Source of the DNA: a virus | Taxonomy: Duplodnaviria; Caudoviricetes | Length of the DNA stretch: 64,000 nt | IMG/VR virus record: IMGVR_UViG_3300022923_000005 | Span: 1-64,000 of that record | Direction: 5' to 3' (one strand) | Shown here: positions 1-64,000 of the stretch, piece after piece | Numbering within the stretch: the first letter of the stretch is position 1 | Layout: each line of letters begins with the position of its first letter | The notes under the pieces: model-generated | Told to the model about the DNA's origin: nothing | Seen by the model: the letters and a program-made list of their open reading frames with translations, nothing else | Database searches by the model: none | Position numbers and translations under genes: made by a program

Positions 1-263
1 ACATAACACACTCATATTACACAATGCACGTGATGTCACTGTTGCACTACTAGCACTAAGCAATAGCCCTGTGTATGACGCTGTAATTGCTTCTTAGACA
101 CCTATTATAGCACTGTTTTAGTGTGTATAGTTAAATATTATTAGCAAGTGTGTTTAATAGCACGGACAAGCAAAGTAATGTTATGTGCGTTGAAGAATAC
201 GCTATATAGAAAAGGTGCCCTGGTGCAACACGTCTTGCTTTTTATCGCGCAGCAGCGTATTGG

Positions 264-271
264 TATAAATA
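264..271 (+). promoter_or_regulatory. T4-type late promoter TATAAATA
   Basis: Exact T4 gp55 late promoter consensus, 5 nt upstream of ATG 277. Confidence 0.7.
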
Positions 272-276
272 CTAGT

Positions 277-519
277 ATGAGCAAACAAACTTATCTAATG
301 CCAATGGCATACTGTAGAGCAACTGGACAGAAGGTCAAAGGACAAGACCTTACTGGACACAAGTATACTTCTAGCCAACGCAAGTGGGCACAAGAAGCAG
401 CAGATAGAATTGCAGCCAAGCAGACTGCACGTACAGAGCGTGAATGGGTTGGCATTCTTGAAACTTACACTCCAGGTGTAAACACGCTGATCAATACTAG
501 ACACTTCAAAACAGTTTAA
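277..519 (+). CDS. hypothetical protein (80 aa)
   Basis: ORF track 148..519. Start moved to ATG 277, which lies 5 nt after a perfect TATAAATA (264-271). Confidence 0.7.
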   Translation: MSKQTYLMPMAYCRATGQKVKGQDLTGHKYTSSQRKWAQEAADRIAAKQTARTEREWVGILETYTPGVNTLINTRHFKTV

Positions 520-542
520 CGCCGGTCACAAAGTAGAGCACA

Positions 543-679
543 CGCTAGGTGAAACTCTAGCGAACTGTTCCCTGCCACGAGAAATCGCTACCGTTTTGCT
601 GCGCTATCGCTACGCTTACTTCGTAAGCACTCTAAAAATCGCGGACTGCTTCGCAGCTCTATCGCTGACGCCTCCGGCG
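543..679. other. cluster of short GC-rich hairpins in a convergent intergenic region
   Basis: Inverted repeats CGCTAG/CTAGCG (543-562), GCTTAC-TTC-GTAAGC (614-628), CTGC-TTC-GCAG (646-656) and CGCC-TCC-GGCG (669-679). Confidence 0.6.
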
Positions 680-823
680 CTATTCGTAAAACCTACGCAG
701 TCTTTCCAATACGGTGTGTTGCAGTCTTTTAAGAGCTGTGCCTCTGGGTGTACTCCATCCAATCAACAGTCCCACACAGAATGTGTATACGCTTACCAAT
801 AAGGGTGCTAGTTCGGTGTCCAT
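680..823 (-). CDS. small predicted membrane protein (47 aa)
   Basis: Within track ORF 680..865. AAGGAG precedes ATG 823. One hydrophobic segment. Confidence 0.55.
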   Translation of the reverse strand: MDTELAPLLVSVYTFCVGLLIGWSTPRGTALKRLQHTVLERLRRFYE

Positions 824-877
824 AGTGTTCTCCTTCACTTTTAGGGCTCTGTAATTAGTGTTCATTTAAATATGTGT

Positions 878-1978
878 ATGCGAAACTGGTGCCCTTCAAT
901 TAGTGGATATTTTGGATTATGGAACAGCGGCCTTGACTTTCCGTTTGTGTATCGCAAACAGGTACAGCCAACACGTGATGTACATCGTGCAGGACTTATA
1001 CCCATACAGGTGCATACACCAGGACCTCAACAAGAACTACAGCACAGTCTATGGCGCAAGATCTGTTTTAGAAACGGTCAGCCCAAAGGACGTGTGGCAC
1101 TGTTCAGTCTATGGATGACTGGCGAAGGTGTAGACACAGATCAATATATTGAAGATAGACTGCGTGAATATGAGTGGTGTGAACCTGAATACTATGTGCA
1201 TAGTAACAGTGCAGCAACACAGGGTATCTATTGGGACATAATGTTTAACAGACACAAAGCATTCTTTACAGACAGAACAGATAGACTGAATGGACTGCAT
1301 TGGACACAAGCACATCACGACAGTATGTGGGACTTGGCAGAAATACCAAAAACCAAAAGTGTAGCACGTAAGTATCTAGCACCTGTACGCATATACAGTG
1401 ATGCACTGCGCAATGGCAATCCCAGAATGCAAAGACGTATGCAGTTGGTTGCACTGTGTGAAGCACACAGCGAACTGGGCATATGCAGTCATACCAAACC
1501 ACTAGAGCCACAAGAAGACAATCCTATGCAGTTTAATATAGTCAAACAGAGATTGAGCAGTATATGGATGCCCATACACAACAGATACTATGAACGCACA
1601 TACTTTAGTGCATATATAGAAAGTGTAGTAGGTGCAGGAGAAACACGCTGTATTACAGAAAAAACATATGATCCACTTATCAAAGGACACTTTGTATTAC
1701 CCTTTGGTTATTGTGGTATCATTAACGATTTACTTAATATGGGCTTTCAACTTCCTTATTGGATTGATTATGCATATGATAGAGAGCCTGATGAAAACAA
1801 AAGGTGGAAGTTATGGGAAGCAGAGTTCCTAAGACTTGCACGTATGCCAGATGATGAGTGGAGTCTGCGCTATGAACAGGATCAGTGGATGCTTGAAATG
1901 AACCGAGATAGGTTCTGGAAGTTACGCTACGACAAACTGAAGTTTCCACTTGCAAAGGAAAGACAAGATGAAGATTGA
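878..1978 (+). CDS. hypothetical protein with ITEKT motif (possible GT10-like glycosyltransferase fold)
   Basis: Long ORF with C-terminal ITEKTYDPLIKGHFVLPFG...LLNMGF motif. TAAATA at 867-872, 5 nt before ATG 878. Confidence 0.55.
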   Translation: MRNWCPSISGYFGLWNSGLDFPFVYRKQVQPTRDVHRAGLIPIQVHTPGPQQELQHSLWRKICFRNGQPKGRVALFSLWMTGEGVDTDQYIEDRLREYEWCEPEYYVHSNSAATQGIYWDIMFNRHKAFFTDRTDRLNGLHWTQAHHDSMWDLAEIPKTKSVARKYLAPVRIYSDALRNGNPRMQRRMQLVALCEAHSELGICSHTKPLEPQEDNPMQFNIVKQRLSSIWMPIHNRYYERTYFSAYIESVVGAGETRCITEKTYDPLIKGHFVLPFGYCGIINDLLNMGFQLPYWIDYAYDREPDENKRWKLWEAEFLRLARMPDDEWSLRYEQDQWMLEMNRDRFWKLRYDKLKFPLAKERQDED

Positions 1979-2528
1979 TAAAGACATTGCAGTATGGGAA
2001 GGTGTTATTCCCAGTGATCTGTGCAAACAAATGATTGAACACTTTGAATTTAACAAAGGTATAAAAAACACAACGCCACGTAATAATTTTGCTGTAGAAG
2101 ATACACAACTGTATCATTCAGAACACTATACACAAAAGCACAGTTTCTATTTGAATCAGTTTACACCGTTCTTGAATTACTTTTGGCAGTGTTGGCAGCA
2201 GTATTCAGAATACTATCGTGTGCTAGAAAGCGACAAGCAGTTGCACATACGTCACGTAAAAACACAGCGCACAGATCCAGGACAAGGCTTCCATCAGTGG
2301 CACTATGAAGCAGACAGTTTAGAACACGCTAACAGAATTGCAGTGTTCAGTTTATATCTTAACACTGTAGAAGAAGGTGGTGAAACAGAGTTCTTAAAAC
2401 AGGGTGTACGTTGTCCTGCACGTGAAGGTGATCTTGTGATATGGCCAGGCAGTTACACTCACGCTCATAGAGGCAATCCTCCATTATCTGGTACTAAGTA
2501 TATACTTACAGGTTGGGTAGAATTTTAA
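1968..2528 (+). CDS. 2OG-Fe(II) oxygenase (prolyl-hydroxylase-like)
   Basis: HQWHYE, LYLNTVEEGGETEF, HAHRGNPPLSGTKYILTGW motifs typical of phage 2OG oxygenases. Confidence 0.88.
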   Translation: MKIDKDIAVWEGVIPSDLCKQMIEHFEFNKGIKNTTPRNNFAVEDTQLYHSEHYTQKHSFYLNQFTPFLNYFWQCWQQYSEYYRVLESDKQLHIRHVKTQRTDPGQGFHQWHYEADSLEHANRIAVFSLYLNTVEEGGETEFLKQGVRCPAREGDLVIWPGSYTHAHRGNPPLSGTKYILTGWVEF

Positions 2529-2541
2529 TAAATACCCGTGT

Positions 2542-2775
2542 ATGAATTGGGAAATAAGATTAGCACTGAGTTTAATGCTGTTACTCTGTCTCCTTGCTCT
2601 ACAAGCCTGCAATCAAGTTCCTGTCATAGAAAAAATTGAACAACAGCACGAACAAGAACAAGTTGTAGAACCTCAAGACAATGAATTGTCTAGTACAGGG
2701 CCAACTAACTTTGAAGGTATAGCAAACGCATTAGGCTGCGTTTTTGCACCAAATACCTGTGATTCTTCCAAATAA
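2542..2775 (+). CDS. putative lipoprotein
   Basis: Hydrophobic N-terminus ending in LQAC lipobox-like motif. TAAATA at 2529-2534. Confidence 0.6.
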   Translation: MNWEIRLALSLMLLLCLLALQACNQVPVIEKIEQQHEQEQVVEPQDNELSSTGPTNFEGIANALGCVFAPNTCDSSK

Positions 2776-2822
2776 AAGATAACTACTCACATAACTAAAA
2801 CCAACCTAACCCAAGGATAGTT

Positions 2823-2966
2823 ATGAAATTACATAAGACATTCGTTGCTCACGAGTCTACACCTAAAAAAACTAGCATTGCTAATAAAAAGGGAAGATGT
2901 AAAATGAGTTCAATGAACAAGCATAAAAAGCGAAGTCATAAATTTTATAAAGGACAAGGAAGATAA
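2823..2966 (+). CDS. small basic protein (47 aa, ends SSMNKHKKRSHKFYKGQGR)
   Basis: Read manually (below ORF-track cutoff). AAGGA upstream; stop overlaps the next ATG (TAATG). Confidence 0.7.
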   Translation: MKLHKTFVAHESTPKKTSIANKKGRCKMSSMNKHKKRSHKFYKGQGR

Positions 2967-3154
2967 TGGCCGTTAAAAAATCGAAAGGAATGAAAATAAA
3001 CCACATTCAAAGACAGCACGAAGGCAGAGATATTATGCCTACTAGATACATTGCCAAAGGTAGAGGCAGAGGTATTATGTGTGCTGCTTACAAGGATACT
3101 AGAGAATTGGTTTTGGACAGCAATGGCAATGCTGTTCCGTGGAATCAAGCGTAA
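2966..3154 (+). CDS. hypothetical protein
   Basis: ORF coupled to the upstream gene by TAATG overlap. Confidence 0.65.
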   Translation: MAVKKSKGMKINHIQRQHEGRDIMPTRYIAKGRGRGIMCAAYKDTRELVLDSNGNAVPWNQA

Positions 3155-3217
3155 TATTCTATAAGCCTAACGTAAAACGCTTTAATTAGTGTATGCAATG
3201 TTTGTGGTGTTGTATAT

Positions 3218-3267
3218 GCTAAACACCGCTGTATGACGCTTAAAATGCGTTTTAGACGGTGTTTAGC
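3218..3267. terminator. stem-loop between convergent genes (putative bidirectional terminator)
   Basis: 11-bp inverted repeat GCTAAACACCG (3218-3228) / CGGTGTTTAGC (3257-3267) with inner ACGC/GCGT pairing. Confidence 0.5.
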
Positions 3268-3284
3268 GAAGGTTTAAACTGTAC

Positions 3285-3596
3285 TTACTGTGTAGTAGTG
3301 TAGAATCTTACTGCACCTTTTAGTGCTTTCCAAAATTTGGAAATTGTCTCTTTATTATTAGCAAGTTGGTCTTTCCCTTGTTGCCAACTTTCTTTTTGGA
3401 ACTCAACTATCTCATTCTTTTCATCAATAACAAATTGAGTTACTCTGTTATTAATAGCCCTATCCTTAACTGTTTCTACTGTGTTAATAATTGGGTTGTC
3501 TTGTGTTTCATTTGCCTGTGCTTCATTAGTAGTTACGAATAAAACAAATGCTACTGTTATCACTGCTACTATTGTCCATACTGTTTTAGTTTTCAT
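3285..3596 (-). CDS. hypothetical secreted or membrane-anchored protein
   Basis: Signal-peptide-like N-terminus ending AQA. GAGG upstream. Lies directly downstream of the tRNA. Confidence 0.7.
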   Translation of the reverse strand: MKTKTVWTIVAVITVAFVLFVTTNEAQANETQDNPIINTVETVKDRAINNRVTQFVIDEKNEIVEFQKESWQQGKDQLANNKETISKFWKALKGAVRFYTTTQ

Positions 3597-3619
3597 TTTT
3601 GCCTCGTTGTTGTTGTTTT

Positions 3620-3696
3620 TGGCCTGCTCGGGAGGATTCGAACCTCCGGCCTCAAGTTCCGCAAACTTGTGCTCTATCCGGCTGAGCTACGAGCAG
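3620..3696 (-). tRNA. tRNA-Arg (anticodon GCG), CCA encoded
   Basis: Minus strand folds as a cloverleaf: acceptor CTGCTCG/CGAGCAG, G73, CCA; D-loop with GG and A20 (Arg identity element); anticodon stem CAAGT/ACTTG with loop TT-GCG-GA; T-loop GGTTCGAATCC. Confidence 0.95.
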
Positions 3697-3714
3697 TTAT
3701 TACTTCTTATTATT

Positions 3715-3743
3715 AATATATAACAATTAACCACAATAGTCAA
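3715..3743 (-). promoter_or_regulatory. sigma70-type promoter for the tRNA
   Basis: TTGACT (3738-3743), 17-nt spacer, TATATT (3715-3720). Confidence 0.6.
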
Positions 3744-3772
3744 CCAACAATTACAACCAAATTAAATACAGT

Positions 3773-4129
3773 ATGACGGATACACAAGTTTGGACAGCAA
3801 TAGTGTCCACAGTATTTCTTACTTCAATTGTATACACACTAACAGGTTGGCGAAACATTCTAGACTGTTATAAGATGTGGTTTGATAAGAAATATTGGAC
3901 CAATTATAATTTAATAGAAGCAATTGCTTGGATTGCCAAAGCAGCAATTATCATTCCAGGGTTAATTTTTGGTATTGAAATCTGGGAGCTCTATTTCATC
4001 TCTTTGTTCACAAGTATGTTGCTTATTTGGGCTAGTTACAAAAAACTATTGCCAACACTTGTAGCATTTAATACATTATGGATTTGGTTAAGTATGATGG
4101 TTATAGTGCAGCACTTACCATTTATCTAA
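3773..4129 (+). CDS. multi-pass membrane protein
   Basis: 118 aa with about four hydrophobic segments. TAAATA 4 nt before ATG. Confidence 0.75.
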   Translation: MTDTQVWTAIVSTVFLTSIVYTLTGWRNILDCYKMWFDKKYWTNYNLIEAIAWIAKAAIIIPGLIFGIEIWELYFISLFTSMLLIWASYKKLLPTLVAFNTLWIWLSMMVIVQHLPFI

Positions 4130-4372
4130 GTTAACTCCCCTAGCATTGAACGTACCGTTTGCTCTGTTCTTACGATAATCAAATGGTACACTAACACTTC
4201 GTGGATTACTCATACCTCTACCTACCCATTTGAAAGTGTTGTATACCGTAGATGGATTTACGTGATCGTAATATCTTTGTACCCAAGTATCTTTTTGTTC
4301 GGCATATGATTCTACTTCTTCGAATGTGCCATACACATCTTCACCGTTATCCAAACGTGCTAGTTCTATCAC
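4115..4372 (-). CDS. hypothetical protein
   Basis: 85-aa ORF whose start overlaps the iscU stop (GTGA). Confidence 0.65.
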   Translation of the reverse strand: MIELARLDNGEDVYGTFEEVESYAEQKDTWVQRYYDHVNPSTVYNTFKWVGRGMSNPRSVSVPFDYRKNRANGTFNARGVNLDKW

Positions 4373-4791
4373 TTTTGATTGTGTTTACGATGTGCAGTTT
4401 TTTGTTCCCAATCTTTTAGAGCTTTCTTAATTGAATCCTCTGCAAGTACAGAACAGTGTAATTTTATAGGCGGTAGTTCTAGTGCTGCTGCAATATCTTT
4501 ATCTTTTATTTCTTGTGCTTGTGTCATTGTTAAGCCTTTCAGCATTTCAACAAACATAGTTGAACTTGCAATTGCACTACCACAACCATACGTTTTAAAC
4601 TTAACGTCTTCTATTACGTCTGTCATTGGGTTTACTTTTAGGTCTAGTTTCATAACATCGCCACACGCTGGTGCTCCTGTCATTCCTGTTGCCACGTTGG
4701 GGTCATTAGGATCAAAGCGACCTACACCGTGATCCTGCGGGTTGTTAAGAACGTCCTCAAAACGCTTAACCACTTTATCTGAATATGCCAT
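4369..4791 (-). CDS. iscU: Fe-S cluster scaffold protein IscU
   Basis: GAPACGDVM, FKTYGCGSAIASS and LPPIKLHCS motifs; three Cys ligands and an LPPVK-like HscA-binding motif. Confidence 0.95.
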   Translation of the reverse strand: MAYSDKVVKRFEDVLNNPQDHGVGRFDPNDPNVATGMTGAPACGDVMKLDLKVNPMTDVIEDVKFKTYGCGSAIASSTMFVEMLKGLTMTQAQEIKDKDIAAALELPPIKLHCSVLAEDSIKKALKDWEQKTAHRKHNQK

Positions 4792-4808
4792 AATGTATGT
4801 GAAAATTT

Positions 4809-4844
4809 ATAAGTGTATTATACACTTATTTATGTGTGCGTCAA
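4809..4844 (-). promoter_or_regulatory. composite sigma70 plus late promoter for iscU, with palindrome over the -10 box
   Basis: TTGACG (4839-4844), 16-nt spacer, TATAAT (4817-4822). TAAATA (4827-4832) in the spacer. 9-bp inverted repeat at 4809-4829. Confidence 0.6.
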
Positions 4845-4855
4845 CCTATTTTGGG

Positions 4856-5056
4856 CTAAACTCTTTTGCCTTTGCCTATCGGCTTACAAGTATATTCTAC
4901 ACTTTCCCAATCGCCGTCGACTGGAATTTTTTTATAGGTATGTAACATTTTAAAGCAATCTTGCTTTGCTGTTTTACCATCGAACCACTGTACATCTTGC
5001 TGTAAGCACGTGCCACTCAAACATACAGTTAGTAGTATTTGCCAAATGAATTCCAC
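4856..5056 (-). CDS. small Cys-containing hypothetical protein
   Basis: 66-aa ORF coupled to the upstream gene; hydrophobic N-terminus and four Cys. Confidence 0.6.
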   Translation of the reverse strand: MEFIWQILLTVCLSGTCLQQDVQWFDGKTAKQDCFKMLHTYKKIPVDGDWESVEYTCKPIGKGKRV

Positions 5057-5496
5057 TATTCTATCTCATATGCAAAGTTAACTGTGTCATAGTTTTCTCG
5101 ATACTTCCAAGCACCATTGCGCAAGTGAAAACGTTCTGCCATTTCAGTTGGCGGACTCAGTGTAACTAAGTTTTTAATTTTAGGATACCGTGCTTTGATT
5201 TCTTTACTTGCTTCGTTTATCAATTCACGCCCACTACCTTTTGCGTAACTCCAGATAGTATAAAAGACAGCAGTGTCAGCATCAATTGAAGATGTCTTTT
5301 GCATTTCATTGATACCCTCAGGGATACCTTCTGTGTATCTTACACAACATACTGCACCTAGACCATTTTCTTCCCAGTATGCAAATATTTCTGCATTTTC
5401 ATTTACTCTAAATTCTGCAGATAGGTTTGGTCTAACAGGATCGTCTTTGATAATCTCTGTAACCCAATCGTCGATACCTGTAACGACTTTTAACAT
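5056..5496 (-). CDS. GNAT-like protein resembling the malonyl-CoA decarboxylase catalytic domain
   Basis: TAVFYTIW...GSGRELI...YP...VTLSP motif order. GGAG upstream. Confidence 0.5.
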   Translation of the reverse strand: MLKVVTGIDDWVTEIIKDDPVRPNLSAEFRVNENAEIFAYWEENGLGAVCCVRYTEGIPEGINEMQKTSSIDADTAVFYTIWSYAKGSGRELINEASKEIKARYPKIKNLVTLSPPTEMAERFHLRNGAWKYRENYDTVNFAYEIE

Positions 5497-5531
5497 ATAA
5501 AATCTCCATTAACTGCTAGTAATATTTATTT

Positions 5532-6266
5532 TTAAAGATACTGTTTTAGATATTCTTGGGCGAGGGTCTTACTACCGTGATCATCGAGGTGATAGCCATC
5601 TACAGTGTGTTTGCAGTGTCCTTCTTTGCCTTTCCACCCTTTGTGTTCTTGCCATTCAGTAACTGCTTGTGGTACAATAGTTTCTAACCTGTCGTACCAA
5701 CTAGTGAACAATTCGTTACGTTTTCCTTCTATAGGATGCCATAAGAATGTTACTAATTTAGTGTTATATACTTTACATAATTGCTCAACAGTAAACAAAT
5801 GTGTAGCATATTTTACAGTAGTTTCATAATTATTGTCTGCTTGATATCGTAAATACCATTCGTTGTAATCTTTATATACTTTTACTTTGCCGAAGTCTTT
5901 ACCGTGAAACTTTTTCATAGCACCTACATTATTACTAGGATTCAAACTCATTACAAACTCATCACCTACAAAGTTACCGTGCTGCTGCCAAGGATATGTT
6001 TTTTCTATGCCGCTGTTATCGTTTGCTTCGTTGTAGTTCATACCTACTGCTAAACGCATATTGTGTGGCGCTTCAAATATAACTAAATCATAAGTTTGTT
6101 TTGTTAATTGTAGTGCAAGTTTGTGTACACAAATTTCTATACCTGCACCTGGAGCACTTAACACATCTATATTACCTTCAAGCCAACACGGCCAAGGTTT
6201 ACGTGTAAATGTTGTTGAAGCGTGACTGTCGCCTACGCAAAGTATTCTATTGTAAGACTGGGGCAT
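5532..6266 (-). CDS. SGNH/GDSL hydrolase-like protein
   Basis: N-terminal CVGDSH and C-terminal DGYHL motifs. Confidence 0.6.
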   Translation of the reverse strand: MPQSYNRILCVGDSHASTTFTRKPWPCWLEGNIDVLSAPGAGIEICVHKLALQLTKQTYDLVIFEAPHNMRLAVGMNYNEANDNSGIEKTYPWQQHGNFVGDEFVMSLNPSNNVGAMKKFHGKDFGKVKVYKDYNEWYLRYQADNNYETTVKYATHLFTVEQLCKVYNTKLVTFLWHPIEGKRNELFTSWYDRLETIVPQAVTEWQEHKGWKGKEGHCKHTVDGYHLDDHGSKTLAQEYLKQYL

Positions 6267-6960
6267 TTTCTAAACTTAATTCTTCATCTTCAAGATCTTT
6301 TATTTCTGTTGCTAACTTATCTATCATACCTAAGTTACGCAGTACCTTGAAAACGATATTTTCAGTTGACCATTCGCCCGCTTTTTCTAATCCTGCTTTA
6401 CGCATCTTTGTAATTTTTTCTTTAGTTTTGCGTAAAGTTGTAATGTCTTTTGAGTGTAATGCAGTTTCTATATCGTGCATTAAACTGTCTTTCTTGATTT
6501 TGATAGAAGCATCATTTAGATTTGGTTTAACCTTCTTAGGCTTTTCAATCCATTGATCTGCTACTATACTGTATACACCTGTTGAGTGATGTTCTTCTTC
6601 ATTGCCTTGCACATAACATTCTACAGGTAAGTTTTTAATTGTAATGTTATGTTCTTCTGCCCATAGTGCTTTTTTAGCATTGAATAATTCACGCTCAGTT
6701 TCACCTGGCATACCATCTACAATTATATGTAAATCTAAATCACTATACGCTGTCCACATATAGTTTGCGTTAGACCCTGTTATTGTATAATCAATAACGT
6801 CTAAATCAATACCTATAAACTCTTCAAACTTCTCTGCAATTTTTAACAATTGCTTCTTAACTTCAGGCTTTAATTGGCCATCGTCCCATAGTTTAGGGTT
6901 GAGGCGCCTATTAATAGTTACATATTCAGAGTTTTCTTTTATAAGATCTGTAATGCGCAT
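6247..6960 (-). CDS. Pol-beta superfamily nucleotidyltransferase
   Basis: ITGSNANY...SDLDLHI (GS..DxD) motif with third acidic residue in VECYVQ. TAAATA 4 nt before ATG. Confidence 0.8.
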   Translation of the reverse strand: MRITDLIKENSEYVTINRRLNPKLWDDGQLKPEVKKQLLKIAEKFEEFIGIDLDVIDYTITGSNANYMWTAYSDLDLHIIVDGMPGETERELFNAKKALWAEEHNITIKNLPVECYVQGNEEEHHSTGVYSIVADQWIEKPKKVKPNLNDASIKIKKDSLMHDIETALHSKDITTLRKTKEKITKMRKAGLEKAGEWSTENIVFKVLRNLGMIDKLATEIKDLEDEELSLENAPVLQ

Positions 6961-6979
6961 ACTGTATTTATGCCGTATG

Positions 6980-7234
6980 CTAAGACCACATCAAATGAAA
7001 GGTACGTTTGGTTTTTTGGTCAAAAAATTCAACTATTAGTCTACTGCCTTCACCAAACAACTCTAAGTGTAAACAGCACTTGCTTTCGCCTTGTTTCTGT
7101 ATCCATTTGATACAATCAGCACCTACTTCTTTGTGTACTTTTGGCCAGTCTATGTCAAGATATTTGTTAGGACGGTCGTCTGCAGGCCATTGATATAATG
7201 TATGGGTGTTATCGTTATATGTCGTCATCGTCAT
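6980..7234 (-). CDS. hypothetical protein
   Basis: 84-aa ORF in operon context after the helicase. Confidence 0.6.
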   Translation of the reverse strand: MTMTTYNDNTHTLYQWPADDRPNKYLDIDWPKVHKEVGADCIKWIQKQGESKCCLHLELFGEGSRLIVEFFDQKTKRTFHLMWS

Positions 7235-8645
7235 CGCCCATATTGTTTAAGATCTCACGCAGTTTGGTCGACTCGACTTGTGCTCTTACTTTTCCAACAG
7301 GAGCACCTGCTGTAGGATCATCGCTTGGCGCTGACGTTTCAGTTTTACGTTTAATGTTGTCGATTATAGAACTAGTGCCTCTATTGCCACCGTTCGTTGC
7401 TTCTTGTTCATCTTCATCGAGATCAGTAATTCTCAAAGTCTCAATGTTAAATTCTAAGTCTACCTTTTGTCCTACACCACTACTAGAACGTGTCTTCATA
7501 AGTTGTAATTGATATCTTCCACGTTCACGCATTGCCCTACTTGTAAAGATACCTATAACATTATCTGCTGTTTGTATTTTACTAAGTCCACCACTAATAT
7601 GCGAATGATCAAATTCTACTTCTTCTACTGCGCCTCTATTCAACTGTGCCGCAGTTACAAATACACATTGCAACTCCATTGCTAGATTACGTAGTTCTTC
7701 TGACACATACTTGTCTTTAACAAACAAGTTCTCTGCACTAATTCTTTTACCTACAGGCATCAACAAGTCTAAATAATCTACTAGTAACACATCTACTTTT
7801 TTGCCTACTTTAATTTCATATTCTTTCAAATACGCTCTAATATCATTTGCAGTTTTACCACTTGGCATATACTTGACTTGGAATGCACCTGCTTTCTTAC
7901 CAATCATCTTAACTTTCATTTCCACATCATCAATGTTCTTGAAAATGTCTCTTGTTGTAATACCTGTAGTCATACTATCTATACGCATACTAACAAGTTG
8001 TTCAGAAAGTTCAAGTGTCAAATAAACTACATTCAATCCTTGCAATGCCCAGTTCACACCTAAGTTTGCTAAGAACAAACTCTTACCTGCACCAGATCCA
8101 CCTGCAAAAATATTAAGTTCGCCTCTATTGAATCCACCGAACAGTTTTCTGTCCATTGTTTCCCAACCAGTGCTTACCTGTCCATTCTTATCTTTCAGTC
8201 CCATAAGTCTAGCACGAGGATCATCAAAATAGTCTGTACCCATATCACGTGCAAGTCCAATTTGTACGGCATCTTTAACAAGTATTTCTACTTGTCCATA
8301 TTCTTTCTTTTCTAATAAATCTGCTGAATTAATAATTGCACGTTCAAGTGCTTTGTGTCTAGTAAAACTTTCAAACTCATCCATCAACCAAGATAAATGT
8401 CCATCTTTAAGTTCTCCTACTTCTTTCAAGTCTGTTTTACAACTTGCATTTACAGTATGAAACTCTGGAAGTACACTATACTTCTTTGCATACTCATTTA
8501 TAAATTGGGCTGCATCTTGAAGTTTTCTGTCAAACAAAGTATGATCAAAGATACCTTGGCATCTTACAAAAGTTTCTGCGTCAGAAAGCATCATCTCAAG
8601 ATACAGTTTCTGTACGTCAAAATCATATGTCTTTGCTTCACTCAT
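7215..8645 (-). CDS. gp41: replicative DNA helicase (T4 gp41/DnaB-like)
   Basis: Walker A GGSGAGKS, LELSE, VDYLDL, TAAQLNR and MKTR motifs. Confidence 0.95.
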   Translation of the reverse strand: MSEAKTYDFDVQKLYLEMMLSDAETFVRCQGIFDHTLFDRKLQDAAQFINEYAKKYSVLPEFHTVNASCKTDLKEVGELKDGHLSWLMDEFESFTRHKALERAIINSADLLEKKEYGQVEILVKDAVQIGLARDMGTDYFDDPRARLMGLKDKNGQVSTGWETMDRKLFGGFNRGELNIFAGGSGAGKSLFLANLGVNWALQGLNVVYLTLELSEQLVSMRIDSMTTGITTRDIFKNIDDVEMKVKMIGKKAGAFQVKYMPSGKTANDIRAYLKEYEIKVGKKVDVLLVDYLDLLMPVGKRISAENLFVKDKYVSEELRNLAMELQCVFVTAAQLNRGAVEEVEFDHSHISGGLSKIQTADNVIGIFTSRAMRERGRYQLQLMKTRSSSGVGQKVDLEFNIETLRITDLDEDEQEATNGGNRGTSSIIDNIKRKTETSAPSDDPTAGAPVGKVRAQVESTKLREILNNMGDDDDDI

Positions 8646-8671
8646 TAATTTTTCTTTCCTTAATTATATTA

Positions 8672-10141
8672 CTAGTATACACTCACTCGGTACTTTTTTG
8701 CAAACTCTTGTGCATCCAATTTATCATTTACCATAGGTTTGCCTTTGATGTTCAGCGAAGTATTTAACAGCATAGGACATCCTGTAGCATCATTCCAGGC
8801 TTCTAGCAATCTTCGTATACCGCTACCATCTGGTCCAACAGTTTGTACTCTGCTTGTTCCATCCACGTGGGTGATGGCAGGATACAAGTTTGGATTGGAG
8901 CATTTGGAGGTAAATTGCATATATTGATTGTAGTGTCCTTTGAAATGCTTATTTGCATACTCTTCGAGCACCACGGGTGCGAATGGCCTAAACTGTTGCC
9001 GTTGCTTAATGCTATTAACTCTTTGCTTAATATCATTGCCCCTAGGATCAGCAAGAAGACTACGATTACCAAACGCCCTAGGGCCAAACTCAGCCCTTCC
9101 ATTAGCAACTCCCGCAATGCCTTGTTCTTTGAGTTCTTTGACAAGTTTTTCAACTGGATATTTTCCTTCTATGTTGTAACCTAAGTAAGTGTGTTTCCAT
9201 TCTATATGTTTTTTATTTTTGGCAAGTACTGCACCTACACTAGAACCTGCATCGCCTGGGTTAGGCATTATCCATACATTGTCGTAATATGAATATGCAA
9301 GATGATTAGCCACACAGTTTAATGCACAGCCTCCACTTAACACTAGATTATTGCTTTTATATTTTCCTCGACAGTGCTTTATAATGTCTAAGAATATTTC
9401 TTCATACAGTTCTTGAGTGGCAGCAGCAATGTCTGCTTTTTGCTGCCAATCTAATTCTCCTCGGCGCCACCACATACAACCTCTATGTAAATTTTCTTTA
9501 AATTTTACACTAGGTGTAGTCCAATGGGAGTGTGGTCCTAACTTAAAAAATAGTTCCTTAATCTCATCATAATATTTTTTATGATCGCCATATGCAGCCA
9601 TACCCATTAGAATATATTCATCTTCATTGGGTTTAAGTCCTATACGTTGTGTCATTGCACTATAGAATAAACCTATACTGTGTGGGTAACCTTGACTATA
9701 AACTTTTTTAAGTTTATTTCCTACACCTTCCCAAATAGTAAAAGTTTCAAATTCTCCAATGCTATCAATGCAAACTATAGTTGCATCATCATAACCGCTT
9801 GTATAATAACTTCCTGCTGCGTGACTTTCGTGATGGTTACTGTACTCTAAGGGTGCATTAATGTTGAAACTTTGTAAGTATGATTTAATATCATTCTCGT
9901 ATAAGTTCCAGCCTTGACCAGCAATTAGTTGTCTTAACGTTTTCTTAAACGGCTTTTCATACCATACAACTTTATGAGGCTCTCCCCATTGCTTTGCATA
10001 GCGAACTATACGTTTATTAAGATCAGGATCGTTTTTCACACGACTAAATCTTTCAGTATGGCTTGCAAAAACTAATTCGTCTTTGTCAAATACTGCAAGT
10101 GATCCGTCGTGGCTGTTTGCTGATATTCCCCAAGTAATCAA
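8672..10141 (-). CDS. carbamoyltransferase (NodU/CmcH/TobZ family)
   Basis: SHD, ERFSRVK, HHESHA, GGCALNCVAN, EFGPRAFGNRS, FRPFAP, HVDGTSRVQTV and LNTSLN motifs. Confidence 0.95.
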   Translation of the reverse strand: MITWGISANSHDGSLAVFDKDELVFASHTERFSRVKNDPDLNKRIVRYAKQWGEPHKVVWYEKPFKKTLRQLIAGQGWNLYENDIKSYLQSFNINAPLEYSNHHESHAAGSYYTSGYDDATIVCIDSIGEFETFTIWEGVGNKLKKVYSQGYPHSIGLFYSAMTQRIGLKPNEDEYILMGMAAYGDHKKYYDEIKELFFKLGPHSHWTTPSVKFKENLHRGCMWWRRGELDWQQKADIAAATQELYEEIFLDIIKHCRGKYKSNNLVLSGGCALNCVANHLAYSYYDNVWIMPNPGDAGSSVGAVLAKNKKHIEWKHTYLGYNIEGKYPVEKLVKELKEQGIAGVANGRAEFGPRAFGNRSLLADPRGNDIKQRVNSIKQRQQFRPFAPVVLEEYANKHFKGHYNQYMQFTSKCSNPNLYPAITHVDGTSRVQTVGPDGSGIRRLLEAWNDATGCPMLLNTSLNIKGKPMVNDKLDAQEFAKKYRVSVY

Positions 10142-10144
10142 GTA

Positions 10145-10390
10145 CTATACCTTTTTGTCGTTAAAGTGTTTCCACGTTTTGTGCAATAGATAAAACCAAA
10201 AACCGTTAATAATTGGTTCTACTAATGCGTCAATGGCTGCAAGTTCAATACTCGCGCCAGTAATAATAGTAACACAAGCAATAGCAATAACGATATGTCC
10301 TACAGTATAAATTACAGCAAGAGTAACACTGCTACCACCTAATAGTTTTTTTATTACGTTGAAAATGCCGTTTGTAAATTCCGACATCAT
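10145..10390 (-). CDS. DUF2061-like small membrane protein
   Basis: YTVGH...ITGA...ALVEPIINGFWFYLLH pattern. Confidence 0.7.
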   Translation of the reverse strand: MMSEFTNGIFNVIKKLLGGSSVTLAVIYTVGHIVIAIACVTIITGASIELAAIDALVEPIINGFWFYLLHKTWKHFNDKKV

Positions 10391-10405
10391 TTTACACCTT
10401 CCTTC

Positions 10406-10516
10406 CTATTTGTATATAAAGGGGTCTTTCTTCTTCATTTCTTTTATCTTCTTGCGAAGTTTGTATTTGTAATATTGATCTTTAAACCAATCCACAATAC
10501 TTTTTAACCACTTCAT
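10406..10516 (-). CDS. small basic protein (36 aa, ends KIKEMKKKDPFIYK)
   Basis: Read manually. ATGA overlap with the primase stop; GAGG upstream. Confidence 0.65.
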   Translation of the reverse strand: MKWLKSIVDWFKDQYYKYKLRKKIKEMKKKDPFIYK

Positions 10517-11532
10517 ACTACTTCCTCTTTTATTTTGTTGATAAAGTGTTTCTTAGCAACACTTATCTTGATGCTGCCTGTTTGTGCTGTCTTAATAGCA
10601 TCAACTGTTACAAACAACTTACCATAACGTTGTACTGCATCAGCAACATCTTTTACGTCTGCTTCCCAGTTAGGAAAAGCAACACTCCAGCCATATTCCA
10701 TTGCTTTCTTGATCAAGTTTTCTCCTGCTTCGTCTTGATCAGGAATAACAATAATCTCGTGGCCGAGTCCTTGTATTATTCTATACTGTTGATCACTAAT
10801 ATTGTTTGTTAGTAAAGCAACACCATTAATCGCCATAGCATCGAACGGACCTTCAGTTACAAATATGTAACGTTGATCCTCTTGCTGTGCGTCAACATTG
10901 AATACAAACTGATTGTGATGATCACTTAGATATTTAGGACGTCCACTACGTACTTTACGTGCAGTGTTGCCTACTATTTTTCCTCTATAGTAAAAAGGAA
11001 TAATAACTCTATCTATGTAACCATTTGTAGGAGACCAATAAAAATTATTACTTACTGGATCATATCCTCTATCATAAATGTATTCAACTACTTTTGCAAA
11101 ACTAGTTTCAAGTTTACTATCGCCTGCAAAGTCTACGTTTAACCAATCGCTTACTGGCAAACTGTGTTCAGGCAATTTCTTTTCTGCAAAAGAAACTCTT
11201 GTTTGTAATTCTCTTGGCTTATACTCAGCACTTTCTGTTTTTAGTGCTTCAAATATAAGTGTGTTTATATCACTTTCATTAGCACCTAACCATCTACATA
11301 ATGATTTAAACTTTTCGCTTATTTGTCTACCAGGCTGCCAACTTGCACTGTACTTGCAATTAAAACAGTTGTACACAACTCCAGTATCAAATCTTACACC
11401 TGCACGTTTACGCTTATCAGCATTGTGTCCACGATGATGGCAACAAGGCGCATTAAAAGATGTCCAACCACTAGGACTGTGTTTAGCTCGAGGTGGCAGT
11501 AGATCTCTGAATTTGTCAAGTACAAGTGTCAT
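10513..11532 (-). CDS. gp61: DNA primase (T4 gp61-like)
   Basis: N-terminal Zn-binding region (CC..H...CFNC) and TOPRIM motifs TEGPFDA and PDQDEAG. Confidence 0.92.
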   Translation of the reverse strand: MTLVLDKFRDLLPPRAKHSPSGWTSFNAPCCHHRGHNADKRKRAGVRFDTGVVYNCFNCKYSASWQPGRQISEKFKSLCRWLGANESDINTLIFEALKTESAEYKPRELQTRVSFAEKKLPEHSLPVSDWLNVDFAGDSKLETSFAKVVEYIYDRGYDPVSNNFYWSPTNGYIDRVIIPFYYRGKIVGNTARKVRSGRPKYLSDHHNQFVFNVDAQQEDQRYIFVTEGPFDAMAINGVALLTNNISDQQYRIIQGLGHEIIVIPDQDEAGENLIKKAMEYGWSVAFPNWEADVKDVADAVQRYGKLFVTVDAIKTAQTGSIKISVAKKHFINKIKEEVV

Positions 11533-11538
11533 ACTGCT

Positions 11539-11567
11539 AGTATACTATCTATACAGTATTTTGTCAA
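11539..11567 (-). promoter_or_regulatory. sigma70-type promoter abutting the primase start codon
   Basis: TTGACA (11562-11567), 17-nt spacer, TATACT (11539-11544), 6 nt, ATG 11532. Confidence 0.75.
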
Positions 11568-12444
11568 CTGTTCCTGTGTTATTATCTGCTGGTACGTGCC
11601 TAAATCTAAACCAATTATACTTTCCTGTAACATTATGGTAAAAATTTCCATCTGCTGTTGTTAGATTCCACGTTTTGATATCTGTCCAATTTTCATCAAT
11701 TGGAACGCCGCCTGGGTCCAAACTACCTTGTAGTTTAAGTTCGCCTTCATATGCATTTGCATAAACTTGGAAAGTATGTAGGCTTTGTGGTGTTTGCTGA
11801 TTACCTTGTGCATCAATTTGGCTGCTTTCAAAGAACTCCTCATAGCCGCTAATAGGAGTATGTCTAGCATAGTTTGGTCTTGGTAAGTCAAATGCAGGAT
11901 CATCGTCACGACTGTTTGTTACTTTATCAAAGTTTACAGTCTTGTTAAAAGTAACAACTTCAATAGTGTCGTATGGTTCACCATATACATCGCCGTTTAC
12001 TTCTATTGTGCCGTCAGCACCGAACTGACTATCTAAGTATAATGGAAATGAAGAAGTAACTTTGTACTGTCCTGAAACAACTTCTTCCCTAGTTTCTTTT
12101 ATAAAACTATATGAGTATAATCCTGGTTCTATATCACGCATTTCTGTTTCTGTAAGCGTTACATAAAATCTTCCTTGTGTTGCATCATCAGCAGTTACAT
12201 CTTTCTTAAGGACGAGTTCACTGTCCTCTCTGCTCACTAACGAAAACACAATTGTGGATCCTGTTAAATTAATTTTCTTTTGATCTCCTTTCCTAACCTG
12301 AAGATCGATTCTATTATCGGTTGCACGATAAATTTTTAAAGCGCGACTGTAGACCATACGAAATCTCTCCTGTGTGTAATCACTAGCCAATTCTGTATAG
12401 GCTTCGACTACGTTTGGGTATAAATATATTGTAGTTAATTGCAT
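11545..12444 (-). CDS. putative virion structural protein (beta-rich, BppU-like N-terminus)
   Basis: INLTGSTIVF...G.FYVTLT...PGLYSYSF pattern. TAAATA upstream. Confidence 0.55.
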   Translation of the reverse strand: MQLTTIYLYPNVVEAYTELASDYTQERFRMVYSRALKIYRATDNRIDLQVRKGDQKKINLTGSTIVFSLVSREDSELVLKKDVTADDATQGRFYVTLTETEMRDIEPGLYSYSFIKETREEVVSGQYKVTSSFPLYLDSQFGADGTIEVNGDVYGEPYDTIEVVTFNKTVNFDKVTNSRDDDPAFDLPRPNYARHTPISGYEEFFESSQIDAQGNQQTPQSLHTFQVYANAYEGELKLQGSLDPGGVPIDENWTDIKTWNLTTADGNFYHNVTGKYNWFRFRHVPADNNTGTVDKILYR

Positions 12445-12476
12445 AAGTGATTACTAAACCTTTACTATATTTATCG

Positions 12477-12851
12477 ATGAGAATAACAGAAAACTTAAAA
12501 GAAAATATGCCATTTATCAGCGTTTTAACACACGCAGACAAAGAATATGTAGGCATTATTATTAACCAAGACACTAATGTCACGAGTTTCTACGATTATG
12601 AACTTATCGAGGGCGAAGCAGCAAAGAAACGCTTTTTAGAACTAGGTGATGCTTGGTGGTGGGAATCAAACAGACAAATTCCTATTAATATTTTCCTTAA
12701 GGGCGAAATAGCAGAATTTAGGTATGCTATACGTAATTACACTACAAAAGATGTTGAAATACAGTTCGGGCCTGTTACTAGTTTAAATAATATTATTATT
12801 AAAAGAATTAAGCGTAGATCAATTACTCTTGTTCGAAAGCCTTCTTCATAG
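12477..12851 (+). CDS. hypothetical protein
   Basis: Track ORF 12447..12851; ATG 12477 preferred. TATAAATA at 12419-12426. Confidence 0.75.
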   Translation: MRITENLKENMPFISVLTHADKEYVGIIINQDTNVTSFYDYELIEGEAAKKRFLELGDAWWWESNRQIPINIFLKGEIAEFRYAIRNYTTKDVEIQFGPVTSLNNIIIKRIKRRSITLVRKPSS

Positions 12852-13062
12852 ACCAATATATCCAATAGTCAACTAACAAGAATGTTACTAGTGTACCTAG
12901 TGCAGTAAGTGTTTGACCAAACAACCACGGCAGTACGAATATCCAGAATATAACTCTTAACAAGTAGTAAGGTACATACCATATAGGTACTTGCCAGAAC
13001 GGCCAACTACCTAGATCAGGCTTAGGTGGTTTATCTCTATAATCCTCAACTTCCCAATTCAT
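12823..13062 (-). CDS. small membrane protein
   Basis: Trp-rich with two hydrophobic segments. Confidence 0.65.
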   Translation of the reverse strand: MNWEVEDYRDKPPKPDLGSWPFWQVPIWYVPYYLLRVIFWIFVLPWLFGQTLTALGTLVTFLLVDYWIYWSMKKAFEQE

Positions 13063-13624
13063 ATATCTGCTCGCATAATAAATTCATATGTACAACTACT
13101 GCAACTGCATATGCTGTTGCGTGTGACTTTTTAAAATAGTATTCACCGCTACTTGGCTTTGTCCACACTTCTTGCATTACCTTGTCCCAACTCTGTCCTA
13201 CTAGATGTCTCTTTGCTGGACGTATCATTGCTAGTACTGCTGCTAACTGTTCGATGCTCTGTGGCTTCATCTCTTTTAGCACTCCACTGTGTTCTCCTAC
13301 GTGAAATAGTTTGTTGCTGAAGTCTGGCTCTGTAAGTAATTCCCATAACGGCTCCTGTTCGGTTAGTTTGATTAAGTGTGCTTCGTCTTTAATATCGTTA
13401 TACAAAGAAACATTTAAGAAGTCAATCTTAAATAAACCTTGTTCTTCTGCTTCTTTGTGTTCTATTGAACAAACGTATTTACTTGGATCTGTTGGAACCT
13501 CGTGCATATACACGCCAGTGTTGTGCTTAGTTAGTTCGCCATCATCGATACGACTTGCTCTTACGTGTTTGAATAACGCAAGTGCTTTTTCTCTATCTTT
13601 AAAGTCTATATCAATATCTGGCAT
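13046..13624 (-). CDS. dnaE: minimal DNA polymerase III alpha (family C) catalytic-core protein
   Basis: PDIDIDF, KHNTGV, FKIDFL, AMIRP and YYFKKSHATAYA match DnaE palm and finger motifs in order. Confidence 0.85.
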   Translation of the reverse strand: MPDIDIDFKDREKALALFKHVRASRIDDGELTKHNTGVYMHEVPTDPSKYVCSIEHKEAEEQGLFKIDFLNVSLYNDIKDEAHLIKLTEQEPLWELLTEPDFSNKLFHVGEHSGVLKEMKPQSIEQLAAVLAMIRPAKRHLVGQSWDKVMQEVWTKPSSGEYYFKKSHATAYAVAVVVHMNLLCEQIYELGS

Positions 13625-13803
13625 TACTTTTTAACTTCTTTCCACTGTTTGTACATCTCATAGTTACCACTAGCAATATATTCTTGTCCTGTTTCCATAT
13701 CTACAATTTTCCATTTAGCAGGACACTTTGTTAGTATACTTAATTGCACAGGTTTGTCAAGTTCTTGTACTTCCATTCCATCTTTAATTTTTCTTGTCTT
13801 CAC
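13624..13803 (-). CDS. hypothetical protein (59 aa)
   Basis: Read manually. GTG start overlaps the upstream stop; its stop overlaps the dnaE ATG. Confidence 0.65.
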   Translation of the reverse strand: MKTRKIKDGMEVQELDKPVQLSILTKCPAKWKIVDMETGQEYIASGNYEMYKQWKEVKK

Positions 13804-14483
13804 GACACTTTACCTTCCCGAACTACTTCTTTAACTAATTCTACATCTGCTGGCAATGTTTTAAATTTCTTCATCCAAAATTTAGGATCAATAATTGGTG
13901 ATACAATTGCTAACTGTTCATCATTCATCTTTTGTAACATATCCTTACCTGCTTTGCAGTTAAGTAATACCCAAGGACTAATTTTACCTTCTTTGATATC
14001 GTGTGTTGCTCTATTCAAATTACAATAACTAAAATAGTGATTCCAGTCTGCATTGTGTTCGTTGGCCCACTCTACCATTGTACTACAACTACGTTTTATT
14101 GCATTTTCAGCAGGTTCAATTCTAACAAGTTCTGCTAGATACTTGTCATACAATTCATCTCTACACCAGTGATCTAGTTTTACTCCACTGCGTACAACAT
14201 ACTCAATAAATCTATCTGGCATTAAAGGATTTACGTTTGATACAAAACTACCAAATTTTACAAATGCATTATAGTAAGGACTTTTTGCAAAGTCGTCAAA
14301 CTCTCTTTTCTTTTTACCGCCTTGTGCTATTTCATAAAAACGTTGATACGTTAACAAAGCAAGTTGAACGTGTTTTTCATTCTTACTTAGATGTCTACGT
14401 TTTTGCTCACAGATATGCACTGCCAAAGTTTTCTCTTTAGCAAATGATTTGCCGCAGTATTCACATTTAAAGTTTAATTGCAT
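13800..14483 (-). CDS. hypothetical protein with N-terminal zinc finger
   Basis: FKCEYCGKSF...LAVHIC (C2H2-like, C2HC). Confidence 0.75.
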   Translation of the reverse strand: MQLNFKCEYCGKSFAKEKTLAVHICEQKRRHLSKNEKHVQLALLTYQRFYEIAQGGKKKREFDDFAKSPYYNAFVKFGSFVSNVNPLMPDRFIEYVVRSGVKLDHWCRDELYDKYLAELVRIEPAENAIKRSCSTMVEWANEHNADWNHYFSYCNLNRATHDIKEGKISPWVLLNCKAGKDMLQKMNDEQLAIVSPIIDPKFWMKKFKTLPADVELVKEVVREGKVS

Positions 14484-14937
14484 TGACCTGTTTCTTATCC
14501 CAACCTAATTCTTTACAGTATTCTTTTATCTCTTTGTCACTAGTAATTGCTGCCATAGTGCGAATATCTTCAGTTTTCATATTCGGAAACAGTGTACCCA
14601 AAAACTCTTCTTTCTTGTTTTTAGTTTTAGTAAGTTTTAGCCATTTATGGAAAAACACTTTTTTGGATTCGTGTCCACAACTACAAGCCAATTGCCAAAG
14701 TAGTTTGTTATGCTTGTTTAACAGCAGGAAAAGGTTCTTATTAAAGCGTTCATTTCCTAGTAGTACAAAGTGCTCCTGATCTTCTCTAGACCCTTGTACG
14801 CTGCTTATATAGCGATTAAGAGTAAAGAATACGACACTCTTACGTTGTTCTTCTGTAAGATCATCCCACACTTCTTTACCGTTCAAATCAACGGCTGCTA
14901 ATATTTCATTTAATTTTAATCCGGGCTGCTTACTCAT
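14467..14937 (-). CDS. clamp-loader small subunit-like protein (T4 gp62-like)
   Basis: F.LNRYISS...N...H..L.W pattern, size and replication context. Confidence 0.5.
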   Translation of the reverse strand: MSKQPGLKLNEILAAVDLNGKEVWDDLTEEQRKSVVFFTLNRYISSVQGSREDQEHFVLLGNERFNKNLFLLLNKHNKLLWQLACSCGHESKKVFFHKWLKLTKTKNKKEEFLGTLFPNMKTEDIRTMAAITSDKEIKEYCKELGWDKKQVNAIKL

Positions 14938-15160
14938 TTTCAGGATCCTTAGTTAACATATATAACAGTTTAAGCTCTTTTAGTGTTTTTTGCAAGGCCT
15001 TATTTCCCCTAACTGCCTTATGTTGTATTTCACTAAATTGATGATCATCAATGTACCAATCAGGATATACTTTTTTTTGGACTATAGTACGCTCTCCAGA
15101 TTCAGTGTCACGTGCGAAGACAGTTTCTCCTCCGTCTGGTGATTCGTATATTTTAACCAT
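14930..15160 (-). CDS. hypothetical protein
   Basis: IYESPDGGETVFAR N-terminus; operon context. Confidence 0.7.
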   Translation of the reverse strand: MVKIYESPDGGETVFARDTESGERTIVQKKVYPDWYIDDHQFSEIQHKAVRGNKALQKTLKELKLLYMLTKDPENE

Positions 15161-15161
15161 T

Positions 15162-15710
15162 TTATTGTTCTGCCATTACGTAATAATTTTTTACTGGCAA
15201 TTTTCTCTGTAGTTGTTTTGAATATTTAGATAACTCGTGATACTGTTCATTAGTTACTGTATACCCAATATTTTCAAATTGTTCTTTCCACCAAGTAGGA
15301 GATTCTTGTATTAAATGTGCATTACGGCCATCGGGCAAAATTAGTTTTGCAGGTGCGCAACTTATTAAATGGAAAATGTATTTGCTATTGTTTTTTATTT
15401 CTAGTAGGGTATCTGCAAGACAGTGCGGCTCAATATGTTCTAGTACATCTGTTGATATAATCATATCAACACTGTGTAGTGGTATATCATATGTAGGATT
15501 AGCAGGATCAAATCCAAATATCTTTTTGTTAGGATATTTCTCTTTTAACGTGTCTACAAGATTACCTTTGCCACAACCAAAATCTAAAATGCTACTAGGA
15601 TTTTTTTCTGCAATGTAGTTTTCTAACATTGCAGGTAGTTTGCGCCTTTTGCCAAACTTTGTCTTTGCGTGAATGTCCGTGAGGACTTTTTTGTACTTCT
15701 CGGTAATCAA
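15162..15710 (-). CDS. class I SAM-dependent methyltransferase
   Basis: ILDFGCGKG, DVLEHIEP and LPDGRNAHLI motifs. Confidence 0.88.
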   Translation of the reverse strand: MITEKYKKVLTDIHAKTKFGKRRKLPAMLENYIAEKNPSSILDFGCGKGNLVDTLKEKYPNKKIFGFDPANPTYDIPLHSVDMIISTDVLEHIEPHCLADTLLEIKNNSKYIFHLISCAPAKLILPDGRNAHLIQESPTWWKEQFENIGYTVTNEQYHELSKYSKQLQRKLPVKNYYVMAEQ

Positions 15711-15908
15711 TTAAGACTCCGACTTGGTATAATTTTGCTTATCCCTACTTATAATAAAACAGTCTGCCTGTATCTGTTCTATTAGTCCTTGAATCATATG
15801 ATCACGTTCTGGTGTCTTTGGCTGGTTGTACTTTAGGTCACGTAACATATCAGCATCTTTTTTCAGACCGTCAATCTTATCACAAAACTCGCTTATCTTA
15901 TGAAGCAT
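15711..15908 (-). CDS. hypothetical protein
   Basis: 65-aa ORF in operon. Confidence 0.65.
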   Translation of the reverse strand: MLHKISEFCDKIDGLKKDADMLRDLKYNQPKTPERDHMIQGLIEQIQADCFIISRDKQNYTKSES

Positions 15909-15911
15909 ACA

Positions 15912-16469
15912 TTACTCCTTTATAATCAATACCTCAAGTTGTTTACGTTCTCTCTTTTTTACGTACTCTAGTATTGTTTTATTATACACAAGTTTGCAAG
16001 TACTGTCAAGTGTTGATTTAATTTTTTCAATCCACCATTCTGGTTCTTCAATTATAAGGTGTGCGTTGCGTCCATCTGGAAGTTTCTTTTTTGCAGGAAA
16101 ACAAGCAATTTTGTGGAAGTTTACTGGAGCAGTTTGCCATAACAAACGTAGTGTGCTGTCTATATGTGCTGGCTCAATGTGTTCAAATACGTCTGTGCTA
16201 TAAATTAAATCAACGGTTTTTGGATATGTTTGATACTCGGGCATACCTGGATCATAACCATTTAGTTTTATGTTTGGATATAAGCCTTGCATATGGTCTT
16301 TCATTGCTCCACTACCACAGCCATAATCCAAAATTGTTTGAGGTTTGTATTGATTAATAGTTTCTACAAGTTTGGCAGGTGGTTCTAATCCCCAACCCAT
16401 TTTCTTCCCTGTACCGCTATGAATCTGCTTTAATTGTTCTTTATATTCTTCGCTGATTTTTATAGACAT
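15912..16469 (-). CDS. class I SAM-dependent methyltransferase (paralogue of 15162..15710)
   Basis: ILDYGCGSG, DVFEHIEP and LPDGRNAHLI motifs. Confidence 0.88.
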   Translation of the reverse strand: MSIKISEEYKEQLKQIHSGTGKKMGWGLEPPAKLVETINQYKPQTILDYGCGSGAMKDHMQGLYPNIKLNGYDPGMPEYQTYPKTVDLIYSTDVFEHIEPAHIDSTLRLLWQTAPVNFHKIACFPAKKKLPDGRNAHLIIEEPEWWIEKIKSTLDSTCKLVYNKTILEYVKKRERKQLEVLIIKE

Positions 16470-16529
16470 TCACGTACTCCTTATGCTCTTATTTAACTTT
16501 TAACAAATCCAATGCAGTTAAATAAGAGT

Positions 16530-17324
16530 ATGATCAAGTATGCTTATTGTAAAGAAGTTATAGAAAATAAATCATCGAATTGGATACTTGCACCTTTTAT
16601 TAAGAAAGGCGCCACTGAATTCAGTAGTGTAGCAGATATTCCAAATGATTATGTGCTTATTTCTTGTCATCATCCGCCTTGGCGTTCTCCATATAAAGAA
16701 TGGATTGCAAAAGGCAATAACCATATTGAAATAGACTATGGTTATTGGGGAGTTAATAATCCAAGAAGAAACACTAGACGTGTAACATATAACGGCTCGC
16801 ACAATTTAAATATGCGTCCTGTACCAAGTTCAAGATTACATACACTTAATCCACGTATTAAAAAATGGCAGAAGAAAAGAGGCGATACACTTCTTGTTAT
16901 TGAGCCTCAGCAAGGTATAATCTTTGAAAGGACAGGTGTTACGTTAGGCGACTGGAAGTTAAACATTGAAAAACAAATAAGAGAATTCTGGGATGGACCA
17001 ATTAAATTTAGAAGAAAGTCAGGAGGTAAAAATCCTGCACGTTGGCCTACATTCCTTGAAGACTTAGCAGCAAGTCACGCTGTAATAGGTGAACGCACAA
17101 TGGCTTGTGTAGAAGCAGTTATGTGTGGTATACCTGCATATACTGTTGACCATAGTGCAGTTAGTTTGATAATGGGTAATGATATTACACAAATTAAAAA
17201 TCCACAGTTTCCTGATAGAACTGAATGGTTAGAACATATTGCGTGGAGTCAATTTACGCCTGAAGAGTTTGCAAATAATACATTCGTAGTAGACTGTTTA
17301 GAATCATATCAAATAGGAGTATAG
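16530..17324 (+). CDS. KpsS/KpsC-like (capsular polysaccharide-type) GT-B protein
   Basis: IDYGY, VEAVMCGIP and R.EWL..IAWSQFT motifs shared with five paralogues. TAAATA-N5-ATG at 16530. Confidence 0.6.
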   Translation: MIKYAYCKEVIENKSSNWILAPFIKKGATEFSSVADIPNDYVLISCHHPPWRSPYKEWIAKGNNHIEIDYGYWGVNNPRRNTRRVTYNGSHNLNMRPVPSSRLHTLNPRIKKWQKKRGDTLLVIEPQQGIIFERTGVTLGDWKLNIEKQIREFWDGPIKFRRKSGGKNPARWPTFLEDLAASHAVIGERTMACVEAVMCGIPAYTVDHSAVSLIMGNDITQIKNPQFPDRTEWLEHIAWSQFTPEEFANNTFVVDCLESYQIGV

Positions 17325-17325
17325 G

Positions 17326-18027
17326 ATGTACAAAATGCACAACCACTGGAAGTTTCCAGAGTATGAAAAACGATTACTACAAGTTAACGAAGAAGGCGAA
17401 AGCACATATACCGGACTTAATACAATTTTAAAAGCAGGATTACCTCAAGTAAAGAAACGTGATGTAATGATTGATGTTGGTGCAAATGTAGGATTAGTAA
17501 CTGTACCATTAGCAAGTAGATTTAGCAAAGTATATGCATTTGAATGCATACCAGAAACATTTGAATGTTTACAATATAATACACGTCATTTAGAAAATGT
17601 AGAATGCTTACAATTTGCTGTAAGTGATCATACAGGATTTATTGAAGCAGCAAGACCAGTGCAAGACGGAGTTATTAATTCATCAGGCTGGGCAACAATA
17701 TCTAGTGAAAGAATTGCTATGTGGGAAGCAGAAGGCATCCACGCAGGTAAAGTAAAAGTTAATACTCTTATGTTAGATGATATGGATTTTGAAAGTGTTG
17801 ACTTTATTAAAATTGATGTCGAACAAGCAGAAATGGCAGTAATAAAAGGTGCGTTCAAAACTATTATGAAACATTTGCCTGTAATTGAGTTTGAAAACAA
17901 ACGCAGAGAAAATCATCACGTAATAGAGTTTTTACTTGGTCACGGATATCAATTATTGCCAGGACGTTCTACAAAGAAAGCAGAGTGTATTATGATGCCT
18001 GTGCCTGTCGAGAAAGAAACTTGTTAA
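17326..18027 (+). CDS. FkbM-family methyltransferase
   Basis: IDVGANVG, YAFE and FIKIDVE motifs. Confidence 0.9.
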   Translation: MYKMHNHWKFPEYEKRLLQVNEEGESTYTGLNTILKAGLPQVKKRDVMIDVGANVGLVTVPLASRFSKVYAFECIPETFECLQYNTRHLENVECLQFAVSDHTGFIEAARPVQDGVINSSGWATISSERIAMWEAEGIHAGKVKVNTLMLDDMDFESVDFIKIDVEQAEMAVIKGAFKTIMKHLPVIEFENKRRENHHVIEFLLGHGYQLLPGRSTKKAECIMMPVPVEKETC

Positions 18028-18742
18028 CTTTATAACTTTTGTCTTTACCTTTTGAATGGTTAATGTAAGGGCCTACTAGACTAGCGTGTATAGGGTGCTT
18101 ACCTGATTTAGCAACATTCAAATCATAAAATAATTTAGGATCAAAGTTTTTACGCATTACATCGAATGTGTAACTGTCGTGTGTCTGTGGCAGGTTAATA
18201 AATTCGCCGCTTAAAAATAATTCTTCCCATTGCTCCATAAACTTATGTGTTTCTGGTCTGTCTAAATTAAATGCCATAAATCCACACTCGCTATACTTGT
18301 GTGGTCTTCCTACATAAGCAGCAATTATATCTCTATTAAAAACTATTGATTGGAATCTTTCGTCAAATGGTTTGTGAAATAAACTATCTGCATCCATCCA
18401 TACAAGCCAACCTGTTTGTGTTTTTCTCCAGGCTTGCCATATAGCAAAAGTTTTATGACTAAACTTAACAGCGTCCCATTTAAATCCTTTTGCACCATTT
18501 GCTTTAGGATGATCCTTCCATTTTTCAGCAAACGCAGGAAGTGCTGGACAATCTTTATATAGATCAATCCATTCGCATCTATTGGAAAATCCGCCTATTG
18601 ATTTTTTAGTAACTGCTTTAGGTAGTTCGTGGTAAAAGAGAAGTTTTGATTCTTTATGCCAGTTTTTATCTAATTCTCTGGTAGTTGTACTTGTAAGTTC
18701 GTTCCAATATTTTTCGTTAAAACTTGTAACGACTGTGTACAT
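17990..18742 (-). CDS. GT-A fold glycosyltransferase
   Basis: VVTSF, AVKFSHK, WMDAD, SECGF and HDS motifs; paralogue of 23825..24670. Confidence 0.75.
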   Translation of the reverse strand: MYTVVTSFNEKYWNELTSTTTRELDKNWHKESKLLFYHELPKAVTKKSIGGFSNRCEWIDLYKDCPALPAFAEKWKDHPKANGAKGFKWDAVKFSHKTFAIWQAWRKTQTGWLVWMDADSLFHKPFDERFQSIVFNRDIIAAYVGRPHKYSECGFMAFNLDRPETHKFMEQWEELFLSGEFINLPQTHDSYTFDVMRKNFDPKLFYDLNVAKSGKHPIHASLVGPYINHSKGKDKSYKVNKFLSRQAQAS

Positions 18743-19092
18743 TATTTCTTACTCTTGCTGCCTGAAGTGCGTCTTACAATGTCATCGTGATTGAACTCTG
18801 CCCAATACAATTCAAATGCTACACCATCTTCAAGTCCTTCAAACTGATGCACTTTACCAGGCTTCACTTGTGTAAAGTCGCCTGCATTAAGAATAGTTTC
18901 ATCAACAAGTCCTTGGTCATCTTGCCAAACACGTACAAGCATCTTACCTGATTCTACAAAGAAGCCATTCCATTTAAATTGGTGTTCGTGTTCACTGCAT
19001 TTGAATCCTGCTTTGTATTCAATACGGTGAAACTCTAGTACACCATTAGCGTGGATCAATTCTGTTTGACCCCAAATCTTTCCTGCTTTCAT
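18742..19092 (-). CDS. cupin-domain protein (sugar isomerase-like)
   Basis: KIWG, CSEHEHQFKWNGF and PGKVHQF cupin motifs. Confidence 0.8.
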   Translation of the reverse strand: MKAGKIWGQTELIHANGVLEFHRIEYKAGFKCSEHEHQFKWNGFFVESGKMLVRVWQDDQGLVDETILNAGDFTQVKPGKVHQFEGLEDGVAFELYWAEFNHDDIVRRTSGSKSKK

Positions 19093-19292
19093 TAATCTAT
19101 CTCCGTTCTTACGATATGCTTTCTTAAAGCTCTAACAAGTTCTTCTATCTTATCTACTACTGCAATCATATTTCTATCAGTAATATATTTTTGTTTTTCT
19201 CTTAACCTGTCATATTCTTTTAGTGGTATTGTTACCATTGATTGTTCATTTTCAAACGTTCTGTCGTCGTCTCTTTCCTCAACACTAGTCAT
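19092..19292 (-). CDS. hypothetical protein
   Basis: 66-aa ORF with AGGAGG ribosome-binding site. Confidence 0.7.
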   Translation of the reverse strand: MTSVEERDDDRTFENEQSMVTIPLKEYDRLREKQKYITDRNMIAVVDKIEELVRALRKHIVRTEID

Positions 19293-19319
19293 AAACCTCC
19301 TGGGTTGTATTAGTAATTA

Positions 19320-19826
19320 TTATAGTAGTTTGGCCAGTTCAACCATTTCTGATTGCCTACTAATTTCTTTAACAAAATATGCACACGGGGGATTGTGTCC
19401 ATTATGCAGTGGTACTGTTAGTAACTGTCCGTTTTTCATCTTAGGAAAGAACCAACGTACATCTTGATATATGTTTGTTATTTCTACTGGTTGAAAATCT
19501 ACTCTATATCCTTTAATTGGATTCATTATCATTGCTTCGAATCCTCTTTCATTAATACTTGTTAAAGGCATAACTTCTGGATCTGCTAAACATTCGCTGT
19601 CGCCTACTAACATACACCAATCTAAAGGCATTTGTATTTCGTGGCCGCCAATATTTAAACATATAGCAGGACTGTTAAAACTTTCTAAAAATATTAAAGG
19701 CATAAAGAAGAAGTCTGGTTCTGCAGGTGTACTATTATCTAGCACACTAAATCTAGCATCTTCTTCTACCTCTTCAGGCAATTCGTTTAGATCAAATGCC
19801 TTATTATCTAGTGTTAGTATTCTCAT
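19320..19826 (-). CDS. hypothetical protein downstream of uvsW
   Basis: 168-aa ORF with AAGGAG ribosome-binding site. Confidence 0.8.
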   Translation of the reverse strand: MRILTLDNKAFDLNELPEEVEEDARFSVLDNSTPAEPDFFFMPLIFLESFNSPAICLNIGGHEIQMPLDWCMLVGDSECLADPEVMPLTSINERGFEAMIMNPIKGYRVDFQPVEITNIYQDVRWFFPKMKNGQLLTVPLHNGHNPPCAYFVKEISRQSEMVELAKLL

Positions 19827-19835
19827 TTATTCTCC

Positions 19836-21293
19836 TTAAATGTCTACCTTTGTAACGCTATGCGGATACTTTGCTTCGCGGTAGAATCGTTTTCTTTCTG
19901 TTAAGTGTCTTTTTGCATATTTGCAAGTAGAAGTCATATCCCAAATCTGGACAAAATCTTTGTCCTCTGCTTTTCGTATGCCTCTGCCAATTGACTGAAT
20001 AACACGTATAAAAGACTTGCCAGGCTCAATAAGAACAAGGTTAAAAATACGAGGAATATTAATACCAACTGCGGCAACGCCGTAAGTAGCGATAATGATT
20101 TTACCATCACTAGTTTTAATTTCATCATATTGTTCTTTTCTGTCATCGAGTTTAACATCTCCTCTGATAAACGTTGCATCAGGTAATCTTTCTAATAGTT
20201 TCTTACCTGTGTCAATTCTGTTTACTAGTACAAGTGTGTTTCCGTCTTTAATAATTTTGTTGATATGATCTCCAACCCAATCTAAACGTTTGCTATCTGT
20301 AACTAGCCAAGTGTACTCTTCTGCATAGTTTCTAAATGTTTCTATGTCTTTGCTTTGTAAAATTTGTATATCAAGATTTGCTAATACACCTTTTTCTTGT
20401 AAGTCGTGTGCTGATACATTATTAATTACAGGTCCAATTCCTGCAAGTATACCTTGGAACTCCCATTTCTCTTTAGGCACTGTACCTGTTAATCCCCAAC
20501 GTATAGGAGCATTACGGAAGTTAACTGTAAGTAATTTTTTAAGCACATCTGCTTTTGCTTGATGTACTTCGTCAATAATAATTGCACTGACACCATCAAT
20601 AAATTCTGCAAGTGTAAGTGCTGCCTCATAGTCTTTACTTTTCTTATCAAGTATGTTTAGACTTTGCCAAGTACAGATAGTATGTGTTTTGCCAAGTTCT
20701 TTTCTATCACCAAAGTAAACACCTACATCTAATCCTAAGTTAACATAATCTTCTTCTGTTTGCGTTACAAGCGACTTATTAGGAACAATTACCATTGTAC
20801 GTCCGTAAGGTTCGCACAAATGACTTAGTGTTGCTGTTGTAATAGTTTTCCCTGCGCCCGTTGCAACTTCTTGTAGTGCTTGTGGATTTTCTAAAAACTT
20901 ATTAACTACATCATATTGATAATCACGTAGCACAATAGGCTTACCTTCTTCAGGATGACCTTTAGGCCAAGTCTTACCTTGATCAGCCCAATAGTTTTCT
21001 GTAATTTTATCAAACTCAAGATTAGGTGCTATACGCTGATCAATAACCTCAATATCATAACCATCATTCTCAACTATAGGCAGTGCAACATCTAAGTGTG
21101 CAAGATATCCATTACCACCAATACCAAAGAAACTTACAGTACCGTCCCATCTACCTAATTTAAATGCAGGCATATGACGGGCATAAGGTAAATCAAACTT
21201 TAGTTTGTTTACAATCTTTCTGCGTGTTTCAACAGCAAGACCTTCAAACTTTACGTTTACTTCATCTTTAATTATTAACTTACAGTTCGACAA
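19836..21293 (-). CDS. uvsW: UvsW-like SF2 helicase
   Basis: LRDYQ, ATGAGKT, DEVH, GLTGT and QSIGRGIR motifs. Confidence 0.93.
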   Translation of the reverse strand: MSNCKLIIKDEVNVKFEGLAVETRRKIVNKLKFDLPYARHMPAFKLGRWDGTVSFFGIGGNGYLAHLDVALPIVENDGYDIEVIDQRIAPNLEFDKITENYWADQGKTWPKGHPEEGKPIVLRDYQYDVVNKFLENPQALQEVATGAGKTITTATLSHLCEPYGRTMVIVPNKSLVTQTEEDYVNLGLDVGVYFGDRKELGKTHTICTWQSLNILDKKSKDYEAALTLAEFIDGVSAIIIDEVHQAKADVLKKLLTVNFRNAPIRWGLTGTVPKEKWEFQGILAGIGPVINNVSAHDLQEKGVLANLDIQILQSKDIETFRNYAEEYTWLVTDSKRLDWVGDHINKIIKDGNTLVLVNRIDTGKKLLERLPDATFIRGDVKLDDRKEQYDEIKTSDGKIIIATYGVAAVGINIPRIFNLVLIEPGKSFIRVIQSIGRGIRKAEDKDFVQIWDMTSTCKYAKRHLTERKRFYREAKYPHSVTKVDI

Positions 21294-22455
21294 TAGTTCT
21301 TTTTCCTCGACTTGGTTCTATTTCTCCTACATAAAACACAATAGGACTTGACTCAATCAAGTCTCTAGTTAAGCCAAATGTAGAAGGCATTAAATTGTTT
21401 GTAGCAACTATTATAACATCATTTTCCTGTTTGAACAACCACTTAGCAGGCTTATGTTGGAAGATTAGGAACTTTGCACCTTCAATTTTTCCTCCAAACT
21501 TGTTATCACGCACCCAATTATTAAATTCTGGATCATCTTTATTGTTAGTACGGAAACAAACTCTAAAGTCATTAGGGTTATATTTGTTGGAATCTATACA
21601 CTTTTTTAGTTCTTTCATATACTCTAGTGCATCTGCTGCTCTGTCTAATAATACTACAATTTTGCCTTCGACTTGATAAGATAGACTTACAAACTCATCA
21701 ACATTTTTTAGCCAAAATGTATTATGATGGTTACTGCTTATTTGTTGTGCAGTTGTATTATTAGGTTGTTTTAACGGATACCCCATACTTTTTGCAAGTA
21801 GCATATCATTTACTAAATTACCATTTGACTTTTTAAGAAAATAATTTTCAGCATCTTCAGTACAGTTTACAATTTGTACTTCGTCATCATCAATAATACT
21901 ATGTGGTTCATATATAGCACGTTCTTGCCAAATTTCTTCTATCTGGTCAACACAACTTCTAAAGGTGTCGTCTATTTTAAAATCATTTTCTTCACACCAT
22001 TTTTCTACTTCTACAATATTTGCTTTGTAGATATTAATTTGTCTAATGCGTCTATCCGCATTCCAGAAATGGCCTTTTTCAACATTGGGTCTAAATGTAG
22101 ACTCAAAGTTATCTTTTAAACTATAAGGAAATTTCAAGCAAATGAGAGGAGTTTTAACACTGCCTTGCTCAACCCATATTTCTTTAGACATATCTACAAC
22201 TCTAAAAGGCTTCTTCCACATAGGATGTTCTAGGTGGGGTTCGACTTCTATAAACGGCCTTACACTGTTTCTATATTTGTAGATAATCTTTAAGATATAT
22301 GCACCTTGTTTTTCCGTCAAGTCTTTACCAGAGTTGATGCTATTGTAAAAACTTCTAGCAGCAGACTGATCGTGATATTGCATACCTAGAAGGTTCTGGT
22401 CCATAATGTCCATAACCTTGACGAATAGATCTTCTATATAAGTTAAGTGTGTCAT
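21280..22455 (-). CDS. hypothetical protein upstream of uvsW
   Basis: 391-aa ORF. Confidence 0.8.
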   Translation of the reverse strand: MTHLTYIEDLFVKVMDIMDQNLLGMQYHDQSAARSFYNSINSGKDLTEKQGAYILKIIYKYRNSVRPFIEVEPHLEHPMWKKPFRVVDMSKEIWVEQGSVKTPLICLKFPYSLKDNFESTFRPNVEKGHFWNADRRIRQINIYKANIVEVEKWCEENDFKIDDTFRSCVDQIEEIWQERAIYEPHSIIDDDEVQIVNCTEDAENYFLKKSNGNLVNDMLLAKSMGYPLKQPNNTTAQQISSNHHNTFWLKNVDEFVSLSYQVEGKIVVLLDRAADALEYMKELKKCIDSNKYNPNDFRVCFRTNNKDDPEFNNWVRDNKFGGKIEGAKFLIFQHKPAKWLFKQENDVIIVATNNLMPSTFGLTRDLIESSPIVFYVGEIEPSRGKRTIVEL

Positions 22456-22461
22456 AAATTT

Positions 22462-22490
22462 ATTATACGGTCTATAAACTAAGAAGTCAA
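22462..22490 (-). promoter_or_regulatory. sigma70-type promoter abutting a start codon
   Basis: TTGACT (22485-22490), 17-nt spacer, TATAAT (22462-22467), 6 nt, ATG 22455. Confidence 0.75.
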
Positions 22491-23347
22491 TAACTTACTT
22501 GCTTTTTTATAAACTTTTCTAGTCTTTTTATAGGAATGCCTTGCTTAATCTCATCAACTGTCCACTCACAATGTGTAAGTTTTGTAAACCATAAAAGTCT
22601 TTCATCAGGTAATTTAGGGTCTTCGATGTTTTCTAGTTTGTCACTAACAGGATATGCAAGGCTGCTATCCCCAGTGATAACCGGTGTGCCATTTATTGCT
22701 GCAAGTATTGGCGGACCACTGTTATGGTTAATTACTACGTGGTAGTTATAATTGATATCAAAGTTATCATACGTGCCAGTTACTTGTATAGGCTGCTGTC
22801 TTGTAACGTTTTGCCATTCGTGTTCTATACCTGGCATCGGTGACCTTGGATGGGGACGGATAACAATTGGTCTGTCTGTTATTTTCCTTATTGCATCAAT
22901 CGTTTGCATAGTCCAGTCTGCCATAGAAGGCATACCTTGCCACTGTAAACTTTTCTGATGTTGCGTTGCAATTAGAATTGCTTCCTTTCTATTAGTGTTA
23001 GGTAATGACATTTGCAATCCTAACTTCTTAGGTCTATTAACATCAATATCTTCGTTGGCTCCGAACTCGCCTAGTCCATTAATATGGTTAAGACAAATAC
23101 GCCAAGTTTCATTTCTTTTTAAATTTCCAACTTCAATAATTATAACTGGCTTGTTCTCTCTTATGCATCTTTCGTAAACTTGTTGGTTTGAAGACATACG
23201 GCCATTCCATAGCACTGACCAGATTACAGCAACATCTTCGTTGTCGCTTACCACTGTGTGTCCTTGTGCTTGAAGTCCTTGTTGAAATGCATCAAAAATA
23301 CTAGGACTGTTTAACGCACCAAATTGTCTATATAACTTAAAACGCAT
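22487..23347 (-). CDS. KpsS/KpsC-like GT-B protein
   Basis: TDRPIVIRPHPR, HNSGP..LAAINGTP and W..L...EWT motifs. Confidence 0.65.
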   Translation of the reverse strand: MRFKLYRQFGALNSPSIFDAFQQGLQAQGHTVVSDNEDVAVIWSVLWNGRMSSNQQVYERCIRENKPVIIIEVGNLKRNETWRICLNHINGLGEFGANEDIDVNRPKKLGLQMSLPNTNRKEAILIATQHQKSLQWQGMPSMADWTMQTIDAIRKITDRPIVIRPHPRSPMPGIEHEWQNVTRQQPIQVTGTYDNFDINYNYHVVINHNSGPPILAAINGTPVITGDSSLAYPVSDKLENIEDPKLPDERLLWFTKLTHCEWTVDEIKQGIPIKRLEKFIKKQVSY

Positions 23348-23426
23348 CAGTAGTATTTAAGTGCAGTAGCCAAGATTTTTGTGCAGAATGGATAAAATAC
23401 TTAAATAACTTAAAGTATGTTAGCCA

Positions 23427-23828
23427 ATGAACAAATATACCAAACGAATAAAAAAAACTTTACTGCACAAACCAAAAGATGCAATCGTAATTGGTTCAGG
23501 AATGAACTTATTGCCGTCTATTATAGAAATATTCGATACTGTTTTCCTGCATAGTAGAACAGGAATGTATGTAAAAGATAAAAAAGTTGTTTATAGAAAA
23601 GACATTAAAACTTTATATGCATTATCTTCAGTTTCAGCAGTATTTGTTGACCTTGAACACATAAAGGCACTTGATTTGATATCACCATTATATTATAATC
23701 CAGGTCCAGAAATTGTAATCGAAGGTACAGAAGTAATTGGAAGAGATAGAAGTGTTGCTTTGTATGCGGCTAACTATAATGCACTAGTACAAGGTGATAA
23801 CTTTCATATATGGGACAAAGTAAAATGA
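23427..23828 (+). CDS. hypothetical protein
   Basis: 133-aa ORF after a TAAATA promoter. Confidence 0.65.
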   Translation: MNKYTKRIKKTLLHKPKDAIVIGSGMNLLPSIIEIFDTVFLHSRTGMYVKDKKVVYRKDIKTLYALSSVSAVFVDLEHIKALDLISPLYYNPGPEIVIEGTEVIGRDRSVALYAANYNALVQGDNFHIWDKVK

Positions 23829-24670
23829 ACATAAGTGTTGTAACTACATTTCATAAGCCAGGCTATGAGCAATATGGCAAAAGAATGATTAAAACTTTCT
23901 TAGAAAATTGGCCTAAAGATATCAATTTGTATGTGTATGCTGAAAATTGTGAAGTAGAAGAAAAAGCAGACAATCTTATTGTGAAAGATTTACACGCAGA
24001 AAGTCCAGAGCTCGTAAAATTTAAAGAAAAATGGAAAAATGTACCTAAAGCAAACGGTGACGTTTCAGATGATCCTATTAGATCACGTAGACGTGATAGT
24101 GGCAAAGGTTTTAAATGGCACGCTATTAGATTTGCACACAAAGTTTACAGTATTTTTGCTTGTGCTAAAGAATGTAACACAGATGTGCTTATGTGGATGG
24201 ATGCAGATACTATTTGTCATAGTCCAATTACACACGCAGACTTGCAAAGACTTATTCCTGCAGATAAAGAACTTTCATATTTAGGTCGTAGAGGCAAATA
24301 TAGTGAATGCGGATTATATGCTGTTAAGTTAAGTAGTCCAAGAGCTGTAAAATTTTTAAATGAATTTCAACGTGTTTATGATGAAGCAGAAAGTGGTATT
24401 TTTACAATGGCAGAATGGCACGATAGTTTTGTATTTGATGAAGTTCGTAAAAGATTCCCTAAATTAATTCAACATAACTGGGCAGGACACTTAGTTGACT
24501 TACGTCCAAGACCTGGAATGTCAACAGGAGAAGGACATCCTCTAATTAATTGTGATTGGGGAGCATATTTAGACCATTTAAAAGGCGATAGAAAACGTAT
24601 GGGTCGTAGTAAGCGTGATGATTTAAAAGTTATGCGTACAGAACCTTATTGGCAGCAGCAATTACGTTAA
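23825..24670 (+). CDS. GT-A fold glycosyltransferase
   Basis: VVTTF, AIRFAHK, WMDAD, YSECG, EWHDSFVFD and DHLKG motifs. Confidence 0.78.
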   Translation: MNISVVTTFHKPGYEQYGKRMIKTFLENWPKDINLYVYAENCEVEEKADNLIVKDLHAESPELVKFKEKWKNVPKANGDVSDDPIRSRRRDSGKGFKWHAIRFAHKVYSIFACAKECNTDVLMWMDADTICHSPITHADLQRLIPADKELSYLGRRGKYSECGLYAVKLSSPRAVKFLNEFQRVYDEAESGIFTMAEWHDSFVFDEVRKRFPKLIQHNWAGHLVDLRPRPGMSTGEGHPLINCDWGAYLDHLKGDRKRMGRSKRDDLKVMRTEPYWQQQLR

Positions 24671-25413
24671 TTTCCGTGGCGTTCAGCAGCAATTTTTTGT
24701 TTATCTTCAGGTAAAAGTTTAACATAAGGTCCAGGCCCCATTCTTCTACCAAATGCTTCTTTAGAAGGAGCATTTTCTCCAGACGTTGGAGCGTAAATTA
24801 AGATACGTTTACTTTTATTATCAATCATATCGTAATTTCTATCCTCTAAAAACTTGCAAATTACGTCTACGTCAGCACTTACTTCAAATGCTATCCAAGG
24901 TTGCTGTTGTTCTATGACATTTTGTGCGCCTTGTATCACTTGCCATTCATAACCTTGTACATCCATCTTAATCAATGAAATATTTTCAATATTTTCTTCA
25001 TCAAGTTTTCTTACAGGCACATTATATAGACCTGGTACATCACCTTCATTCCATAATTTACTATTTCCACAATTTTTTATCTCATCGTGGAAGGTTGATT
25101 CGCCATTAAAATTAGAAAGTGCAACATTTTTAATAATTGTTTTACCTTCTACATTTTTTTCTAAACATTCTCTGTTTCTAACACTAGGTTCGTAACTATA
25201 AACAGTGTCAAAATGTTGTGCAAGTGTAATACTCCATACACCAACGTTAGCACCTACGTCTACAAATGTGTTTTTTACAGGAATATTTTTTAAAATTGTT
25301 TTTCTTTGTTTATGTTCGTACTCAGCAAGTGCAGGTGACTTATCACTTTCGATATGACGTGTCATTTTAGTGTCACCTTCTGGTACGTGCCATCCGTTTG
25401 GCAGTTGTCTCAT
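24667..25413 (-). CDS. FkbM-family methyltransferase
   Basis: VDVGANVG, YEP and LIKMDVQGYE motifs. Confidence 0.9.
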   Translation of the reverse strand: MRQLPNGWHVPEGDTKMTRHIESDKSPALAEYEHKQRKTILKNIPVKNTFVDVGANVGVWSITLAQHFDTVYSYEPSVRNRECLEKNVEGKTIIKNVALSNFNGESTFHDEIKNCGNSKLWNEGDVPGLYNVPVRKLDEENIENISLIKMDVQGYEWQVIQGAQNVIEQQQPWIAFEVSADVDVICKFLEDRNYDMIDNKSKRILIYAPTSGENAPSKEAFGRRMGPGPYVKLLPEDKQKIAAERHGN

Positions 25414-26333
25414 ATGTATCTCCTAAAAAATTCCCACGCTTCGCCGCTTTTTAGTTCATTAAAGTTCCAATGACACATTGACAGTCTTTCTATCCACTGT
25501 TGTCTATCAGGAAATTTAGGATCTTCTAATCTTTTTAGGTTTGTGTTACAAACTCCATTCACTTGGCTGACACTTGGATCAGGATCTGTAACAAATACAG
25601 GCACACCTTCAATTAAACTTGCAACACTAGGGGAACTATTGTAAACTACAGTTGCCCAAGCATTAAGTAAGTCGTGTCTAATATTAGGAGCCCAAGAAAC
25701 AAACACATTAGGTTCATTAATACGCAAATACTGTCTTGCTTTTTTATCTCCTGGGTGAGCTCGTATAATAATTGGTCTATCTGTAAATCCTTTTATCTTT
25801 TTAATTGTATCTGTAAGCCATTGCATTACAGGAATACCTTTCATTGACCAACCACCGTTACGTTGTAAGCATACTAAGATGTGTTTGCCGTCTTTTCTAT
25901 ATTCTTTTAATGGTAAATTTAGTGCAGCACTAATTTTCTTCCATCTTGTAGGATCAACATCTTGGTCAAAGTAAAAACCTGTTGTAGGAAACACGCCGTC
26001 AAAACTATAACGTAGATAAGTTTTTGTATTCCCTGGATCAGCATACAAAAATAAATTACTGTCTACAATTAATGAACGTTTTCCTGTTTGTTTTTGTTTT
26101 TCTACCGCATTTCTGCGCAATAATAAGTGTGGTGCAGTTTTTCCGTGTTCGTGTACAAATCCTTGAATGAATGCAACGTCACAATCAAGCACATTAAAGC
26201 CTTGATGTTCAATTCCATTGTCTCCTATTGCGTTTACACCTGCAATAAAGTTTTTTAAAATTAAAGGTTTCTCAGGATTGTTATTTTGTGGTGGAATACC
26301 AGCAAAATATGCTACTGCTGTGCGTTTACTCAT
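25410..26333 (-). CDS. KpsS/KpsC-like GT-B protein
   Basis: TDRPIIIRAHP, YNSSPSVASLIEGVP and RQQW motifs. Confidence 0.65.
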   Translation of the reverse strand: MSKRTAVAYFAGIPPQNNNPEKPLILKNFIAGVNAIGDNGIEHQGFNVLDCDVAFIQGFVHEHGKTAPHLLLRRNAVEKQKQTGKRSLIVDSNLFLYADPGNTKTYLRYSFDGVFPTTGFYFDQDVDPTRWKKISAALNLPLKEYRKDGKHILVCLQRNGGWSMKGIPVMQWLTDTIKKIKGFTDRPIIIRAHPGDKKARQYLRINEPNVFVSWAPNIRHDLLNAWATVVYNSSPSVASLIEGVPVFVTDPDPSVSQVNGVCNTNLKRLEDPKFPDRQQWIERLSMCHWNFNELKSGEAWEFFRRYI

Positions 26334-27444
26334 TGACTGTATACTTTTTAACTAAGTTCCCTGCTGTTCCTGTTACAATTTCTTCTTTAGTAAACTGTTG
26401 GTAACTTAACATACACAACCATTCACCTAATGGTCCTCTATATAGGCTGTTTATGTCACTTAGTTTGTCTACAGTTACTGGATTTGTTACGTGTGCGCCC
26501 AATGTAACAGCCGGCACACCTTGCCAAATTGCTTCTGTAGCAGCATTACTGTTAATGCTGACAATACAGTAATAATCTTCGTCTGCTAATTCTTTATACA
26601 AGTTTGTACGTTCTTTCTTAGGCGCTTTTTCTCTAAATTTAATTTTTTTGTCTGTATACTGCCTTAATTCTCTTTCAATGTCGTACTTCCAAGTCTTCAA
26701 ATCACAATGAAATACACTTGCAGCAAAAGGTCCTGGTTCAATAATGTAAATTATGTCTCCCCCTTCTCTCCAAGGCTTAGGAAACTGCTTAAAGTTGCCT
26801 AATCTGTCTGCAGGGGCTTGAAAAAACTTGCCGTAATGTAAATGGTTGCGAACTAACCTATGCCATTTCTTATTATCTTCTAAAAAGTTTGTGTAACCGC
26901 TATCTATAAACCACATAGGATAGTTGTTATCTATTTTTGTAACAAGTAGTTCTTCATTACCTACTGTATTCCTAATTACACAATCATCTGTGTAACTATT
27001 GAACTTATGTCTACGCATTAATTGACCTTTAGGGTCTAAATTAAGTCCACATCCTTTTACAAACTCAGTTATTTCACTTTTCTTGTATGCATTTAGTACA
27101 CGTTGTTCTCCAAAACGATCAAGTATTGTTTCTATTTCTTTATGGATTGTATTAAAGTATGCATTACGTAAATTAAATTTTTCTTGCTTGACAGCGTTGC
27201 GCCAATCTGTTAAATCTTGTGCAATTGCCTTTTTAAGTTTCTTTGCAAATTTTCTTTTTTCAGATCTTGCTTCATCTGGATTCATACGCCATTCTTTTTG
27301 ACGCTTTGATCCTCGTTTTAAAAATCCTTGTACAACTTCAGCAGCATTTCTGTCAGTTGGGTGTAACTTATATAACTCTTGTGGCACACCTATCAAGTGT
27401 AGTAGGTAATTTGCAATTTCTTTGTTATTTAAAAGTAGTTTCAT
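26326..27444 (-). CDS. KpsS/KpsC-like GT-B protein with N-terminal extension
   Basis: IDSGY, WHRLVRN, INSNAATEAIWQGVP and LSYQQFT motifs. Confidence 0.65.
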   Translation of the reverse strand: MKLLLNNKEIANYLLHLIGVPQELYKLHPTDRNAAEVVQGFLKRGSKRQKEWRMNPDEARSEKRKFAKKLKKAIAQDLTDWRNAVKQEKFNLRNAYFNTIHKEIETILDRFGEQRVLNAYKKSEITEFVKGCGLNLDPKGQLMRRHKFNSYTDDCVIRNTVGNEELLVTKIDNNYPMWFIDSGYTNFLEDNKKWHRLVRNHLHYGKFFQAPADRLGNFKQFPKPWREGGDIIYIIEPGPFAASVFHCDLKTWKYDIERELRQYTDKKIKFREKAPKKERTNLYKELADEDYYCIVSINSNAATEAIWQGVPAVTLGAHVTNPVTVDKLSDINSLYRGPLGEWLCMLSYQQFTKEEIVTGTAGNLVKKYTVNE

Positions 27445-28220
27445 CTATATTTCTCAGTAAGTTTATATGCAACACCACTTAGTATTTCATCAATAGTAAA
27501 TTGTGTGTATGCAAGATTCCTACAATGCCTTTCTATTAATTTAGTTTTAGGTTTAAAAGGATTTGCTAGTTGTGATAAGTCAGTTGATGCCAAAGGACTA
27601 GCAGCACAAGGCACACTTACAAAAGCAGGTATACCATAAAGTACTGATTCGAGTGCAGCCATACTATTCATTGCAACAGTTGCATATACGCCACTATCAA
27701 ATGCATCATATATTGTATACCCTTTATTACGTTCACTACGCGAACCTTTTATACGTACTTCTACTGGCAAATCGCTGTATTTTGCAATTTGTTCTTTCGT
27801 ATCTTTAACCCACTTGTCATAATCAATGTTATACCACTTACAGGCTTTTGGATTTGGCATTACTAACAATATTTTTTTGTTATAATTTTTCCAACCTTTC
27901 CAAACTAACCTTGGGTCATCTGTTAACAATCTTTCCCAACGATCACCTGGAACATCTACAATGTCAACTTGTTGATTTTCGTTTTTAACAATACGATGCC
28001 ACTTCTTTTGTCCTTTTTTATTACCTGGACTTGGAAAGTTACCAAAGTATCCTGTATCTATGTACCAAAAATCTCTTCCAATTGCTTGTGCGTTGTCACG
28101 ATGGCCGTTTTTTATGACACCACGGATTACGTGTGGCTTGGTGATATCTTTAGAATCTAGTGTAAGGCGGTTTTCACTTCCTCTTACTAATGCTTCTTCA
28201 AGACCTATTGTATCATCCAT
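27441..28220 (-). CDS. KpsS/KpsC-like GT-B protein
   Basis: IDTGYFGN, WHRIVKN, MNSMAALESVLYGIP and LAYTQFT motifs. Confidence 0.65.
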   Translation of the reverse strand: MDDTIGLEEALVRGSENRLTLDSKDITKPHVIRGVIKNGHRDNAQAIGRDFWYIDTGYFGNFPSPGNKKGQKKWHRIVKNENQQVDIVDVPGDRWERLLTDDPRLVWKGWKNYNKKILLVMPNPKACKWYNIDYDKWVKDTKEQIAKYSDLPVEVRIKGSRSERNKGYTIYDAFDSGVYATVAMNSMAALESVLYGIPAFVSVPCAASPLASTDLSQLANPFKPKTKLIERHCRNLAYTQFTIDEILSGVAYKLTEKYR

Positions 28221-28902
28221 TCATCATCTCTTGTAATTCTTGTTTCCATTCGCTGTGGTATTCACAGTAACGATAATTTTCAAACCACGGACCACCTTCT
28301 GTATAGTGTATAAGTTTAGGCTTACCATCATCTGGTTCTTTATACCAACCTGCTAACCAATTCCATTCTGGGCTTAGTTCTCCAATTTCGTCATCTTTCA
28401 ACCAACTAAATCTGTGTAAATATTTTCCTGTAATTTTAGGATCGTTAACAAGTTCTACATTTATTTCTTGATTACTCGGATGTGAACAATTAAAAAGCAT
28501 TACACTTGACCAATTTTTACGTGGATAAACTGTTTGTGCCTGTCCGTCCATTTTGATTCCTTCTTTAGGAGTGTAGTCGTGTTTAACACACATCAATGCA
28601 TACTTGTTATCTGCTTGTGCAAATAATTCATTGATATCTGTTTGTAAAATCATATCACAATCCATAAACATAGCCCAACCATTAAAGTTGCTTAGTTCAG
28701 GTACTAAGAATCTTGTAAATGTAAATTCTGTACTTGCTAATTTATCAATTGGTCTGTCATAATACCCTTGTTCTCTTAATTCTTTTTGTATTAAAGGTTT
28801 TACTACAGCATTAGGACTTCTTTTTTCAATACTGTGTTTGCACACTTGGTATGCAATATCTTCTCTAGGATCATATCCTACAAATACTTTTAGTTCTTCC
28901 AT
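28213..28902 (-). CDS. GT8-like glycosyltransferase
   Basis: VFVGYDPRE, STEFTFTRF, FMDCDM, YPRKNWSS and HYTEGGPWF motifs. Confidence 0.88.
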   Translation of the reverse strand: MEELKVFVGYDPREDIAYQVCKHSIEKRSPNAVVKPLIQKELREQGYYDRPIDKLASTEFTFTRFLVPELSNFNGWAMFMDCDMILQTDINELFAQADNKYALMCVKHDYTPKEGIKMDGQAQTVYPRKNWSSVMLFNCSHPSNQEINVELVNDPKITGKYLHRFSWLKDDEIGELSPEWNWLAGWYKEPDDGKPKLIHYTEGGPWFENYRYCEYHSEWKQELQEMMNG

Positions 28903-29702
28903 TGTTCCTCCAATAGCTCTTTTGCCTTACCTGTTCTTAATTCACTAACGTGATATTGACCATATGCTAAATGACAACCCCAAGCATATCTTTTATCTTC
29001 TGATGGATAGTAAGGTGTTTCTATTAGACTTAAATCAGTACATCCAACTGGTCTTGCAGAGTTTGCAGGTGCTAACGGAAAAACAGGTATACCGTGAAAT
29101 ACTGCTTCTGTTGCTGCATTGCTATTGTATGTAACTAGTGCAAATACATCTTTGTTTAATGCTTGTTCTAATGTATCTGTCAAACGTGTAATTCTTTGTT
29201 TATCTCTTTGTCTTACTTCTATAGGACGATCTGTGAATTTTTTAATTTTAGTAATAGTAGAATGTATCCATTCATCTAAATTAATACCATAAAACTTACA
29301 AGGTTTTTCATCCGGTGCTGCTATAAGAATTTTTCTGCCATTCTTTTTCCAAGGCATAAATTTTTTATTAAATCTTTTAAATCTGTCGTCGGAGCGTTCA
29401 ATAATATCGCCGTGTTGTAAATTATTTTTAACAATTCTGTGCCAATACTTCCAACCATTAGGATTGCTTTTTGTAACTTCGTTACCAAAATATCCTGTGT
29501 CCATATAATAGAAGTCTCTATTATCTTCAAAACATTTATGTATAATTTTCTTTTTTAGAATACCTCTAAGCACAATAGGACGTTCATCTAAACTATCGTA
29601 TTCAAATGTTTTCGGATCAGTTGTAGTTGCTTTACAACCTGATGCAAATTCATTTATATATGGATCTTTGTGATCCTTGCTTAAAAATATCCAATCATTC
29701 AT
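28890..29702 (-). CDS. KpsS/KpsC-like GT-B protein
   Basis: MDTGYFGN, WHRIVKN, YNSNAATEAVFHGIP and LAYGQY motifs. Confidence 0.65.
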   Translation of the reverse strand: MNDWIFLSKDHKDPYINEFASGCKATTTDPKTFEYDSLDERPIVLRGILKKKIIHKCFEDNRDFYYMDTGYFGNEVTKSNPNGWKYWHRIVKNNLQHGDIIERSDDRFKRFNKKFMPWKKNGRKILIAAPDEKPCKFYGINLDEWIHSTITKIKKFTDRPIEVRQRDKQRITRLTDTLEQALNKDVFALVTYNSNAATEAVFHGIPVFPLAPANSARPVGCTDLSLIETPYYPSEDKRYAWGCHLAYGQYHVSELRTGKAKELLEEQWKN

Positions 29703-30466
29703 AAACGTTCGATGTCCTCTTCGACACAGTTTGTACCGTATTGGATTTCTACAACTTGTAAAGGTTCATCAGTTTCATTTGCTAACATATGCCATTCCAT
29801 ATTATCAATGTGTAATGACTGATGTTTTTCATATGTACCTCTAAGTTCATAATCTGTTGAGTTGTTAATAGTGTAAACGTTTGCTGTGCCTTTGGCAACA
29901 AACCAATGTTCTGCTCTATCCTTGTGTCGTTGCATACTTAGCATCTTACCTGGATCAACAGTAAGTTCTTTTACTTTAACGTTATTACCATATTCGTGAA
30001 TTACTCTGTAGTAACCCCACTTACGAATTGTTTTAGGATGTTTCCATTCTTCAAGTATCCAACTACTACTATTCTTTTTTGTATCGCCACCAACGCCATA
30101 TGCAAATGTTAGTTCGCCTGTGTCGTCATCGAATAATTCTGGAATGTTGTCTGGAGTTCTGTCGCCGCCATTAGCAAAAACTATTTCTGTAGCAGGAAAT
30201 TTTTTCCTTACTTTGCGTATTGCATCTGTAGCACTTCCATCGCTGTCATCAAATGTAATGACTTCATCAACAACTTCTAGTTCTTGGATAATTGCAATAC
30301 GTTCTTCTCCAGGCATAAATGGTCTGCCTTTTTTACGTACTAACCAATCATCACTGTTAACACCAACAATTAGTTTGGAGCCAAGTTTTTTTGCTTCTTT
30401 AAAATAGGCAATATGTCCACTGTGTAAAGGGTCAAATCCGCCTGTTACTAGTACAATTGTTTTCAT
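29699..30466 (-). CDS. cytidylyltransferase fused to mannose-6-phosphate-isomerase-type cupin
   Basis: GGFDPLHSGH (HIGH) and ANGGDR, followed by WGYY...LSMQRH..RAEHW...VEIQYG...EEDIER. Confidence 0.88.
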   Translation of the reverse strand: MKTIVLVTGGFDPLHSGHIAYFKEAKKLGSKLIVGVNSDDWLVRKKGRPFMPGEERIAIIQELEVVDEVITFDDSDGSATDAIRKVRKKFPATEIVFANGGDRTPDNIPELFDDDTGELTFAYGVGGDTKKNSSSWILEEWKHPKTIRKWGYYRVIHEYGNNVKVKELTVDPGKMLSMQRHKDRAEHWFVAKGTANVYTINNSTDYELRGTYEKHQSLHIDNMEWHMLANETDEPLQVVEIQYGTNCVEEDIERL

Positions 30467-30524
30467 ACTTTTATTTATATGCTCAGTTTATGTGTAAATA
30501 TAGAAGTGAAAGAGGAGCAAATTA

Positions 30525-30899
30525 TTGAAAATACTTATATGTGGACCAGAAGGGTCAGGAAAAACAACACTAGCAAAACCTTTTGCAGAATTAGTGGGCG
30601 GTGTATATGTGACTGGTGATACATACCAAAATGAACTACGTGGTTACGTAGATGGTATTGTTGCAGCAGGAAAAATTGCAATAATAGATAAACGCTGTAA
30701 TTCAAATAGTGCAAAAGAATATTTAGATCCAGATTATCTAGTTTGGATGGACACAATTAAAGAAACTACAGAATTTCAAAAACCTAAAAAATTTAATTAT
30801 CACGTTGCAACGTGGTTTCAGGATACACACGCACAACTTGCGGATGTTGTAAAAAGTTATCTTGAGAAAAAAGAAAAAGCGTTAGAAACTACAAAGTAG
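30525..30899 (+). CDS. P-loop kinase-like protein (short; adenylylsulfate/nucleotide kinase-like)
   Basis: ILICGPEGSGKTTLA and VWMDT motifs. TTG start after GAGGAG. Confidence 0.65.
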   Translation: MKILICGPEGSGKTTLAKPFAELVGGVYVTGDTYQNELRGYVDGIVAAGKIAIIDKRCNSNSAKEYLDPDYLVWMDTIKETTEFQKPKKFNYHVATWFQDTHAQLADVVKSYLEKKEKALETTK

Positions 30900-31347
30900 C
30901 ATCATCAAGTCCAGCAGTTCTTAACTTTACAATGTTAGTTAATTGCCACTGTTTCTGATCAAGTCCTTTAATAATTCCTAACCACTTATTTCGTATAAGA
31001 GCGAATTCGTTAATAATTTTTTCAAAGTCAACTACATCTGCTTCACCGTCAACAAACTTCTCTGCATCACGTGAACTTAATTGTCTTTGATAGTTTTCAA
31101 CATATCTTCTAAAATGCGAAGAACGTAATCTTCGGAGTTCAATGTTAAGATATTCTAGTATTGCTTCAATTTCTTGAAGTTGGCTAAATCTAGTCTCTAC
31201 GGATGCCGGCAAATGTGCTGAGGCTTTTTCAATCCTACCACTAATTTTAATTTCTGCTTTTGCAGCAATTAGTTCCGTATTGAAATACTCAACAGCATCA
31301 GGTATCTTGCTGATATCTTTCGAAACTAGATCATACCAATTTGTCAT
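30889..31347 (-). CDS. uvsY: recombination mediator UvsY
   Basis: Helical ~150-aa protein ending KQWQLTNIVKLRTAG, close to uvsX. Confidence 0.75.
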   Translation of the reverse strand: MTNWYDLVSKDISKIPDAVEYFNTELIAAKAEIKISGRIEKASAHLPASVETRFSQLQEIEAILEYLNIELRRLRSSHFRRYVENYQRQLSSRDAEKFVDGEADVVDFEKIINEFALIRNKWLGIIKGLDQKQWQLTNIVKLRTAGLDDATL

Positions 31348-31350
31348 ACT

Positions 31351-31587
31351 TTAATCCCAACGATCATCTTCATCTTCATCATAGTCTTCGACTTCATCGT
31401 CATCCAAGACATACTCGACTGCTTCATCTAGATAAGTGTCTATGCCAAACAGTCCTTGAATAACTGATTCGCTCACACCATAATCTAGTAGCGTATTAAT
31501 GTAACTTGCTGCCACATCTTTCTTTTTCTTTTCTTCAATGTGTTCAACCATTATAGTCCAAATATCTGCTATTAGATCACTATTCAT
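31351..31587 (-). CDS. acidic hypothetical protein
   Basis: 78-aa ORF between uvsX and uvsY. Confidence 0.75.
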   Translation of the reverse strand: MNSDLIADIWTIMVEHIEEKKKKDVAASYINTLLDYGVSESVIQGLFGIDTYLDEAVEYVLDDDEVEDYDEDEDDRWD

Positions 31588-31592
31588 ATGTT

Positions 31593-32669
31593 TTATACTC
31601 CGTTGCTTGTTACTGGTTCCTCTTCAACCTCGACTGGTTCTTCGACTTCTTCCAGTTCAGGCTTTGATTTAAGATCATTCATTATCATATTTAATTTATC
31701 GCCTGTCCAGTTCTTTCTATACTCTAAATGAACTTCTCCATTTAAGTCTGTATATTTAAGTCTATTACCGTCTTTTTTAAGCAATCCTTTTGCTTCAAAC
31801 AAGTCAACGCAGCCACTATAAGGATCCATACCTGTTTCATATGGAATCTTTACTTGCACTGCTTCAAATGGTTTTGCATAACGTGTTTTCATTACTTTAC
31901 ACGCAGCTCTAATACCATTTACTGTAGTAGTTTTATTACCATCTAAATCTTCTTTAAGTTTTAGTTTACGCATAGCAACAACAATACTACTTGCATAGAT
32001 AAAGCCTTGTCCACCACTAATCTTATCATCTGGATCAAACATATCCTGTGATGCATAAGTGTGGTTAGTACATACCATACCTACATTGTAACTACCAAAC
32101 ATATTAACACAGTTACGTACAAGTGCTGTTAGTGCTTTAGGCTTTCTACCCATATCACCTTTTAAATCACCTTTACCAAACTGATCAACATCTGTTGGAG
32201 TTAGTAGCATACCAAGTGAGTCAATTACAAATAATACTTTAGGACGTTCTTCGCCTGCCATATCTCTGTATTCTTTCATAAACTCTGATACTGTTTTAGC
32301 AACATCATCAATCATTGACATATTAAGTTTAAGAAGTTTTTCTTCACTTGTGTCAACATCTAATGCGTGTAGCCATTTCTCATCAAGTGCATTCTCTGAG
32401 TCAATTAGTACTACAAAGATACCTTGTTCTTGTGCTGATTTTACAATATTGCCGGCTGCAATATAAGATTTACCTGCACCGGATTCACCTGCTAGTACAG
32501 TAACTTTACCAAGAGGTACACCTCTATTAAAGTCACCACTAATAAGATAGTTTAGTGCATAGTTGCCTGTGCTGATCCAATCAGTAGGATCATTAAAGCC
32601 AATACCTAATCCGTCAATGGACTTTGTAAGGCTCTTTCTAAATTTAGTTACGTCAAACGCTTTTGCCAT
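31593..32669 (-). CDS. uvsX: RecA-like recombinase UvsX
   Basis: ISTG, AGESGAGKS, DSENA, IDSLG, NHTY and SGG motifs. Confidence 0.95.
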   Translation of the reverse strand: MAKAFDVTKFRKSLTKSIDGLGIGFNDPTDWISTGNYALNYLISGDFNRGVPLGKVTVLAGESGAGKSYIAAGNIVKSAQEQGIFVVLIDSENALDEKWLHALDVDTSEEKLLKLNMSMIDDVAKTVSEFMKEYRDMAGEERPKVLFVIDSLGMLLTPTDVDQFGKGDLKGDMGRKPKALTALVRNCVNMFGSYNVGMVCTNHTYASQDMFDPDDKISGGQGFIYASSIVVAMRKLKLKEDLDGNKTTTVNGIRAACKVMKTRYAKPFEAVQVKIPYETGMDPYSGCVDLFEAKGLLKKDGNRLKYTDLNGEVHLEYRKNWTGDKLNMIMNDLKSKPELEEVEEPVEVEEEPVTSNGV

Positions 32670-32691
32670 AATTACCTTTCCTTTGTTAAAG

Positions 32692-32743
32692 TATGAGAGA
32701 CCTCGCTGGTTACCGTACGGAGGTTTTTGCCGGAACTCTCATA
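32692..32743 (-). other. structured element in the gp32-uvsX intergenic region
   Basis: TATGAGAG (32692-32699) / CTCTCATA (32736-32743) encloses ACCTC (32700-32704) / GAGGT (32720-32724). Confidence 0.45.
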
Positions 32744-32751
32744 AACTCTTT

Positions 32752-33759
32752 TTATTGCTGACGGTTGCGAATCATTGCAAGAATGTCTTGCGCACGACCC
32801 GATCCATTGTCCTCAGTAGTTGCAGTTTCTGCCGCTGGTGCTGCTGCTGGTGCTTCAGTTACAGGCGCTGCTGCTGGAGCAGGTTCTGCCGCTGGAGCAG
32901 GTGCAGGAGTTACCGGAGCACTTGCTGCTGGTGCTGCTGCCTTATTAGGATCGCCAGTTGCCTGACTCATTCCCGCTGGACGGAAATATTGACCCCAACG
33001 TTCCGGATCATATGCTTCACCATCAACTGATGCTTCAAACATTTCCTTCATTACTTGAAGCTCAACTTCACCTGGCTTCTTAGGAAGGAAATCATTTAAG
33101 TTAAACAACCCGTGTTGTTCAACTGCTGCATTCTCTGTATCATTTAATGCACGTTCTTTACGTGACCATTGTGATGTAGAGTAGTCAGCATAACCACCTT
33201 TTGATGTTTTCTTAATACGGAAGTCAACACCACGAAGATAATCTGTTGGCAATTCTTCCAACTCTGGATCCATCAAAGCACCTTTAATGATTTGATAAAT
33301 CTGTGGACCAATAATAAACCTACGGATAGGATTCTCAGGTGTTCTCTCTTCGTTAAGAGGATCGTCTGTTACAAACCCTTGGAAAATGTACGAACGCTTT
33401 TTCCAATATTTACGTCCCATATCTTCTAGTGATTTGTCTTTAAACCAACCACGTACCTCAGAAAGAATTGGACAAGTAGTACCATCGTTGTACATTTCCA
33501 CACACGGAACTTGCACAATAGTATTACGACTGTCTGTTTCTCCTTTGATACCTGCGAATGGTAATTTAATCATCGCACGTTCTACCCAAAAGAATGTGTT
33601 GTCAGCGTTGCCGTCTGGTAAGAATCTTACCACGGCTTCTCTGCCTTCTTGCATATTCCAATGTGGGTAAATTGCGTTGTCACCGCCTCCAGTAGAATTA
33701 CCAGATGAGCGATTGTTTGCTTCTTGCAGTTTTGCACGAATTTCTGCTAATGATGCCAT
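32752..33759 (-). CDS. gp32: single-stranded DNA-binding protein (T4 gp32-like)
   Basis: VRFLPD, CPI, YWKKRSY, DF.IKKT.KGGYADYSTS motifs and an Ala/Pro-rich tail. AGGAGG ribosome-binding site. Confidence 0.92.
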   Translation of the reverse strand: MASLAEIRAKLQEANNRSSGNSTGGGDNAIYPHWNMQEGREAVVRFLPDGNADNTFFWVERAMIKLPFAGIKGETDSRNTIVQVPCVEMYNDGTTCPILSEVRGWFKDKSLEDMGRKYWKKRSYIFQGFVTDDPLNEERTPENPIRRFIIGPQIYQIIKGALMDPELEELPTDYLRGVDFRIKKTSKGGYADYSTSQWSRKERALNDTENAAVEQHGLFNLNDFLPKKPGEVELQVMKEMFEASVDGEAYDPERWGQYFRPAGMSQATGDPNKAAAPAASAPVTPAPAPAAEPAPAAAPVTEAPAAAPAAETATTEDNGSGRAQDILAMIRNRQQ

Positions 33760-33808
33760 TTGTTAGCCTCCTTTGTTTGCCTAATAAAAAATGTCATTTT
33801 ATGCCTAA

Positions 33809-33848
33809 TGCATATATGTATTATATGCAACTTTATTTATCTTGTCAA
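33809..33848 (-). promoter_or_regulatory. composite sigma70 plus late promoter for the gp32-uvsX-uvsY operon
   Basis: Perfect TTGACA (33843-33848), 17-nt spacer, TATAAT (33820-33825). TAAATA (33834-33839) in the spacer. 8-bp inverted repeat at 33809-33829. Confidence 0.85.
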
Positions 33849-33882
33849 GTGTATTTTTAACTAAATGTGATTTTGTTTAGCC

Positions 33883-33912
33883 AAAAGAAAAGGATCCTAA
33901 GATCCTTTCTTT
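33883..33912 (-). terminator. intrinsic terminator downstream of pqqA
   Basis: Minus strand AAAGGATC-TTAG-GATCCTTT followed by TCTTTT. Confidence 0.7.
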
Positions 33913-33966
33913 ATTCACAGTCCAATGTTTCTAACAATCTGTGTATATCTACTTCTACTTCTTTAT

Positions 33967-34038
33967 CTATCGGTTGGCTACATACATCGTTACTTCGAAG
34001 CCAAATCTCATCTCTGTTGCTATTGGTTTTGTCCACAT
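33967..34038 (-). CDS. pqqA: pyrroloquinoline quinone precursor peptide PqqA (23 aa, [23 protein letters not shown])
   Basis: Manual translation matches the PqqA family pattern (W..P.....R.GFEVTMY), including the E-x3-Y pair cross-linked into PQQ. AAGGA ribosome-binding site upstream; own promoter and terminator. Confidence 0.93.
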
Positions 34039-34059
34039 AATGTTTTCCTTTATAAAGTG

Positions 34060-34100
34060 AAAAAAAATAGTGTAGCAGTTTCCTACTACACTATTATTTA
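34060..34100 (-). promoter_or_regulatory. late promoter overlapping a GAAA-tetraloop terminator-like hairpin upstream of pqqA
   Basis: TAAATA at 34095-34100. RNA hairpin AAUAGUGUAGUAG-GAAA-CUGCUACACUAUU (34066-34095) followed by a U-tract. Confidence 0.65.
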
Positions 34101-34135
34101 AACATCTTTACGTAAAAAATCAATACGTAAAATCA

Positions 34136-36337
34136 TTAAAACATACTAAGTTGTTTAATTCTTTCAAGTTCTTCTAAGTCTTCTGCGCCTTGTTCTTGTG
34201 CAGGAGCCATTCTTTCTACCATCTTACGTGCAACTTGCTCAGCCTGTTCACCAAACTTTTTGCCTACCATAGTAGCAACACCTTCTGGTCCTTTTGGAAA
34301 AGTGCCTGTATTTTTATCATAAAAAGATTTAATAAATTCTGCTAAACCTTCTAGTGTATGTTCTTCACCATCTGAAGTTTTAAACTTAGTGCCTTTCTTA
34401 GCACCTGCTGCTTTCATTTGTCTTACTTTTTGTGAAAACTCATTGCCTTCAGTTTCTTGGCTTTCCATATCCATAATATCGCCTGCGATATCACCGTGAA
34501 ACTCTTGTCTATCAATTTCGTGTCTCACTTTATCAAAGCCATCTGTTTTAATTTTTTCAATGTAGTCTTGATAAATTTTGTCTGCATAGGATTCGTCTGG
34601 CTCGTTGCTACCTGTGATTTCATCTTCAAGTCTTTTAATACATTCTTCTGCATCATCACAATCTTGAATAATTTCCATTCCTGTAGTAACTGCTAAATCC
34701 CAAGCATTGCCGCCTTCTGCAACTTCAACTGATTCTTCTTTGTTAAGTAATTCTTCTTGATGTTTTTTAAGTTCTTCAATGCTATCAAACTCGCCTGTAA
34801 TCTCATTGTCTTTAATGCTATAGAATTTGCCACCTTTATTAATAGCAGCAAGTCCATACTTGTTAAAACCTTTTGACATATCTTCTTGTTGTGGTTCAAC
34901 TTCGTCTGCTCCTACAGCAGGTTCGTCTGCCATATCACCGAAATCTAATTCACCTAGTACGTCTGGCGCATTTTCTTCGATCCACGCTTTAAGCAAAGGT
35001 CTTACATCAGCGTTAGCATCTTCAGTTGCTTTTGCTTTAATATCTTGCTCTAGTTTTGGATCATCGATAATGCCTTCTAAACTTGTAATTGCGTTTGTGC
35101 CATCAACGCCTGCTGCAAACTCTTGGCTTGTAAGTTCATTTAAACTTTTTACCATATCTGCTTTTTCTTCATCATCTGCAATTTGGATTGGACTTTCTTC
35201 GCCTAATGCGTCTACCCAACTTTCAAATTTTTCAAAGCCCGGTAGTGTATCGATTGTGTCTTCGTGTTCTTCAGCAAGTTTTGGTTCAGCCTCTGCCGTC
35301 ATACCGACTATGTCGTCATAGCCTACTGTTTCTTCTTCTTTCATTAATCTATGAATTACTGGGAATACATCAGTTAAGTCCTCTTTAAAGTTCTTAACAG
35401 TAAACATATCTTTGTACTGCTCCATCACATCATCGTCTACTTCTACGTCTGCTGTTGCCTCAAATGATTCTTTAAAAGCCTCATAGTATGACTGTTTAGA
35501 TAATTTTCCAATTCTTTCTCTGAGAGTGTCAAGTTGTACTTTACTGCGTTCAACAATTCGATTAGTGTCGGAGTTCATCAAATCGTTGCGTACAACATAG
35601 CCTGTAAATGTTTTAAGTTGAGCAATTTCTTCACTCATCTTAACAATGCTTTCACCAATTTCATCGTATGGTGCGCCACCGTTCGCTACGTGACGTTGCA
35701 TTGCTCTTGCACCTGCTAAGTGAACGAAAGGATATTTAAATCTTTCTCCTGATTCGTTCTGTACAAATAGTGCAGAAATATTTCTTGATCTTGCACCTGG
35801 TTTTAATTCCATATCATCAGCAAGTTTTTTGCTGTGCTTGATAATAAGTTTCGTATCTTCTAGTTTCTGGAAACTTTGTGTTTTAGTTCCATATAAATTA
35901 CTCTCATTCATTACATTCTCTCCGACAGGTTTTGTAATTGTATCATTGTCTGACGCTGGGTTTGCATATTGACTAAGGAAAGCATAATCTCTTTTATCTA
36001 AATTATCCTTTGCAATATCTCTTGTGTCAAATGCTAGTAGTCTACGTTTTGCGAACTTTCTTAATTCTCTCAAAAACCCATACCAACCATCTTTTTGGTC
36101 TCTGTCCATACCCTCAGTAATACCATTGGAAAAGTATACTTTCATTGAGTTTGGCTCTGCAAGACTAATACTTACGTGTCCAATTTTCTTATCTTCTTCC
36201 ATATAGTCGAAGTCAAAGAAACGTGCATCTTCAGGGTTAATAGTAATTTGTCCTGAATCATCACCAAGTTTTAGATTAGAAAATCTACTTCTAACCTTAA
36301 AAAATAAGTCTGTTGCTATATTATTAGTTGCGTCCAT
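34136..36337 (-). CDS. large acidic hypothetical protein (likely virion or head-associated)
   Basis: 733 aa downstream of the terminase; TAAATA-N5-ATG start at 36337. Confidence 0.8.
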   Translation of the reverse strand: MDATNNIATDLFFKVRSRFSNLKLGDDSGQITINPEDARFFDFDYMEEDKKIGHVSISLAEPNSMKVYFSNGITEGMDRDQKDGWYGFLRELRKFAKRRLLAFDTRDIAKDNLDKRDYAFLSQYANPASDNDTITKPVGENVMNESNLYGTKTQSFQKLEDTKLIIKHSKKLADDMELKPGARSRNISALFVQNESGERFKYPFVHLAGARAMQRHVANGGAPYDEIGESIVKMSEEIAQLKTFTGYVVRNDLMNSDTNRIVERSKVQLDTLRERIGKLSKQSYYEAFKESFEATADVEVDDDVMEQYKDMFTVKNFKEDLTDVFPVIHRLMKEEETVGYDDIVGMTAEAEPKLAEEHEDTIDTLPGFEKFESWVDALGEESPIQIADDEEKADMVKSLNELTSQEFAAGVDGTNAITSLEGIIDDPKLEQDIKAKATEDANADVRPLLKAWIEENAPDVLGELDFGDMADEPAVGADEVEPQQEDMSKGFNKYGLAAINKGGKFYSIKDNEITGEFDSIEELKKHQEELLNKEESVEVAEGGNAWDLAVTTGMEIIQDCDDAEECIKRLEDEITGSNEPDESYADKIYQDYIEKIKTDGFDKVRHEIDRQEFHGDIAGDIMDMESQETEGNEFSQKVRQMKAAGAKKGTKFKTSDGEEHTLEGLAEFIKSFYDKNTGTFPKGPEGVATMVGKKFGEQAEQVARKMVERMAPAQEQGAEDLEELERIKQLSMF

Positions 36338-36348
36338 ATAAGTATTTA

Positions 36349-37938
36349 TCAAAAACCGCCAGATACGAATATCGGCAATGGATACTCGTCGTCAGTCATT
36401 CTCTCCGTCATTTTTTCATATATTTTTGGATCCCAGTTTGCTAATTGATCTGCCATACGCATAATTAGCAATACTGCTGATACTAGATCGTCGTGTTCGC
36501 CTGTTTTTGCATTGTAACTGACACCTGTTGCTACAAATGTCTTAAGTTCAGATATCAAAGGTTTACTAGATATTGACATTTTGTCTCTTTCCAATGCATT
36601 TTTAAATAAACTACACGCTGTAATTTTAGTCTTGTGTGTAGTATTAAATCCTTTTCTATAACGCCTTACGTGTCCTTTTCTAATAGGTTCACTTAAAAAT
36701 AATCCATTAAAGTTTTCTTCGCCAATGTCAGTAATAACAACAAGTGCTGCTTCACCTATTGTGTTATTTTCTACACTATAGTAAACAGTAGGATTAGGAT
36801 TGCCGCCTGCAATTTGTTCGTTAGTAATATATTTTAAAATATCTTGAAGCACTCTAATCTGTTGTTGTACAGGAGTCAAATTATGTCGCCATTCGCCAAC
36901 TTGTTTCATTGCTGGCATTTCAAATATTTGTATTGCAGCGTAGTCACCGCCTGTACCTAAACTAGGATCAAGTGCAATTAAGTGTGTTGCTTTAGGATTA
37001 ATTTTACTATACCAACGTGTTTGTCCTGTATTAGCAATAGGCTCTTTGCCTTCAAGTGTTGCTAGTTTAACACTGTTAATTAATGTTTCATCAAATATTA
37101 AGAACTCACAATCAAACTCACGACGAAATCTTTCTTCGCCAATCTTTGCACGTTCTTCGTTTGCCCAATCATCATCTCTATCAGGATGTTCTGTCCACGG
37201 AGCAAAGTAAGGATAGAAACCGTTCGTACCTACTTTCTGATCATTGCCGTGTTCGTCAAACTTTTTATTTGCTTCTGCCCAAATCATAGCAAACTGATCT
37301 TCATCTGAGTTTGGTGTGCTTGTAACGATTGCTTTACCACCTGTTGACAGTGTAGGAGAAAGTGCAGTCCAAAACTCTTTGGCTTTCTCTGGCGGTTGCA
37401 CAAATGCAAACTCATCACAATATATTAATGAAAGTGATTTACCACGTCCAGTATCTTCTGTTGTAGTAGTTGCTTGTATTCTACTACCATTATCAAATTC
37501 AATTGTGTTTCTGTTATATGTATAGATACCTGCACGTATAAAGTCTGGTAAAGTTTCGTAACCGAATCTATATCTATTCATAATATCCTGCGCACCTGTA
37601 TATTTGTGTGCAGCAATTAAAACTTGTGATTCAGGTGTAAACATAGTGTACCATAGTAGGTAACCAGCAGCACAAGTTGTTTTACCCATCTGTCTTGGTA
37701 ACATAGCAACACAATATCTATTTTCTGCGTATGCTTGTATTAGTTCTCTTTGAAATCCGTATGGTACAAACTTCATTGATCCTTTTGTAGGGTGTTGAAT
37801 AGTTAAAAAGTTTTCACAGAAATATAATGGTCCTGTAATAGGATCCATACAAGCCTCTAAGTGCTTAACTTCTTCAAGTGTATATTTTTGTTTTTTATGG
37901 GCCTTCTTAATTTGAACGCCATCTAAACTCTTTGCCAT
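36349..37938 (-). CDS. gp17: terminase large subunit
   Basis: PRQMGKT, GRGKS, YCDEFAF, TSTPN, FRREFDCEF, ALDPSLGTGGDY and HDDLV motifs. Confidence 0.97.
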   Translation of the reverse strand: MAKSLDGVQIKKAHKKQKYTLEEVKHLEACMDPITGPLYFCENFLTIQHPTKGSMKFVPYGFQRELIQAYAENRYCVAMLPRQMGKTTCAAGYLLWYTMFTPESQVLIAAHKYTGAQDIMNRYRFGYETLPDFIRAGIYTYNRNTIEFDNGSRIQATTTTEDTGRGKSLSLIYCDEFAFVQPPEKAKEFWTALSPTLSTGGKAIVTSTPNSDEDQFAMIWAEANKKFDEHGNDQKVGTNGFYPYFAPWTEHPDRDDDWANEERAKIGEERFRREFDCEFLIFDETLINSVKLATLEGKEPIANTGQTRWYSKINPKATHLIALDPSLGTGGDYAAIQIFEMPAMKQVGEWRHNLTPVQQQIRVLQDILKYITNEQIAGGNPNPTVYYSVENNTIGEAALVVITDIGEENFNGLFLSEPIRKGHVRRYRKGFNTTHKTKITACSLFKNALERDKMSISSKPLISELKTFVATGVSYNAKTGEHDDLVSAVLLIMRMADQLANWDPKIYEKMTERMTDDEYPLPIFVSGGF

Positions 37939-37956
37939 ACAAGTATTTATAGAAGA

Positions 37957-37980
37957 AAATAGGCTCCGAAGAGCCTATTT
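37957..37980 (-). terminator. intrinsic terminator with C(UUCG)G loop
   Basis: Minus strand AAATAGGCTC-TTCG-GAGCCTATTTT, immediately before the terminase late promoter. Confidence 0.85.
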
Positions 37981-38001
37981 GGATAATATGAAACTTATGA
38001 T

Positions 38002-38430
38002 TTATGCGAAATCAAATGATGTTTTAACTGTTGCAGTTACAGCAGTCATATCGAAGTTGTTGTTTCCGTATGTAGCACCTAGTGCAATACATTCATCTTC
38101 AATTTGTTCTACTAGTGTTTCTGCTCCAGCACCATCATAATCTAATGATGCATTTGATTGTTCAACTGCAAAACACATCTTTTGGTTAGTTGCGTGTAGG
38201 TCGCCTCTGATAACAATTGTACAATACTTACCGATAATTTCGATAAGTGCTTGGATTGCTTCATTAGCACCTGTTTCAGCATTTGCTGCTGCTCCAAAAT
38301 CAACTTCAAAAAATGTTAAATTTTTTCCACCTGGGAAGTCAATAGCAGTAACATCTGCTGCAGGTTTTCTATTTGCTGCAACTAATACTGAGCTACCACC
38401 GCCAATCGTTGATGTTAATAAGTCTGCCAT
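38002..38430 (-). CDS. putative virion structural protein
   Basis: 142-aa Ala/Gly/Thr-rich protein ending a late operon; AAGGAG ribosome-binding site and strong terminator. Confidence 0.6.
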   Translation of the reverse strand: MADLLTSTIGGGSSVLVAANRKPAADVTAIDFPGGKNLTFFEVDFGAAANAETGANEAIQALIEIIGKYCTIVIRGDLHATNQKMCFAVEQSNASLDYDGAGAETLVEQIEDECIALGATYGNNNFDMTAVTATVKTSFDFA

Positions 38431-39173
38431 TATTTTGCTCCTTTAGTTTCTGCTAACGCTTTTTGTAATTCTGCTTTAATAGAAGCACGTAAGTCGTCGC
38501 CTTCTTTTACTTTTTGCATAGGATTGTCTGCACCAGCAACTTTAGGATGTGTTCCTTTTCTGCGGTTCATTCCACCTTGTAATTTTGTCATTTGATAATT
38601 AACGGATCTTTCATCTTCGTCAGGCTCGTTTGCCCACGCTTCTTCTTTATCCTTTTTATCATCATCTTTGTCGTCTTTTTCCATATCGTGATCATCCATA
38701 TCGTGATCGTCATCACCGTCTTTATCTAGTGACTTAATCATTACGTGATCTTTATCGTGGTCTTTAGGAAGATCTTTTTCTCCGCCTGGCATATCATCAT
38801 TGTCGCCGTCGAAGTCTGGAATTAATTTGTTAATTGGTTTAGGCATTGGCCCTTCTGGTTCATCCATCGGTCCGTCCATACCTGGTGCCATAATTGATAA
38901 AGTAGGCATCTCTGGTTTTTCAGGCTGGTTAATCATATCTGGATTAACTTTCGTCATTAACTTTAGCACGTCGTCAATTGCATCGCCTTTAGCAGTAATG
39001 TTTATATTCATTGTTGCTTCTTCTTTTTCTTTTGGCTGCATCATATCTGGTGCGTTCGGTGCCATCATAGGTGGCATCTCGTTCATACCACACTCATCTG
39101 TCTTTGTTTCTACAGGTGTGTTTTGCGCGGTATCAATAGCAGTCATCTTACGTACTAGTTCTTGAAAATCCAT
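38430..39173 (-). CDS. low-complexity acidic protein (possible head/scaffold-associated)
   Basis: Met/Pro/Asp/His-rich with DxDGD motifs. Confidence 0.7.
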   Translation of the reverse strand: MDFQELVRKMTAIDTAQNTPVETKTDECGMNEMPPMMAPNAPDMMQPKEKEEATMNINITAKGDAIDDVLKLMTKVNPDMINQPEKPEMPTLSIMAPGMDGPMDEPEGPMPKPINKLIPDFDGDNDDMPGGEKDLPKDHDKDHVMIKSLDKDGDDDHDMDDHDMEKDDKDDDKKDKEEAWANEPDEDERSVNYQMTKLQGGMNRRKGTHPKVAGADNPMQKVKEGDDLRASIKAELQKALAETKGAK

Positions 39174-39174
39174 A

Positions 39175-39756
39175 TTAGTTACTCCCTACAGGACTTTTTA
39201 CACCTGCGTCATCTTGTTTTAATTTTGGTACGTCTTGGTAAACGTCCGCTTTTAATTTATCGTGCCCCAATTCTTTTGCACGTTCGGCTGCTGTTTTGGA
39301 TAAGTCTTGTAAAAATGACTTATTAAACTCATCACCGAAATAATCTTTGTGTGCTACAGCAATACCTTCTTTGTATTCGTTATCGTGTAACAATGCACCT
39401 TCACGCTTACCGTCAGTTGCTTGATACTCTTCTGATGGACTTAATGCATTACGTGCTACATACATTCCTTCTTTACAACAACCCATTTCAAAAATTTCTT
39501 TTTCAACATCAGTTGGTGTGCAAGGATATTCTGTAACCAATGAAAACGTATGTACTTCACAGTTTGCTAACTGTGGAAAGTCTAGCGGTGTTTCAGTAAC
39601 TGGTGTAGTTTTCAATTGTTCAAATTCAACAATGCCTCTGTTGTCTAGTCTTGACTTCAAATCATCACCAAAGCCTTCAGGAAGCTCTCCAGCAACCTTT
39701 ACTTTGATACTGTATACTTTTTTGCTCTCTGCGAGATATTCTTTAAACGTCTTCAT
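39175..39756 (-). CDS. hypothetical protein with T4 capsid-targeting-like N-terminus
   Basis: Begins MKTFKEYLAE; TAAATA-N5-ATG. Confidence 0.75.
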   Translation of the reverse strand: MKTFKEYLAESKKVYSIKVKVAGELPEGFGDDLKSRLDNRGIVEFEQLKTTPVTETPLDFPQLANCEVHTFSLVTEYPCTPTDVEKEIFEMGCCKEGMYVARNALSPSEEYQATDGKREGALLHDNEYKEGIAVAHKDYFGDEFNKSFLQDLSKTAAERAKELGHDKLKADVYQDVPKLKQDDAGVKSPVGSN

Positions 39757-39764
39757 ATTACTAT

Positions 39765-40277
39765 TTATTCCTTTCCGCCTAATTTCTTAATTAATTCATT
39801 GCGATCTAGCATTACATAGCCAGTTCCATCCACTAATTCATTGGGATCTTCTGGAGAATCGCGGTCAATTTTAAGTTTTTTCAGTTGTAGATCAACTGCT
39901 TTAAGTTTTTTATCAACTTTAGCGGTTTTTGCATCAATAGCATTCTTTAACATACTACCTGCTACTTCAAATATACGTCCGCTATAACGTACTTCTACAT
40001 TCATACCCAAATCCATAAGATCGTCATATGCTTGTTCTGCTTTACTTGCAAGATGATCCAATTCACCTTCGCCCATTGCGTCTAGTTCACGCATTTGTGG
40101 CAAGTCCTTAGTAACTTGTGCAATTGCTTTGTAAGAAGCATCTACACTTTTGATTTCTTCTTGTGCTACTTCAGGATCAATTGCTTTAGTTTCTACAGGT
40201 GCTTCTTCAGTTGCAATTTGTTCTTCTGCAACTTTTTGATCTTCCATATTAAATAATTCTTCTAACTTTTTGGTCAT
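39765..40277 (-). CDS. putative terminase small subunit (gp16-like)
   Basis: RIFEVAGSMLK...KK...DLQLKK helical motif, size and proximity to gp17. Confidence 0.5.
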   Translation of the reverse strand: MTKKLEELFNMEDQKVAEEQIATEEAPVETKAIDPEVAQEEIKSVDASYKAIAQVTKDLPQMRELDAMGEGELDHLASKAEQAYDDLMDLGMNVEVRYSGRIFEVAGSMLKNAIDAKTAKVDKKLKAVDLQLKKLKIDRDSPEDPNELVDGTGYVMLDRNELIKKLGGKE

Positions 40278-40303
40278 ATTGTTTTACCATATTATAATAG
40301 TAT

Positions 40304-40744
40304 TTATTTGCGCTTGGCACCTTGATGAAATATTTCTTCTTCACTAACTATGCGGAATCTAACACGCTTTTGCTTACACCAAGCAGCAGCAGCCTCCCAT
40401 TTGGCCATATTTTTTATATATTGTTCTTGGTTAAATCTGCTTTTACCTACTTTTTCACGCAACGTTTGATTCTTAGGTTTTACTTCAATTACTTCTGCGT
40501 GTTGCTTACCATTCTTATCATTATAAACAATAAAGAAGTCCGGGACATAAATTGAATACTTTCCTGTCAACGGATCTTTGTATGGTATCTTAATACTTTC
40601 ACTTGCCCACTGTGCTACACTTGGATGTTCGTCTAACATACGCATAAAAACAGTTTCCCAACTGCTTCTTGCAAGTGGACTTTTTGTACCTACATACTTT
40701 GCAGGATTTTTAACTACGTAGCGACCCTGTGCAAACTTTGCCAT
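40304..40744 (-). CDS. gp4: head completion nuclease (T4 gp4, TnsA-like)
   Basis: NPAKYVG, RSSWE, WASE, YVPDF, EVKP and KWEAA motifs. Confidence 0.9.
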   Translation of the reverse strand: MAKFAQGRYVVKNPAKYVGTKSPLARSSWETVFMRMLDEHPSVAQWASESIKIPYKDPLTGKYSIYVPDFFIVYNDKNGKQHAEVIEVKPKNQTLREKVGKSRFNQEQYIKNMAKWEAAAAWCKQKRVRFRIVSEEEIFHQGAKRK

Positions 40745-41122
40745 TTACACAACCACATTACGTTCTTTACTTACATCTGGTGTAGTTTGTCTATAACCAA
40801 GTGTTGAAGTTGACGGTCTATGATTATTCATAATCTCGCCTACTAATGCAGATACTTGTAGTTCTTGTAAACCAGATAATGTATCTAATAATTCATTAAT
40901 TGGAATGTTTTCTAGTTTTGCTTGTTTAAGTAAAACCGCTGCTGATAAATTTGCAGCAGGATCAGTAAATCCTTTTTTTCTAAAAAAGTTAATAGCAGCA
41001 TCAATGTCTGGAACTTTATAAGATAAAGGTTCTTTACCATATGTGTCAAAGAATAATTTAGTTCTTGCTCCACTATCTTGTACTATTTTTTGTGGTAAGT
41101 TAGTTTGTACTTCGCCTGCCAT
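40745..41122 (-). CDS. hypothetical protein
   Basis: 125-aa ORF in the tail/head operon. Confidence 0.75.
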   Translation of the reverse strand: MAGEVQTNLPQKIVQDSGARTKLFFDTYGKEPLSYKVPDIDAAINFFRKKGFTDPAANLSAAVLLKQAKLENIPINELLDTLSGLQELQVSALVGEIMNNHRPSTSTLGYRQTTPDVSKERNVVV

Positions 41123-41123
41123 A

Positions 41124-42233
41124 TTATGTTCCTATATCCTGTCTACCTACTCCACTACCGCCTAATACTTTTTTTGGTGATGCAGTTGTAGTTCCTTTTG
41201 TGTTTGTATTCTTAGGAAACACTGCTCCTACTACACCATTAATTGTATTTGCAACAGTCTGTTGGCCTGCTGGACTAGTTAAAATATTAATACCTTCTTG
41301 TAAGATACTGTCCTTGCTTAAACCTTTTGCATTCTTGTAAGTGTTAATTGCTGATACTGCTGTGCTTAAGAAACCTTGTGGTGAACTAAATGCACTACCA
41401 TCACCAACAGCACCAAATACTGATTCTAATCCGTCAAGTACGCCACCGCTGCCGAGTAAGTTACTTACTCCGCCACCGCCCATTTGCAATGGACCTGGTG
41501 TAGTATCATAATGTAAAGTTGCAAAGCCTTTAGGCGAACCTTCACTAACAGTACCTGCTGAATATCTCACTGCTTCATATTGCAGTTGCATTGTACTTTC
41601 TGCAGGTTCACTTCCTGCCTGATAATCAAAGTCACCGTGTTGCCAAGATGTAATTCTTGGATTAATTAATTCGTAGCCAATAAATCTTCTACGACCCATT
41701 GTGTAGATTTGCACACTCTTAAATAATGGTGTGGTAATATTATTATCTAAACCATATCTATACTGGTCCATATTAGTATCAGTAACACGATAATGATTAA
41801 AGTCAAATGCAGAGTTAGGTAAGTTTCTATCTGCAACATAGTATCCGTAATACAATGCCCAAAGTGCATTTACTACACCTTGATTATCATCGTGGAATGT
41901 AAACTGTACAGGATCATAATTAATCATCTTATAGATAATTTTCTTTCTATTATACTGATTCAAAACTTCTGTATCAAATTTAAAACTAGGTAAGTTGATA
42001 TTTTTAACTAACAATCCAACTTCTTCTGCGTGTTTAGCAGTAAAGTTAGGTGCTTTATGTGCTGAAGGATCTAATTCAACTCTTACGTAGTAGTTGTATT
42101 TGTGTTTAGGAGAAAGTCTAAAATTATCATCAATAAACAATCTAGTAGCGTGTGTATAGTTCGCTACTCTACCTTTAGGATTTGACAGTCCTGTGAACAC
42201 ATCTGTTAGAAATCTTGTAAACTTGTTGGCCAT
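41124..42233 (-). CDS. tail-tube-like baseplate junction protein (gp54/gp48-like)
   Basis: VKNINLPSF...NQYNRK...YDPV.FTFHDD tube-fold pattern; adjacent to the tube gene. Confidence 0.6.
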   Translation of the reverse strand: MANKFTRFLTDVFTGLSNPKGRVANYTHATRLFIDDNFRLSPKHKYNYYVRVELDPSAHKAPNFTAKHAEEVGLLVKNINLPSFKFDTEVLNQYNRKKIIYKMINYDPVQFTFHDDNQGVVNALWALYYGYYVADRNLPNSAFDFNHYRVTDTNMDQYRYGLDNNITTPLFKSVQIYTMGRRRFIGYELINPRITSWQHGDFDYQAGSEPAESTMQLQYEAVRYSAGTVSEGSPKGFATLHYDTTPGPLQMGGGGVSNLLGSGGVLDGLESVFGAVGDGSAFSSPQGFLSTAVSAINTYKNAKGLSKDSILQEGINILTSPAGQQTVANTINGVVGAVFPKNTNTKGTTTASPKKVLGGSGVGRQDIGT

Positions 42234-42250
42234 ACTATTATTTAGCCATA

Positions 42251-42280
42251 AAAAAAGCCCGGAAAAATATCCGGGCTTTT
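42251..42280 (-). terminator. intrinsic terminator after the tail tube gene
   Basis: AAAAGCCCGGA / TCCGGGCTTTT inverted repeat with a T-tract on the minus strand. Confidence 0.8.
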
Positions 42281-42302
42281 AGTGTTTTTAATAAAACTAG
42301 TA

Positions 42303-42947
42303 TTAAGCGCCTTGAGCTGCTGTAGCACCAGTAGTAGTGTTGCCGAGTGTTCTTTCGACAGTAGCACCAATACCAACACCAACGCCTTGCTCGCCTGCAC
42401 CCCATTGTACCATATTATCAAAGCGTATAGTTAGTGCAACTTGCATCGCTTCGTTAGTACCATAGTTTGCATCGCCGTAATCAACGTTAGTTAGGAAACA
42501 ACCGTACATATTTTGTGTTTCAAGCACGTTAACGCCTGCTGCGTTATTTCCGTTACCACCGTCTAATACTTCAATCTTAGTTGTAAATTTGTAGTCAATA
42601 CCAGATCTTGCAGAAGCCTGTTCAACGAAGTCGAACTGTTTCTGTACCTGTTGACCGACAAGTTTTTGTACCTCGCCAGTCGCATCGTCACGTAAGTTAA
42701 GCGATAATGTTTCAAATGTGTACTTACCTGCTAGGTATACTTTTGAGTTGTATACGTCTAACGGCATTTCTTCAAAACCAACTTTTGGTCTTGAAACATC
42801 AACAACTTGCTTAGTAAGTTCTGTGGCAGCATTTACTCCGAATCCAAGTAAAGTAACGCGAAAGCGATACTTTAACTTTGGCATCAAGAGCACTTGGTTG
42901 CCTGCGTCTGTTGGTACCCCAAAGTTATTAAGTGATGTAATAGGCAT
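42303..42947 (-). CDS. gp19: tail tube protein
   Basis: PKLKYRFRV...RP...YLAGK...LRDD...LTIRFD pattern; directly follows the sheath gene. Confidence 0.88.
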   Translation of the reverse strand: MPITSLNNFGVPTDAGNQVLLMPKLKYRFRVTLLGFGVNAATELTKQVVDVSRPKVGFEEMPLDVYNSKVYLAGKYTFETLSLNLRDDATGEVQKLVGQQVQKQFDFVEQASARSGIDYKFTTKIEVLDGGNGNNAAGVNVLETQNMYGCFLTNVDYGDANYGTNEAMQVALTIRFDNMVQWGAGEQGVGVGIGATVERTLGNTTTGATAAQGA

Positions 42948-45900
42948 TATATTTCTCCTGTGTTCTTGACACGCAATGGAATGTAAATGAACTCAATAGC
43001 CTTAACAGGTTCAATAGCAATGTCTACATAAAGTTCATTTCTATCAATCCTTGCTGGCGTATTGTTTGTTTCATCACAAACAACAGCGAAATCATAAAGA
43101 GCTCTTAAGCCAACTAACTCAAGTAGTAAACTTTCTACTGCTTGTTTGACTTCGTCTCTAGTGATTTTATCATTTGGTTCAAAGATATACGGACGAGCCA
43201 ATTTATTAAGTTGACTACGTAAGTATACTACCAATCTTGCAACGTTAATTCTGTCTAACGCGGATGCATTTCTGCCTCTTGTCTTCTGACCGTAGTTAAC
43301 TAATCCAACACCATTAAAGAATGTAATTGGGTTAATCTTTTGATCATATAACGTATCACGCTGTCCTTCGTTAAGTGCAACTGTTTGGAATTCGCCTGTC
43401 GCTGCATCAATAAATCCTACTGCTGTAGCATTGCTAATTCCACCACGTCTTGTACCTGCTGGTGCAAACCACGGAAACGATACTTGATCGCTTAGTGCAA
43501 TAGTTCTTAGCATCATATGTGAGCTAGGAACAACTGCGTTTGCTCCGCCTAGGTCTGTTGTAAATCCATTTGGATAAAATACTGCCATATACTCATCGTA
43601 TGTAACAATACCGTTATCGTTGTTGTCTACAACTAGTTCTGCATTAGAACCATAGTTTGTTAGTGATGTAGCATCTGCTGGTAATCTAAATGGTGTGTCA
43701 CCAACTACAAATGCTGTTAAGCCTCTGTCAATGTTTAAGTTAACAAGGTTGCTCATTGTTTCTGTGTAACCTGGACAAGCAATTAAGTTAAAGTTACGTC
43801 TTTCTTCGTCTCTAATCTCATCACTTGTGTCAATTGCAGATTTCAATGCTTGTGTAACAACCATACGCTGTGCTTTTCTACCAAATGATCCGCTACCATC
43901 TTCTTGGTTGCCTGACTCAGTAGTCCATCTGTCTGTTGCGTAGTTTGTCATTGACTCACTGTTGTTAAATCTTTCATTATCAGCAGTTGTGTCAATGTAA
44001 TTGTTGTTGTACTTCTTAACGTTACCACCACTTCTACGTAAGTTCCATAACAACATACCCTGCGGATAAAGTGCAGGATCTGGAGCATCTGGATCTAAGT
44101 AGTCGCTTGTAAGTAAGTCTTTGATTTCTGCTGCTGTGTTACCAGTAGCACCTGATAAACCAAAACGTGCATCTGCAAACAGTACACCTTCTTCTGTAGT
44201 TTGATCAGTTTTATCAATTTGTACCCAAGCAAGTGTAGTTCCGTTCCATCTGTAAATAGTTGGGAAGTTCTCTAAATCTGCTGTGCTAATCCAAAGATCA
44301 CCATCTACTAGTGCAGTACCATCTGATTGTCCAGTAGTTGCACTTGGCTCAGTTGCTGAAACAATTGGGCCATTTGGTGAAGTTGTAGCATAAACATTTT
44401 GATATCCAACCCAAGTAGTACCATTGTGTACCATAATGTCAACTTCGCTAAACTCTGGATTGTACCAAAGTTGTCCGTCTGCTGGTTCATTTTCTGGATT
44501 GTCTGAACTTGCTTTAAAGTCACTTGCTGCTAGTGGCTGCCATAAACTTGCTACAAAGTCATCATCACTTCCTGCTGGTGCAGCATATAAGTTTGCTGTG
44601 CCTGCTAAAGTGTTAATGTTGTATGCTGGGAAAGCCGCTGCAATTGGTGTGTTAGCACCGTCTTTTAATCTAAAGTCTCCACCTAATTTGTGGAAAATTT
44701 GTACTTCGTTATCAGTTGTTACTGCTGCTTCAATGTTAGTAAAGCCTGCACTGTTAACTGCGTCAGCAAGTAAGTCTGCGTCTGTAGTTGCACCAGTTGC
44801 TGTAAACGACACACTAATTGCCGTTGCTAAACTTGCGCTTCCTTTTACACTTTCTGAAATTTCTACAGTGTTTATACCTGAAGTAAATGTAGATGATGTA
44901 ATTTCGCTTGACTTAATAATAGTGTTGCCAGTTCCTGCTCTGCGCCACATTCTAAATGTTGCAGTTGATGGAGTAGCATCAAAACCACTATGTTCGTTGC
45001 TGTTTGATTGTACAAAAATTGCATCAGTAGCAATGTTCGTGCCGCCGCCGCTTCTGTCTAACCAATATATAGCCTCGTGTCCTGTTCCGTAAATTGGACT
45101 GTTAACTGCGTTCCAAGTTGTTGTTGCAGATGACCAGTTATAAACTCTCCATCTTGCACCATTGTTAGGTTCAGTTGTTTTTAACCAAACACTTCCTGTT
45201 GGTCTTGGAGCACTGTCGCCTGTTTTCCATTGTGGAACAGTTGTATGTGCGCTTTGCTGTAATGCAGGTGAGTAATAAGTTCCTTTTGCAATACCTAATG
45301 TAGCAAAGTCAATTGCTGGACTTGTACTTGCATCATCAATAACAATTGCTTGTGTTAATGTTGAGTCTGCATTGTTAGCATCTTGCTCTTTGCCTTGTGC
45401 GTAAAGGTAAAGTTTACCACTTACGTTTCTAGCATAGATACCTTGTGTTCTGCTAATCTGTCCGTTAATTGCTGTTACTAAATCGTCAAGTGTGCCAGTT
45501 ACTTCAAAGTCTGTGCTGTTGATGCTGAACTTACCACTTGATGCAGTAAATGTGCCACCTGTAATTGTTGGGTGACTTGCAGTCCAATCATTACTACCAA
45601 CAAGTACCCAAGTACCTGCTGTTGGAGAAACACCATTACCAGCGGATTTGTAATACACTCTTGCTGTTTCTTTACTTGCAGTAAATGTTCCTGAACCGTC
45701 TACTGTTTCAAAAACGATTGCATAATCTCCGATAGCACCTACTGAACCTTTAGGTAATCCTGTACCGGAATCAATTTTAGTTGTATCTGTATCAGTTAAA
45801 ACAATTGGAGTCTTGTTAGTAAATTTTTGGCCGCCTGTTGTTGTTATTGCAGCGCCATTCCATTCCTGGATACCCCAAGTTGTTCCTCTAGTATCAACCC

Positions 45901-46306
45901 ACCAAGTACCATCATTTGGATTCGCTCCCGGAGCATCCGCTGTACCTGCCAGTTGACCTAAGTCTACGTTAGCTCTAGTAATAAATGCTGCGTTGCTTAC
46001 GCCTAGCAATGAATATGCTGCTAACAAACCATATTCGTTCAATTCACTTCCGTGAATTGGAGTATTACTTGCTGTCTTTTCAAAGTTTGGAACTCCAAAA
46101 AGATCTACTAATTCTTTCTGTGATGTTACCTTAAATGCTTTTCCAGCATTTGCGGCTGTTGTCGCTGAAGCAGTTCCTGTGCCAGCAGCGTTAATTTTAT
46201 CTTGGGCTGTTGCAACTACGATAAGAGGAGTAGTACCCGGTTCAGCGGGGGTGTAAAAACTCTCATCTATTACGGTTACTTCAACGCCTGGTGATTGTAG
46301 TGCCAT
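42947..46306 (-). CDS. gp18: tail sheath protein (1119 aa)
   Basis: SPGVEV..IDES N-terminus; WFAPAGTRRG, INPI, GQKT, LDRINVARL, FEPND and KAIEFIYI C-terminus. Confidence 0.96.
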   Translation of the reverse strand: MALQSPGVEVTVIDESFYTPAEPGTTPLIVVATAQDKINAAGTGTASATTAANAGKAFKVTSQKELVDLFGVPNFEKTASNTPIHGSELNEYGLLAAYSLLGVSNAAFITRANVDLGQLAGTADAPGANPNDGTWWVDTRGTTWGIQEWNGAAITTTGGQKFTNKTPIVLTDTDTTKIDSGTGLPKGSVGAIGDYAIVFETVDGSGTFTASKETARVYYKSAGNGVSPTAGTWVLVGSNDWTASHPTITGGTFTASSGKFSINSTDFEVTGTLDDLVTAINGQISRTQGIYARNVSGKLYLYAQGKEQDANNADSTLTQAIVIDDASTSPAIDFATLGIAKGTYYSPALQQSAHTTVPQWKTGDSAPRPTGSVWLKTTEPNNGARWRVYNWSSATTTWNAVNSPIYGTGHEAIYWLDRSGGGTNIATDAIFVQSNSNEHSGFDATPSTATFRMWRRAGTGNTIIKSSEITSSTFTSGINTVEISESVKGSASLATAISVSFTATGATTDADLLADAVNSAGFTNIEAAVTTDNEVQIFHKLGGDFRLKDGANTPIAAAFPAYNINTLAGTANLYAAPAGSDDDFVASLWQPLAASDFKASSDNPENEPADGQLWYNPEFSEVDIMVHNGTTWVGYQNVYATTSPNGPIVSATEPSATTGQSDGTALVDGDLWISTADLENFPTIYRWNGTTLAWVQIDKTDQTTEEGVLFADARFGLSGATGNTAAEIKDLLTSDYLDPDAPDPALYPQGMLLWNLRRSGGNVKKYNNNYIDTTADNERFNNSESMTNYATDRWTTESGNQEDGSGSFGRKAQRMVVTQALKSAIDTSDEIRDEERRNFNLIACPGYTETMSNLVNLNIDRGLTAFVVGDTPFRLPADATSLTNYGSNAELVVDNNDNGIVTYDEYMAVFYPNGFTTDLGGANAVVPSSHMMLRTIALSDQVSFPWFAPAGTRRGGISNATAVGFIDAATGEFQTVALNEGQRDTLYDQKINPITFFNGVGLVNYGQKTRGRNASALDRINVARLVVYLRSQLNKLARPYIFEPNDKITRDEVKQAVESLLLELVGLRALYDFAVVCDETNNTPARIDRNELYVDIAIEPVKAIEFIYIPLRVKNTGEI

Positions 46307-46437
46307 TCCTGTTTCTCCTGGTAATGTAAAAGTATATTGTTATACCTAATCTGTATTACTAATGTATTTAGTAGGATTATCAAAAAAGTGCTGTTTATAC
46401 CGTAAGAAAAAGGGGTCTAAAAGGTGTAAATATATGT

Positions 46438-46773
46438 ATGAGACCACTATGTAAGTGCGGATTAAGACCCCGTGCAGTTAACTATAAGAAGCAAGGTAAG
46501 ACATATTACAGGAGTTTGTGTGAGGCTTGCAGTAAACACGGACTGTATCACGGTGTGCCTAGATGGCAACGTGCAGGATACAAAATTAAAAAACAGTGTG
46601 ATAAATGCGGCTTTCGATCACCACACAAAGAAGTATTCAGAGTATTTCACGTAGATGAAAACCTTGATAATTGCAGACCGCAAAATCTAAAAACTGTATG
46701 TGCTAATTGTAGGAGCGTGTTATCTAAAGAAAATATACGCTGGAAACAGGGTGACTTAGTGGCTGACTACTAG
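46438..46773 (+). CDS. HNH-family zinc-binding protein
   Basis: Several CxxC pairs and FHVDENLDN...NL..VCANC. Confidence 0.7.
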   Translation: MRPLCKCGLRPRAVNYKKQGKTYYRSLCEACSKHGLYHGVPRWQRAGYKIKKQCDKCGFRSPHKEVFRVFHVDENLDNCRPQNLKTVCANCRSVLSKENIRWKQGDLVADY

Positions 46774-47379
46774 CAGATTTTCAACCTGTGCATACAACTG
46801 ATCAATAGATCCATTGTTCTCAACTACAGCATCAAACTTACTATTAATCCACGCCCATTCGCTAGGATGTATTTTTTGCTGTTTCATTTCGTTGATGTGA
46901 GAATTTGATCCTTCATTTGCTTGTTGTGCAGTTACGTACCAACTAGGTAAATCTCCACGTTTTACCCAAATAACTTTACCGCCTGCTTCGTGTATAACTT
47001 TAACTTCATTAGGAAATCTACAATCGCTAATAACAACATCATCTGTGCTATTACGTAATTTGTTCTCCAAACTTGCTACCCAAATATCATCGTGAAAGCC
47101 TTTTCTAGCAACTTCTGTACCCCAATATTGCAATACCCATCTTGGTGTTAAAGTTGGCATATCTAGTCGCTCTGCCCACCACGGGTCTATTTGTTCACGC
47201 CATTCACGAGCTTCTTTAGATCTACCTTCGAGCATTTCTCTATCCCAACCAAAAACGTAGGACACTGCATCTTTCAGTGTTCCTGCAAAACTTTCTCTTC
47301 TAAAGCCGTGATCGTTTGTTAGATAATCTGCTACTGTGTCTTTGCCGCAGCCAATAAAGCCGCAAATGCCTATAATCAT
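46756..47379 (-). CDS. gp1: deoxynucleoside monophosphate kinase
   Basis: IIGICGFIGCGKDT, SFA..LKD, TPRWVLQYWGTE, DCRFPNE and HPSE motifs. Confidence 0.93.
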   Translation of the reverse strand: MIIGICGFIGCGKDTVADYLTNDHGFRRESFAGTLKDAVSYVFGWDREMLEGRSKEAREWREQIDPWWAERLDMPTLTPRWVLQYWGTEVARKGFHDDIWVASLENKLRNSTDDVVISDCRFPNEVKVIHEAGGKVIWVKRGDLPSWYVTAQQANEGSNSHINEMKQQKIHPSEWAWINSKFDAVVENNGSIDQLYAQVENLLVVSH

Positions 47380-47407
47380 AAATGATATCTCCTAAGTAAT
47401 ACTATAC

Positions 47408-47435
47408 ATTATAGCATCACTTACAGGAATGTCAA
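47408..47435 (-). promoter_or_regulatory. sigma70-type promoter for the dNMP kinase
   Basis: TTGACA (47430-47435), 16-nt spacer, TGcTATAAT (-10 at 47408-47413). TAGGAG ribosome-binding site downstream. Confidence 0.7.
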
Positions 47436-47437
47436 GT

Positions 47438-47776
47438 CTAAATATAAGGTCTTGGCTGTCCGCCTTTGCCCGTATTAAGTTTACGTGCTAACACACTTGC
47501 TGTGTTAATGGACTTAGTTCTTTGTTGTCTACGTACTGCTGTAGGTCCAGTTCTAGCTCTGGTTGTCTTCATTTTTTGTGCTTTAGCAACATTATATTGT
47601 TGATGACATTTGGACGGATGACTTACTTGTCTACCTGCTCGTGGTCCTGATGAGCAACGAAAACGCAATTTGGTTTTTCCGCCTTTGGCAGTACCAGTTG
47701 TTCTACCCCAAACCATTTTGGCAGTCTCAGTGTAAAACTGTTCGTATTCTTCTGCTATAAATTCTGTTGCTTTCAT
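47438..47776 (-). CDS. basic protein with capsid-targeting-like N-terminus
   Basis: Begins MKATEFIAE; Arg/Lys-rich body. Confidence 0.7.
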   Translation of the reverse strand: MKATEFIAEEYEQFYTETAKMVWGRTTGTAKGGKTKLRFRCSSGPRAGRQVSHPSKCHQQYNVAKAQKMKTTRARTGPTAVRRQQRTKSINTASVLARKLNTGKGGQPRPYI

Positions 47777-48534
47777 TATCCGTTAATCCAATAGTATCCC
47801 TGTCCGCCTGGTACAAGTGTTACTAGTTCTGCTGTAAGTCTTTCAATATCTGAAAAACCTTCTTGCTTAATACTAGCACCATTAAGTGCAGTACCGCCTT
47901 GTGGTCCTGCAATACTAGCAAACTTTTCTCTTGCTTGTCCTAACATAACTTTACAGTTTGCAAGTGTATAATCTCTTATCCACTGTCCTGCATACTGATC
48001 ATTTATGATAGTGTAATCAGGCTTATTATTGTAACACCATAGGAGTACTTGTTCTTCTCCTCTTGGGCGTTGCATAATAATTAGTTTCTTGCTTTGTGGG
48101 TTCCAAGTAAAGTTGATAAATGAACCAAACATTTTACCTACTAGTTCTTGGTATCCTGCAAATAATTCGTATGTAGCAAGTCCACCCATATTTGTTGAAC
48201 TTAACAAATATGTGTTTGTGTATGCTAAGTTGAAGGGTTCAAAAACTGTACCACCAGTTCCATTACCTGTACGTGAACCAACTGAACGTCTAAAAATTTG
48301 TCTTACTTGCTGTATTTCATCAGGCAAAATATAATCATTCTTTTCTTTTTCAAGTGTTAGAGTGATGTAACTTTCTTCAACAGCATTATCAGATCTTTGT
48401 TTAAAAACACCTAATGCACGTTTAAGTCCTGTTTCATAGTGTACAGGATCTAGTTCGACGTCGATCATACCATCGCCGAGCATTGCTTTTACGTAATCAA
48501 ATACTTCTTGTTTTGCGTTGTCTATTTGGCTCAT
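47776..48534 (-). CDS. gp13: neck protein (T4 gp13-like)
   Basis: LG..MIDVELD, WIRDYTLA and KFASIAGPQGG..LNG motifs. Start 48534 by TAAATA-N5-ATG. Confidence 0.85.
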   Translation of the reverse strand: MSQIDNAKQEVFDYVKAMLGDGMIDVELDPVHYETGLKRALGVFKQRSDNAVEESYITLTLEKEKNDYILPDEIQQVRQIFRRSVGSRTGNGTGGTVFEPFNLAYTNTYLLSSTNMGGLATYELFAGYQELVGKMFGSFINFTWNPQSKKLIIMQRPRGEEQVLLWCYNNKPDYTIINDQYAGQWIRDYTLANCKVMLGQAREKFASIAGPQGGTALNGASIKQEGFSDIERLTAELVTLVPGGQGYYWING

Positions 48535-48578
48535 ATAAGTATTTATGCCTTGTGACGGAATAGGTAAATACATATACT

Positions 48579-49952
48579 ATGCCAAGACTGAGTTTATACC
48601 GTCCCGAGAAGGGAAACGACTACAAATTTATTGATAAAACTGCCTGGGAGATGTTCCAAGTTGGTGGTACCGATGTGCTTATACACCGCTATCTAGGACC
48701 TGGAACTAGCAGGGAAGAAACTCCTACTACACCTAAATATAACGCAAATGATCCTACAAATATTCAGGATATGTTATTCCTTGAAAATAGAGATCGTAAG
48801 TATGATCCTGATGTATATGTTTTACGTGGAGTATATAATGTAAATGATGTAGATTTTAATCTTAGTCAGTTTGGCTTGTTTTTACAAAACGACACATTGT
48901 TCATTACATTTCATATTAATGACACTGTTGAAAAATTAGGCAGAAAACTTATTGCAGGTGATGTAATTGAATTACCACACTTAAAGGACGAGTATGCATT
49001 AAATGATTTAAATTATGCACTCAAAAGATTTTATGTAATTGAAGATGTAAACAGAGCAGCAGAAGGTTTTTCTGTAACTTGGTATCCTCATTTATACAGA
49101 GCAAAATGTAAACCACTAGTAGACGCACAAGAGTTTAAAGATATTCTTGATGCTGTTGCAGGAGAAGAAAATAATAAAGGCGAATACAATGCCAATTCAA
49201 CTTACTTCCCTGGAGACATTGTTTCTTACAATGGAGAAAAATACGAAGCACTTGCAGAAACTACTGCATCACCACCGGGCGGTGACTGGAAACTTGCAGA
49301 TACACTTAAAGACATTATGTCTACTTACGAAAAAGAAATGCAAATTACAGGAGCAGTTCTCGATCAAGCAGAAAAAGATGCTCCGCAAAGTGGTTATGAT
49401 ACAACTAAATTTTACACACTACAGCGTGACGAAGTTGGCAATGCCGAACTAGTTACAGCAGACGACACACAATTATTAATACCATCAACTGATAAGAATG
49501 GTAATCCTATATATGATGATAATGGTGATGAAGTTTACACAAGTTATACAGCAGATATGGTTGCGGCTAACGCAGAAATGTCTGGTTATGATGGTTATCT
49601 TGTAGGCGATGGAATACCACCAAACGGTGCACCATTTACACAAGGTATTGCTTTCCCAATGAATCCAGGAGAAGGACAATTCCATCTTAGAACAGATTAC
49701 AAACCAACAAGACTTTTCATATTTAAGAAAGGCAGATGGGGCAAGGTTGAGGATGATGTAAGAATGACAATGAGCCACTTAGGACCAAGCGATGTTGCAG
49801 CAGGTAAAGACTTTGCTGGACACGATGCTAGAGAAAACAAAGGTCTCAAATCAACATTTATTAATAACACTAACACACAAGTTATTGATGGTAAGACAGT
49901 TAAAGAAAAACAAAGTCTGTCTAAAGCACTTAAACCGGAGGCAGATGAATAA
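48579..49952 (+). CDS. gp14: neck protein (T4 gp14-like) with extensions
   Basis: LSQFGLF...D..FITF...GDVIELP core, divergent from gp13. Confidence 0.7.
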   Translation: MPRLSLYRPEKGNDYKFIDKTAWEMFQVGGTDVLIHRYLGPGTSREETPTTPKYNANDPTNIQDMLFLENRDRKYDPDVYVLRGVYNVNDVDFNLSQFGLFLQNDTLFITFHINDTVEKLGRKLIAGDVIELPHLKDEYALNDLNYALKRFYVIEDVNRAAEGFSVTWYPHLYRAKCKPLVDAQEFKDILDAVAGEENNKGEYNANSTYFPGDIVSYNGEKYEALAETTASPPGGDWKLADTLKDIMSTYEKEMQITGAVLDQAEKDAPQSGYDTTKFYTLQRDEVGNAELVTADDTQLLIPSTDKNGNPIYDDNGDEVYTSYTADMVAANAEMSGYDGYLVGDGIPPNGAPFTQGIAFPMNPGEGQFHLRTDYKPTRLFIFKKGRWGKVEDDVRMTMSHLGPSDVAAGKDFAGHDARENKGLKSTFINNTNTQVIDGKTVKEKQSLSKALKPEADE

Positions 49953-50131
49953 TGCGTATTGATGAAATATTAGGATTTGCAACAAGCAGACCAAAAAAAC
50001 ATACAGTGAAAAGACGGCCTCCTGAACCTGAAGAAGATTCAGTTGCTGTAAAAATTAAGCAACGTAGAGCAGCGGCAGCAAAAGGTGACGACAACGCATT
50101 TAAACATAATTTTAAAAAGGCAAGTAAGTAA
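49952..50131 (+). CDS. small basic protein (59 aa, MRIDEILG...)
   Basis: Read manually; TAATG overlaps at both ends. Confidence 0.7.
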   Translation: MRIDEILGFATSRPKKHTVKRRPPEPEEDSVAVKIKQRRAAAAKGDDNAFKHNFKKASK

Positions 50132-51585
50132 TGGATTTTTTCTATGACGGACAGATAAGAAGATATGTCACTCAGTTTATGCGTATCTTTATCGGCTTTA
50201 AGTATGAAGCAGGTGATGGTAAGCAACAAACTGTACCAGTGATGTATGGTGATCTTACACGTCAAGTAGCAAACATTATCAGAGAAAATTCTGAAAACAA
50301 AATGCCTACAGTTCCACGTATGGCTTGTTACGTAACAGGATTACAAACAGATCCAACTAGACTTTCTGATCCTACATTTACAAGTAAAGTAAACATAAGA
50401 GAACGTAGGTATACTGAACAAGACGATGGCACAAGAACATATACAGGCGAACAAGGTAAGAATGTAACTGTAGAAAGACTTATGCCAACACCGTATTCTT
50501 TATCTATGAAAGCAGATATATGGACAAGTAATACAGATCAAAAATTACAATTGCTAGAACAGATACTAGTGTTGTTTAATCCTGCTCTAGAAATACAAAC
50601 AACAGATAATTATGTTGACTGGACAAGTTTAAGTGTTGTATATTTAGATAGTACAAACTTTAGTTCAAGATCAATTCCTGCAGGTACAGAATCAGATATT
50701 GATATTTGTAGTTTAGATTTTACAATTCCAATTTGGATTTCTCCACCAGTTAAAGTAAAAAAACTAGGTGTTATTAGAAGTATTATTGCAAACATATTTA
50801 CTGAAGATGGTGATGTTAAAAACATTAGTTCGCTTGTTTATAACGGTGACGGTAGTAATACAGTTTATGTCAATCCAAGATTTCCTGTATTACTGTTTAA
50901 GGCTAATAACAATCAACCATACGATTACGAACTAACAATTATTGATCCATATGCAGCAATTGAAAGCGTAGGTCTTGGCGAAAAAGAATCTGTTGCTAAT
51001 AATAAACAGTATGATTGGAATGCCATACTTACACGTTTAGGTAATTTCAATGCAAACAGTGTAATTTATTTTAGACAACCTAATGGAACAGAAATGGCAG
51101 GCACATTTGCAATTCATCCAACAGACCCTAAAATATTATTAGTTACATTTGACCAAGATACTATTCCGTCTAATACAATTATAGAAGGAACTAGAGCAGC
51201 AGCACAAAGCACAAGTATTGATGCTATTGTTAATCCAACTACATTTAATCCTATTGACAAATGGAATGGCTTAGCAAATATACCTGTTGGCACTAGATAT
51301 CTTTTATTAGAAAGTGTAGGCGACCCAGACAGTGTAAGTCCAGATGCTTGGAAGGGCACTGACGGTTCAACACAAACATCGTATCAATTGTTACAAAATA
51401 ACATTGTAGAATGGGACGGTTCTAGTTGGAACACAGTATTTGACACTGCAAAAGCAGCAGATACAACATATGTAACAAACATTAGAACAGGTATTCAATA
51501 TAAATGGGATGGCATACAGTGGTTAAAATCATTTGAAGGCGAATATTCACCAGGATATTGGAGACTTGATCCAGACCCTGCATAA
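50131..51585 (+). CDS. gp15: tail terminator / sheath stabiliser (T4 gp15-like) with C-terminal extension
   Basis: FFYDGQIRRY, VPVMYG, PRM, MPTPY and QLLEQILVLFNP motifs. Confidence 0.85.
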   Translation: MDFFYDGQIRRYVTQFMRIFIGFKYEAGDGKQQTVPVMYGDLTRQVANIIRENSENKMPTVPRMACYVTGLQTDPTRLSDPTFTSKVNIRERRYTEQDDGTRTYTGEQGKNVTVERLMPTPYSLSMKADIWTSNTDQKLQLLEQILVLFNPALEIQTTDNYVDWTSLSVVYLDSTNFSSRSIPAGTESDIDICSLDFTIPIWISPPVKVKKLGVIRSIIANIFTEDGDVKNISSLVYNGDGSNTVYVNPRFPVLLFKANNNQPYDYELTIIDPYAAIESVGLGEKESVANNKQYDWNAILTRLGNFNANSVIYFRQPNGTEMAGTFAIHPTDPKILLVTFDQDTIPSNTIIEGTRAAAQSTSIDAIVNPTTFNPIDKWNGLANIPVGTRYLLLESVGDPDSVSPDAWKGTDGSTQTSYQLLQNNIVEWDGSSWNTVFDTAKAADTTYVTNIRTGIQYKWDGIQWLKSFEGEYSPGYWRLDPDPA

Positions 51586-51593
51586 TTAATAGT

Positions 51594-51974
51594 ATGCAAA
51601 AACGTGCCGGACTTTTATTTTTATCTAAAGTAGAAAAAAGAATACTGCTTATTCTTGAGAAAGAAAAGTGGACTGTACCTACATTTGCAAGAAATAAATC
51701 ATTGTTTGAAGATAGTAAACAAGCGATGGTAGATTTTTCAGAAGGCAAAATTTTACCTATTGAACTTTATCTATCAAGAGATAAAGGTTTTGAATATAGC
51801 ACATATATTTGTTTAGTAGATAATGAATTTATGCCAACTGTTGTAGACACTTTTTGCTGGGCAACACTAGAACACTTGCCCAAAAATATACATAATGGTC
51901 TGAGAAATACTTTAAATAATAATTTAATTAGGACCAAAATAGAAACCGTATTGGAGTTAGAAAATGCTTCTTAA
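51594..51974 (+). CDS. hypothetical protein (degenerate Nudix-like fold possible)
   Basis: AGLLF...RILL..W N-terminus, but no intact Nudix box. Confidence 0.55.
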   Translation: MQKRAGLLFLSKVEKRILLILEKEKWTVPTFARNKSLFEDSKQAMVDFSEGKILPIELYLSRDKGFEYSTYICLVDNEFMPTVVDTFCWATLEHLPKNIHNGLRNTLNNNLIRTKIETVLELENAS

Positions 51975-52224
51975 AGAGAATCCGAGATATTTGCAAGAGA
52001 AAAAAATGTTTCAAGATAGAATTAATAATATGCCTGACGGTGAAGCAAAATTAAGGTCGACAAATTTGTTAAGACAACTAGAGGGCGAAGTACAAGAATT
52101 AGATAGATGGCACGAGCAACTACTAATGAATTCTGAAACTGCTAAAAAGTTTAATCAAGATGATACAAGAGATATTATTTCTAGTATTAGAAAACAAATT
52201 GATGATTTAACTAAAAACTTCTAA
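51964..52224 (+). CDS. hypothetical protein
   Basis: 86-aa ORF with GGAG upstream. Confidence 0.7.
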   Translation: MLLKENPRYLQEKKMFQDRINNMPDGEAKLRSTNLLRQLEGEVQELDRWHEQLLMNSETAKKFNQDDTRDIISSIRKQIDDLTKNF

Positions 52225-53087
52225 AGCGAAGCAATATCTTTAATAAACAAACTTCCAACCATTGCAGCGTGGCTTGTACACTGATATCTGTATCCGCCTG
52301 ATATACTAGAAGGAATCTTAAAGTATAATGTTCCGCTTGTTTGTGCATTAGCACTTGTACCTGTAGTAACTACTCCACTTGTTGAAACGTGTACTAAACC
52401 AGCACCTGTATATGGATTACCAATCGGGTCTTGAATTTGGAAAGGATGTGATGAACCTTGTTGTAAATCAAATGCAATTGTTGTTCCGTTAATACAATAA
52501 ACAGTTGGATTGTCACTAGCACCATATTGATCAAATCTATATGACGAATTACCGCTGTTAGTAACAACCAATCTAGTAATTGCAGGTAAGTAGATTGAAC
52601 CTAAATTTAAACTTGCACTTTGTACATCTGTTAGTGTACCAAAAGTAGGTGCTCCAGCAGTTGATGTAATTGTAACACTGTCTGTACCATTTGTTGAAAG
52701 TGAAATACCTGACCCAGCAACTAAATTTAATGTATCAGTAACTGCATCTGCTGCAACTGTAGTTGAGCCTGATACTGCAATATTACTGAATGCATTCTGG
52801 TTAACATCACCGCCGCCACCACCTGCTTGGCCGTTAATGGTTACACTTTTTCCTGCTGCATCTGTAGTGATAACAATGTTAGAACCTGCAACAACTGTAA
52901 GAGTATCTTGTCCTGATCCTGCTACAACATCGTCTTGTCCTGCTACTGCAACTGTCTTAAAAGTGTTCGGAGTAACATTGGCTGTACTTGTAACTAAGTT
53001 CCAAGATGTACCATTCCATTGCCACGATGTATCGCCGTCAGTAAACGTATCGTCTAACGCTGGTGTGTTTGGAAAGTTTATAGCCAT
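52221..53087 (-). CDS. virion structural protein with C-terminal cupredoxin-like domain
   Basis: MAINFP..P...W.WNGTSW start, two F..(I/V)AV.G...DTL..VAG repeats, HPF...YQCTSHAAM end. Confidence 0.7.
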   Translation of the reverse strand: MAINFPNTPALDDTFTDGDTSWQWNGTSWNLVTSTANVTPNTFKTVAVAGQDDVVAGSGQDTLTVVAGSNIVITTDAAGKSVTINGQAGGGGGDVNQNAFSNIAVSGSTTVAADAVTDTLNLVAGSGISLSTNGTDSVTITSTAGAPTFGTLTDVQSASLNLGSIYLPAITRLVVTNSGNSSYRFDQYGASDNPTVYCINGTTIAFDLQQGSSHPFQIQDPIGNPYTGAGLVHVSTSGVVTTGTSANAQTSGTLYFKIPSSISGGYRYQCTSHAAMVGSLFIKDIASL

Positions 53088-53108
53088 ATAATATTACCTC
53101 GTATGTAT

Positions 53109-56100
53109 TTATGTGTTTACTGTAATTGTGTTATTCATACCACCGTGTATGCTACACTGATAATAGTATGTTCCTGTACTAGCAATAGTCCAATTTAATT
53201 GGCTTGTTCCTTGTCCTGAAACATCTGCTACTTGATTACCTAGTCCAGCACCTTGTGTAGTTTTTATATAGAATGGGTGTCCACTAGCAGTATCAGAATT
53301 AACTACAAACTGTACTTTATCTCCTGTATTAAATGTTAAAGCAGGCTGCGATGCACTTGCAAAAGATCCGCTTCTATCAGTACCGCTTAACAAATAATTG
53401 TTTCCGCTATTCTCTACTGTAATTGTGTAATCAGGAACAAATGTAACTGATGTATCTACAATATTAATATTGACACTTAATGCACCTGTTGAAGTTCCAT
53501 TACTATCAGTAGCACCTAGTGTAAATGTAAGTGTTTCAGCACCTTCAGTTGTAGTATCTTCTTTTAGTGTCACTGCAAGACTAGCACTGTTGGCAGTCAT
53601 TGTCAAATTACCACTTAATGGAGTATCTGTGTCTCCTGGATTTGAAATACCTGTAATAGTATATGGTACTGTTGTGTTTTCCGGAATATTAGTACCTTGT
53701 AGAGTAAATGTTACAGTTTCGCCTTCATTTATTGAACCATTGCCTGAGTCATTAAGTAGGTTAGTGTAAACAGGAGTTCTACTAGTATCTTGAATATTAA
53801 TTGTATGAGTATCCTCTCCGTTATCCAAACTTACAAGCATAACCTCTGTACCTTCTGTACTTAAATCTGCTGCAAGTGTCCAACTTACTTGTGCTGTATT
53901 GTTGTTTACTGTAAAATTACCAAGTGTTGTACCGCTCGTAAAGTCACTAGCAATGGCGCCTGTAACGCTGTATGCGACCTCTGTAGCGTCATCTACGTTA
54001 GTAGTAGTCAAAGTTACTGTAATTGTATCGCCTTCGTTTGCGCTTGTAGGACCAGATAGTGTATATGTTGGGTCTGGTGTTGGCGGAGTGATGCTTGTAT
54101 CATTTACTGTAACATCGTGGAAGTCTTCACCATTATCCAAACTTAGTCTAATTGTTTCAGCACCTTCTGTTGTGCTGTCTTCTGCAAACGTAACTGCTAA
54201 AGTATCAGTATTATTAGTAATTGTAAAGTTACCAGTCAAAGAAGCCGGAGTATCTGATACATATCCCGATGCTCCTGCAACTGTCGGATCGCCTGTGTCA
54301 CCGTCTTGGAATATATTTCTAATTGTTGTCAACGAAGGCTTACTAATAACAGGAGCAATATATGTATTATGTAATGCGTAACCTAATGGGTTATTTGTTT
54401 GTATACCAGACGGTGTACGCATATCGTCTGTCCATTCAGGAGCAAGGCTTCCACCATCCCATAGACTCGAGTATTCAAACATACCAAAGTTTAGTAGGAA
54501 CAAATATTCCTTAGCCGCTACTTCAAATGCATCTCCATCAGTCTTCCAAGCGTTTCCGCCATATCCTGATGAATCCCATTTGCCTGCATCGTATGCTTCT
54601 TCCATAGCCTCATATAGTGGACCACTTGCCCAGTCTGTACTAATATATGGATACATCTTTAATGATACTGCGTCAAGACCGTGCATATGTAATGTATGAA
54701 ATACGTGTTCAATTACTTCTTGTGCATCATTGTCGCCGTCTCCAGGGGCATCACCAGTTGAGTTTAGATACCAAACCATATCGTTGGCAACGTGACTATC
54801 AAATAGTGGTGACAAGTTATAAGAAGCAATACCTGCATCAGTTAAGAAGTTTGGTGTGTAATCAGCACCAGCACCTCTTGCTACTCGTTGTAACGTTGGG
54901 CCAACTGCTGCGTGATAAGTTCCTGCGTCACCACTTAGCGTTTTAATAAATGTACGCTGTGATGTTTCGTTAATGCCTGCACCATTTGGATCTGTAAACA
55001 ATTCAAACATACGTGCTACCTTTTCAACAAAGGCATCAGGCACTGCTGTTTGGCCGCCGACAGTTCCTGCCGCCACAATTCTTACACCATTAACTGTAAC
55101 TTCTCTACTAAAGAAATCGCTACCATCGCCAGTAAGATCAATAATTGCACCGTTGTTGTATTGTGCATCTATATTGTAACCACCTATATCTGCAAGAGTA
55201 ACTCCTGTAATCGTGTAAGGAATAAGCGTTCCATCTGGTATTTGTGTAGTTGTTAATGTAAATGTAACTGTGTCGCCTTCGTTTACATTTGGTACATCTG
55301 AACTTAGTGTATAAGTTGCTGCTGGAGGTGTAACACTTGTATCATTAATTGTTACTGCCTGAGACGCTTGACCGTTAAGCAATGATAAAGTTAATGTTTC
55401 TGCACCTTCAGTTGTAAGATCGTTTGCAAGTGTAAATGCTGCTGTTGCAGTATTACTTGTAACAGTGAATACTCCTGATAGTGATCCGCTGCTTAAATCA
55501 CTTGACTGTATTCCACTTACAGCATAAGAAACTGTAACTCCGTCACCTAATCCTGTTGTTGTTAAAGTAAATGTAACTGTGCCGCCTTCATCTACATTTG
55601 TTACATCTGCTGCCAATGCGTAAGTAGCACTTGATGCTCCTGTTGTCATTGCAAATCCTGCAAATGATAAAGGTTGTTGACTGTATTTACTGTACAACAT
55701 TCTGTTAGGTGTACCCATTAAACTATTTTGATAAGAATCATAATCTGTGTCTTGTCCAGTTGTGTAAACTGTATCAATTTTTGCATCTGCATTTATTCTT
55801 GTTTGCATTTGTGCTGGCGTAATTGTTGGAAACAATTCTAAATGTTGTGCAATTACACCTGCTACTTGAGGTGCTGCCATACTAGTTCCGCCAATTGCTG
55901 TAATTTTAAAACTTGTATTTTCTGGGTAATCAAAATCTGAAAATCTATTAGTTGTACTTGTTGCAGCCATAATTTCTTGACCTGGTGCTAACATATTAAT
56001 TGCAGGTCCACGCGAACTTGAATCTGTAATAATATCTGTACCAGTTGGGCCAATTAATTCTTCAGTATGATAATCTATATTACCTACAATGTAGGTACCT

Positions 56101-57254
56101 GCATCATCACTATGTGGAGAACTTCCTCTATGATAATTGTATGTTGTGCCACTAAACACAACAGTATTATCGTAATCGTCTCCAGTAGGTATGTCGTGTT
56201 TGAATACATTGTTACCTGCTGCAATTGTTACGTGGATTCCTGCTGCAATCATATCATCTATTTCAGCATCAACTGATGCAACGCGAACTGGCATAATTGT
56301 AAATGTTGTACCAGTGCCAAATATTTTGTCTACTACGCCTGTTGAACTCCATAAGCCTGATCTTGAATCATATCCTGATTGGAATTCACCTGGATTCCAA
56401 ACCCAAGCATTGCCTCTATAGTTTCCACTTGAAGGGTCTGCTGTTAAGTTTGCACTATATCCCCAACTCATATTTACAACTGTTGGTCTTCCTGTATACG
56501 CAGCATCGTTTGGATCATTCTTTGCATTGTGCCATAATCTAATTGCATCAAATGCATTACCTATTGAAATGCCGTTGCCTGGATCTGTAGTTCCTTCTAG
56601 TCCTGCTAATTTTTGTGCATAAATGTGTGCTGCTTTTGCCCAACCATATTTTAAACCTGCGGCAATACTTGCACAATGCGTACCGTGTCCGTCATAGTCT
56701 TCGTAAAAGTTTGCATCTTGTGTTCCTGTTATTCCACTTGCAGTATACCAATTAAGTTGTTGTACTCTTGTAACACCATTTCTATCAAAAAAATCTGGAT
56801 GGTCTGCTTGAATACCGCTATCTTGTATTACAACATCAACACCTCTACCGCCTATACCAGTTGTGTAATCTACTGACGGTGCAACATTGTTTGCATATAT
56901 AGAATTAGATGCACTTATACATCTAACTAAACCCCAATTAATATCTGTGTTTGCGTGTACAGTTGTTCTTCTAAAATTTGAACCACCTTGTGTTAGGTTA
57001 TGTCCAATTTGTATATCTGTTCTTTCACCTACTGGTATTTCTACAGACAACACACGATCGTCTTTCATTAGTTCAGTTGCTTCATCAGCAGTAAGCATAA
57101 AGTGAGTCATTCTTGTTGACCCAATTCTTGCATCTGCAACTGGAACTGATCTGTTTGGAATAGGACCTGAACCGGAACTTGCTGTTAGTTCTGTTTCTAG
57201 TTCTGCTAAGTTAACACCTTTGTTAACGACTACTACGTATTCTCTTTCACTCAT
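53109..57254 (-). CDS. S8 (subtilisin-like) protease with Ig/Calx-beta-like repeats and cupredoxin-like C-terminus
   Basis: Catalytic triad motifs VIQDSG, GHGTHCA and GTSMAAPQVAG; four (D/N)EG.T.T.TL...TEG.E repeats; HPF...YQCSIHGGM. Confidence 0.88.
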   Translation of the reverse strand: MSEREYVVVVNKGVNLAELETELTASSGSGPIPNRSVPVADARIGSTRMTHFMLTADEATELMKDDRVLSVEIPVGERTDIQIGHNLTQGGSNFRRTTVHANTDINWGLVRCISASNSIYANNVAPSVDYTTGIGGRGVDVVIQDSGIQADHPDFFDRNGVTRVQQLNWYTASGITGTQDANFYEDYDGHGTHCASIAAGLKYGWAKAAHIYAQKLAGLEGTTDPGNGISIGNAFDAIRLWHNAKNDPNDAAYTGRPTVVNMSWGYSANLTADPSSGNYRGNAWVWNPGEFQSGYDSRSGLWSSTGVVDKIFGTGTTFTIMPVRVASVDAEIDDMIAAGIHVTIAAGNNVFKHDIPTGDDYDNTVVFSGTTYNYHRGSSPHSDDAGTYIVGNIDYHTEELIGPTGTDIITDSSSRGPAINMLAPGQEIMAATSTTNRFSDFDYPENTSFKITAIGGTSMAAPQVAGVIAQHLELFPTITPAQMQTRINADAKIDTVYTTGQDTDYDSYQNSLMGTPNRMLYSKYSQQPLSFAGFAMTTGASSATYALAADVTNVDEGGTVTFTLTTTGLGDGVTVSYAVSGIQSSDLSSGSLSGVFTVTSNTATAAFTLANDLTTEGAETLTLSLLNGQASQAVTINDTSVTPPAATYTLSSDVPNVNEGDTVTFTLTTTQIPDGTLIPYTITGVTLADIGGYNIDAQYNNGAIIDLTGDGSDFFSREVTVNGVRIVAAGTVGGQTAVPDAFVEKVARMFELFTDPNGAGINETSQRTFIKTLSGDAGTYHAAVGPTLQRVARGAGADYTPNFLTDAGIASYNLSPLFDSHVANDMVWYLNSTGDAPGDGDNDAQEVIEHVFHTLHMHGLDAVSLKMYPYISTDWASGPLYEAMEEAYDAGKWDSSGYGGNAWKTDGDAFEVAAKEYLFLLNFGMFEYSSLWDGGSLAPEWTDDMRTPSGIQTNNPLGYALHNTYIAPVISKPSLTTIRNIFQDGDTGDPTVAGASGYVSDTPASLTGNFTITNNTDTLAVTFAEDSTTEGAETIRLSLDNGEDFHDVTVNDTSITPPTPDPTYTLSGPTSANEGDTITVTLTTTNVDDATEVAYSVTGAIASDFTSGTTLGNFTVNNNTAQVSWTLAADLSTEGTEVMLVSLDNGEDTHTINIQDTSRTPVYTNLLNDSGNGSINEGETVTFTLQGTNIPENTTVPYTITGISNPGDTDTPLSGNLTMTANSASLAVTLKEDTTTEGAETLTFTLGATDSNGTSTGALSVNINIVDTSVTFVPDYTITVENSGNNYLLSGTDRSGSFASASQPALTFNTGDKVQFVVNSDTASGHPFYIKTTQGAGLGNQVADVSGQGTSQLNWTIASTGTYYYQCSIHGGMNNTITVNT

Positions 57255-58348
57255 TATGCTGCCGCGCCAGTGTCTAATTCAATCCAACCACCATTTTGAT
57301 AAGCCTCTATCTTATTGGAAGTTGTATTATAAATCATATCACCGTTCACAGCAGTTAAACCATTACGTGCAGTATCATCCATCGATGGTAGTCTTACAGG
57401 TCCACCTGTAAATCTTGCACCATCTACAGTAGTAATTGTTACTGCTGATGTACTGTTAATTTCAGTTGCACCAATACCAGTGTCACTAAATGTAGAAGTA
57501 TTCAATCCGCCGACGGTAATTGTGTTTGTAGTAATTGCGCCTCTACCAGTAATTGTATCAAGTGTATCAGACTCTGTTGTAAGATACCCAACACCCGAAT
57601 GATCGCCCCAACCAAATGCTGTGTCCCAATTACTAGCATTTGCTGTAGCAGTATTAAGTGCTGTGGTAGTTGCGTATGTTGTTAATTCTGATTTGTTTGC
57701 AAGTTCAACCCATCCGCCTGCGTGAGCAAAATACATTCCTCCGTCTGCGTGGCTGTGTGCAATTGCTCCGTGATATGTAGTTGCATCTGGAAAGTCAGTT
57801 GTAGTTGGATAATAAAATCTTAATCCGTGTGCGTCTACTGTAGGAGCATCAATAGCACCTGTAATAGTTGCTCCTGTTTTAGGAACAGCATCTGTAATAC
57901 CATAACCGCCTAATGTTGTAGGCTTATCTTGTAAATCTCCCCAACTGGATACACCTCCGCCACCACCTGTTGATGCTGGTACTGCTGGTTGAATCCACTG
58001 GGCACTGTTTCCGTCATTTACATATACATACAATCTTGCAGTTGAACTATCAAACCAAATTGTGCCTTCATCAGGACTACTTGGAGCACTATCGCCTACT
58101 TCAATACTGCCGCTTCCGCCGCCGCCTACGCCTGCCGCTAGTGCTTTTGCAGCAAATACTGCGTTAGTTACATTTGATAAATCTTCTTTTACAAGTTCAG
58201 TACCGCCTATAGTTTGTGCATCGTACAAGCGTAAAGTTTTTTTATCGTTATCGTAAAAAATCTCACCACGTAAACCCAATTTTCTATCAAGAAAATCGGT
58301 ATCTCTTGGTACTACTCTTAAGTTATTAATAATTGGTAATCTTGCCAT
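57254..58348 (-). CDS. tail-fibre-like virion structural protein
   Basis: GEIFYD, AP.SP.EG.IW, KPTTLGGYGITDA and NGDMIYNT motifs of phage fibre proteins. Confidence 0.7.
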   Translation of the reverse strand: MARLPIINNLRVVPRDTDFLDRKLGLRGEIFYDNDKKTLRLYDAQTIGGTELVKEDLSNVTNAVFAAKALAAGVGGGGSGSIEVGDSAPSSPDEGTIWFDSSTARLYVYVNDGNSAQWIQPAVPASTGGGGGVSSWGDLQDKPTTLGGYGITDAVPKTGATITGAIDAPTVDAHGLRFYYPTTTDFPDATTYHGAIAHSHADGGMYFAHAGGWVELANKSELTTYATTTALNTATANASNWDTAFGWGDHSGVGYLTTESDTLDTITGRGAITTNTITVGGLNTSTFSDTGIGATEINSTSAVTITTVDGARFTGGPVRLPSMDDTARNGLTAVNGDMIYNTTSNKIEAYQNGGWIELDTGAAA

Positions 58349-58435
58349 ATTTTTCTCTGATCCAAACTTGTTGTATAGTATTTATCCGACTGCCAAGATA
58401 ACGTGTCTATGTAAAAAAGCACCATAAATAGTTTT

Positions 58436-59029
58436 ATGGAACATATAACAGTTGAAAATGCACTTCCTAGAGCCTATCAAGACGAAGTAGAAAGACTTAT
58501 GTATGGTATGGATTTTCCGTGGTTTGCTAATCACGAGCATTATTACAATAGCAATACATATAGTTTGGGTTTTACACATCTTGCACTAAATGACGGTCCT
58601 GATTTACCAAAAGGAACTACTGCAAGTAATCATTTACAATCACTACTTCCTATTTGGTACACAATGGGTGATGCTTTAGGACAAGAATTAGTAAAATTAC
58701 TTAGACTGCGTTGCGGTTTGCTTGTGCCAAGCAATACTAGTAAAGAGATGGTAACAAATGCTGATGCAGTTGATGGAGGCGATGAGCCACATTTAGATTT
58801 TTTATGTCCTCATTGGACAGGATTATATTATGTAAACGACAGCGATGGCGATACTGTTGTTTATGATCAAACAAAACCATCTGATCACTATACAATATTA
58901 ACAACATCAACACCTAAAAAAGGAAAGATGTTTATTTTTAACGGTAAACATTATCATTCAAGTAGTAAACCTACAGATGCATATTCAAGATGTGTACTTA
59001 CTTTTAATTTTACAACTACTGAAATGTAA
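58436..59029 (+). CDS. 2OG-Fe(II) oxygenase
   Basis: PHLD, YYVNDSDGDT, PKKG and HSSS...R motifs. Confidence 0.85.
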   Translation: MEHITVENALPRAYQDEVERLMYGMDFPWFANHEHYYNSNTYSLGFTHLALNDGPDLPKGTTASNHLQSLLPIWYTMGDALGQELVKLLRLRCGLLVPSNTSKEMVTNADAVDGGDEPHLDFLCPHWTGLYYVNDSDGDTVVYDQTKPSDHYTILTTSTPKKGKMFIFNGKHYHSSSKPTDAYSRCVLTFNFTTTEM

Positions 59030-59033
59030 AAAT

Positions 59034-59762
59034 ATGATTAATTGGCTTAAAAACAAATTTAAAAAGAAACAACCATTAGTAACCTGTTACACAACTGTAA
59101 GAGGATTAGAAGAAATCTATCCTCCTAGAGTTGCAACCGCAGCGATACCAGATTGGTTTAAGAAAATGCCTAAAGAAATAATGGAACAATGGAGCGGACA
59201 TCCTGGCACAGCAAAAAAATGTCCTGCATTTATTGATTATTATAAGTCGGGCGTTGTTTTATATTTGTGGTGCGACTTATGGGTAAAAATAAATGAAGAT
59301 ACAACGTGGGAAGTAAAGACTCCTGAAAAACTTTTTAGTTTTACAAATCATTTAGATAATCAATTTTTAGACCATTTAGATAACCGCGAATATGCAATGG
59401 TGCTTAAAGCAAATAGTCCTTGGAGAATGGTAACACCTAAAGGATATGATTTAATGCAATTGCCTTTACACTATCACTTTGATAAAAGATTTGAAGTATT
59501 GCCTGGTGTAATGAGTGCTGATATACATTATGAAGTCAACCCACAAATGGCATTTAAAGAGTATGGCGAATATATGATTCCAAGAGGTACACCATTAGCA
59601 ATGTACGTGCCAATTAAAAGAGAAAAAATGACACTTGAAGTTCGTGAGATGGACGATGAGATGAAACGTTTAGAAGAAAAACAATACTATTGGTTTTCAG
59701 GCAAGTTCAGTGGTGGATACAAAGAGCATCAAACTATCATTAAAAAGCAAGAAAAGAAATGA
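59034..59762 (+). CDS. hypothetical protein (paralogue of 59759..60490)
   Basis: IPDWFK, TAKKCPA, SPW..TPKG, EVLPG and RGTPL motifs. Confidence 0.75.
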   Translation: MINWLKNKFKKKQPLVTCYTTVRGLEEIYPPRVATAAIPDWFKKMPKEIMEQWSGHPGTAKKCPAFIDYYKSGVVLYLWCDLWVKINEDTTWEVKTPEKLFSFTNHLDNQFLDHLDNREYAMVLKANSPWRMVTPKGYDLMQLPLHYHFDKRFEVLPGVMSADIHYEVNPQMAFKEYGEYMIPRGTPLAMYVPIKREKMTLEVREMDDEMKRLEEKQYYWFSGKFSGGYKEHQTIIKKQEKK

Positions 59763-60490
59763 ACTGGTTCAAAAAAACACAACCAACTATTGAATTCTGG
59801 TCTGTAGAAAAAGGTTTAGAACATACTGCGCCGCCGGTCCCTGCTACACAATGTATACCAGATTGGTTTAAAGAAATGCCTGCTGCTGTAAAAGATGTTT
59901 ACAACAATTTTGGTGCTAACGGCAGAGTAGAAACTGCAAAACAATGTCCAGCATACGCAGAATTTTTTAAACAAGCGTATGTGTTAAGAATGTGGACAGA
60001 CTTTAAAATTACAATTAATAAAGATCACAGTTATTATGTTGAATCCGCAGATGATAGATTTGAATTTACTAATCACGGCGAATTACAGTTCCAACAACAT
60101 TTACCTGATCCTAACAAATACAGTATGGTACTTAAAGCAATAAGTCCGTGGAGATTAAAAACTCCTAAAGGGTGGTCAGTATTGCAATTACCTATGTTGT
60201 TTCATTACGATAAAAGATTCGAAGTATTACCAGGATCATTTTGGTCTGATATACATCACGAATGCACACAGCAGATGGCATTTTTTGATTATGGAGAATA
60301 TATTATTGAAAGAGGTACACCTCTTTGTATGTTTGTTCCTGTACAAAGAAATGCAATCAAACATAAGGTGTCCGAATTTACAGACAGGCTATATAATATA
60401 ACTAATCAAAGTTATTTGTGGTGGGCAGGTAAATTTAAAAACGGATACAAAGAACACCAACGAATAGTTAAAAAGGAGAAAAGTAAATGA
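59759..60490 (+). CDS. hypothetical protein (paralogue of 59034..59762)
   Basis: IPDWFK, TAKQCPA, SPW..TPKG, EVLPG and RGTPL motifs. Confidence 0.75.
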   Translation: MNWFKKTQPTIEFWSVEKGLEHTAPPVPATQCIPDWFKEMPAAVKDVYNNFGANGRVETAKQCPAYAEFFKQAYVLRMWTDFKITINKDHSYYVESADDRFEFTNHGELQFQQHLPDPNKYSMVLKAISPWRLKTPKGWSVLQLPMLFHYDKRFEVLPGSFWSDIHHECTQQMAFFDYGEYIIERGTPLCMFVPVQRNAIKHKVSEFTDRLYNITNQSYLWWAGKFKNGYKEHQRIVKKEKSK

Positions 60491-60741
60491 GTACTATTAC
60501 AGTAGAATCATTAGAACCGGGAGTAAATTACTTCTGTATTTACGAAACAGAAATTGATCCTAATACAATGCCTTTGTTATCACAATCAGATGAAACAATT
60601 CCTAAGGCTATTATTACAGGTAAAGGTCAAATTTTACAAAGAGATAAAGAGAAAAAACTTGTTGAAGTAATTGATCTTGAAACACATCAACGTTATGTTG
60701 TTGGTTGGGATAAAATTACTGAAATCGCAGTTGCTGACTAA
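60487..60741 (+). CDS. hypothetical protein
   Basis: 84-aa ORF in operon. Confidence 0.7.
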   Translation: MSTITVESLEPGVNYFCIYETEIDPNTMPLLSQSDETIPKAIITGKGQILQRDKEKKLVEVIDLETHQRYVVGWDKITEIAVAD

Positions 60742-61355
60742 TGAAAATTAGGTCAATATTTCCAGAAGGCATTGGCCTAGCGACTAATACTGACATTAAA
60801 CTTGATATTGATAGTTTAATGAAAAGTATAGAGTGGAAAACTGACGATAATGGCTTAGGTGAATTTGATCAAAGTCAAACAAATTTACAAGAAGTAGAAG
60901 AATGGCAGCCATTGCTAAATTGGATTGTAAAAAAGGCTGAACATTATTGGTCAGAATTAGGCTACAAGCACGATGGTATGTTAATTACACAAGCGTGGCT
61001 TAATAAAATGCCCGATGGTGGTACTATTGATTGGCATTGGCACAGCAATTCACTTATTTCAGCAGTATACTATCTTAAAGCAGATGAAGGCACAGGACCT
61101 ACATTGTTTCAAACTACTAAAAATCCACTACAACTTAGTCTACAAACAGAAGTAGACAAGTTTACTAACTACAATTGCCCTGAAATAGCAGTAAGACCGG
61201 AGCAAGATACTGTAGTATTATTTCCATCGTATATTAACCATCGCAGTGCTGCTAATTTTAATGCTAATTCTGAACGCTATACAGTAGCGGTCAATATAAT
61301 GCCCAATACGCTTGGAAAAGAAAACCACTTTAATTGGGCTAAATTGCATAAATAA
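60741..61355 (+). CDS. 2OG-Fe(II) oxygenase (TIGR02466-like)
   Basis: AWLN, HWHSNSLISAVYY and LFPSYINH...R motifs. Confidence 0.85.
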   Translation: MKIRSIFPEGIGLATNTDIKLDIDSLMKSIEWKTDDNGLGEFDQSQTNLQEVEEWQPLLNWIVKKAEHYWSELGYKHDGMLITQAWLNKMPDGGTIDWHWHSNSLISAVYYLKADEGTGPTLFQTTKNPLQLSLQTEVDKFTNYNCPEIAVRPEQDTVVLFPSYINHRSAANFNANSERYTVAVNIMPNTLGKENHFNWAKLHK

Positions 61356-61389
61356 ACATATAACAGACGTATTAAGGAGACTTGTTACT

Positions 61390-61566
61390 ATGGCAACATT
61401 TACAGTTGAAGGGAAAACTTTCGACAAGTATTACAAAGCATACGACTATGCAATGTTTTTGTACAATACTGAAAATAGACAGATCGAAATGAGTAAAGAC
61501 GGCGGAGCACCTATCTTGATCGGTGACCCAATTAACGAAGAAGAACTAGATAATCTTAATTACTAG
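61390..61566 (+). CDS. hypothetical protein
   Basis: AAGGAG before ATG 61390. Confidence 0.6.
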   Translation: MATFTVEGKTFDKYYKAYDYAMFLYNTENRQIEMSKDGGAPILIGDPINEEELDNLNY

Positions 61567-62206
61567 TTTTACTAAGATCTAATTCAGTAAGACTGTCAAG
61601 TCTTCCAATCTTTTCAAAAATAAACGTATTAAAAGCAAGGCTCTTTCTAGGAAGGTCTTGCTTTATTTTACCTACACTATGTTGAGTTTCACTAGGAAAT
61701 AGTACTAAAGTATTTTTCCTTGGTGTAAATGAGTGGTGATCAAAAGCATATGGGGCTTCAATATCTTCATTGCGATCTACTTCAAAGTTGCTAAATTTTC
61801 TAGGACGTAAAAAACTAATAGGTTCTATATCGCCTTCGTCCCAATAAAATACGCCTGAAATTAGACTGTTAGGATGTATGTGATATTTGTGTCTTTGTCC
61901 TTTTTCCTTTATAGATACCCAACTCATAGTAAGATCTATTTTCTTAAAGTTCCAAGCAAGTACGTTTCTAGCATAGTTGTCTACGTGATGCATAATCCAA
62001 TTCCTTAAAGGAGTCATTTCATCACGGTTGAGAATGTAACTATCCTCACTTATTGTACCATATTCTTTAATTGTTTCGACATCTTTTTCTATATCAATCG
62101 GTGCATTATCCATATAATCAATGCACTGCTGTATTTCATCTTTACAAATAGCAAAGTATACAGGAATAGGAAAAATAGGTACTACTTCAATATGATCATC
62201 GTTCAT
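61556..62206 (-). CDS. 2OG-Fe(II) oxygenase (TIGR02466-like)
   Basis: HIHPNSLISGVFY and LFPS..QH...R.SLAFN motifs. Confidence 0.85.
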   Translation of the reverse strand: MNDDHIEVVPIFPIPVYFAICKDEIQQCIDYMDNAPIDIEKDVETIKEYGTISEDSYILNRDEMTPLRNWIMHHVDNYARNVLAWNFKKIDLTMSWVSIKEKGQRHKYHIHPNSLISGVFYWDEGDIEPISFLRPRKFSNFEVDRNEDIEAPYAFDHHSFTPRKNTLVLFPSETQHSVGKIKQDLPRKSLAFNTFIFEKIGRLDSLTELDLSKTSN

Positions 62207-62787
62207 TAGTTTACCAACTTTACATTAAATGCAATACTGATTCTTTCTTCATTGCTTTTATTTTTTACAACCATATGCTCTAAATACGATGGCCATAACA
62301 ACATTCTTCCTACAACAGGCTCAAACCAAACATTAGGTTGCATATTCCTTGCTCTGTGTGTAAGTTTATGAAAGTTGTATGCACTTGCAGGAGGATTAAA
62401 AATTATATTTCCACTGTCTTTAGGAGCAGTAACATAAAATATACCACTTATGTCGCTTTCTGGATGCATATGAAACTCTTGCCACATACCTGGCTTACTA
62501 AAGTTATACCACGATTCATCTAAATTAACAATTGTGTACGGAGGATCTACTGCTAATTCTTCTAAGTATTGATGTATGTTTCTATAGATATGTTTACTTA
62601 CAAGCGGACATTGATCTTTTAGTACATTTACATATTCATCAAACTTAAATGTGCTTTGTATATCGCTTGACCAAGGATTAGTTGTGTGCTGTCTTTGTGT
62701 TTCTGCAACTTGTACTGCCTCGTCAATAATACTTTGATTATCAGTATCAACTAATTTAACAGGAATACCAAAATAATTTTCTATCAT
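62206..62787 (-). CDS. 2OG-Fe(II) oxygenase (TIGR02466-like)
   Basis: HMHPESDISGIFY and WPSYLEHMV..N...ERISIAFN motifs. Confidence 0.88.
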   Translation of the reverse strand: MIENYFGIPVKLVDTDNQSIIDEAVQVAETQRQHTTNPWSSDIQSTFKFDEYVNVLKDQCPLVSKHIYRNIHQYLEELAVDPPYTIVNLDESWYNFSKPGMWQEFHMHPESDISGIFYVTAPKDSGNIIFNPPASAYNFHKLTHRARNMQPNVWFEPVVGRMLLWPSYLEHMVVKNKSNEERISIAFNVKLVN

Positions 62788-63380
62788 TGCATATTTCCTA
62801 TTACATCGAAATTAATAATTGCTCTAGATGACTCGTTAGGGCTAGAACTTGAATGATAGTATTTGCCATTAAAAAATAATGCTCTACCTTTTTTAGGTTG
62901 GCAAGTTACTAAAGGCTCCCATTGTACATTTTCCATATTCGCAGACTGCGTGTCGTGCCGTGTCTGCTTGTATAATGTAGTTGGTGCTTCATTATCAACA
63001 ACATAATATAAACAAACTAAATGATCAAACTGTAAATCTATGTGTGGATGATTGCTAGGAACATCTTTACTAATAGGTAATTGTAAAAAACTACGTGCTT
63101 GATATACGTGTTCAACATCAATATTAATTTTGTCACAAGCAATATACACTAGCGGCTTAATAAACGGCCACCAAGCATCGCCGTTGTCGTTGTTGTCTTC
63201 ATAAAATACGTGATTAAACGCAGGACAAATTGCTCTTGTGTTGTATCTTTTAATTTTGTCAGCAGTAAGTGTTACGTCAGCAACATAGTACCAAGGAAAA
63301 CTATTGTTACCTAAAAGTAAATCTTCAATATCGTCTTGATATACTTTTGGTATTACATTATCTACAATTTGATATTCCAT
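62784..63380 (-). CDS. 2OG-Fe(II) oxygenase (paralogue of 58436..59029)
   Basis: PHID, LYYV, PKKGR and YHSSS motifs. Confidence 0.85.
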   Translation of the reverse strand: MEYQIVDNVIPKVYQDDIEDLLLGNNSFPWYYVADVTLTADKIKRYNTRAICPAFNHVFYEDNNDNGDAWWPFIKPLVYIACDKINIDVEHVYQARSFLQLPISKDVPSNHPHIDLQFDHLVCLYYVVDNEAPTTLYKQTRHDTQSANMENVQWEPLVTCQPKKGRALFFNGKYYHSSSSPNESSRAIINFDVIGNMQ

Positions 63381-64000
63381 TAGAAATAATTATATCCCAT
63401 CTTTTTATCAACTAATGACCAAAGTTCCATACTCAATGGTTTGAAAATAATTCTTGGATCATCAACACCGTTTGTTTTTAATACTTGCATCATACTTTTT
63501 ACATTCTGAAACACATCACTATTATGCAGTGCTTTTGTTGTTTTGTCAACTGTTATTTTCCAGAACTCGCTATCAAATGTACTTCCGCCGTGATATACAA
63601 AGTAAATAAATGCGCAATATACTTCAGCAGTATGACGCAATGAAGCATTTGCTGCATCTGCTGTAGTATCGCCCATAATTACATTTGCAGCCTCAATTGC
63701 TACTGCTTCATAATACGAACCACTTAATGCTTCTAATGGTTCAAAAAATAACGCTCTATTACCATTACTAATAATTCTGCCGTCTATAGTATTTTTCTTA
63801 TAGTAGTTTTTCCAACTAAATTCTCTTACTTGTATAGGATCATCAAACAGTGTTTGCATATCTTCTTTTGCTTCTTCGACGCTAGTAATTGTGTCATTAA
63901 ATAGATATCCCCAGCCTTGTCTTGTTTCTAAAGGTATACCAAACATCCAACCATTTCTAGTTGCTTGATGATATGTGTAATTCCAATTACCTGGTTTGTC
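63380..64000 (-). CDS. flavin-dependent tryptophan-halogenase-like protein (C-terminal part; 5' end outside window)
   Basis: Frame stays open to 64000. ATRNGWMFGIPL..R..WGY, GN...FFEPLEA and S.FW motifs of PrnA-like proteins. Confidence 0.75.
   Translation of the reverse strand, partial: DKPGNWNYTYHQATRNGWMFGIPLETRQGWGYLFNDTITSVEEAKEDMQTLFDDPIQVREFSWKNYYKKNTIDGRIISNGNRALFFEPLEALSGSYYEAVAIEAANVIMGDTTADAANASLRHTAEVYCAFIYFVYHGGSTFDSEFWKITVDKTTKALHNSDVFQNVKSMMQVLKTNGVDDPRIIFKPLSMELWSLVDKKMGYNYF

What the first reader, a model, noticed from the sequence alone, without database searches (positions are those of the whole stretch)
33883..34100. Phage-encoded PQQ precursor peptide (pqqA) as an autonomous transcription unit
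Seen: in the apparently empty gap upstream of gp32, the minus strand 34038-33967 reads [23 protein letters not shown]-stop. It has an AAGGA SD, a TAAATA late promoter (34095-34100) and its own terminator (33883-33912). No pqqB-E genes are in this window. Known: PqqA is the ribosomal precursor whose Glu and Tyr (ExxxY) are cross-linked by PqqE/PqqD and matured by PqqB/C. One peptide is consumed per PQQ, the cofactor of methanol, alcohol and glucose dehydrogenases. Inference: the phage supplies the one stoichiometric part of a host RiPP pathway, sustaining PQQ-dependent respiration after host transcription shuts off while long-lived host enzymes persist. A 72-bp auxiliary gene like this is missed by normal gene callers. 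The [14 protein letters not shown] segment resembles Methylophilaceae PqqA as I recall it, suggesting a methylotroph host such as OM43; this host call is unverified, and I cannot confirm whether phage pqqA has been reported.
Basis: partly seen in the sequence, partly recalled or inferred. Interest (0 to 1): 0.92.

Follow-up and report, generated by a model that had tools for sequence, protein, structure and literature searches.

The report
Phage copy of PQQ precursor gene

Summary
The minus-strand ORF 34038-33967 matches the PqqA profiles at twice their curated cut-offs. It lies in a myovirus fragment (IMG/VR record of 132.6 kb, CheckV 38% complete) between a virion-protein gene and the gp32-like SSB gene. 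No pqqB-E, methanol dehydrogenase or radical-SAM gene was found anywhere in the record.

The gene is under purifying selection. It is the only stretch in 20 kb with DNA similarity to Methylophilaceae genomes, and those genomes carry pqqC and 3-7 dispersed pqqA copies.

The kind is not new. A viral PqqA was published in 2020 (Coutinho et al., PMC7678222), the same peptide is in cultured methylophages and in more than 120 IMG/VR contigs, and this scan has noted it 133 times on other DNA.

- The TAAATA sits 38 nt after a cassette motif (TAATGATT) shared with other viral and some host pqqA upstream regions.
- A 41-codon frame (34036-33911) overlaps pqqA and ends in a conserved tail. Codon usage keeps it open in all copies that carry the tail.

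Whether the gene is expressed, and whether it yields PQQ, remains untested.

The parts
34129..34138 (-). Left boundary motif of the pqqA cassette (TAATGATTTT). It starts 38 nt before TAAATA and overlaps the stop codon of the upstream 738-aa gene.
   Evidence: The motif TAATGA[AT]T[AT]T occurs in 33 of 115 viral pqqA upstream regions against 1.7% of control segments, and conservation begins exactly at the motif. It is also present upstream of pqqA in Melnitz, P19250A, MEP301 and MEP402. It is not a general motif of this phage: 14 copies against 15.9 expected, and this is the only intergenic one. In the host, 13 of 115 pqqA upstream regions carry a palindrome built on the same half-site.
34095..34100 (-). 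TAAATA, a candidate -10 or late-type promoter core for the pqqA transcript.
   Evidence: TAAATA followed by 3-6 nt (4-6 in the sites found, mostly 5) and ATG opens 16 ORFs of at least 50 aa in the record, against 0.5 in shuffles. The 11 bases from TAAATA onward are identical to those before the tail-tube gene start at 42233. In other cassettes the best -10-like hexamer peaks 36-38 nt after the boundary motif. TAAATA is conserved in L003, L039, L168, L185 and L208. There is no RNA evidence.
34060..34095 (-). 13-bp GAAA-loop hairpin followed by eight T. It would terminate transcripts from the upstream late genes. A transcript started about 6 nt after TAAATA would keep only a 7-bp stem at its 5' end.
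   Evidence: Found by the terminator scan. The full stem folds at -18.1 kcal/mol. RNA starting at 34089 folds a 7-bp stem that ends 4 nt before the U run. The identical hairpin is in L039 and L061. The two roles are inferred.
34046..34050 (-). Shine-Dalgarno AAGGA, 7 nt before the ATG and 9 nt before the overlapping GTG.
   Evidence: Read directly from the sequence. DNA similarity to host pqqA loci extends through this ribosome-binding region.
33967..34038 (-). pqqA: 23 codons plus stop, with Glu15 and Tyr19 as the E-x3-Y pair.
   Evidence: PF08042 scores 42.1 bits and TIGR02107 41.7 bits. Against L002 there are 9 synonymous and 2 non-synonymous differences, and pN/pS over all pairs of the 102 distinct 23-codon viral DNA sequences is 0.13. 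It is the only host-like DNA in window 24001-44000.
33911..34036 (-). Overlapping 41-codon frame. Its GTG start lies 2 nt after the pqqA ATG, it is in the +2 frame, and it ends in a conserved acidic tail (...LLETLDCE) with its stop just upstream of the terminator stem.
   Evidence: The tail follows pqqA in 24 IMG/VR contigs, and the frame is open across the whole of pqqA in all 24. Among 109 distinct viral copies only four have the frame open, three with a tail of this kind (L113, L168, L139) and one without (L197). T at the frame-closing third positions is 0/47 in tailed copies against 211/374 in tail-less ones. Arg and Leu codons switch synonymously at positions my search pattern did not fix. 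Gene callers predicted it in 8 protein clusters, and seven of the eight predicted proteins end in the conserved tail. Translation has not been shown.
33879..33909 (-). Terminator of the cassette: 9-bp stem, 4-nt loop and a T-rich tail.
   Evidence: Found by the terminator scan. It is conserved in L003 and L039, and the T-rich tail matches the single terminator found in relatives with an empty slot. Within 70 nt downstream of pqqA, 69% of viral and 91% of host copies fold with z below -2.
33820..33848 (-). Context only: the promoter of the gp32-like SSB gene, a perfect TTGACA-17-TATAAT with a TAAATA inside the spacer. It marks the right-hand end of the cassette slot.
   Evidence: 12 of 12 consensus matches. 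It is conserved in relatives whether or not they carry pqqA.

Best explanation
The locus is a host-derived auxiliary gene cassette in a lytic giant myovirus that most likely infects Methylophilaceae.

Shown:
- The cassette holds an intact pqqA with a host-like ribosome-binding site and its own terminator.
- It sits in a variable slot between a virion-protein gene and the SSB gene.
- The coding sequence is under purifying selection.
- No other pqq gene is in the 132-kb record.
- The presumed host family has pqqC, and it has pqqB-E beside some pqqA copies.

Inferred:
- The cassette is transcribed from the TAAATA at 34100-34095. That start lies inside the 5' arm of the upstream hairpin. Transcripts from the upstream late genes would therefore stop at the full hairpin, while the cassette's own RNA keeps only a short 5' stem and reads on.
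- The 23-residue peptide is bound by host PqqD, cross-linked at Glu15 and Tyr19 by host PqqE, and matured by host PqqB and PqqC (established PQQ pathway). This would raise or maintain the supply of the one component that is consumed per PQQ made.
- That in turn would keep PQQ-dependent methanol dehydrogenase loaded during infection.

A second product from the overlapping frame is possible, and its role is unknown.
For: - Profile matches are at twice the curated cut-offs.
- The Glu-x3-Tyr pair and the 11-residue core are invariant in five copies of this phage lineage. Those copies were found through gp32, not through the peptide, and they differ by many synonymous changes.
- Phage context: sheath, tube, TerL, UvsX, SSB and helicases. 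The SSB's relatives are in jumbo phages such as PA5oct and Atu_ph07.
- pqqB-E are not found in the record and are next to none of 120 viral pqqA loci. The same test finds them at 27 of 120 bacterial loci.
- Identical peptides occur in viral and bacterial sets.
- Hosts keep 3-7 dispersed copies, even in a 1.3-Mb genome, and 93 of 120 host loci are orphan copies. This suggests that the amount of precursor matters.
- pqqC is over its cut-off in 58 of 61 genomes of the family.
- Only pqqA in 20 kb resembles host DNA, at up to 86% identity.
- The peptide is in cultured phages of Methylophilales of three morphotypes.
- The slot varies from 124 to 1306 nt among relatives and carries other cargo in most of them.
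- Promoter and hairpin anatomy.
Against:
- PQQ is a prosthetic group and is not consumed in catalysis, so the need for new PQQ within one infection cycle is assumed, not shown.
- The record is a fragment (38% complete), so pqqB-E or a dehydrogenase could lie in the missing part.
- The hairpin with U8 between TAAATA and the gene could terminate the cassette's own transcript as well.
- The host is inferred only from the gene itself and from G+C content (36.9%).
- The overlapping frame shows that the cassette may do something besides, or other than, supplying PqqA.
Confidence: 0.68

Rival explanations
1. The peptide modulates or blocks host PQQ synthesis instead of feeding it. Over-produced phage PqqA, or a frameshifted or alternative product sharing its sequence, would titrate PqqD or PqqE or act as a signal. 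This would lower PQQ or redirect SAM use during infection.
For: Only the precursor is carried and never the enzymes. A conserved overlapping frame hints at a second activity of the cassette.
Against: Viral peptides are identical or nearly identical to host peptides, and both cross-link residues are kept. A dead-end inhibitor would be expected to lose or alter them. Hosts themselves multiply pqqA copies.
Confidence: 0.1
2. In this cassette type the selected payload is the overlapping 41-codon frame. Under this reading pqqA is kept mainly because the second frame was overprinted on it, and the small acidic protein has a phage function unrelated to PQQ.
For: The frame is open in 24 of 24 tailed copies, against only one tail-less copy (L197) among 109 distinct viral copies. 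No T occurs at the 47 frame-closing positions, against 56% elsewhere. The tail is conserved at protein level through synonymous Arg and Leu switches. The tailed cassette occurs in two genomic contexts: before the SSB gene here, and after the major head gene in L352.
Against: Most viral pqqA copies, including all cultured methylophages, lack the second frame yet keep pqqA intact. The PqqA core is as conserved in tailed copies as in the others. No start signal distinguishes the GTG, which every pqqA has by necessity (ATG followed by TGG). The tailed copies share ancestry, so the counts are not independent.
Confidence: 0.1
3. The gene is a passive passenger: a recently captured piece of host DNA, or a homology patch for recombination with the host's many pqqA copies, with no selected function in the phage.
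For: The gene sits in a hyper-variable slot that holds unrelated cargo in relatives. Only 4 of the 80 related loci fetched carry it.
Against: Divergence is strongly synonymous-biased within the phage lineage and across more than 100 viral copies. The gene occurs in roughly 10-17 flank-similarity groups of viral contigs and in phages of three morphotypes. DNA identity to any host sampled is at most 86% over about 70-90 nt, which is too short and too diverged for efficient homologous recombination. No integrase context was found in this lytic-type myovirus.
Confidence: 0.04

Closest known systems
Viral PqqA of Lake Baikal methylotroph phages (population VP_266; Coutinho et al. 2020, Microbiome 8:163, PMC7678222)
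   Same: A PqqA precursor peptide gene on an uncultured T4-like viral contig of about 35% G+C. The host was predicted to be Methylophilaceae, and the gene was interpreted as an auxiliary gene supporting methanol oxidation.
   Different: The Baikal contigs also encode a methanol dehydrogenase, and the partner population carries radical-SAM and SAM-cycle genes. None of these was found in this 132-kb record. That paper does not describe the cassette anatomy, the shared upstream motif or the overlapping frame. I could not compare the sequences directly.
Orphan (non-operon) pqqA copies of Methylophilaceae chromosomes
   Same: The peptide is the same, 20-22 of 23 residues identical and in some viral copies fully identical. 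The ribosome-binding region is the same. The layout is the same: a single gene followed by a hairpin terminator. A related upstream half-site motif is shared.
   Different: The window's copy lies in a phage, between phage genes, behind a phage-type TAAATA motif. The host palindrome lies about 113-135 nt from the ATG, whereas the viral motif lies closer and is mostly a single half-site. The host copies sampled lack the conserved tail frame.
pqqA in cultured methylophages (Melnitz, Venkman, P19250A, MEP301, MEP401/402)
   Same: A stand-alone 23-24-codon pqqA, 77-87% identical to the window's peptide. Four of these phages carry the TAATGATT motif upstream.
   Different: They are other phage lineages (siphoviruses, podoviruses and a 141-kb Kyanoviridae myovirus). 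The gene is unannotated, or the opposite strand is annotated, in GenBank. The Melnitz, MEP301 and MEP40x papers do not mention a phage pqq gene. Where I read the codons (Melnitz), the second frame is closed by a stop soon after its start. Other named methylophages (MEP431-434, HIM624-A and others) did not appear among the hits, and I did not establish whether they are in the collection.
Cyanophage psbA and similar auxiliary metabolic genes (from general knowledge, not tested here)
   Same: The logic is the same: the phage carries a copy of the host component that turns over fastest or is consumed, so that host energy metabolism lasts through infection.
   Different: Here the product is a 23-residue sacrificial precursor of a cofactor, not an enzyme or a reaction-centre protein. 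It depends entirely on four or five host enzymes.

Membership tests
PqqA (Pfam PF08042; NCBIfam TIGR02107) | Match to the curated family profile above its cut-off, over the whole model | tested here: met
   PF08042 scores 42.1 bits against a cut-off of 21.1, covering model positions 1-19 of 19. TIGR02107 scores 41.7 bits against 20, covering 1-21 of 21. The whole-record search finds this one copy only.
PqqA (Pfam PF08042; NCBIfam TIGR02107) | Conserved Glu and Tyr spaced E-x3-Y, the residues that become PQQ | tested here: met
   Glu15 and Tyr19 are read directly from the translation. They are invariant in the five copies of this lineage and in all viral and host copies collected, although the large sets were collected with a pattern that fixes this core.
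PqqA (Pfam PF08042; NCBIfam TIGR02107) | Gene placed in front of pqqBCDE | tested here: not met
   No pqqB, C, D or E was found in the 132.6-kb record. This feature is not strictly defining: 93 of 120 Methylophilaceae loci with the same peptide also lack neighbouring pqqB-E.
PqqA (Pfam PF08042; NCBIfam TIGR02107) | Peptide is bound by PqqD, cross-linked by PqqE and converted to PQQ | not testable with these tools
   The peptide is below the 30-residue minimum of the complex predictor, and no solved structure matches it by sequence. This needs biochemistry.
Phage auxiliary metabolic gene | Host-derived metabolic gene inside a genuine phage genome, flanked by phage genes | tested here: met
   The flanking genes are a virion protein, TerL, SSB and UvsX. 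pqqA is the only host-like DNA in 20 kb, with 86 of 101 family genomes matching it.
Phage auxiliary metabolic gene | Kept by selection in the phage | tested here: met
   Window against L002 gives pS 0.64 and pN 0.04. Over all pairs of the 102 distinct 23-codon viral DNA sequences, pN/pS is 0.13, and 0.25 outside the motif used for collection.
Phage auxiliary metabolic gene | Expressed during infection, with an effect on host metabolism | not testable with these tools
   TAAATA is strongly enriched just before start codons, including TerL, tube and virion-protein genes, and it lies 62 nt before pqqA. In other pqqA cassettes the same offset from the boundary motif holds sigma-70-like TATAAT or CATAAT. 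The hexamer may therefore be read by host sigma-70, by a late factor, or by both. The longer word GTTTAAATA is not enriched.

The most novel reading that the evidence does not exclude
The pqqA cassette of this phage and about 25 related contigs is a dual-coding unit. From one ribosome-binding site it would yield PqqA and, from the GTG two bases later or by a shift into the -1 frame, a 36-48-residue acidic protein with a conserved C-terminal tail. The cassette also keeps a promoter-proximal half-site of a host pqqA operator, so it would stay wired to the host's control of methylotrophy. It moves between different slots in giant phages as a promoter-hairpin-gene-terminator module.
Probability: 0.35. 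Interest if true: 0.6.

Novelty: new member of a known kind. Interest (0 to 1): 0.42.

Why it matters
PQQ is required by the methanol dehydrogenases that feed carbon and energy to Methylophilaceae, which are abundant in lakes and coastal seas. A phage that brings only the sacrificial precursor suggests that PqqA supply limits PQQ synthesis in these cells, and that phages exploit this.

The practical value is threefold:
- It is one more host marker. The gene ties an uncultured giant-phage lineage to Methylophilaceae.
- It shows that a 72-base gene is missed or mis-annotated in GenBank records of cultured methylophages.
- It gives a clean small system for testing a cofactor-precursor auxiliary gene in the phage-host pairs that are already cultured.

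The possible second reading frame and the shared upstream motif are the only parts that go beyond what has been published.

Tried and rejected
I used degenerate DNA patterns instead.
- Rfam: nothing significant around the gene or in the L003 leader. The best match, IMES-4, scored 25 bits against a gathering score of 48.
- PDB by sequence: no match.
- Other Baikal-type auxiliary genes were searched for in the record and none was found: PQQ-dependent alcohol dehydrogenase, PQQ_2, peptide deformylase, radical SAM and SAM synthetase.
- The 22-nt block upstream of the hairpin, and GTTTAAATA as a repeated promoter word, are not repeated or enriched in the window. I first took this as evidence against the promoter. 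I revised that after the shorter core proved enriched before start codons.
- Single-linkage tblastx clustering of flanks collapsed nearly everything into one cluster and was uninformative. Coverage thresholds of 15% and 30% gave 10 and 17 groups.
- The 'Acinetobacter phage MD-2021a' hits were rejected as phage evidence: the contig is bacterial, with pqqBCDE, ppk and a nucleotidase.
- The attP or integration-site reading was rejected for this lytic-type myovirus, because divergence from the host is protein-constrained.
- A canonical -1 slippery heptamer for the second frame was looked for by eye and not seen.
- The claim that every cultured methylophage has pqqA was not adopted, because several named phages were not among the hits and their presence in the collection is unknown.

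Full report
**Observation.** On the minus strand, 34038-33967 is a 23-codon ORF. It is preceded by AAGGA (34050-46). It is followed, after 55 nt, by a 9-bp hairpin with a T-rich tail (33909-33888). It scores 42.1 bits against Pfam PqqA (cut-off 21.1, E 7.8e-11) and 41.7 bits against TIGR02107 (cut-off 20), covering both models end to end. The Glu-x3-Tyr pair is Glu15 and Tyr19.

**The replicon.**
- The window is the first 64 kb of an IMG/VR record of 132,571 bases. The record is linear, and CheckV rates it 38% complete. G+C is 36.9%.
- PHROGs identify a 1119-aa tail sheath, tube, TerL, UvsX, a gp32-like SSB, DnaB-like and other helicases, and a virion structural protein for the 738-aa ORF just upstream of pqqA.
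- The closest cultured relatives of the SSB are in jumbo phages such as Phosso, PA5oct and Atu_ph07, at 54-57% identity.
- This is therefore a fragment of a giant myovirus.
- The record has one pqqA and no pqqB, C, D or E. It also has no PQQ-dependent dehydrogenase, radical-SAM, SAM synthetase or deformylase gene. Because the record is a fragment, this does not show that the phage lacks them.

**Is the gene real and selected?**
- Eighty IMG/VR loci were fetched through the SSB alone. Four of them carry pqqA upstream of the SSB gene: L002, L003, L039 and L061.
- These copies were not selected by their peptide, yet the 11-residue core is invariant while many synonymous sites differ. The window against L002 shows 9 synonymous and 2 non-synonymous differences (pS 0.64, pN 0.04).
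- Over all pairs of the 102 distinct 23-codon viral DNA sequences, pN/pS is 0.13. It is 0.25 outside the motif used to collect them.
- The slot between the 738-aa gene and the SSB gene varies from 124 to 1306 nt among relatives. In most of them it is empty or holds other small cargo.
- pqqA is therefore an accessory gene sitting at a hot spot.

**Host and origin.**
Almost all rows were Methylophilaceae: Methylotenera, Methylophilus, Methylovorus, Methylobacillus, Ca. Methylopumilus and others.
- Viral and bacterial peptide sets overlap and share identical sequences.
- pqqB-E lie beside 27 of 120 bacterial loci and beside none of 120 viral loci. The remaining bacterial loci are orphan copies.
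- Four named genomes have 3-7 pqqA copies each, including three in the 1.3-Mb Ca. Methylopumilus universalis genome.
- pqqC is over its cut-off in 58 of 61 genomes of the family.
- When 20 kb of the window was compared with 101 genomes of the family, 86 genomes matched. Apart from a few weak hits elsewhere, the matches covered only 33968-34060, which is pqqA plus its ribosome-binding region, at 74-86% identity.
- An alignment with four host loci shows shared ribosome-binding site and coding sequence but different terminators.
- The host is thus Methylophilaceae at family level. The genus is unresolved, and OM43 is not specifically supported.

**Is it new?** No.
- Coutinho et al. 2020 (PMC7678222) reported PqqA on a T4-like Lake Baikal viral contig assigned to Methylophilaceae and proposed the same role.
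- tblastn finds the peptide in Venkman, P19250A, MEP301, MEP401/402, four Melnitz isolates and one uncultured podovirus. In their GenBank records it is unannotated or covered by an opposite-strand 'hypothetical protein'.
- The Melnitz, MEP301 and MEP40x papers do not mention a phage pqq gene.
- More than 120 IMG/VR contigs carry the exact core. At coverage thresholds of 15% and 30% their flanks fall into 10 and 17 similarity groups.
- This scan's own notes list 133 findings of the same kind in at least 86 genomes.

**Transcription-unit anatomy.**
- TAAATA (34100-95) overlaps the 5' foot of a 13-bp GAAA-loop hairpin that is followed by eight T (34095-34060; -18.1 kcal/mol). Taken alone, this looks like the terminator of the upstream late gene, placed between 'promoter' and gene.
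- Two comparisons nevertheless support a promoter at this spot.
  - First, TAAATA is this phage's recurrent gene-proximal motif. TAAATA followed by 3-6 nt (4-6 in the sites found, mostly 5) and ATG opens 16 ORFs of at least 50 aa, against 0.5 in shuffles. These include TerL, the 738-aa gene and the tube gene, and the 11 bases from the motif onward before the tube gene are identical to those here.
  - Second, the hexamer starts exactly 38 nt after a motif, TAATGATTTT (34138-29), that marks the left edge of conservation in many viral pqqA cassettes. A variant of it occurs in 33 of 115 viral upstream regions against 1.7% of controls. In those cassettes the best -10-like hexamer (TATAAT, CATAAT or TAAATA) peaks 36-38 nt after the motif.
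- The motif is not a general element of this phage.
- It is also upstream of pqqA in Melnitz, P19250A, MEP301 and MEP402.
- In host genomes a palindrome built on the same half-site lies about 113-135 nt upstream of pqqA in 13 of 115 loci. This suggests an operator captured together with the gene.
- If transcription starts about 6 nt after TAAATA, as the leaderless genes imply, the RNA begins inside the hairpin's 5' arm. It then keeps only a 7-bp stem that ends 4 nt before the U run.
- My inference is that read-through from the late operon is stopped by the full hairpin. The cassette's own RNA escapes termination and carries a protective 5' stem.
- Stable structure upstream and downstream of pqqA is common in both viral and host copies: downstream z is below -2 in 69% and 91% of copies respectively.
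- In L002, L003 and L061 a different, lineage-specific leader of about 70 nt replaces or follows the hairpin. It contains a small helix with one compensatory change.
- None of this is backed by RNA data.

**A second frame.**
- The GTG formed by the last base of the ATG and the first two of the Trp codon opens a 41-codon frame (34036-33911). This frame spans pqqA and stops just upstream of the terminator stem.
- Its last nine residues recur after pqqA in L039 and L003. A pattern scan found them in 24 further IMG/VR contigs, and 4 other hits were chance.
- In all 24 the frame is open across the whole of pqqA. Among 109 distinct viral copies collected without regard to the tail, it is open in only four, and three of those carry a tail of this kind (L113, L168, L139).
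- The frame can be closed only by a T at the third position of five codons. Tailed copies have T there in 0 of 47 cases, against 33% at other codons. Tail-less copies have it in 211 of 374. For example, codon 14 is TTC in 12 of 12 tailed copies but TTT in 80 of 99 tail-less ones.
- In codons that my pattern did not fix, Arg alternates AGA and CGT, and Leu alternates CTT, CTG and TTG.
- Gene callers have predicted this frame in eight protein clusters. Seven of the eight predicted proteins end in the conserved tail, and their linkers vary.
- The tailed cassette occurs before the SSB gene in this lineage and directly after the major head gene in L352.
- The copies share ancestry, so the counts overstate independence. 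No translation evidence exists, and the function is unknown.
- Earlier notes of this scan reached the same suspicion on other genomes.

**Mechanism and verdict.**
The phage supplies the consumed precursor to the host's PqqD/E/B/C machinery so that PQQ-dependent methanol oxidation is sustained during infection.
- The gene, its selection, its host origin and the host's possession of the pathway are shown. Expression, timing, processing and benefit are inferred.
- The main conceptual weakness is that PQQ is not consumed in catalysis, so the demand for new PQQ within one infection is assumed.
- I rate the case as a new member of a known kind of phage auxiliary gene, of moderate interest. The overlapping frame and the shared upstream motif are the parts worth following up.

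Noticed in passing
window 277, 878, 3773, 6960(-), 16530, 23347(-), 30466(-), 36337(-), 37938(-), 39756(-), 42233(-), 46438, 48534(-), 58436; record 94427(-), 99342(-): Sixteen genes, including TerL, the tube gene and the 738-aa virion protein gene, have TAAATA ending 4-6 nt (mostly 5) before the ATG, usually as ...T-ATG. This leaves no room for a Shine-Dalgarno site (shuffles give 0.5). It implies leaderless or nearly leaderless late mRNAs. First readers of this genome noted the same layout.
   Followed up: partly
window 33820-33848 (-): The gp32-like SSB gene has a perfect TTGACA-17-TATAAT promoter with a TAAATA inside the spacer. The arrangement is conserved in relatives, so the gene may be read both early (host sigma-70) and late.
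   Followed up: no
loci L004-L081, between the 738-aa gene homologue and the SSB gene: The slot is a cargo hot spot of 124-1306 nt. Many relatives carry there a small secreted Ala/Lys/Pro-rich protein of 61-73 aa with a signal peptide. Others carry a 74-78-aa basic protein or longer ORFs. Only 4 of the 80 loci carry pqqA.
   Followed up: partly
L002:30-105, L003:750-885, L061:1960-2040: A lineage-specific leader of about 70 nt lies upstream of pqqA. It has a short helix showing one compensatory change (GTGGG/CCCAC against GCGGG/CCCGT). It was not found in 118 host or 114 other viral upstream regions, and it has no Rfam match.
   Followed up: partly
GenBank CAKLQF020000010.1 (L088) and CAKLQH020000055.1: Contigs labelled 'Acinetobacter phage MD-2021a' carry a bacterial pqqABCDE operon with ppk and a 5'-nucleotidase. 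They look like chromosomal contigs filed as phage.
   Followed up: partly
GenBank MT375522, KX815270, OP830906/7, MW452941, MZ577095-98, MW202481: pqqA is unannotated in Venkman, P19250A, MEP401/402 and MEP301. In Melnitz and MW202481 an opposite-strand 'hypothetical protein' is annotated over it.
   Followed up: yes
host loci such as L222, L235, L240, L250, L251, L326, about 113-135 nt upstream of pqqA: A 7+7 palindrome (CTAATGA, 4-nt spacer, TCATTAG), often followed by a further TTCATGA-like half-site, lies upstream of orphan pqqA genes of Methylophilaceae. It is a candidate operator of an unidentified regulator of pqqA.
   Followed up: partly
window 8672-10141 (-): A 489-aa Nol-like carbamoyltransferase (PHROG 1601, E 1e-99) sits beside the replicative helicase gene. 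It is another probable auxiliary gene.
   Followed up: no
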